The notes below the pieces were generated by a model, which was given only the letters and a program-made list of their open reading frames with translations, was not told the DNA's origin and searched no databases. DNA of 32,000 nucleotides from contig NZ_CP045650.1 in assembly GCF_009557235.1 (NCBI RefSeq), positions 60,001 to 92,000 on the forward strand, read 5' to 3'. Position numbers and translations under genes: made by a program. This DNA is from Acinetobacter wanghuae. Lineage in GTDB: Bacteria; Pseudomonadota; Gammaproteobacteria; Pseudomonadales; Moraxellaceae. Below, in pieces: positions 1 through 32,000 of this stretch; position 1 is the stretch's first letter; each line of letters begins with the position of its first letter.

Positions 1-2077
1 CTTGACCGATCTTACAATCACAATTGATTAATGTTTTGAGTTGGTCCGTATTTTCAATACCTTCGACTAAAACATCGAGTGAAATACTAGAACCAATCTG
101 CGTGATCGCTTTCACAATGGCTAAGGCAGATGGGTCTGTATTCAGACGCTCTACGAAATTACGATCAATTTTAATACAATCGACAGGATATTCTTGCAGA
201 CGCGTTAATGACGAATGACCTGTGCCAAAGTCATCGAGTGAAATATGAATCCCTGCATCTTTGAGTAAATTCAGTGCGCGTACGACATAATTAGCACCGC
301 GTTCAGACAAGCTTTGTTCAGTAATCTCAAGTTCGACTTTATTGGCAGGAATATCAAAACGAGCCAAGCGTTCTAACAGCTTTTCCGCATAATCATCACG
401 TAAAAATTCAACTGGTGCCGCATTAATGGAAATCGGCATAATGTCTAAGCCTTGAGCCTGCCAACGGGTCATATCTTCAAAGACTTTAAGCTGCATGGTT
501 TCACTAATACGTGAAGCAAGTTCGTAGTCTTGAAAGGCACAGAAAATATGTGAAGGCAGTTGAATTTGATAATGATGATCTTGCCAACGTAGTAAGGCTT
601 CAAAACCAATCACTGCACCGTCAGATAGGCGCACTTTCGGTTGATAGTACGGCAAAATTTGCCCCGCTTTAATGATTTTACGCGCTAAGGTCAGTTGCTT
701 GGTCATATCATCAAGGGTTTTAAACATGTCCTGATTGAACATGCGAATGCCACCACGACCGCTATTTTTCAAATCATTTAGGGCAATATCGGCACATTTT
801 AGTAAATTTGAGCTACTCAGTCCGTCGCGCGGATAGATAGCACAGCCAATACTCATACCGCCATTGATGGTTTTACCCGTGTAGTTAATCGGGGTATCCA
901 TTTGTTCACAGGCACGTCGTGCGACTTCAAACAACTGTGCTTCATTTTCTAGATTCTTCACTAGAATCACGAATTCATCGCCACCTAGACGGGCAACAAT
1001 GGTATTTTTGCCAAACACCTGTTGAAAACGTTCACCTAAAACATGCAATAAATGATCACCAGCAATATGCCCCATGGTGTCATTAATATGCTTAAAATAA
1101 TCTAAATCAATCAGCAGTAATCCGACTTCAGTCTGTTGTTGTTTGGCTTTGAATAACGCGCGTTTGAACAGTTTATAAAAGGTACGACGATTATACAGAC
1201 CCGTGAGTTCATCCTGTTCAGTAACAATTTTTAAACGGGTTTCTGCGAGTTTTTGTTGGCTGACATTACGTGATACACAAAGAATATTTTGAGTGACGTT
1301 ATTCTCATCTAGGATTGGGGTCAGCAAGTTATCCCAATATTGGATCGGCTGATTATCGAGTTTACTTTTACCGCCAAACCGTGCATTTAACCCTTGAGCT
1401 GCGCGTTTTAAGGCACGTTGTCCTGATTTTCGAACTTCAGGCGGAAGTAACTTCAACCAAGGCATGCCAAAACCAGTTTCTGAATCGACGCCTAAGGCTT
1501 CACAACCTGAGCGATTCATATGGCTCAGTTCCCCTGTAGGTGTCACAATTTTGATGCAATCGACACTGGCATCGAGCATATTTTTTTGTGTAGACACGAC
1601 ATGGGAAAGCTGTTGTTGAATTTCAAAATAGTCATGCACGTCGGTTAAAGAGACCGCCCATTGCAAAATCGCATCCGCTTCATTGTGAAACTTCATAGAC
1701 AGTAAACACATCCGATAATCATCGTTGGGTTGCTTAATGCGACACTGAATTTCGACATTTTGATAGAGTTCAAGCGCATCGTGCCATTGCATTAAAAACA
1801 GTTGCAAATCATCAGGATGAATAAAGCTTTGCCAACTACGACTGTCATTTTCATTCAGGTTGACCCCGAGATAATCAGTCATCGCACGGTTGAAATATTC
1901 AACATTGTTTTGTGTGTTTACCCACATCGCATGCGGCAAACTATCAATAAGATTCTGAATCAATTGGTACTCTGAAATAGGTATAGCGTGTGAAACATTG
2001 CGTTGTGATGATACAGGCATGTCTAAGTGCTCTGCTGTCATGTGTCTATGTTGATCATACGTCATGTATTCACCCAT
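1..2077 (-). CDS. PAS-PAS-GGDEF-EAL cyclic-di-GMP signalling protein (C-terminal end runs off the window)
   Basis: The minus-strand frame is open from ATG 2077 (AGGA 8 nt upstream) to position 1. It is absent from the ORF track only because no stop lies in the window. Hand translation gives two PAS-like segments, then ELTGLYNRR...RLGGDEFVIL (intact GGDEF), then PYYQPKV...GFEALLRW (EAL), ELEITE and DDFGTGHSSL. Confidence 0.85.
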   Translation of the reverse strand, partial: MGEYMTYDQHRHMTAEHLDMPVSSQRNVSHAIPISEYQLIQNLIDSLPHAMWVNTQNNVEYFNRAMTDYLGVNLNENDSRSWQSFIHPDDLQLFLMQWHDALELYQNVEIQCRIKQPNDDYRMCLLSMKFHNEADAILQWAVSLTDVHDYFEIQQQLSHVVSTQKNMLDASVDCIKIVTPTGELSHMNRSGCEALGVDSETGFGMPWLKLLPPEVRKSGQRALKRAAQGLNARFGGKSKLDNQPIQYWDNLLTPILDENNVTQNILCVSRNVSQQKLAETRLKIVTEQDELTGLYNRRTFYKLFKRALFKAKQQQTEVGLLLIDLDYFKHINDTMGHIAGDHLLHVLGERFQQVFGKNTIVARLGGDEFVILVKNLENEAQLFEVARRACEQMDTPINYTGKTINGGMSIGCAIYPRDGLSSSNLLKCADIALNDLKNSGRGGIRMFNQDMFKTLDDMTKQLTLARKIIKAGQILPYYQPKVRLSDGAVIGFEALLRWQDHHYQIQLPSHIFCAFQDYELASRISETMQLKVFEDMTRWQAQGLDIMPISINAAPVEFLRDDYAEKLLERLARFDIPANKVELEITEQSLSERGANYVVRALNLLKDAGIHISLDDFGTGHSSLTRLQEYPVDCIKIDRNFVERLNTDPSALAIVKAITQIGSSISLDVLVEGIENTDQLKTLINCDCKIGQ

Positions 2078-2337
2078 ACTGCCATCCTGGCATAAATCTT
2101 TACATCAATTTACAGGTTCTTATTAAAATAAATAAAAAGATGCTCTATTGTCTTATTGATCTTAAATAAAATGATCTGTTCTATTTTCTTTTCTTTTCTT
2201 AAGATTAATTCATTCACAATCAAAAAAAATAGTGTGTTTCGTCACAAATTATCTTCTTAAATTCATGATTTTGCCGAGTGGAATTAAAAAAGTGAATGGT
2301 AGAATGATGAAAGACCTGAATTGAGCCCAAAAATAAC

Positions 2338-3612
2338 ATGTCAGATAGCCATATTCCTTTACCTGAACGTTTGAGACCACGTGATCTCAGAGAAATTATT
2401 GGACAAGACCATTTACTAGGCGAGCATGCACCTTTACGTCAAATGATTGATCAGGGGCATTTGCCTTCAATTATTTTCTGGGGGCCGCCGGGCGTTGGTA
2501 AAACCACGATTGCTTTATTATTGGCAGAAGCCATTGATCGTCCTTTTATTAGTTTATCTGCGCTCAATACTGGGGTCAAAGAGTTACGGGAAATTATTGC
2601 ACAAGGTGGCGACTTACTGACCCCTGTGGTCTTTATTGACGAGATTCACCGCTTTAATAAGTCACAACAAGATGCCTTACTTAACGCGGTCGAGAAAGGC
2701 AAAATCACTTTAATTGGTGCAACCACTGAAAACCCGTCTTTTGAAGTAAACAGTGCGTTGTTATCCCGTTGTCAGGTCTATACCTTAAATGCGTTAAGCA
2801 ATGAAGCGATTCAAACCTTACTGATGCACGCCATTGCACAGGATAAGTTCTTGCAAGAGCGTTATATTCAGATTGAAGAGTTTGAAGCTTTAATCCAATT
2901 CTCAGCAGGAGATGCTCGTAAAGCTTTAAATTTATTGGATTTAGTTGCAAGTACTTTTGAGCCTGATCTAGAAAATATTATTAATAATGCGGTTGTGGTT
3001 AAAGTTGCGCAGCAAAATATTGCGCGTTATGACAAATCAGGTGAACAGCATTACGATTTAGTCTCGGCATTTATTAAATCGATTCGCGGAAGTGATCCAG
3101 ATGCGGCATTGTATTGGATGGCGCGCATGCTCAAAGGTGGTGAGGATCCTATTTTTATTGCCCGTCGTATGCTCATTGCCGCTTCCGAAGATATTGGTAA
3201 TTCTAATCCCAATGCCTTATTACTGGCGGGTGAATGCTTCCGTTCAGTTCAAGCAATAGGCATGCCTGAATCACGTATTATTTTGGGTCAATGTGCGGTG
3301 TATTTGGCCACCAGTGCCAAAAGTAACAGTACTTATTTAGCCATCAATAAAGCAATGGAATTGGCGGATAAAACTTCAAATTTACCTGTGCCTTTACATT
3401 TGCGAAATGCACCAACCAAGCTGATGAAAGCGCAAGGCTATGGTGTCGAGTATTTATATCCGCACGATTATCCCGAGCATTTTGTTGCGCAAGACTATTT
3501 ACCACCAGAGTTAAAGGGCACCAAGTTATACGAGTCAGCGCGTAATAAACGTGAAGTTGAAGGTGAACGTTTACAGCAACGTCGTTGGCAGCAAGAACAG
3601 CAACAGCAATAA
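2338..3612 (+). CDS. rarA: replication-associated recombination protein A (AAA+ ATPase RarA/MgsA)
   Basis: 424-aa ORF with Walker [10 protein letters not shown], Walker [13 protein letters not shown] and an MgsA-type C-terminal domain ([19 protein letters not shown]). Length fits the family. The C-terminus has a Q-rich tail. Confidence 0.93.
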
Positions 3613-3630
3613 TCGCTTTTGCGAGGCATA

Positions 3631-3660
3631 AAAAAAGCCCGAGTGCTGTGCAGTCGGGCT
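3631..3660 (-). terminator. hairpin followed by a T-run on the minus strand only
   Basis: AGCCCGA (3636-3642) pairs with TCGGGCT (3654-3660). The A-run 3631-3636 on plus reads as a T-run after the stem on minus; there is no T-run on plus. Confidence 0.5.
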
Positions 3661-3796
3661 GAAAATAGGATGTCTTTAGGGAGATCCATCCTAGAGGGTA
3701 TGGGGTTATTTTAAGGAAAAAGCCAATTGCTGTAAAAACGTTCATTTTGATCAATAGAATCTCTTTTTCCGATGAAGATTTAAGCAGTTTAGCAAT

Positions 3797-3829
3797 AAAA
3801 AAACCGAGCAATGATGCTCGGTTTTTTTT
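3797..3829. terminator. bidirectional rho-independent terminator between convergent rarA and purC
   Basis: AACCGAGCA (3802-3810) pairs with TGCTCGGTT (3815-3823) around loop ATGA, flanked by an A-run and a T-run. Confidence 0.8.
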
Positions 3830-3845
3830 GAAGCTTCAGAATCAA

Positions 3846-4565
3846 TTAGATGTCTGAAAGATCGATGCCGATACGTGTAGCAACTTCTTCATATGCTTCA
3901 ACCACACCGCCTAGGCCTTGACGGAAACGGTCTTTATCTAATTTTTTCTTGGTTTCTTTGTCCCACAAACGGCAACCATCTGGAGAGAATTCATCACCCA
4001 ACACAATACGGTCATGGAACACGCCAAATTCAAGTTTGAAATCGACAAGAAGCATGTTACCCGCTTCAAACAATGCTTTGAGTACATTGTTGACTTGGTA
4101 AGTCAGTTCTTTCATTTTTTCAAGTTGTTCAGCAGTCGCCCAACCCAAAGCAATGGCTTGAGATTCGTTCACCATTGGATCGCCTAAGCCATCATCTTTG
4201 AAGAATAGTTCAAATGTTGGTGGTGTTAATTCTTTACCTTCTTCTACACCTAAGCGGCGGCACAATGAACCTGCTGCATAGTTACGAACAACACATTCAA
4301 CTGGAATCATGCTTAGTTTTTTCACAAGCACTTCAGTTGGCGTCAATAACTTCTCAAAATGAGTTTCGATGCCAGCCTCAGCTAGTTTTTCCATGATGAA
4401 GGCGTTAAAACGGTTGTTCACCTTACCTTTACGATCTAGTTGTTCGATTTTTTCGCCATTGAATGCAGACGCATCATCACGAAAGACTAAAATCAGGTGG
4501 TCTGAACTATCTGTTGTGTAGACAGATTTCGCTTTACCAGTATAGAGCAAGGTTTGTTTTAACAT
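3846..4565 (-). CDS. purC: phosphoribosylaminoimidazole-succinocarboxamide (SAICAR) synthase
   Basis: The ORF track gives 3846..4613. The protein begins [11 protein letters not shown]...[12 protein letters not shown], typical of PurC. I prefer ATG 4565 ([13 protein letters not shown], 239 aa), which removes the overlap with the upstream gene stop at 4601. Confidence 0.93.
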
Positions 4566-4600
4566 GAGGGAACCTTTTACAAAAAAATGCCTAGAAATGT

Positions 4601-5206
4601 CTAGGCTGGCCAATTTTGGTAAATCTGGTTTAACAGTTCTTCGGCGCGTTCGCGATCGGCGAAACTGTTATCGGCATTGAACACAGCGAGGTTATTACTC
4701 GCACCGACAGGGGATAGTCTTAATACATAGGTCTGCTGATCGACCTTAATCGTTACTTCATAACGATTTTTATTTTGACCAACAATAGAATGGTTCAGGC
4801 TGCTGAGGGTAGCAAGTGTGTACTGCCATATTGTAGCAGAATTTCCATCAATTTTAATCAAAGGATTAAGATTTCCATCCTTCAATAATTGTGGCTTTCC
4901 AATAATATTTGAAGAACTATCATTGTCTTGCGTTGACCGTTCTGCCTCTATAGGCGGGCGTGGCATCTCATATCGGTTGCCACGTTGGTTCACCAATTTT
5001 GGGGCATTTTCCAAGGCAAGCACATCAACAGTTGGAGCAGGATACAATGGCGTTGCAGCACGTGCCATTGTACCTTCGGGGTATTGCAGCGGCTCTAGCG
5101 TTGTCGTTTGTCTATAGTCTAATGAGCCATTGTCGATGCCCATTGAACTACAACCCGCTAAACTGAATACTGAAAGTGCTAGGCTAAGTCCTAAACGTAA
5201 TTGCAT
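4601..5206 (-). CDS. bamC: lipoprotein, probable short BamC/NlpB(DapX)-family outer membrane assembly factor
   Basis: Signal peptide plus lipobox ([13 protein letters not shown]). The position between dapA and purC matches the enterobacterial dapA-bamC(nlpB)-purC order. The assignment is by synteny, not by recognised sequence motifs. It is only 201 aa. Confidence 0.55.
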
Positions 5207-5220
5207 AATAATTTGCTCTT

Positions 5221-6120
5221 TTATTGGGTAACGCCCGCTGCAACAAGTGCTTCATGTAGCGGCGTACGATATTGTTCTGCAAGTGGAGTAAGTGGAAGGC
5301 GAATACCTGTACCAATTAAGCCCATATCATGGAGTGCCCATTTCACAGGAATTGGGTTGGATTCACAAAATAGAATATTGTGTAGATTTGCAACTGAGCT
5401 ATTGAGCTGTTCAGCCTGAGCTGCATCACCTGCAATCGCAGCAGCACATACTTCGCTCATGACTTTCGGTGCAACATTGGCTGTAACTGAAATATTGCCT
5501 TTCGCGCCAAGTGCAATCAACTGATAAGCCGTTGGATCATCGCCTGAATAAACAGTCATGGCTTTGCCTTCAAGACCTTTAATCAGCTCACAGCCACGTG
5601 CCACATCACCGGTTGCATCTTTAATGCCGACAATTTGTGGAATATCAGCCAAACGAATGACAGTTTCGTTTGACATGTCTACGCCAGTACGACCAGGAAC
5701 GTTATATAGAATTTGCGGTAGATCAACGGCTTCAGCAATGGCTTTATAGTGCTGATACAGACCTTCTTGCGTCGGTTTATTATAATAAGGCGTCACCAAT
5801 AAGGCCGCATCTGCACCAAGTTCTTTGGCTTCACGAGTTAACTCAATCGCTTCATGCGTTGAATTTGCACCTGTACCGGCAATAATAGGAATACGTTTGT
5901 TGGCAACACGAATGATTTCTTTGATCACTTGGGTGTGTTCATCTAGACTTAATGTAGATGCTTCGCCAGTTGTCCCTACAGCGACGATACTATTCGTACC
6001 TTCAGCAATATGCCACTCAACGAGCTTCTCGAGACCCTTCCAATCTACGCTGCCATCTTCAAACATAGGGGTGACGATTGCGACAATGGAACCCTGAATG
6101 GTCTGTGCTTGCTGAGTCAT
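5221..6120 (-). CDS. dapA: 4-hydroxy-tetrahydrodipicolinate synthase
   Basis: 299-aa ORF with GSIVAIVTPM, VGTTGE, LLVTPYYNKP and the GIKDATG lysine motif, all typical of DapA. AGGA-type RBS upstream of ATG 6120. Confidence 0.95.
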   Translation of the reverse strand: MTQQAQTIQGSIVAIVTPMFEDGSVDWKGLEKLVEWHIAEGTNSIVAVGTTGEASTLSLDEHTQVIKEIIRVANKRIPIIAGTGANSTHEAIELTREAKELGADAALLVTPYYNKPTQEGLYQHYKAIAEAVDLPQILYNVPGRTGVDMSNETVIRLADIPQIVGIKDATGDVARGCELIKGLEGKAMTVYSGDDPTAYQLIALGAKGNISVTANVAPKVMSEVCAAAIAGDAAQAEQLNSSVANLHNILFCESNPIPVKWALHDMGLIGTGIRLPLTPLAEQYRTPLHEALVAAGVTQ

Positions 6121-6833
6121 TTTGAAAAACTATCCTATTTGTCCATCCGACGAGAATGAGAAACGTAAATTTGGATGGGTTTATATTTGATTTATAGCAA
6201 ATTCAATCACATTTGCTTGAAATTGAATAATGCGTATGCAAATTATGACTGATCAAACGCATAAGAACAATATGCTTTAGTCAAAGCCAATAAATTCTTT
6301 ATACAAAGCTTATGCTCAACAAGCAAGCTTGAAATAAGTGATTTGTAAAATAAATTAGGCAAGATTTAGCATCAGATAAAGCGGCTTATTCTGAGATTAA
6401 TCAGTTCAGCTCAAAAACAGCCTTAAATAGCACTATGAAGCTGAATTTAGAATGCCGCATATAAAGGATCACACCAACTTAGAGCTATTAACAATCAAGT
6501 CATCGCTCAAAAATCTGTCTAAATTGTTTTTAAATATCCAAAAAAATGCCAAAAAACAGCTTATTAATCTTTTATAAATATAAGTAAATGTTGGCTTTTT
6601 AAAATTTTAATCACATAAATGCTTGTGCTGTTTCATTCGGGCTAAATCGTGCTGTGTTTTTTATGCCCAATTAAGCGTTTTTTTGACTTGATGGGATTCG
6701 CAGCTAAAACGTTAAATATCCATTATTTTTTTGATATCCAAGTAAAACATTCAACTTATTGATAGTTAATTGACCTGATTCAATCATAGATGATGATTCC
6801 TTTTTTGAACGCTGATTGAACAGGGATATTTCA

Positions 6834-8036
6834 ATGCAAAAATCAGATAATCGACATGCCATCGTGACCGTTGCAATCTGTTTTCTGATTGCAGTGATTG
6901 AAGGCTTAGATATTCAGGCCGCTGGTATTGCAGCAGCAGGGATTCGTGAGCATTTTGGTTTAGATAGCTCACAATTGGGTGTATTTTTTAGTGCAGGGAT
7001 TCTAGGTTTATTGCCAGGAGCACTGCTTGGCGGCCGAGTTGCAGACCGTATTGGTCGTAAAAAGGTACTGATTTTCTCAACCGCTGTTTTTGCAATTTTT
7101 ACTTTATGCACGGTATGGGTGAATAGTTTTAGCAGTTTATTGGTGGTGCGCTTCTTAGCAGGGGCAGGATTAGGCGCTGCCATGCCTATTCTAATTACAC
7201 TGGCTGCTGAAGCCGTGACACCACAAAACCGCGGTCGTGCGGTAGGCTTAATGTATTGTGGTATGCCGGTCGGTGCTGCGATTTTATCCTTAATTGCGAC
7301 AACTGAATTTGGTTCGCATTGGAAAAATGTATTCTATTTGGGCGGATTGCTGCCGCTTATTGTTATTCCTTTAATGATCTATTTATTACCTGAGTCTAAA
7401 GAGTATCTTAAAACCCAGAATCAATCGGCTGATGCAAAGGCAGCATCGCAGGGTTCATTTAAAGATCTATTTAACTCAAAAAATCTGTTTCGGACGATGT
7501 GTATTTGGGTGAGCTACTTCTTTACTCTGATGGTGGTTTACATCATGTTGAGTTGGTTGCCATCGTTGTTTACTGAGCTTGGTTTTACGCGTAAAGAAGG
7601 TGCAACAGCACAGTTCTACTTCATGGTGAGTGCTACGATTGGTACGATTATCTTAGGCATGCTGACCGATCGCTGGAAAAAAGCTTATGTCATTATATTG
7701 ATGTACGGTGGTATTTTAGCAGGTCTCATTGCGTTAAATGCATCGAGTTCTTTGGCTCAAATGTATATGGCAGCGGCTTTGGTGGGTGCATTTGTGATTG
7801 GTTGCCAAGGCGTACTATATGCATTTGGCAGCATGGTGTATCCGACTGAGGTGCGTGGTACGGGTGTCGGAGTGGGCTCGGCTGTAGGGCGTGTCGGTGC
7901 GATGCTTGGTCCTGTTGTGGCTGGACAATTATTAGTTTCTGGTTTTGGCGCGGCAGGCGTGATTTCCGCTGCAATTCCATGCATTATTATTTCGGCAGTA
8001 TTTATGTTGCTATTGGTTCGCCGTATTGAACAATAA
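6834..8036 (+). CDS. MFS transporter, aromatic-acid:H+ symporter-like (possible NiaP-type niacin transporter by context)
   Basis: 12-TM-like hydrophobic profile and MFS motif A GGRVADRIGRKK. I prefer ATG 6834 (AGGGA 9 nt upstream) over the track TTG 6816. It lies directly upstream of pncA. Confidence 0.8.
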   Translation: MQKSDNRHAIVTVAICFLIAVIEGLDIQAAGIAAAGIREHFGLDSSQLGVFFSAGILGLLPGALLGGRVADRIGRKKVLIFSTAVFAIFTLCTVWVNSFSSLLVVRFLAGAGLGAAMPILITLAAEAVTPQNRGRAVGLMYCGMPVGAAILSLIATTEFGSHWKNVFYLGGLLPLIVIPLMIYLLPESKEYLKTQNQSADAKAASQGSFKDLFNSKNLFRTMCIWVSYFFTLMVVYIMLSWLPSLFTELGFTRKEGATAQFYFMVSATIGTIILGMLTDRWKKAYVIILMYGGILAGLIALNASSSLAQMYMAAALVGAFVIGCQGVLYAFGSMVYPTEVRGTGVGVGSAVGRVGAMLGPVVAGQLLVSGFGAAGVISAAIPCIIISAVFMLLLVRRIEQ

Positions 8037-8054
8037 AATTTAAAAATGCCAAGA

Positions 8055-8077
8055 AGCCTGCGGAAGCAGGCTTTTTT
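8055..8077 (+). terminator. rho-independent terminator after the MFS gene
   Basis: AGCCTGC-GGAA-GCAGGCT followed by TTTTTT. Confidence 0.8.
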
Positions 8078-8200
8078 GTTTTTACATCGATAAAAAAGGT
8101 GATTTAAATTTCAAATCAATTTTTTCATCCTTCGCTTTAAAAATGAGATGATTTTTAGGCTATGCTTAAGTGAAGAACAATATTTCAATGGATTGAAAGT

Positions 8201-8824
8201 ATGCAACAAAATGCAGCTTTAATTGTGGTCGATGTACAACGTGGTTTTTGCCCTGGTGGGCATTTAGCTGTCGCGAATGCAGATCAAATTATTCCCAATA
8301 TTCATCGTGTCTCAGCTGCCTTTGAGACAATCATTTTGACCCAAGATTGGCATCCAGCTGACCATATTTCTTTTGCAGATAATCATAGTGGTAAACACGT
8401 CTACGACACGATTGAGCTCGAATACGGCACTCAAGTGTTGTGGCCGAGTCATTGCGTACAAGGTACAGAAGATGCTGAATTTCACCCTGACTTAAATTTA
8501 CCGCAGGCACAGATGATCATTCGCAAAGGTTTCCATCGCGATATTGATAGTTACTCAGCCTTTATGGAAGCAGATCATAAGACCACGACGGGTCTCGCGG
8601 GTTATTTACGTGAGCGTGGCATTCAGAGCGTGTATATCGTCGGCATTGCCACTGATTTTTGTGTGGCATGGACGGCTATAGATGCGCGTAAGCTGGGTTT
8701 CGACACTTATGTGATTGCAGATGCCACGAAAGGCATTGATTTACATGGTTCATTACAACACGCGTGGCAAGACATGTTGGCGCAGGGTGTAAAACGAATT
8801 TATGCAAAAGACTTAATTGGTTAA
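8201..8824 (+). CDS. pncA: nicotinamidase/pyrazinamidase (isochorismatase-like hydrolase)
   Basis: 207 aa with ALIVVDVQRGFCPGG, the DWHP metal-site region and the catalytic Cys in GIATDFCV. Confidence 0.9.
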   Translation: MQQNAALIVVDVQRGFCPGGHLAVANADQIIPNIHRVSAAFETIILTQDWHPADHISFADNHSGKHVYDTIELEYGTQVLWPSHCVQGTEDAEFHPDLNLPQAQMIIRKGFHRDIDSYSAFMEADHKTTTGLAGYLRERGIQSVYIVGIATDFCVAWTAIDARKLGFDTYVIADATKGIDLHGSLQHAWQDMLAQGVKRIYAKDLIG

Positions 8825-8968
8825 AACGGCTTATCGTTCCTACACACTATTTGATAAAACACATTCTATTTTGAACCATCAGCGTGATCTTTATGCTTAT
8901 GGTGAATTGTGATTGTTGCGTAATCTATGGCAGGGTAGGGTATATATCGATTTTAAATGGACATATTT

Positions 8969-9928
8969 ATGTCAGGGTTCTTGCGCTTTACTCAATGGAT
9001 TCAAAAAACCTTTGCTTTGTGGGTGATTCTTTTCGCGGCTCTCGCATTGCTTGCACCCGATATCTTTATTTGGATTAAAGCCTATATTCCGTGGTTACTG
9101 GGCATTGTTATGCTTGGCATGGGTATGACCATGACCTTTGATGACTTTAAAGGTGTTTTACACAGTCCTAAAGCTGTTTTGATTGGGGTTGCAGCGCAGT
9201 TTGTCGTCATGCCAGCGCTTGCTTTTATGTTGTGCAAATTGATGAACTTGCCGACTGAAATTGCCATTGGCGTGATTTTGGTGGGTTGTTGCCCGGGTGG
9301 TACCGCATCTAATGTCATTACTTATATGGCAAAGGGCAATACAGCACTCTCGGTTGCGTGTACATCCGTTTCGACATTACTGGCACCCTTGCTTACACCA
9401 GCCATTTTCTATGTTTTAGCCAGTCAATGGATTGAGATTAATGCAGGCTCTATGTTTGTCTCAATTTTACAAGTAGTGTTATTTCCGATTATTTTAGGTT
9501 TAATCATTCGTGCAGTTTTAAAATCGAAAGTTGAATCATATATCCAAGTGATGCCATTGGTGTCTGTCGTAGCCATTGTCGCGATCGTTGCGGGGATTAT
9601 TGCAGGCAGTAAAGCGCAAATTTTAGAATCAGGTTTACTGATTTTAGGTGTGGTCGCCCTCCATAATGGTCTGGGCTATTTAGTTGGCTTTTGGGCGAGT
9701 CGATTCTTTAAACTGCCTTATGCAGACTGTAAAGCAGTCGCGGTAGAAGTGGGGATGCAAAATTCAGGTTTGGGTGTGGCTTTAGCAGCTACGCATTTTG
9801 CAGCATCTCCGCTGACCGCAGTGCCCAGTGCGATCTTTAGCTTATGGCACAATATTTCGGGTCCTGCTTTGGCAACGTATTGGGCAGCTAAAGCGGATAA
9901 AATTGCTGCGCAAGAGAACTCCAAATAG
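8969..9928 (+). CDS. bile acid:sodium symporter (BASS) family transporter
   Basis: Polytopic membrane ORF with [11 protein letters not shown] and MQNSGLG motifs typical of the SBF/BASS family. The start is either ATG 8957 or ATG 8969. Confidence 0.85.
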
Positions 9929-9946
9929 ATTAATAAGCCAAAATCG

Positions 9947-9973
9947 AAAAAGCCTGCAATTGCAGGCTTTTTT
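9947..9973. terminator. bidirectional terminator between the BASS gene and the convergent membrane-protein gene
   Basis: AAAAAGCCTGC-AATT-GCAGGCTTTTTT. Confidence 0.8.
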
Positions 9974-9986
9974 ACATCTCAAATCA

Positions 9987-11258
9987 TTAAGATGCTTTAG
10001 ATTGTTTCGATTTTAAAATTTCGGTACGGAAGGTTTGTGCCAATTCCGCTGTTGCTGCATCCATGCCATTAAAGACAAAGGCATGACGGGTTAATACATT
10101 GGTTGGATTCGGCATACTGATTAATTCAAAGTGATCGGCAATCTCTTTCAGCAACGTGTTCGGTACATGCAATGCACTTTCTTTCGCGACCAATTGCTGT
10201 ACCAAGCGTTCTGCAGCTTGACTTGAACTCAATTGCATTTCTTCGATTGGGCAGGCAATGGCACTACGTGTTTGTAGTACAAAACGTTTTTCTTCACGAT
10301 AACGTTTATAAAGCACTTCAGAGAGTAATTGGAAAACTGAACTGATCATCGTCAAGCATGCCAATGCATTTGGCTTTTCAGAGCAAATGCTGATACTTGC
10401 GCCTTTCTCATCAAACTTATGCAAGGTCCAAATATCCGAACTATTCAATTTATAGTGCTGCAGACAAAGCTCAGTCGCTTTGTTTAAGAAGATTTGGCAC
10501 AAATTGAAATACGGTACAGAGACGGTTTTATTGACAGAGTCTAATAACTGCTTCGGATCGTAGTATTGAATATTTAACGATAAAGTCGGTTTTTCAGAAA
10601 CAGGTGCTTTTTCTTCCTGAGCCTTGGCTTTGTTTTGTGCCGCTTGTTGGGCTTGCGCGATCGTCAAAGCAGCATTATGTTTTTCTTGCTCTAAGGCTTG
10701 GGTCAAGGTTTGAATTTCAAACTTCAAGCGCGATTCATTATTAATCCGTGCCAAATACTCAGTACGGCTTGGACGGGCAATCGCACGATAAGCTAACCAA
10801 AGCAAAGCATGGAAAATGAGTGAGCATAAAATCGCGATCCATTGCGTACGTAAAATTTCACCAATACTTGGCTCAATCAACGTAATTTCAATAATGCCGA
10901 CTTTCTTTTCATTTTGCAGAGCATCACGAACAAAAACTTCACCTTCGCGAGTTTTGGTCAGACCACCGGTGGCAAGCACCTGCGCATTGGCATCCAAAAT
11001 ACGAATGGAAGCCACGCTCGGATTGGTGGCATAACGATTTGCCAGTAGCGCCAAAGACACTCGATTGGCTGGTTCCAGTTCAGTCAGACTATCTGTGACC
11101 AGTTGACTCGTAATGAGTTGACCCTGACTCGCACGGTTTTCATTTAGTTGGTGAGTCGTTGCTAATACCAATAAAAAGGTATGAAAAGCAAAACTTACAA
11201 TCAGTAGGCTAGCAAATAGCCCTTGTCTAGGCGCATTCAACGTAAACTTCCAAGGCAA
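9987..11258 (-). CDS. membrane protein with YtjB/Smp (AhpA)-like N-terminal half and a long uncharacterised C-terminal extension
   Basis: 423-aa ORF with a TTG start. Layout is TM, about 110 aa, TM, then a coiled-coil-like AQQAAQNKAKAQEEKA and about 200 further aa. It is divergent from serB, as smp/ytjB is in E. coli. The family call rests on synteny and topology only. Confidence 0.45.
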   Translation of the reverse strand: MPWKFTLNAPRQGLFASLLIVSFAFHTFLLVLATTHQLNENRASQGQLITSQLVTDSLTELEPANRVSLALLANRYATNPSVASIRILDANAQVLATGGLTKTREGEVFVRDALQNEKKVGIIEITLIEPSIGEILRTQWIAILCSLIFHALLWLAYRAIARPSRTEYLARINNESRLKFEIQTLTQALEQEKHNAALTIAQAQQAAQNKAKAQEEKAPVSEKPTLSLNIQYYDPKQLLDSVNKTVSVPYFNLCQIFLNKATELCLQHYKLNSSDIWTLHKFDEKGASISICSEKPNALACLTMISSVFQLLSEVLYKRYREEKRFVLQTRSAIACPIEEMQLSSSQAAERLVQQLVAKESALHVPNTLLKEIADHFELISMPNPTNVLTRHAFVFNGMDAATAELAQTFRTEILKSKQSKAS

Positions 11259-11317
11259 TTCTATTCAAATTCGATTATGATTCTTACAATAGTTGTAGCT
11301 CAGACCCGAGTCAATTC

Positions 11318-12538
11318 ATGCGAGAAATCATTCTTATATCATTCTTAGGACCTGACCAGCCTAATCAATTTACACGATTAATGCAGGTACTGTCCGCTTA
11401 TTCCTTACAGATTTTAGATGTGGGACAAGCGGTTATCCATAACCAACTGACTTTAGGTATTGTTGTATCGTCTGATGACCAAACTGCAACAGCATTAGCC
11501 ATGAAGGAAATCCTGATTCTAGCACATGATATCGGGTTAACAGTGCGCTTTAAACCGATCTCTGCAACTGTTTATGATCAATGGGTAAAAGAAGGCGGTC
11601 GTACACGTTATATCGTGACGGCTTTAGCCCCTGAATTAAAAGCATCTCATCTACAAGCTGTGACAAATATTGTTTCAAGTCAGGGCTTTAATATTGAAAC
11701 GGTGACTCGACTGTCAGGTCGTCCAGAACTTGATGGTTCAAGCATCGGTCCAAAGCGTGCTTGTGTTGAATTTGGCCTAAAAGGTCAAATGCTCGATGCT
11801 GCAGCGATGCGTGGGGCATGTTTACGTTTATCGACTGAACTGAATGTCGATGTCGCGGTGCAAGAGGACAATGCATATCGTCGTAACCGCCGTTTGGTAT
11901 GCTTCGATATGGACTCAACGCTGATTGAGCAAGAAGTGATTGATGAGCTTGCGATTGAAGCGGGTGTAGGCGCTCAAGTGGCTGAAATCACAGAGCGTGC
12001 GATGCAAGGTGAACTGGACTTCCAAGCGAGCTTCCGTGCGCGCGTTGCCTTACTCAAAGGTATGGATGCATCGGTACTGCCAAAAATTGCAGAACGCCTC
12101 ACCATTACGGAGGGTGCAGAGCGTCTAATCTCAACGCTTAAATCATTAGGCTACCGTACCGCGATTCTATCAGGTGGTTTCCAGTACTTTGCAGAGTATC
12201 TTCAAGCCAAATTGGGAATTGATGAAGTCCATGCCAATATTTTGGATGTACAAGATGGCATGGTGACAGGTGAAGTCAAAGGTCATATTGTCGATGGCGC
12301 GCGTAAAGCCTTGCTATTAACGCAAATTGCTGAAGATATGGGCATTTCACTAGAGCAAGCGATTGCAGTGGGTGATGGTGCGAATGATTTACCTATGCTC
12401 TCAATCGCAGGTTTAGGAGTCGCATTCCGCGCGAAACCTTTAGTACGTCAAAATGCCAATCAGGCAATTTCGAGTGTCGGTTTAGATGGTGTCTTGTACC
12501 TATTAGGTGTACACGACAAAGACTTAAATCGCGTTTAA
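11318..12538 (+). CDS. serB: phosphoserine phosphatase with N-terminal ACT-like regulatory domains
   Basis: HAD motif I FDMDSTLIEQEVIDELA, motif IV GDGANDLPM, and an N-terminal extension of about 190 aa as in Pseudomonas-type SerB. Confidence 0.92.
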   Translation: MREIILISFLGPDQPNQFTRLMQVLSAYSLQILDVGQAVIHNQLTLGIVVSSDDQTATALAMKEILILAHDIGLTVRFKPISATVYDQWVKEGGRTRYIVTALAPELKASHLQAVTNIVSSQGFNIETVTRLSGRPELDGSSIGPKRACVEFGLKGQMLDAAAMRGACLRLSTELNVDVAVQEDNAYRRNRRLVCFDMDSTLIEQEVIDELAIEAGVGAQVAEITERAMQGELDFQASFRARVALLKGMDASVLPKIAERLTITEGAERLISTLKSLGYRTAILSGGFQYFAEYLQAKLGIDEVHANILDVQDGMVTGEVKGHIVDGARKALLLTQIAEDMGISLEQAIAVGDGANDLPMLSIAGLGVAFRAKPLVRQNANQAISSVGLDGVLYLLGVHDKDLNRV

Positions 12539-12562
12539 AACTGAGAAGATAATCCTAAAAAC

Positions 12563-12584
12563 GCGCCTTTTAAGGCGCATTTTT
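12563..12584 (+). terminator. rho-independent terminator after serB
   Basis: GCGCC-TTTTAA-GGCGC followed by ATTTTT. Confidence 0.7.
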
Positions 12585-12949
12585 ATTTGTGTGATGCGTG
12601 CCAATATGAAAATTCAGAGCAGGTACATGTTGGAAAAAACGATCAAGTTAAATGGAAAATAAATATTTTGAGCTTAAAAAATAAGGTATTTTTTTGTAAT
12701 GACACGCCAAGTGTGGCGCAGCAAATGTTCTAGAAAATATATAAAAATAAAATGTGTAATGACAAAATAATATCGCGACAGGATATGTCGTTTTGGCAAA
12801 AAGCAGGACTTTTCTTCAGCTAAAAACTCATCATAATGCTTGCATAGAGATACAAATGAACACATTCCATTAATGGTATTAACGAAATTCAATAGACAGC
12901 GGTGCTTTCAAATACATAGCATGGTATGTCTTTGGACGGAGGGGATTAT

Positions 12950-13285
12950 ATGTTGACAGCGAATTTAGCAACCTTGCTTGGTTTAGGCTTAGTGGCTGCG
13001 GCTGTACTTGCTGTTTTGTTCTCGCCTTATCGCCGCTGGTTAAGTTTTATGGTTGCCGGAATGTTGGTCTGGGGTTTGATTGAGGTCATTCGTTTTGGTA
13101 CGCAAACCTTATTTGAGCTACCAATGACTTACAGCTATTTAGCAGCATTAACCACAGTGATGGTGGTGGTGACTTTATTATTATTACGTGAAGACCGCCG
13201 TGCAGAACGTGCTTCGGTTAAACGCCACTGCATTGAACATACGCCTGTGTATGAAGATGATCAGCAGCAGTTACCAAGCCGTTAA
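12950..13285 (+). CDS. small integral membrane protein, function unknown
   Basis: Three hydrophobic segments. GGAGG lies 7 nt upstream of ATG 12950 (track start 12926). A terminator follows. Confidence 0.6.
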   Translation: MLTANLATLLGLGLVAAAVLAVLFSPYRRWLSFMVAGMLVWGLIEVIRFGTQTLFELPMTYSYLAALTTVMVVVTLLLLREDRRAERASVKRHCIEHTPVYEDDQQQLPSR

Positions 13286-13302
13286 AAAGAGATAAGAATA
13301 AG

Positions 13303-13330
13303 AAAAAATGCACCTACGGGTGCATTTTTC
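13303..13330 (+). terminator. rho-independent terminator
   Basis: ATGCACC-TACG-GGTGCAT followed by TTTT. Confidence 0.75.
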
Positions 13331-13425
13331 ATGACAGCAATATGATACAAACACACTGCTCAGCGTGACTTCGATTTATGCTAGGATATCTGTCGAATTT
13401 TGTACAATTATAATAGGCACACTTC

Positions 13426-13905
13426 ATGAAACTGTCGTCAATTCCTGTCCTTAAACTTCCGTTGGTCGATGTCAGCACAGATCCTCTAGATTTGTTAGTT
13501 GCAGCTCTGGCTTTACGTATGAAGCAATTGGCTCGTACGAGTCCTAAATTTATTGAACTCGTACATGAACGTCAGTTCCGTATTCAAATTGGTACAGATC
13601 TTGGTTTAGCGCGTCAAATTATTGTCAACAATGGCGAGATTGAAAGCGTATCAGGCAGCGACACGCCTGCAGATTTTGTATTGCAATTTGCAGACAGCGA
13701 ACAGGGTGTGAAAACCTTAGTCAAAGGTGACCCAACTGCATTTATGACGGGCATGCAAAACGGTACTATTAAAATGGAAGGTGACTTTGGTTTATTGGTG
13801 TGGTTTAATCAAGTAGCGAAAATGATTCCGCCAAAATTGCCAAAACCAGTGAAAGAAAAAATTAAATTTGCACGTGCATTTATTAAAGAAAAAACTGGTA
13901 AATAA
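13426..13905 (+). CDS. SCP2 sterol-binding-domain protein
   Basis: 159 aa. The C-terminal GDPTAFMTGMQNGTIKMEGDFGLLVWF resembles the SCP2 fold signature. Confidence 0.7.
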   Translation: MKLSSIPVLKLPLVDVSTDPLDLLVAALALRMKQLARTSPKFIELVHERQFRIQIGTDLGLARQIIVNNGEIESVSGSDTPADFVLQFADSEQGVKTLVKGDPTAFMTGMQNGTIKMEGDFGLLVWFNQVAKMIPPKLPKPVKEKIKFARAFIKEKTGK

Positions 13906-13917
13906 ATAATCTTCCTG

Positions 13918-13959
13918 ATTTCCCCCTCCTTTGAAAAAGGAGGGGCTAGGGGAGGATTT
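13918..13959 (-). repeat. REP-like GC-rich palindromic element, copy A
   Basis: CCCCTCCTTT (13923-13932) pairs with AAAGGAGGGG (13936-13945) around a 3-nt loop, followed by CTAGGGGAGGATTT. Its reverse complement aligns with the copies at 21183-21216 and 21241-21278. Confidence 0.7.
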
Positions 13960-13967
13960 ATTAATCC

Positions 13968-15021
13968 CTTAGATTAGCATTTGAAGTGCAACACCATGTT
14001 GTTGCCATAATACCTGACTCGGACTTTTAAAGCCGAGTCTTTTTCTTGGACGATGATTGATACGGGCTGTTATTTCTGAAATATATTCGTCCGTATACTG
14101 ATTTAAGTTACTTCCTTTTCTAATGTATTGTCTGACTAAGCCATTAGTATTTTCATTCGTACCTCGTTGCCAAGCGCTATAAGGATCTGCGAAATACCAA
14201 TCTATTTCTAATGCTTGAGCAGCATATTCATGCAGACTAAACTCCTTACCATTATCTGCGGTAATTGTTTTGAGTTGATGCTTAATTGGCTCAAGTAAAC
14301 TGATCGTTGTTTGGCAAACTTCTTCTGCTTTGCGTGAGCTACACTTCTTCAACCACAAATAACCTGTCTTGCGATCTACAATTGAGACCAATGATTGCTG
14401 ATGATTCTTACCCACAATCGTATCTATCTCTAGATCACCAAAACGATGACGCTGTTCAATCTCAATCGGTCTATCATGAATGCTTTTACGATTAGCCAGT
14501 TGACCACGAGTTTCAGGAGAGCCGTATTTCCTCTTTCTTTGATTTCTGAACCGTAGGTGATGAAAGAGAGTACCGCCCTTATTTTTATCCTGTCGTATTA
14601 AACGATAAATTGAATGCAGGCTGACTGAAACACGAGAAGCAATCTGTTCAGGACTCCATTGAAGTTCAAGATAAAAGATGACATGTGCCCATATTTCATC
14701 AGGGATTCTTTTAGGATTGGAGCAATGGCGTCTTCGAGCGAGTTTACTGGCATGCTTAGCGAAATAACCATTTCTAGCTCGATTACGATTGATTTCTCTA
14801 GAAATAGTGGAAGGTGAACGATTCAGTCTCCAAGCAATATAACGTTTAGAAAATCCTTCACGTAACAATGTAGAAATCTGATATCTTTCTTCTTGAGTAA
14901 GATGAGTATAGTTCATGATGCAACTTTGACTTTGACTTTGGTCGGTCGGAAGCAAAAGGCTAGCTCATCTTGCTTCTTTCCAATAATTTAATCTCTGTTG
15001 CACTTCATTTGAGAATCTAAG
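13968..15021 (-). mobile_element. IS30-family insertion sequence (about 1.05 kb)
   Basis: Imperfect terminal inverted repeats: CTTAGATTAGCATTTGAAGTGCAACA (13968-13993) versus the reverse complement of 14996-15021, CTTAGATTCTCAAATGAAGTGCAACA (22/26 identical). They enclose a single transposase gene. The ends resemble ISAba125/IS18-type ends from memory, unverified. Confidence 0.8.
13969..14916 (-). CDS. IS30-family DDE transposase
   Basis: N-terminal HTH (MNYTHLTQEERYQISTLLREGFSKRYIAWRLNRSPSTISREINRN) and a DDE triad context (LEIDTIVG, ITADNGKEF, NENTNGLVRQY). I prefer ATG 14916 over the track start 14955. The stop codon lies inside the terminal IR. Confidence 0.9.
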   Translation of the reverse strand: MNYTHLTQEERYQISTLLREGFSKRYIAWRLNRSPSTISREINRNRARNGYFAKHASKLARRRHCSNPKRIPDEIWAHVIFYLELQWSPEQIASRVSVSLHSIYRLIRQDKNKGGTLFHHLRFRNQRKRKYGSPETRGQLANRKSIHDRPIEIEQRHRFGDLEIDTIVGKNHQQSLVSIVDRKTGYLWLKKCSSRKAEEVCQTTISLLEPIKHQLKTITADNGKEFSLHEYAAQALEIDWYFADPYSAWQRGTNENTNGLVRQYIRKGSNLNQYTDEYISEITARINHRPRKRLGFKSPSQVLWQQHGVALQMLI

Positions 15022-15024
15022 ATC

Positions 15025-15055
15025 AAAAAAAGCCCTCAAACTTGAGGGCTTTTTC
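15025..15055. terminator. bidirectional terminator downstream of dtd
   Basis: AAAAAAAGCCCTC-AAACTT-GAGGGCTTTTT. Confidence 0.8.
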
Positions 15056-15086
15056 TTGGAATTTTGCGCTGAATCTTGAGCGGGAA

Positions 15087-15527
15087 TTATTCTACTTCTA
15101 AATTAAACGTCACAGGTCCATCATTGACCAAATGCACTTTCATATCCGCTGCAAAGATACCTGTTTGTACATTTTCAAACTGGGACTTTGCATATTCAAC
15201 CAATTGCTCATACAGCTCTTTTGCTGCAGCAGGCGGCATGGCAGGCCCAAAATCTGGACGTAAGCCTTTTGTAGTTTGTGCCATTAAGGTGAACTGTGAA
15301 ACCAAAAGTAAACCGCCGCCCGCTTGAGTAATATTCCAACCCATTTTGCCATCTTCATCATCAAAGAAACGATATTTCAATATCTTATCAATCAGCTTTT
15401 TGCCTTTTTCTAACGTATCTTCTTTACCAATGCCTAAAAAAACCAAAATGCCGTGTTCAATTTGACCTGTGGTTTCGCCGTCGACCACCACTTTGGCTTC
15501 AAGAACTCGTTGTAAAAGCGCGCGCAT
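15087..15527 (-). CDS. dtd: D-aminoacyl-tRNA deacylase
   Basis: 146 aa beginning MRALLQRV...VVDGE..G.I..G.LVFLG, with SQFTL and a GPVT C-terminal motif. The length matches Dtd. Confidence 0.93.
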   Translation of the reverse strand: MRALLQRVLEAKVVVDGETTGQIEHGILVFLGIGKEDTLEKGKKLIDKILKYRFFDDEDGKMGWNITQAGGGLLLVSQFTLMAQTTKGLRPDFGPAMPPAAAKELYEQLVEYAKSQFENVQTGIFAADMKVHLVNDGPVTFNLEVE

Positions 15528-15750
15528 ATGTTTCCCAATTGGCTGCTGTGAAATCGGGGCTATTGTAGCAAAAGCCCAATCGGCTGCGCAGCGTCAGGTA
15601 AAAAACAGCTTAATGGCTAAATCCAAATACAAAAAAATAAGATCATTTAATAATTCGATTGAAATGATAAATTTTATCCGTTTTATCTATTTTTTGTTCT
15701 CACGTATCTTTCTCGGTGCAGGAAAGGTATTTAACAGAGAGATTAAGACG

Positions 15751-17269
15751 ATGTTTAAGCGTTCTTTATTGGTTGCGATGTTAGCAACAGCGACAGCGGC
15801 GACTCAAGCAGCGCCATTAACCAAAGACAATGGTGCACCAGTAGGCGATAACCAAAACTCGATTACTGCAGGTGAACACGGTTCAGTTCTGCTTCAAGAC
15901 GTTCAATTGGTTCAAAAATTACAACGTTTCGGTCGTGAGCGTATTCCTGAACGTGTTGTACACGCACGTGGTACAGGTGCTTATGGTGAATTCGTAGCGA
16001 CTAAAGATCTATCTGATCTTACTATTGCTTCATTATTCAACGCAGGGACTAAAACGCCTGTATTCTTACGCTTCTCTACAGTAATTCACGGTAAGCACTC
16101 GCCAGAAACTTTACGTGATCCGCATGGTTTCGCGATCAAGTTCTACACGCAAGAAGGTAACTGGGACTTGGTGGGTAACCAAACGCCTGTATTCTTCATC
16201 CGTGATGCGATCAAGTTCCCTGACTTCATTCACGCAATGAAGCCAAGCCCAATTGACAACGTTCAAGATGCGAACCGTGTATTCGACTTCTTGTCTAGCC
16301 AGCCATGGGCAACAAACATGTTGACTTATGTGTATGGTAACCAAGGTGTTCCAACGAGCTACCGCGAGCAAGATGGTTTCGGTGTACACGCATTTAAACT
16401 GTACAACGATAAAGGCGAATACAAATACGTGAAGTTCAACTTCCGCTCTAAACAAGGCGTGAAAGGTCTGAACGTGAAAGAAGCTAGCGAGTTACAAGGT
16501 AAAGACTTCAACCACCTAACGAATGATCTTTACAAGAACATCAACGCGGGTAACTTCCCGAAATGGGATTTGTATATCCAAGTGTTAGATCCTAAAGATC
16601 TCAACAGCTTTGATTTCGATCCGCTAGATCCAACCAAAATCTGGCCAACGAACTTAGTTCCAGAAACTAAAGTCGGTACATTGACGCTGAACCGTATGCC
16701 GAAAAACTTCTTCCAAGAAACGGGAACAAGTGGCATTGGCACCGGGTAACTTAGTTCCAGGGATCGAGCCATCAGAAGACCGTCTATTACAAGGTCGTAT
16801 CTTCTCTTACTCAGATACGCAAATGTACCGTTTAGGTGCTAACCACCAGCAAATTCCAGTAAACCGTCCATTGGTAAATGTGAACAACAACAACCAAGAT
16901 GGTTACATGAACCTTGGCGGTACTTCATCTAACGTGAACTATGAACCAAGCCGTATTGAGCCAAAACCCGCAACTGCGAAAGCACGTGCGGTAGAAACTC
17001 CGCTTTCTGGCACAGTTCAACAACGTGGTGTGAAAGAGCAAAACTTCAAGCAAGCGGGTGAACTTTACCGTTCATACACTGCGAAAGAAAAAGACGACTT
17101 AATCATGAACTTAGCGGCTGACCTTGGCAACGTTAAAGATTCAGAAACCAAACACATCATGTTGTCTTACTTCTACAAAGCAGATGCTGATTACGGTACA
17201 CGTATGACTAAAGCTGTAAACGGTAACCTTGCAACTGTAAAAGCGAAAGCAGCAAAACTTAAAGACTAA
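15751..17269 (+). pseudogene. katB: monofunctional haem catalase with Sec signal peptide, split by a +1 frameshift (extra G in 16722-16724)
   Basis: The two track ORFs (15469..16749 and 16730..17269) join as ...[39 protein letters not shown] once one G is removed. The distal-His signature FGRERIPERVVHARGTGA is in the first part and the proximal-Tyr signature RIFSYSDTQ in the second. The real start is ATG 15751 (MFKRSLLVAMLATATAATQAAP). 1519 nt equals 506 codons plus 1 nt. The symbol is by analogy with P. aeruginosa katB-ankB. Confidence 0.85.
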
Positions 17270-17455
17270 TTTCGATCAGTCTGAAGTATTGGTGACTAGG
17301 GTTTAAGACTTCACCTCAAGAAAGTCCTGTAAAATTCCAAACCTTTCCTGCACCCTAGGGGGAGTTTTACAGGCACTCGGTTGTATCTGTTTTATCTAAT
17401 CGGAAATGAAATGCCTGACATTTCTTTCTACATTCGATTTCTGTTGGAGTTCATC

Positions 17456-17980
17456 ATGGGTGGTATGCAACGTATCATTTTAGCCAGTATTCTTACGTTT
17501 AGCTCCGCATTCGCACACGTAGCGATCGCAAAGGATATCTCCCCCGCTAAAAGCGCGGCTAGCGCTCAGATGACCTCACAACAGGAATTGATAGCGCTGT
17601 TCTTTGCCGCAGCGAAAACCGGCAATGATGAAGTGATTAATGAATTTCTCAAGCATGGTTTTCCAGTCGATGTACGTAATGTCGATGGCTATACCCCATT
17701 GATGATGGCGGCCTATTATGGTCAGCAAAGCATTGTCAGCACTTTGCTGCTGAAACATGGTGCTGACCGCTGTGCGCGTGATAAAAAAGGCAATACTGCT
17801 TTAATGGGTGCTTTATTTAAAATGGAATTTGCTGTCGCTAAACAATTGCGTAGCGTCGATTGTGATGCTAATGCTAAAAAAACCGGTCAAAAAACCACAG
17901 CAGAATTTGCCAAAGTGATTGGGCAAGAAAAGCAGTTACAAAAAATTATTCAAGAAGCGGAAAAATCGAAATCAAAATAA
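17456..17980 (+). CDS. ankB: ankyrin-repeat protein with signal peptide (AnkB-like catalase accessory protein)
   Basis: Ankyrin repeats (GNDEVINEFLKHGFPVDVRNVDGYTPLMMAAYYGQQSIVSTLLLKHGAD...KKGNTALMGA). GGAG lies 6 nt upstream of ATG 17456. It sits immediately downstream of a catalase, as in P. aeruginosa katB-ankB. Confidence 0.8.
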   Translation: MGGMQRIILASILTFSSAFAHVAIAKDISPAKSAASAQMTSQQELIALFFAAAKTGNDEVINEFLKHGFPVDVRNVDGYTPLMMAAYYGQQSIVSTLLLKHGADRCARDKKGNTALMGALFKMEFAVAKQLRSVDCDANAKKTGQKTTAEFAKVIGQEKQLQKIIQEAEKSKSK

Positions 17981-18108
17981 GTGATTTCTTTAGAAGACTT
18001 TAGTCTAAATAATGCTCCATTTTTTCATTTGGCTGTATGTAAAACCTGCAATATTTTGCTTGTATTTATGCTTTAATGAAATGAAGTACAGCGATATTAC
18101 CTTTAGTT

Positions 18109-19314
18109 ATGGCGCCAATCATTCATTCTTTGTTAGATACGGACTTGTACAAATTCACGATGTTACAAGTGGTCTTGCATAAATTTCCGCAAACACACAG
18201 TGTCTATCATTTCCGTTGTCGTAACCTTGAGGATACAGTCTATCCTTTGGTTGAAATCCTTGATGAATTGAATGAACAGCTCGATTTACTCTGTACCTTA
18301 AATTTTAAAGAAGATGAGTTGCAGTATCTGCGTAGCTTACGTTTTATCAAAAGTGACTTTGTCGATTATCTTGAATTATTCCAACTTAAACGTCGTTTTA
18401 TTAAAGCCAGTATCGACAGTGAAGGTCGCTTAGACATTTGGGTTGAAGGACCGATGGTACAAGCGATGATGTTTGAAATCTTCGTTTTAGCCATCGTGAA
18501 TGAACTGTATTTCCGACGTATTCGTTCTGATGCTGTTTTGGCAGAAGGACAGCGTCGTTTAGATGCAAAAGTTGAATTGCTGAAACATTATGCTGAATTA
18601 CAGGGTGCAGAAGAGCCACCATTCTTGGTATCTGATTTTGGTACGCGTCGTCGTTATAGCTTTGCGTGGCAAAAGCACGTGGTTGAAGAGCTACATAAAG
18701 CAGCACCGAATGTATTCCGCGGAACCAGCAATGTTTTACTCGCGAAAGAATTAGGCATCACCCCAATTGGTACGATGGCGCATGAATTCCTTCAAGCATT
18801 CCAAGCCTTAGATGTGCGGTTACGTAATTTCCAAAAATCTGCGCTGGAAACATGGGTACAAGAATACCGCGGTGATTTAGGTATTGCACTGACTGATGTC
18901 GTCGGTATGGATGCCTTCTTACGTGATTTTGATTTGTACTTTGCTAAATTATTTGATGGCTTACGTCATGACAGTGGCGATCCCTATGAATGGGGCGATA
19001 AAGCCTATGCCCATTACAAAAAGTTGAAAGTCGATAGTAAAACCAAAATGCTGACCTTTAGTGATGGTTTAAATATCGAAAAAGCATGGGCGTTGCATCA
19101 ATACTTTAAAGATCGATTCCAAGTCAGTTTTGGTATTGGCACCAATTTAACCAATGATATGGGACAAACCGCCCTGAATATCGTGTTGAAATTAGTGGAA
19201 TGCAATGGTCAATCGGTCGCTAAAATTTCCGATAGTCCGGGTAAAACCATGACGGATAATGATACCTTCTTGGCTTATTTACGTCAGGTCTTTGATATTA
19301 CTGAGCCTGCTTAA
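18109..19314 (+). CDS. pncB: nicotinate phosphoribosyltransferase
   Basis: 401 aa with [12 protein letters not shown] at the N-terminus, FGTRRR and GTMAHEF motifs. The length matches PncB. Confidence 0.93.
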
Positions 19315-19326
19315 ATCGATTGAAAA

Positions 19327-19357
19327 AAGCCGTCTTCGTTTTAAGGCGGTTTTTTTA
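19327..19357 (+). terminator. rho-independent terminator after pncB
   Basis: AAGCCGTCTT pairs with AAGGCGGTTT (10 bp including 2 G-U pairs), followed by a T-run. Confidence 0.7.
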
Positions 19358-19483
19358 TGTATTGTCATTTTTAAATCAATTTTTATCTCAAAAACTGCTA
19401 ATCATCACAATAAAAACAGCATATTTGCAAAAATGAGCTGTGCTAAGATCAAATAGATTTGAACGATAATAGCTTTGACGACC

Positions 19484-20326
19484 ATGACCGCTTTTAATTT
19501 TCCTTTGCTCATTGAAGCAGAAGATTTGCTACCGCATTTAGACCATGACAAACTCAGAATTGTCGATTTAAGTCGTGCTTCCGTGTATGAGCAGTTGCAT
19601 ATTCCACATGCGATTCATCTCAAGCCAAAATTATTAGTTCGTCAAGACGAACAAGCCATGGGGCTATTTCCAGAACAAGAACAGCTTGAAGAATTGATCC
19701 GTTATTTAAATATTTCCCCTGAGCACCATGTCGTTGCATACGATGATGAAGGTGGTGCTTGGGCGGGGCGATTACTGTGGAACTTACATTGTATTGGCTT
19801 TGAAAATACCAGTTTACTCAATGGCGGAATTCACGCATGGCTTGGTGCAGGCTTAGCAACATCGTCAGATCAAGAAAAAATCGCGCCCGTCGACAAGCTC
19901 GTTCAAATTGATTTATCACAAAAAAATAAATACCACATTGACTATGACACGCTGCGTTCACAGGTGGAACAAGGTCAGATTCAAATTTGGGATTGCCGCA
20001 CTGAAGATGAATATACTGGGTTACGTTTAGCAGCGCGACGCGGCGGTCACATTCCGGGGGCACGTCATTTCGAGTGGAGTACTGCCCTTAATCGTCAAAA
20101 TCATTTAAAATTACATCCATTACAGCGCACAGAGCAGCGCTTGGAACAACTCGGTTTTGACTTAAAACAGCCTGTTGTGGTGTATTGTCAGTCGCATCAT
20201 CGTTCAGGTTTGGCTTATATGTTAGGACGTTTATTGGGTTGGCAAATTCAAGCCTATGATGGTGCGTGGAGTGAGTGGGGCAACCGCCTCGATAGTCCAA
20301 TCGCTACGGGGGAGTTCCCATCTTGA
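19484..20326 (+). CDS. rhdA: tandem-domain rhodanese (thiosulfate sulfurtransferase, RhdA-type)
   Basis: Two rhodanese domains. The active-site loop CQSHHRS resembles Azotobacter/Pseudomonas RhdA (CQTHHR). It lies directly upstream of psd, as in P. aeruginosa rhdA-psd. The start is ATG 19484 or TTG 19475. Confidence 0.8.
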
Positions 20327-21174
20327 GCATCGCATCACGTTTAAAAAAACAAATCTTCATTCAAGCTCAACGTGTGGTGCCACAGCATCGTTTATCACGC
20401 GTGGTCGGTAAATTGGCTGCAAGTGAAAATCTTATTGTTAAAAATGCAGTGATCACTGCTTTTAAAGCGCAATACGGCATTGATATGTCGATTGCAGAAC
20501 AACAAAATGCATTGAAATTTAAATCATTTAATGAATTCTTTACGCGCGCCTTAAAAGACGGTGTGCGTGCAGTCGATGCAGATCCGACGAGCATTGTGTC
20601 TCCTGCGGATGGTGCTATTTCACAGTTAGGTAAGATTGAAAATGGAGATGTATTCCAAGCCAAAGGACAAAAATTTACCGTTGAAAATTTAATTGCCGAT
20701 CCGCAATTGGCTGAACCATTTAAAAATGGTCAGTTCGCGACTGTGTATTTATCACCAAAAGATTATCACCGTGTGCATATGCCATTTGCAGGCACACTGA
20801 CAGAAACCCTGTATGTGCCAGGTGAGTTGTTCTCAGTGAATCAAACTACAGCGGAAAATATTCCGGGTTTGTTTGCGCGTAACGAACGTATGGTGTGTTT
20901 ATTTGATACTGAACTTGGTCGTATGGCGGTTGTACTAGTTGGTGCAATGATTGTGGCGGGTATTGAAACTGTCGCGACGGGTAAAGTGAAGCCATCAGGT
21001 CGTATTGAGTTAAATCAACATGATTTATTCTTGGAGAAGGGCGCAGAGCTTGGTCGTTTCTATCTCGGTTCAACGGCTGTGGTCTTATTTGAAGAAAATA
21101 AAATGCAGTGGGATGCGGCGTTTAGAGCCAATTCAGAAGTGGTGATGGGTGAAGCAATGGGGCATACCATTTAA
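20323..21174 (+). CDS. psd: phosphatidylserine decarboxylase proenzyme
   Basis: 283 aa with the self-cleavage motif LGSTAVV near the C-terminus and DYHRVHMP. The TTG start overlaps the rhdA stop (TTGA), and there is no nearby in-frame ATG. Confidence 0.92.
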
Positions 21175-21182
21175 GCTGCTTT

Positions 21183-21216
21183 AGCCTCCCTTTAAAAAAG
21201 GGAGGTTGGAGGGATT
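21183..21216 (-). repeat. REP-like GC-rich palindromic element, copy B
   Basis: CCTCCCTTT (21185-21193) pairs with AAAGGGAGG (21197-21205), followed by TTGGAGGGATT. It is in inverted orientation relative to copy C, 24 bp away. Confidence 0.7.
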
Positions 21217-21240
21217 ATGAGAGTTACTTCTCTAAAATTT

Positions 21241-21278
21241 AAATCCCCCTATTCCCCCTTTAACAAAGGGGGAGGCTG
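21241..21278 (+). repeat. REP-like GC-rich palindromic element, copy C
   Basis: AAATCCCCCTATT head, then CCCCCTTT (21254-21261) pairs with AAAGGGGG (21265-21272), then AGGCTG. Confidence 0.7.
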
Positions 21279-21280
21279 TA

Positions 21281-21306
21281 AAAAAAGCGCCTTCAGGCGC
21301 TTTTTT
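21281..21306. terminator. bidirectional terminator between psd and the SPOR gene
   Basis: AAAAAAGCGCC-TTCA-GGCGCTTTTTT. Confidence 0.8.
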
Positions 21307-21317
21307 AAATTGAATAC

Positions 21318-21923
21318 TTAGCGTTTTACAACGATGGAATCAATCCCACTGTGTTGTAAGGTTTGCTGTGCAATGATCGCTGCATCGGCTGAATCATACG
21401 GACCTGAAACAACGCGATACCACACTTTCCCCCCTTCGACACTACGTACCACATCTGCAGATAGACCATTTAAGATAATCTCGGCACGACGTGCGTCCGC
21501 TTGATCGGGATCGTCAAAACTACGTACTTGTAGAATATAAGATTGAGCCGGTTTTGCAGTCTCAGCAGTTTCTAAACCGGGTTCAGTAGGTTCTTCAACT
21601 TCTGCTTGTGGGGCTTCAACAATCACAACTGCATCCTGACTTTTCGTTTCAGGAATGGCTTGTTCTGGAATTGGGGTCACTTGTTGTTGCGGAAGTAGAT
21701 CATAAAAACGATAGTCTTTATTGGTGTCATCTTCTTCTTGATAGTGTTCAGAGGTAATATGATTTTTAGGTTTAACCGGTTCCCACGGTTTCCATAGCAA
21801 AAGCGCCATTAAAAAACTCAAAACAATCAAAATGATGACGAGTGTACCGAGCCACGTAGGAATCAATGGTTTTTTCGGCTTGTTCGGTCTTTCAGATACA
21901 CCGCGCTGAGTTTTTCCAAACAC
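21318..21923 (-). CDS. SPOR-domain (peptidoglycan-binding) membrane protein, FtsN/DedD-like
   Basis: N-terminal TM (WLGTLVIILIVLSFLMALLLW), an acidic/Pro-rich linker and a C-terminal SPOR domain (YILQVRSF...GKVWYRVVSGPY...A). GTG start with GAGGAAG upstream. Confidence 0.8.
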   Translation of the reverse strand: MFGKTQRGVSERPNKPKKPLIPTWLGTLVIILIVLSFLMALLLWKPWEPVKPKNHITSEHYQEEDDTNKDYRFYDLLPQQQVTPIPEQAIPETKSQDAVVIVEAPQAEVEEPTEPGLETAETAKPAQSYILQVRSFDDPDQADARRAEIILNGLSADVVRSVEGGKVWYRVVSGPYDSADAAIIAQQTLQHSGIDSIVVKR

Positions 21924-22117
21924 TGGGAACTTCCTCTTATCTTTATTCTGGGGATAGAAAAGGCATAACCAAAGTTATGCCTTGTTCTAATTATCGTATG
22001 TGATCATGAACTAAAAGTCATTATTTAGAACATAAACTTCATATGATTTTTGTCGCGAATACTGCTTTTTACCTTCATTTTTGCTTCATAAAAGAAAAAT
22101 GAGTTTAAAAAACCAAG

Positions 22118-22144
22118 TTTGCATACTCATATTGAGTATGCAAA
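22118..22144 (-). terminator. hairpin downstream of argS (probable terminator)
   Basis: Perfect 12-bp stem TTTGCATACTCA / TGAGTATGCAAA with a 3-nt loop. On the minus strand a T-run (TTTTTT) follows 5 nt after the stem. Confidence 0.6.
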
Positions 22145-22170
22145 ATCGTATATGGTGCTAAAAGTTCGGT

Positions 22171-23964
22171 TTACATGCTTTCAGGAGCAGAAACACCGAG
22201 TAACTCTAGACCGTTACGAAGCACTTGACGTACATTGACCGACAATAATAAACGCGCTTGAGTCAGTTCAGCATCATCACCAAGGACTTTATTTTCGTTG
22301 TACCAGCCATGGAATAATGCAGCTAACTCTTTCAAGTAGTTACCAATTTGATGTGGTTCATAGCTATTTGCTGCACGTACTAAAATTTCAGGATATGCCG
22401 CAAGTTTCGCTAAAATTTCTGACTCAGTTTCAAGCTCAAGTTTAGCCGCTAAACCACGTGCCACAGTTGCATCAAAGTTAACATTGAGGCTAGTTGCTTT
22501 TTCTAACATACGGCAAATACGTGCGTGCGCATATTATTGGATGTAGTACACCGCGTTGTCTTTGCTTTGTGACACAGCAAGGTCTAAGTCAAAGTCAATG
22601 TGTTGCTCAGATTTACGCATAACGTAGTAGAAACGTGCAGCATCGTTGCCGACTTCTTTACGAAGATCACGCAACGTCACGAACTGACCTGAACGAGATG
22701 ACATTTGCACCATCTCACCACCACGCCATAGGCTGACGAACTGAACCAACAATACGGTTAATTTTTTAGAGTCATAACCAAGCGCATCAATGGCTGCTTT
22801 TACACGTGCGATATAACCGTGGTGATCTGAACCCCAAATATCAATGATATCGGTATAGCCACGTTGTAATTTATTCAGATGATATGCAATGTCAGATGCG
22901 AAATAGGTCGTTTGACCATTGCGACGTTTCACCACACGGTCTTTTTCATCGCCAAAATCAGTCGATTTAAACCAAATGTTGCCGTCTTTTTCGTAAAGGA
23001 AGCCACGTTGATCTAAAGTTTGTAATGCTTCTTCAATCTTGTCGGTTAGGGTTTCTTCACTGAACCATTGATTGAAGGTCACACCGAATTCGCCAAGGTC
23101 ATCTTTAATATCATCAAGAATCGCTTTGAGCGCCGCTTGTAAGAATACGCGGTAGCCTTGACCAATCAAGGCTTGTGAATTGAAGATCAAGCCATCAATG
23201 TGTTTTTCTTTGTCGCCTGACAGTACAACTTTATTACCGTCTGCATCAAGTTCAGCGGCAAATTGCACATCTTCAGGAACATCTTTATAGACATCTGCTA
23301 CTGGTCGAACATACGCATCGCCGTCTTTATCGATAATACTTTGCGCGATTTCTTTAACGTAGTCGCCTTGGTAAGCATTTTTCGGGAACACCAATTCTTG
23401 ACCTGTTAATTCTAAATAACGCAGGTAAGTTGATGTTGCCAAGATGTCCATTTGACGACCAGCATCATTGACATAGTATTCGCGATCAACTTTAGCGCCT
23501 GTCGCTTCAAGAAGATTCGCAACGGTCATGCCATATGCTGCACCACGACCATGACCCACGTGCAGGCTAGAGGTTGGGTTGGCAGAAACGAATTCAACTT
23601 GAATGCGTTTGTCTGCATTGGCTTGGGTACGACCATAGCTATCTTGTTGTGCTTGAATTTGATCGAGAACGCTAAAACGCTGATCAGCATTTAAGAAGAA
23701 ATTAATAAAACCGGGACCCGCGATTTCCGCTTTGCTGATATCTGCGACTTCAGGAAGTGCAGTTAAGATTTTCTCTGCTAAGTCACGTGGCTTCATACCC
23801 GCAGCTTTAGAGGCAATCATCGCAATATTTGAAGCGAAATCACCGTGTGTTCGGTCTTTGGTACGCGTCAAACTACTGGTGTTTTTCCAGTCAGATGGGA
23901 GGACACCTTCAGCTTGAAGGGATTGCACTGCATGTTCTAGAGCTGCTTGGATTGCCGTGTTCAT
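22171..23964 (-). pseudogene. argS: arginine--tRNA ligase interrupted by an extra in-frame TAA codon (22534-22536)
   Basis: The track ORFs 22534..24009 and 22171..22509 are in the same frame. The junction reads VYYIQ-TAA-YAHARICRM, the conserved ArgRS block with one additional stop codon. The N piece has the HIGH-type HVGHGRG and MSSRSG loops. The C piece is a DALR-type domain ending LLGVSAPESM. From ATG 23964 there are 596 sense codons plus the internal stop. Confidence 0.9.
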
Positions 23965-24149
23965 AATCAGTCGAAAATAAATGTCGCGGAAAAACAGTAA
24001 ATATAGCAAATTTCAGGCTGTTTAGGTGAAACCATTTGTAGGCAATAACAAATACCCCGTCAGTATTAAATTAGGTGCATCGTTAAAAATTATCTAAAAA
24101 TTAAAGCCTTCATAACGTGAATAATCTGTATTTTATTGGGATAAAAATA

Positions 24150-25499
24150 TTAAAGCCAATATTCAACGATGGCGCGAATAATACCTAATACCATTCCAAT
24201 AAATGCACCGACCACGACCCCATTGACGCGGATCATATGCAAGTCACCACCGACTTCATTTTCAATTTTATCAATCATTTCGCGCGAGTCCCATTCGTGA
24301 ATACGTTCACTAATGAAGAGAATGATTTTCTCGCTATATTGATCACTTAAATCGACGGCAATACTGCTCAGACGGGTATTGAGTAATTCACGTACAGACG
24401 GGTTAGAGATAATGTTTTGTCCGACTTGTTGAATCGCAATCCGGATATTTTCTGCAATACCTGAATTGGCTTGTTCCAAATCGTTTTTAATCGCATCACA
24501 TAAGATGGCAACCGCACCACTAATAAAATTCAATACTTGTGGGCTATCGAGTAGGGCATTTTTACTTTGGTTTAAGCGCTGACTGGTTTGACTATTTTCA
24601 TCTGCCAGTTCAAGCATAATAACATTGGCAGATTCTTCAATTTTTAAGCGCCAAGGATGATCAGGATCGGCAAGCATGGCTTCGACCCGCCCAATCACTG
24701 AATCGATACTGCGTTGTTGCACATCAATGCCAATCCAACTGGCACCTTTGGCAAGCTTCCAAACACCCATTTCTTTAAATAAATTGCGCGTAATGTCTTG
24801 GGTTTTTTCTGGATGATTGATCATCCATTCATGGGCTAAATCTAGACCGCGTTGTAAAACATCTTGATGGAAGTCATTTTCTAAAACAGCACGCAGCATT
24901 TCACTGGCTAAATGATTGATTTGGGTGTTTTTTACCCATTGCACGCTATTACTTTGAATAAAACCTGAAATTTGCTCCTGACCCACAAACTCAAAAATCT
25001 TCGGAACTGATTGCTGAATCACTTGCATCACTTGCGTATTATTTTGAGGGTTGGCAAGCCAATGTCCTGCGGCAAGACTTAAATCTGTATCGGCAAGGGT
25101 ACGTGACACAATTTGCGGTGATAAGAAATTTTCTTGAACAAATCGCCCCATGGACTCAGCAATACGGGCTTTATTACGTGGAATAATTTCGGTGTGATCG
25201 CGTAAAAACTTTGGAATAGGTAATTTGCCAAAAGGATTGCGAAATAACACAGTAATGGCATACCAATCGGCGAGCCCACCGACCACACCCGCCTCAGCAG
25301 ACAGCATGAGAATATGAATCAGCCAAACGTATTCTGGTAATAGCTTGGCTGCCACCATCAAAGCCAACCATGCCAAAACTGCAAGTACTAAGGCAATGGT
25401 GGCAAAGCGTTTACTGCGTTGTAGGCTGGGTGCAATGGTGTCTGTCGGCATAACATTTCTATTGAGCAGGGGTTGTAGTTTGCGGTTGGAGAACTTCAC
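24150..25499 (-). CDS. DUF445-family membrane protein
   Basis: N-terminal TMs and a C-terminal GGDLHMIRVNGVVVGAFIGMVLGII segment typical of DUF445. The start is uncertain: GTG 25499 overlaps the upstream gene by 41 nt, while ATG 25451 lies 7 nt after its stop. Confidence 0.7.
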   Translation of the reverse strand: MKFSNRKLQPLLNRNVMPTDTIAPSLQRSKRFATIALVLAVLAWLALMVAAKLLPEYVWLIHILMLSAEAGVVGGLADWYAITVLFRNPFGKLPIPKFLRDHTEIIPRNKARIAESMGRFVQENFLSPQIVSRTLADTDLSLAAGHWLANPQNNTQVMQVIQQSVPKIFEFVGQEQISGFIQSNSVQWVKNTQINHLASEMLRAVLENDFHQDVLQRGLDLAHEWMINHPEKTQDITRNLFKEMGVWKLAKGASWIGIDVQQRSIDSVIGRVEAMLADPDHPWRLKIEESANVIMLELADENSQTSQRLNQSKNALLDSPQVLNFISGAVAILCDAIKNDLEQANSGIAENIRIAIQQVGQNIISNPSVRELLNTRLSSIAVDLSDQYSEKIILFISERIHEWDSREMIDKIENEVGGDLHMIRVNGVVVGAFIGMVLGIIRAIVEYWL

Positions 25500-26013
25500 C
25501 CGTTGGACCTAAACCATATTTTTGACCTAAGGATTGTAAGATCAATCGTGCATCGAATGCATCACTTGGTGCTTGTTTCTCTTTATAACATTGAATGGTG
25601 TACGCAACTTGAGCGGGGTCAACTGTCACACTATATGGGGCATCATAGAACGGGTCAGGCCAAGCAAAAGCACCACGACGATAATACCCATAGGAATGAT
25701 ATCTCGGTGCAGGATAGACCACAGCTTCGCGCGGTGGTTGCTGCGTGCGATTACTTGGATCATCAATCACTTTAAAAAACTGAAAACCTTGTTGTACTGT
25801 GGTTTGTGCAGACTTTAATAGCGCAATTTCTTCAGCGGTGCCAAAGCTCATATTGGGTAAGGCTTTAAAGCTGACCCGATAAGTCTGTTGGTTCAATGGC
25901 GTGGTGCTAAATTGACCTAATTGATCAAAAGTACGAGGTTTTGTTGGAGTTGAAGCACATCCTGAAAGACCGATCACAGCGGCAGCTGCGAGTCCTAAGA
26001 TCCATGTTTTCAT
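25459..26013 (-). CDS. lipoprotein, function unknown
   Basis: Signal peptide plus lipobox (AAAAVIGLSGC). AGGAG lies 8 nt upstream of ATG 26013. Confidence 0.75.
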   Translation of the reverse strand: MKTWILGLAAAAVIGLSGCASTPTKPRTFDQLGQFSTTPLNQQTYRVSFKALPNMSFGTAEEIALLKSAQTTVQQGFQFFKVIDDPSNRTQQPPREAVVYPAPRYHSYGYYRRGAFAWPDPFYDAPYSVTVDPAQVAYTIQCYKEKQAPSDAFDARLILQSLGQKYGLGPTGEVLQPQTTTPAQ

Positions 26014-26044
26014 GCGATGACTCCTATTCTTAAATGAAACATCT

Positions 26045-26584
26045 TTAGAAACTGCTATTCGGTTCAGTCAGAAATTGAATTTCTTCTGCTGTCGATTCAC
26101 GTCCTAAAATTTGATTGCGATGTGGGTAGCGTCCAAAGCGATCAATAATCATTTTATGCTTTTTTTCAAATTCTAAATTGGTCGGATTGCCCAAACGTTG
26201 AAATAATTTTACAGCGAATTCATGCATCAACTTCGATTCGCTATGCATAAAGGGCATATATAAAAATGAACGCTGCTCAGGACTCAGTTGCTTATCTAAA
26301 TCTAAGCTAATGGCTTCTTGCGCGAGCGCCAATGCCAAACTGTCTTGGGCAAAGGCTTGTGCTGTATCGCGATAAATGTTTCGTGAAAATTGATCGAGTA
26401 CAATGATCTCAGCCAAACGACCTTCAGGGCTTTTACGCCATGACCAAAGTTCAGCCTGAGCAGCTTGTTGCAAAATAGTGCCAAATTTAGCACTTAGGGT
26501 TTGGTCAAATTCATCACTTTTTGAAAACCAATACGGCTGCGTTTCGGGTGCATACCAAAACTGTAAGATATCGTCATAATTCAT
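26045..26584 (-). CDS. DUF924-family protein
   Basis: 179 aa with ILQFWY...WF..SDEFD and VLDQFSRNIYR...YMPFMHSE, a pattern typical of DUF924. Confidence 0.75.
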   Translation of the reverse strand: MNYDDILQFWYAPETQPYWFSKSDEFDQTLSAKFGTILQQAAQAELWSWRKSPEGRLAEIIVLDQFSRNIYRDTAQAFAQDSLALALAQEAISLDLDKQLSPEQRSFLYMPFMHSESKLMHEFAVKLFQRLGNPTNLEFEKKHKMIIDRFGRYPHRNQILGRESTAEEIQFLTEPNSSF

Positions 26585-26796
26585 AGCAGTTACAATTCTT
26601 TAGCATTTATTTGTCCATAAAATCACAAATTTCACATGTCTAATAGGGGAACTTTGTGTTAAAAAATTTGCCACATTAGAACGTGAGCGTTTGCTTGCAA
26701 ACTAGACAGGGTGTAATGTGCAGACCTGAAATCACGGTATACTTATATAAACTGATGATTTTATTTTAATAGTTTATCCCATTAAGCGAGATTGTA

Positions 26797-28374
26797 ATGA
26801 GTCAACTGGAATCGACCACTCAAGAAGTATTGCCAAGCTGGTTAGATCCGTCGCTATTCACAGGAATGTTGCGCGGTATTGAGCGTGAAAGCTTACGCAT
26901 GCAGAGTAACGGTTTTCTATCACAATCTTTGCACCCGAAAGCGCTGGGTTCAGCGTTGACTCATCCGCATATTACGACGGATTATTCTGAAGCTTTAATG
27001 GAATTTATTACGCCGCCAAAGCCAACGATTCGACAAGCACTCGACTATTTGATGGACATTCATGCGATTGCCAATCGTCAGCTTGAAAATGATGAAAAGC
27101 TTTGGCCGATGTCGATGCCATGTATGCTCGATAGCAGTGATGAGCAGATTCCACTGGCGCAATATGGCACATCGAATGTGGGGCGTTTCAAAACTTTGTA
27201 TCGTCATGGTTTAGGTGTGCGTTATGGTCGCCGTATGCAAACCATTTCTGGAGTTCATTACAACTTATCTTTCCCTGATGAACTTTTTGAAGCGTTACAA
27301 GCCCAAGAAACTGATAAAAAAATCAAAAAATTAAGCCTGCAAGATTATCGTAGCGAACGCTATATGGGCTTGATTCGTAACTTTATTCGTTTGACTCCAT
27401 TGGTGATTTTCTTAGTCGGCGCTAGCCCTGCAGTATGCCAATGTTTCATGACCGGTCGTGATCATCATTTATTGCCTTTAGTCAAAGGGACGTTGTATTC
27501 ACCCTATGCCACAGCCCTGCGTATGGGACGTTTCGGTTATCAAAATTCTGCGCAAAAACAACTGGGTATTCACTACAACAACTTAAAAGACTATTTAAAA
27601 GGTCTACAAAAAGCGGTTAAAACCTCTTATAAATCGTTTAAACGTTTAGGTCTGGAAAATGCCCAAGGCGAAGCGATTCAGATTAATGACCATGTGCTCC
27701 AAATTGAAAATGAATACTACAGTTTAGTCCGCCCGAAACAAGTGCCACAAGCAGATGAAACCCCATCACAAGCGCTTGAAAATCGTGGTATTGCCTATGT
27801 CGAATTGCGTGCAGTCGATGTGAATCCGTATAGTCCAATTGGGATTACCGAAGATACTGCCGGCTTCCTTGAAGTAGTGGCTTTATATTGTTTATTGCAA
27901 GACAGTCCTGCTTTATTGAAAGATGAAGAAGATGTGATTGAGCGCAATCAAGCAGAAGTTGTGAATCGTGGTCGTGCTCCAAATGTTGATATTATTGAAA
28001 ATGGTCAAGCGCATCCAATTGAAGATTGGTGTACTTATCACATTCAACGTATGCAACCTTTGGCAGCGCTGTTAGATTCAACAGATAACACGACATTGTA
28101 TACAGATGCATTAAAAGCGATGATGGTGCGTGTCGATGAAGTCGATGCAACTTTATCTGCGTTAATGGTCGGTGACACACGTGAACAAGGCGGAATGTGG
28201 CATTTTGGTCAAGCCTTGGCACAGCAACATGTAAGTGCATACGAGCAACATCAAATGAGTGCCGAAACCTTGGCATATTTTGAGCAAGCAGCAAAAGTGT
28301 CAATACAAAAGCAACAACAACTTGAGCAAGACTCAACGGTGAGCTTTGCAGAATATTTAGCACAATATCGATAA
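26797..28374 (+). CDS. gshA: glutamate--cysteine ligase
   Basis: 525 aa with LRGIERESLR near the N-terminus, ISGVHYNLS and YVELRAVDVNP, typical of proteobacterial GshA. Confidence 0.93.
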   Translation: MSQLESTTQEVLPSWLDPSLFTGMLRGIERESLRMQSNGFLSQSLHPKALGSALTHPHITTDYSEALMEFITPPKPTIRQALDYLMDIHAIANRQLENDEKLWPMSMPCMLDSSDEQIPLAQYGTSNVGRFKTLYRHGLGVRYGRRMQTISGVHYNLSFPDELFEALQAQETDKKIKKLSLQDYRSERYMGLIRNFIRLTPLVIFLVGASPAVCQCFMTGRDHHLLPLVKGTLYSPYATALRMGRFGYQNSAQKQLGIHYNNLKDYLKGLQKAVKTSYKSFKRLGLENAQGEAIQINDHVLQIENEYYSLVRPKQVPQADETPSQALENRGIAYVELRAVDVNPYSPIGITEDTAGFLEVVALYCLLQDSPALLKDEEDVIERNQAEVVNRGRAPNVDIIENGQAHPIEDWCTYHIQRMQPLAALLDSTDNTTLYTDALKAMMVRVDEVDATLSALMVGDTREQGGMWHFGQALAQQHVSAYEQHQMSAETLAYFEQAAKVSIQKQQQLEQDSTVSFAEYLAQYR

Positions 28375-28393
28375 AATAATTAGAGGATTAAGC

Positions 28394-28921
28394 ATGCGAG
28401 CAGGTTATCGCTTTGTCAGTGGTGTGTTGTTTTTAGCGTCTGTTGTAGGAATGGCATTCGCGCTATATCTAGAACACGTCCAAGGGCTTGAACCTTGCCC
28501 GCTATGTGTGTTTCAGCGCATTGGCGTGATTGGCTTGGGACTCATTTCGCTGATTGCATTGCTACATAATCCAAAATCAAATGCAGGAAAACGCATTTAT
28601 GCATTTTTAGGCAGTTTAAGTATTTTATGGTCGGCAGGTGTGGCAGCGCGTCATGTCTGGTTGCAACATTTACCACCAGATAAAGTACCGAGCTGTGGGC
28701 CGGGTTTAGACTATTGGGTTGAAACCTTGCCGTTAAAATCGGTATTTGAGCAGGTACTTACAGGCTCAGGTGAATGCGCGAAAATTGATTGGACGCTGTT
28801 CGGACAATCCTTGCCTGTCTGGTCATTGTTATTTTTCAGTGTGTTATTGCTTATTAGTCTATGGCAGCTCTTTCGCCAATATCAGACTGCACCGGTTAAA
28901 CGGTTAATTGATAAATATTAA
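28394..28921 (+). CDS. dsbB: disulfide bond formation protein B
   Basis: 175 aa with four TMs, a CPLCVFQR first periplasmic loop and a second Cys pair (C...GSGEC). GAGGA RBS. It starts 19 bp after gshA. Confidence 0.9.
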   Translation: MRAGYRFVSGVLFLASVVGMAFALYLEHVQGLEPCPLCVFQRIGVIGLGLISLIALLHNPKSNAGKRIYAFLGSLSILWSAGVAARHVWLQHLPPDKVPSCGPGLDYWVETLPLKSVFEQVLTGSGECAKIDWTLFGQSLPVWSLLFFSVLLLISLWQLFRQYQTAPVKRLIDKY

Positions 28922-28926
28922 GTCAA

Positions 28927-28956
28927 TAAAAAGCCCTCAGATGAGGGCTTTTTTTT
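28927..28956. terminator. bidirectional terminator between dsbB and the convergent hydrolase gene
   Basis: AAAAAGCCCTC-AGAT-GAGGGCTTTTTTTT. Confidence 0.8.
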
Positions 28957-30322
28957 AGGTTAAGGCAATGCCTTCTACGCTTTCTAAATCGAGCATAAAC
29001 TCGTGGATTTGATCGAGCTGATCATCGTCCTGCTGTGGATAGAACCAACGTGTGATTTGTTCAGCCACACTTGGATGATACTGAATATCAAAATGGTTTA
29101 AGCCATAAAAAATAGCTTTATGTGATTCAGGAATTTTGAGCTGAAAACGTGGATTCGGATGTTCACCGAGCGCACTTTTTACACTCACCAAATAATCGCC
29201 AATCACGTTACGTGTACGGTTTTTACGGTTTTCAAATTCAATCGTCCCTGCCACCAAATACGCATTAATATGTGAAGGAATCGGTGCAGGTTTACGATTG
29301 TCATCCATAAAGCCAATACGAACCTCATTGTGTTCCCAATCATCATCACGCACGCTGCCGTGACGTAAATCCAAAATACCATTACTGCGGATGTTGACCA
29401 CATGCCCGACAATTTTCATAAAGGGGAAATGCCCGAGTTTTTCTTGTAAGGTAAAACCGAAACGTTCCAGTACTGCACCATGATGTGGTGAGCCTAAACA
29501 AACCAAATTCTCAACAATATTCACCCATTCATAGACATTTTGTTTGCCATAGAACAGCGCACTACGTGACACCAAGCCGCCCATACTATGTCCAATTAAA
29601 TTGAAATGAGTAATATTAGGATTACGATTGAGCAAATCTTGTAAGGTATTGGCAAGGCTGCGCCCATTGGCAGAGATACGTCGCCCTGTGTTGTAGTTTA
29701 AATATAACAAGGTATTGTGCGGGTCTTGGGCTAAAAGCTTTGCGCCAATGCCTTCATATTTTTGGTTTGACCAATCAAGATGGTTCATACATAAACCATG
29801 CACAAATATGGTCACTCGACCTGAAAGTTGACCTTTTTGTAATTGGTTTTGATGATCATACAGGCACATAGGCAGTGCAATTGGATTATGATCACGCAGC
29901 AAATAATCACCAATAATCCCGTTCAATGCCCCGACTAAAAAATGCAGGCTAGGCGTTAAGGGTTTGTCATGTAATTTTGGAAATTTTGCAATAATACTGC
30001 GTAGACTTGGCGCAACTAAACTATTGCCATAATGGAAAATAATGTCATAAGACATTTGGTAGAGCTTGGTCATATAAGGAACATTTTGAATTTTTTTCGA
30101 GCTTTGCTCGCTAAAGCCAAACAGACTCATCAAAATTTCACGCTGAATGGTCTTGATCAGTTCTTGCACCACATCACTAAAACGTAAAGTGACCAATTGC
30201 GCCATACCTTCAAGTAAATCAGCTTGGCTGGGCGGGGTACGATCCCACTTACAATAGGTCTCATGCAACGGGGTTAAGCTTGGCATTGTTCCTATCCCTT
30301 CAATGGACCGCTTCACCGACAT
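28955..30322 (-). CDS. alpha/beta-fold hydrolase (lipase/esterase-like)
   Basis: Nucleophile elbow GHSMGG, with a later GSPHHG. The alternative start ATG 30286 has the better SD (GGATAGGAACA-ATG). Confidence 0.75.
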   Translation of the reverse strand: MSVKRSIEGIGTMPSLTPLHETYCKWDRTPPSQADLLEGMAQLVTLRFSDVVQELIKTIQREILMSLFGFSEQSSKKIQNVPYMTKLYQMSYDIIFHYGNSLVAPSLRSIIAKFPKLHDKPLTPSLHFLVGALNGIIGDYLLRDHNPIALPMCLYDHQNQLQKGQLSGRVTIFVHGLCMNHLDWSNQKYEGIGAKLLAQDPHNTLLYLNYNTGRRISANGRSLANTLQDLLNRNPNITHFNLIGHSMGGLVSRSALFYGKQNVYEWVNIVENLVCLGSPHHGAVLERFGFTLQEKLGHFPFMKIVGHVVNIRSNGILDLRHGSVRDDDWEHNEVRIGFMDDNRKPAPIPSHINAYLVAGTIEFENRKNRTRNVIGDYLVSVKSALGEHPNPRFQLKIPESHKAIFYGLNHFDIQYHPSVAEQITRWFYPQQDDDQLDQIHEFMLDLESVEGIALT

Positions 30323-30525
30323 CTTTCTTTTTTGAGGTGATCGCGGTATAAATTCTTATGATCTGTGATAGTTCTCAGAATACTTTTAAAATACCGAGAA
30401 TTGCAGCATTGCTATCAGGATCTTGTCTAACAATGTGGCGATTAAAATAAATTGAATGAATGTGATCTATGTCTCATTTATAAAATAGATTTTGATCATT
30501 TCCTATACTTTTTTGTTATCAGTCG

Positions 30526-31119
30526 ATGAATGTCATTTATTTGCATGGCTTTAAAAGTAGTGCGCTGTCTATAAAAGGGCAGTTACTTGAAAAATATTGT
30601 TCGAATAATCCGAATATTAATGTGCATTTGCCCGATTTAAACCAATCACCGCTGCATGTGATTGACCAGTTATCCAGTTTAATCGAGTCGATGAATGACG
30701 TGGCATTGGTCGGCAGTAGCCTTGGTGGCTTTTATGCGACACATTTGGTCGCGAAGCATCATGTGCCGGCTGTACTGATTAATCCAGCAATGCGACCATG
30801 GCAATTGTTCCGCGAACTCTTTGATGAGGTATTGCCTTATCAAGTTCATCCAAATTGGTGCTTGGATGATTCAGATCTTGACCAACTCGAACAATTGGCC
30901 CTGCCAACTGCACAAGATGCAGACAAAATTTTAGTGCTATTGCAACAAGGCGATGAAGTTTTGGATTATCGTGAAGCACATCGCTATTATAGTGATGCTC
31001 GTCCACCTGCGATGATGATGACGGAAGCGCATGGTAATCATGGTATGGACGATTTTGCGGAGAAAATTCCGCTTGTTTTACAGTTTTTATTGGACTGCAT
31101 AAAAAAGGAAACCGAATAA
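30526..31119 (+). CDS. yqiA: YqiA-family esterase (UPF0227 alpha/beta hydrolase)
   Basis: 197 aa with IYLHGFKSS and GSSLGG motifs. It lies immediately upstream of parE, as in E. coli yqiA-parE. Confidence 0.8.
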   Translation: MNVIYLHGFKSSALSIKGQLLEKYCSNNPNINVHLPDLNQSPLHVIDQLSSLIESMNDVALVGSSLGGFYATHLVAKHHVPAVLINPAMRPWQLFRELFDEVLPYQVHPNWCLDDSDLDQLEQLALPTAQDADKILVLLQQGDEVLDYREAHRYYSDARPPAMMMTEAHGNHGMDDFAEKIPLVLQFLLDCIKKETE

Positions 31120-31120
31120 C

Positions 31121-32000
31121 GTGTCTCAATATACGGCTCAATCTCTTGAAGTTTTATCTGGTTTAGATCCGGTGCGTCGTCGCCCGGGCATGTATACCGA
31201 TACCACTCGTCCGAACCACTTGGCACAGGAAGTAATTGATAATGCAGTCGATGAGGCACTTGCGGGACATGCCAACAAAATTACCGTGATTGTCTATAAA
31301 GACGGGTCATTGTCGGTTGAAGACAATGGTCGTGGTATGCCTGTTGATATTCATCCGGAATATGGTCAAAGCGGTATCGAAATTATTCTGACTAAACTGC
31401 ATGCCGGCGGTAAATTTAGCACCGACAACTACCAATTCTCAGGTGGTTTGCATGGTGTGGGTATCTCCGTCGTTAATGCCTTGTCGACCCGTGTGGAAGT
31501 TGCGGTACAGCGTCAGGGTAATCTATATAAAATGAACTTTGAGCAAGGTGAGCCGACAGCACCGCTTGAAGTTTTAGAAGGCAAATGTGCGAAACGTGCT
31601 ACAGGTACAACTGTCCATTTTTGGCCTGAAGCGAAATATTTTGATTCACCAAAATTCGCCTTAAAAGCCTTAAAACACAATCTGAAAGCCAAAGCCGTTT
31701 TAGCGGCAGGTCTGCAAATTAACTATGTCGATCAAATCAACGATGAGAAGATCACATGGCAGTTTGAAAATGGTTTAGTCGACTATTTGATGGACGAAAT
31801 GCAAGACCGCGAAATTATTCCGGCACCTGCATTTGTGGCAACGGGTGATGCAGACCGTGCCAGTGCTGAATTTGCCATTTGTTGGAATGTCGAAGGCGGT
31901 GAAAGTATTCAGGAATCTTATGTCAATTTGATTCCAACGGCGCAAGGCGGTACGCACGTCAATGGTTTACGCTCAGGTGTCACCGATGCCATGCGTGAAT
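31121..32000 (+). CDS. parE: DNA topoisomerase IV subunit B (N-terminal part; continues beyond the window)
   Basis: The frame is open from GTG 31121 to the window end. Translation gives SQYTAQSLEVLSGLDPVRRRPGMYTDTTRPNHLAQEVIDNAVDEALAGHA...EDNGRGMPVD...KLHAGGKF. It is called ParE rather than GyrB by yqiA synteny and the N-terminus. Confidence 0.88.
   Translation, partial: MSQYTAQSLEVLSGLDPVRRRPGMYTDTTRPNHLAQEVIDNAVDEALAGHANKITVIVYKDGSLSVEDNGRGMPVDIHPEYGQSGIEIILTKLHAGGKFSTDNYQFSGGLHGVGISVVNALSTRVEVAVQRQGNLYKMNFEQGEPTAPLEVLEGKCAKRATGTTVHFWPEAKYFDSPKFALKALKHNLKAKAVLAAGLQINYVDQINDEKITWQFENGLVDYLMDEMQDREIIPAPAFVATGDADRASAEFAICWNVEGGESIQESYVNLIPTAQGGTHVNGLRSGVTDAMRE

Follow-up and report, generated by a model that had tools for sequence, protein, structure and literature searches.

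The argS locus and its internal stop codon

The window, by which we mean the whole 32-kb stretch of DNA analyzed here, is part of CP045650.1, the genome of the Acinetobacter wanghuae type strain dk386T (PMC8269215). The features discussed below are collected in Table 1. Translation of argS, the gene for arginine--tRNA ligase (ArgRS), from the ATG at 23964 to the terminal TAA at 22171 gave 598 codons, namely 596 sense codons, the internal TAA, and the terminal TAA. At the break, the minus strand reads GTG TAC TAC ATC CAA TAA TAT GCG CAC GCA CGT ATT TGC CGT ATG, and this codon string agrees with the translation. The in-frame TAA that had been reported in the preliminary description was therefore borne out. 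The position given there for the 15-codon string was right as to its end (22507) and as to the ATG at 22509, but the string starts at 22551 (45 nt) and not at 22545. The open reading frame (ORF) 22534..24009 stops at the internal TAA (22536-22534), and the extra codon falls between Q476 and Y477 of ArgRS. At the nucleotide level, the break corresponds to a change from CAATAT to CAATAATAT, that is, a 3-nt tandem duplication.

Table 1. Features of the argS locus and sites at which the window carries inserted nucleotides
Feature	Position	Strand	Description	Basis or scope
A8 run (A7 in dk771)	2222..2229	.	intergenic, upstream of rarA	compared only with dk771
GGG (GG in dk771 and two conspecific MAGs)	16722..16724	+	frameshifts a 505-aa catalase	
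CTGCTG (CTG in all relatives)	17747..17752	+	extra Leu in an ankyrin-repeat protein, 174 aa vs 173	
AGAAGA (AGA in all relatives)	17992..17997	.	intergenic, 5' arm of a small hairpin past the ankyrin gene	
argS (arginine--tRNA ligase)	22171..23964	-	596 sense codons and one in-frame TAA	translation, Pfam
First ATG past the stop, sole candidate restart	22507..22509	-	8 codons between; opens a 112-aa ORF	
Tandem triplet duplication	22533..22538	.	ATTATT on the + strand, AATAAT on the minus strand; ancestral state a single copy	
In-frame TAA, next base T	22534..22536	-	internal stop of argS	translation

Pfam analysis of the 476-aa N-terminal piece detected Arg_tRNA_synt_N (3.9e-23) and tRNA-synt_1d (1.5e-23), and that of the C-terminal piece detected DALR_1 (2.1e-33). 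The stop falls at position 3 of the DALR_1 profile, immediately past the catalytic domain, which agrees with its earlier placement at the junction of the catalytic core and the anticodon-binding domain. The translation also contains HVGH and MSSRSG, which are motifs of the HIGH and KMSKS type, respectively, and the best solved relative was the ArgRS of Campylobacter jejuni (3FNR, 1.8e-83). The argS product thus resembles bacterial ArgRSs such as those of C. jejuni (3FNR) and Escherichia coli (4OBY) in its three domains, in both motifs, in its 596 aa, and in the sequence YYIQYAHARI, and differs from them in the extra TAA of the dk386 record at Q476/Y477. All the domains and motifs of an ArgRS were found, but a single uninterrupted frame was present in the sister isolate dk771 and not in the dk386 record. 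As had been stated in the preliminary description, a second argS was not found within the 32-kb window. argS is an essential gene, and dk386T exists as a living culture.

In the public record, the protein identifiers of the SPOR protein (QGA09946) and the DUF445 protein (QGA09947) are consecutive, and argS lies between these genes; argS is therefore without a protein identifier and is probably annotated as a pseudogene. Exact look-ups gave no protein record for either ArgRS fragment (476 aa and 112 aa). Their absence would follow from annotation of argS as a pseudogene, because NCBI gives pseudogenes no protein.

Distribution of the extra codon among relatives

argS loci were taken from the 80 Acinetobacter species genomes listed, among which A. 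wanghuae was not included. The YAHAR motif search gave no match in the 80th locus, and in all 79 species genomes where the motif was located, YYIQYAHAR was found without the extra codon, encoded as TAY TAY ATH CAR TAY GCN. This intact block in 79 species upheld the earlier view that the stop is a 3-nt unit added by tandem duplication and not a substitution. In the alignment with the nearest assembly, a 3-nt gap was observed at the argS site and the flanks had no mismatch; on the plus strand, ATT stands against ATTATT, so that exactly 3 nt are extra, as had been expected of close relatives.

Within the species, the argS stop was found in none of the 10 conspecific loci, which comprised dk771 and nine metagenome loci. 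The short allele was present at the three triplet sites in all nine of the metagenome loci, and at the catalase +G site in both of those covering it. Since these four sites were short in every conspecific locus covering them, the alleles of the window are derived there. Furthermore, the degenerate pattern YYIQ-[TAA/TAG/TGA/TGG]-YAHAR matched the window once, but matched none of the 94 loci compared and none of the metagenome contigs scanned, whereas the wild-type YYIQYAHAR pattern was found in at least 120 metagenome contigs. Because the relatives and the metagenome contigs are without the codon, the sequence comparisons indicate that the extra codon of argS is an added triplet that occurs only in this sequence.

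Comparison with the sister isolate dk771

The A. wanghuae sister isolate dk771, formerly Acinetobacter sp. dk771, is represented by a draft assembly (GCA_009601085.1), of which contigs WITK01000023.1 and WITK01000006.1 correspond to positions 1-14638 and 14690-31926 of the window. Over the 31,875 bases compared, there were no substitutions and no deletions, and the window carried five insertions of 1, 1, 3, 3, and 3 nt. Two of these were intergenic and two were gene-breaking (argS and catalase). Inspection by eye revealed no motif common to the five insertion sites. The ArgRS of dk771 (MQW91843.1 / WP_153389248.1) is intact and identical to the 596 sense codons of the window, which supports the earlier statement that these codons amount to a normal ArgRS length. 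As for the sequencing itself, type strains from the originating laboratory would usually be sequenced by long reads and second strains by Illumina.

The +G insertion split the catalase gene into the ORFs 15469..16749 and 16730..17269 on the plus strand, and dk771 is the only record of the intact 505-aa catalase (MQW91837.1). The 174-aa ankyrin allele, on the other side of the comparison, has a single entry, QGA12263.1, on a 2,767,765-bp A. wanghuae contig. The AGA insertion lies in the 5' arm of a terminator-like inverted repeat (TTTAGAC / GTCTAAA, 17992-18009) located 3' of the ankyrin gene. For the other genes, RarA, PurC, DapA, nicotinamidase, SerB, the SCP-2 protein, Dtd, NAPRTase, SPOR, DUF445, a 184-aa protein, DUF924, and GshA are all on record both in dk771 (MQW identifiers) and on the large A. 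wanghuae contig (QGA09930 to QGA09950). Exact look-ups of two longest-ORF proteins gave no match, probably owing to start-codon choice, as the gene at 8969-9928 was called as 319 aa in dk771, compared with a longest ORF of 323 aa.

The window also contains an IS30-family element at approximately 13908-15026, between the SCP-2 gene and dtd. Its transposase (QGA09941.1, 315 aa) is encoded at 14916..13972 on the minus strand. The element is missing from two conspecific MAGs (GCA_041811475.1 and L093). Both dk771 contigs stop inside this element, and the transposase is for that reason recorded from the large contig alone. Short-read contigs typically break within such IS copies. Since the dk771 contigs break inside it, the element is probably multi-copy.

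A consensus error as the best-supported explanation

Of the four explanations offered in the preliminary description, the consensus or assembly artefact was favored, and the remaining three, namely a null allele with a backup copy, ochre suppression, and a two-piece enzyme, gained nothing from the comparisons. On the sequence evidence, we consider it very probable that the argS TAA is an error in the deposited dk386T sequence, CP045650.1. A spurious 3-nt tandem duplication would have entered the consensus of this record. In the living dk386T, the site most likely reads CAATAT and the ArgRS is most likely a one-piece 596-aa enzyme like that of dk771, so that no recoding, no split enzyme, and no suppression would be operating in this strain. 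The preliminary description had regarded reads giving CAATAT without the triplet as the mark of an artefact; dk771 does read CAATAT, in a second assembly rather than in reads, and comes close to this.

The consensus error is favored because five insertions, of which two break genes (one of them essential), alongside zero substitutions in 32 kb are unlike evolution. In real divergence, substitutions far outnumber indels, deletions outnumber insertions, and a nonsense codon in argS is not fixed. As expected of indel errors, the triplet was private to one assembly, and the small indels occurred without substitutions and regardless of their coding consequence. We infer that all five insertions would be technical and not mutations, and the catalase +G, like the argS TAA, probably arose as an error of this type. 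The window shares several properties with residual indel errors in finished genomes: a private lesion, an intact clonal sister, a homopolymer +1, a frameshift elsewhere, the lack of substitutions, and an argS without a protein identifier. However, it differs from them in that three of the five insertions here are 3-nt tandem duplications and not 1-nt homopolymer changes.

Several observations count against an artefact. First, triplets make up three of the five differences; no sequencing platform is known for triplet tandem duplications as its classic residual error, whereas 1-nt homopolymer errors are classic. Second, a 5.8-kb stretch contains four of the five insertions, a mildly non-random distribution (~p = 0.03, a rough estimate). 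Third, a stop is created by just 26 of the 1322 possible triplet duplications of argS (2%), although this objection is weakened because a first reading of the sequence selects exactly such hits. In addition, dk386 and dk771 are separately named isolates, and real differences between them are therefore possible in principle.

Alternative explanations

If the triplet were real in the sequenced dk386 stock, the strain could survive by an ochre-suppressor tRNA, by low-level readthrough, or by a second argS elsewhere. We regard this as unlikely. It is consistent with the sequence standing in the public record, unaltered in the window, with the oddness of triplet duplications as a sequencing error, and with the MAG GCA_041811475.1, which independently has nonsense changes in argS and dtd. 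As in ochre suppression and programmed readthrough, a gene that needs to be expressed contains an in-frame UAA. However, the stop is unconserved, being absent from the clonal sister, all conspecifics compared, and all metagenome contigs scanned; the codon itself is an ordinary terminator, used by 13 of the 16 other ORFs of the window, and stands here as UAA-U, a strong terminator context. In E. coli, no termination context is known to be stronger than TAA followed by T. Also against suppression, no tRNA gene, and so no suppressor tRNA with a UUA anticodon, was found in the 32-kb window, and there is no stimulatory structure at the stop. Moreover, the companion frameshift is beyond rescue by any suppressor, and zero substitutions beside five insertions are unlike real divergence.

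In the conspecific MAG GCA_041811475.1, a private TAT to TAA change was observed at codon 183 of argS, and a GAG to TAG change in dtd at position 11096 of its locus. Both nonsense changes lie within 12.9 kb, and they are two of only three private substitutions in the ~9 kb compared. This pair may be an assembly error. An ochre suppressor reads both UAA and UAG. That the TAA is real in dk386T by way of an ochre suppressor, which would also explain the TAA and TAG of the MAG, or by way of a two-piece ArgRS formed through termination and reinitiation, appears very unlikely from the sequences compared.

That the sequence of the window was altered after download and the stop codon planted is, in our judgment, highly improbable. 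The absence of the argS and catalase fragments from the protein records would fit such an alteration, but it is accounted for by NCBI assigning pseudogenes no protein. A planted edit was rejected because another private allele of the window, the ankyrin protein with its extra Leu (QGA12263.1), stands in the public genome, and the numbering of the protein identifiers shows that argS was already non-coding in the public record.

In a two-piece ArgRS, the 476-aa catalytic piece and a 112-aa helical piece restarted at ATG 22509 would assemble non-covalently. The break coincides exactly with the boundary between the catalytic domain and DALR_1, and an in-frame ATG follows 24 nt downstream of the stop. 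Other class I synthetases can be rebuilt in vivo from their fragments, and some synthetases are split in nature; known cases are the split AlaRS of Nanoarchaeum and the fragment complementation of IleRS and MetRS. The argS break shares with natural split or fragmented synthetases its position at a domain boundary and the arrangement of both pieces in one frame. Known natural split synthetases, however, are conserved as gene pairs in which both members have complete domains and a start signal of their own, whereas the split here occurs in a single record, and no relative was split at this site among the 79 species, the conspecific loci, and the metagenome contigs. Inspection of the sequence upstream of ATG 22509 revealed nothing resembling a Shine-Dalgarno sequence, as had been noted before. 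The restarted piece would also lose YAHARICR, eight conserved residues that open the first DALR helix, and the alignment of the 112-aa product to DALR_1 began only at profile position 28 of 117. Furthermore, the protein records contain neither fragment, and the local RNA fold is no stabler than shuffled sequences (z = +0.74). We therefore consider a two-piece enzyme extremely improbable.

Reassignment of TAA, or skipping of the codon by programmed recoding (hopping or transcript slippage), has the presence of the TAA codon alone in its favor, and its probability is close to nil. Codon reassignment was rejected, since TAA is the usual stop in the window and terminates argS itself as well. Similarly, hopping and slippage were rejected, as no matching take-off and landing codons surround CAA TAA TAT and no homopolymer of sufficient length is present. 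Rfam gave no matches in the window, 155 of 200 shuffles folded at least as well as the sequence around the argS stop, and a stop was conserved at this site in 0/79 species, 0/10 conspecific loci, and none of the metagenome contigs.

Implications for A. wanghuae dk386T

If the stop were real, an essential synthetase would depend on natural ochre suppression or would function as two pieces without a covalent link, and either case would matter for translation research. However, the argS TAA, although it stands in the public record, is most likely not a biological feature, a sequence error being the best-supported explanation. The dk386T reference genome appears to carry uncorrected small insertions, with a density of about one per 6 kb over the window. 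At least argS and the catalase gene are broken by them, and pseudogene calls and gene-content comparisons drawn from CP045650.1 therefore need caution.
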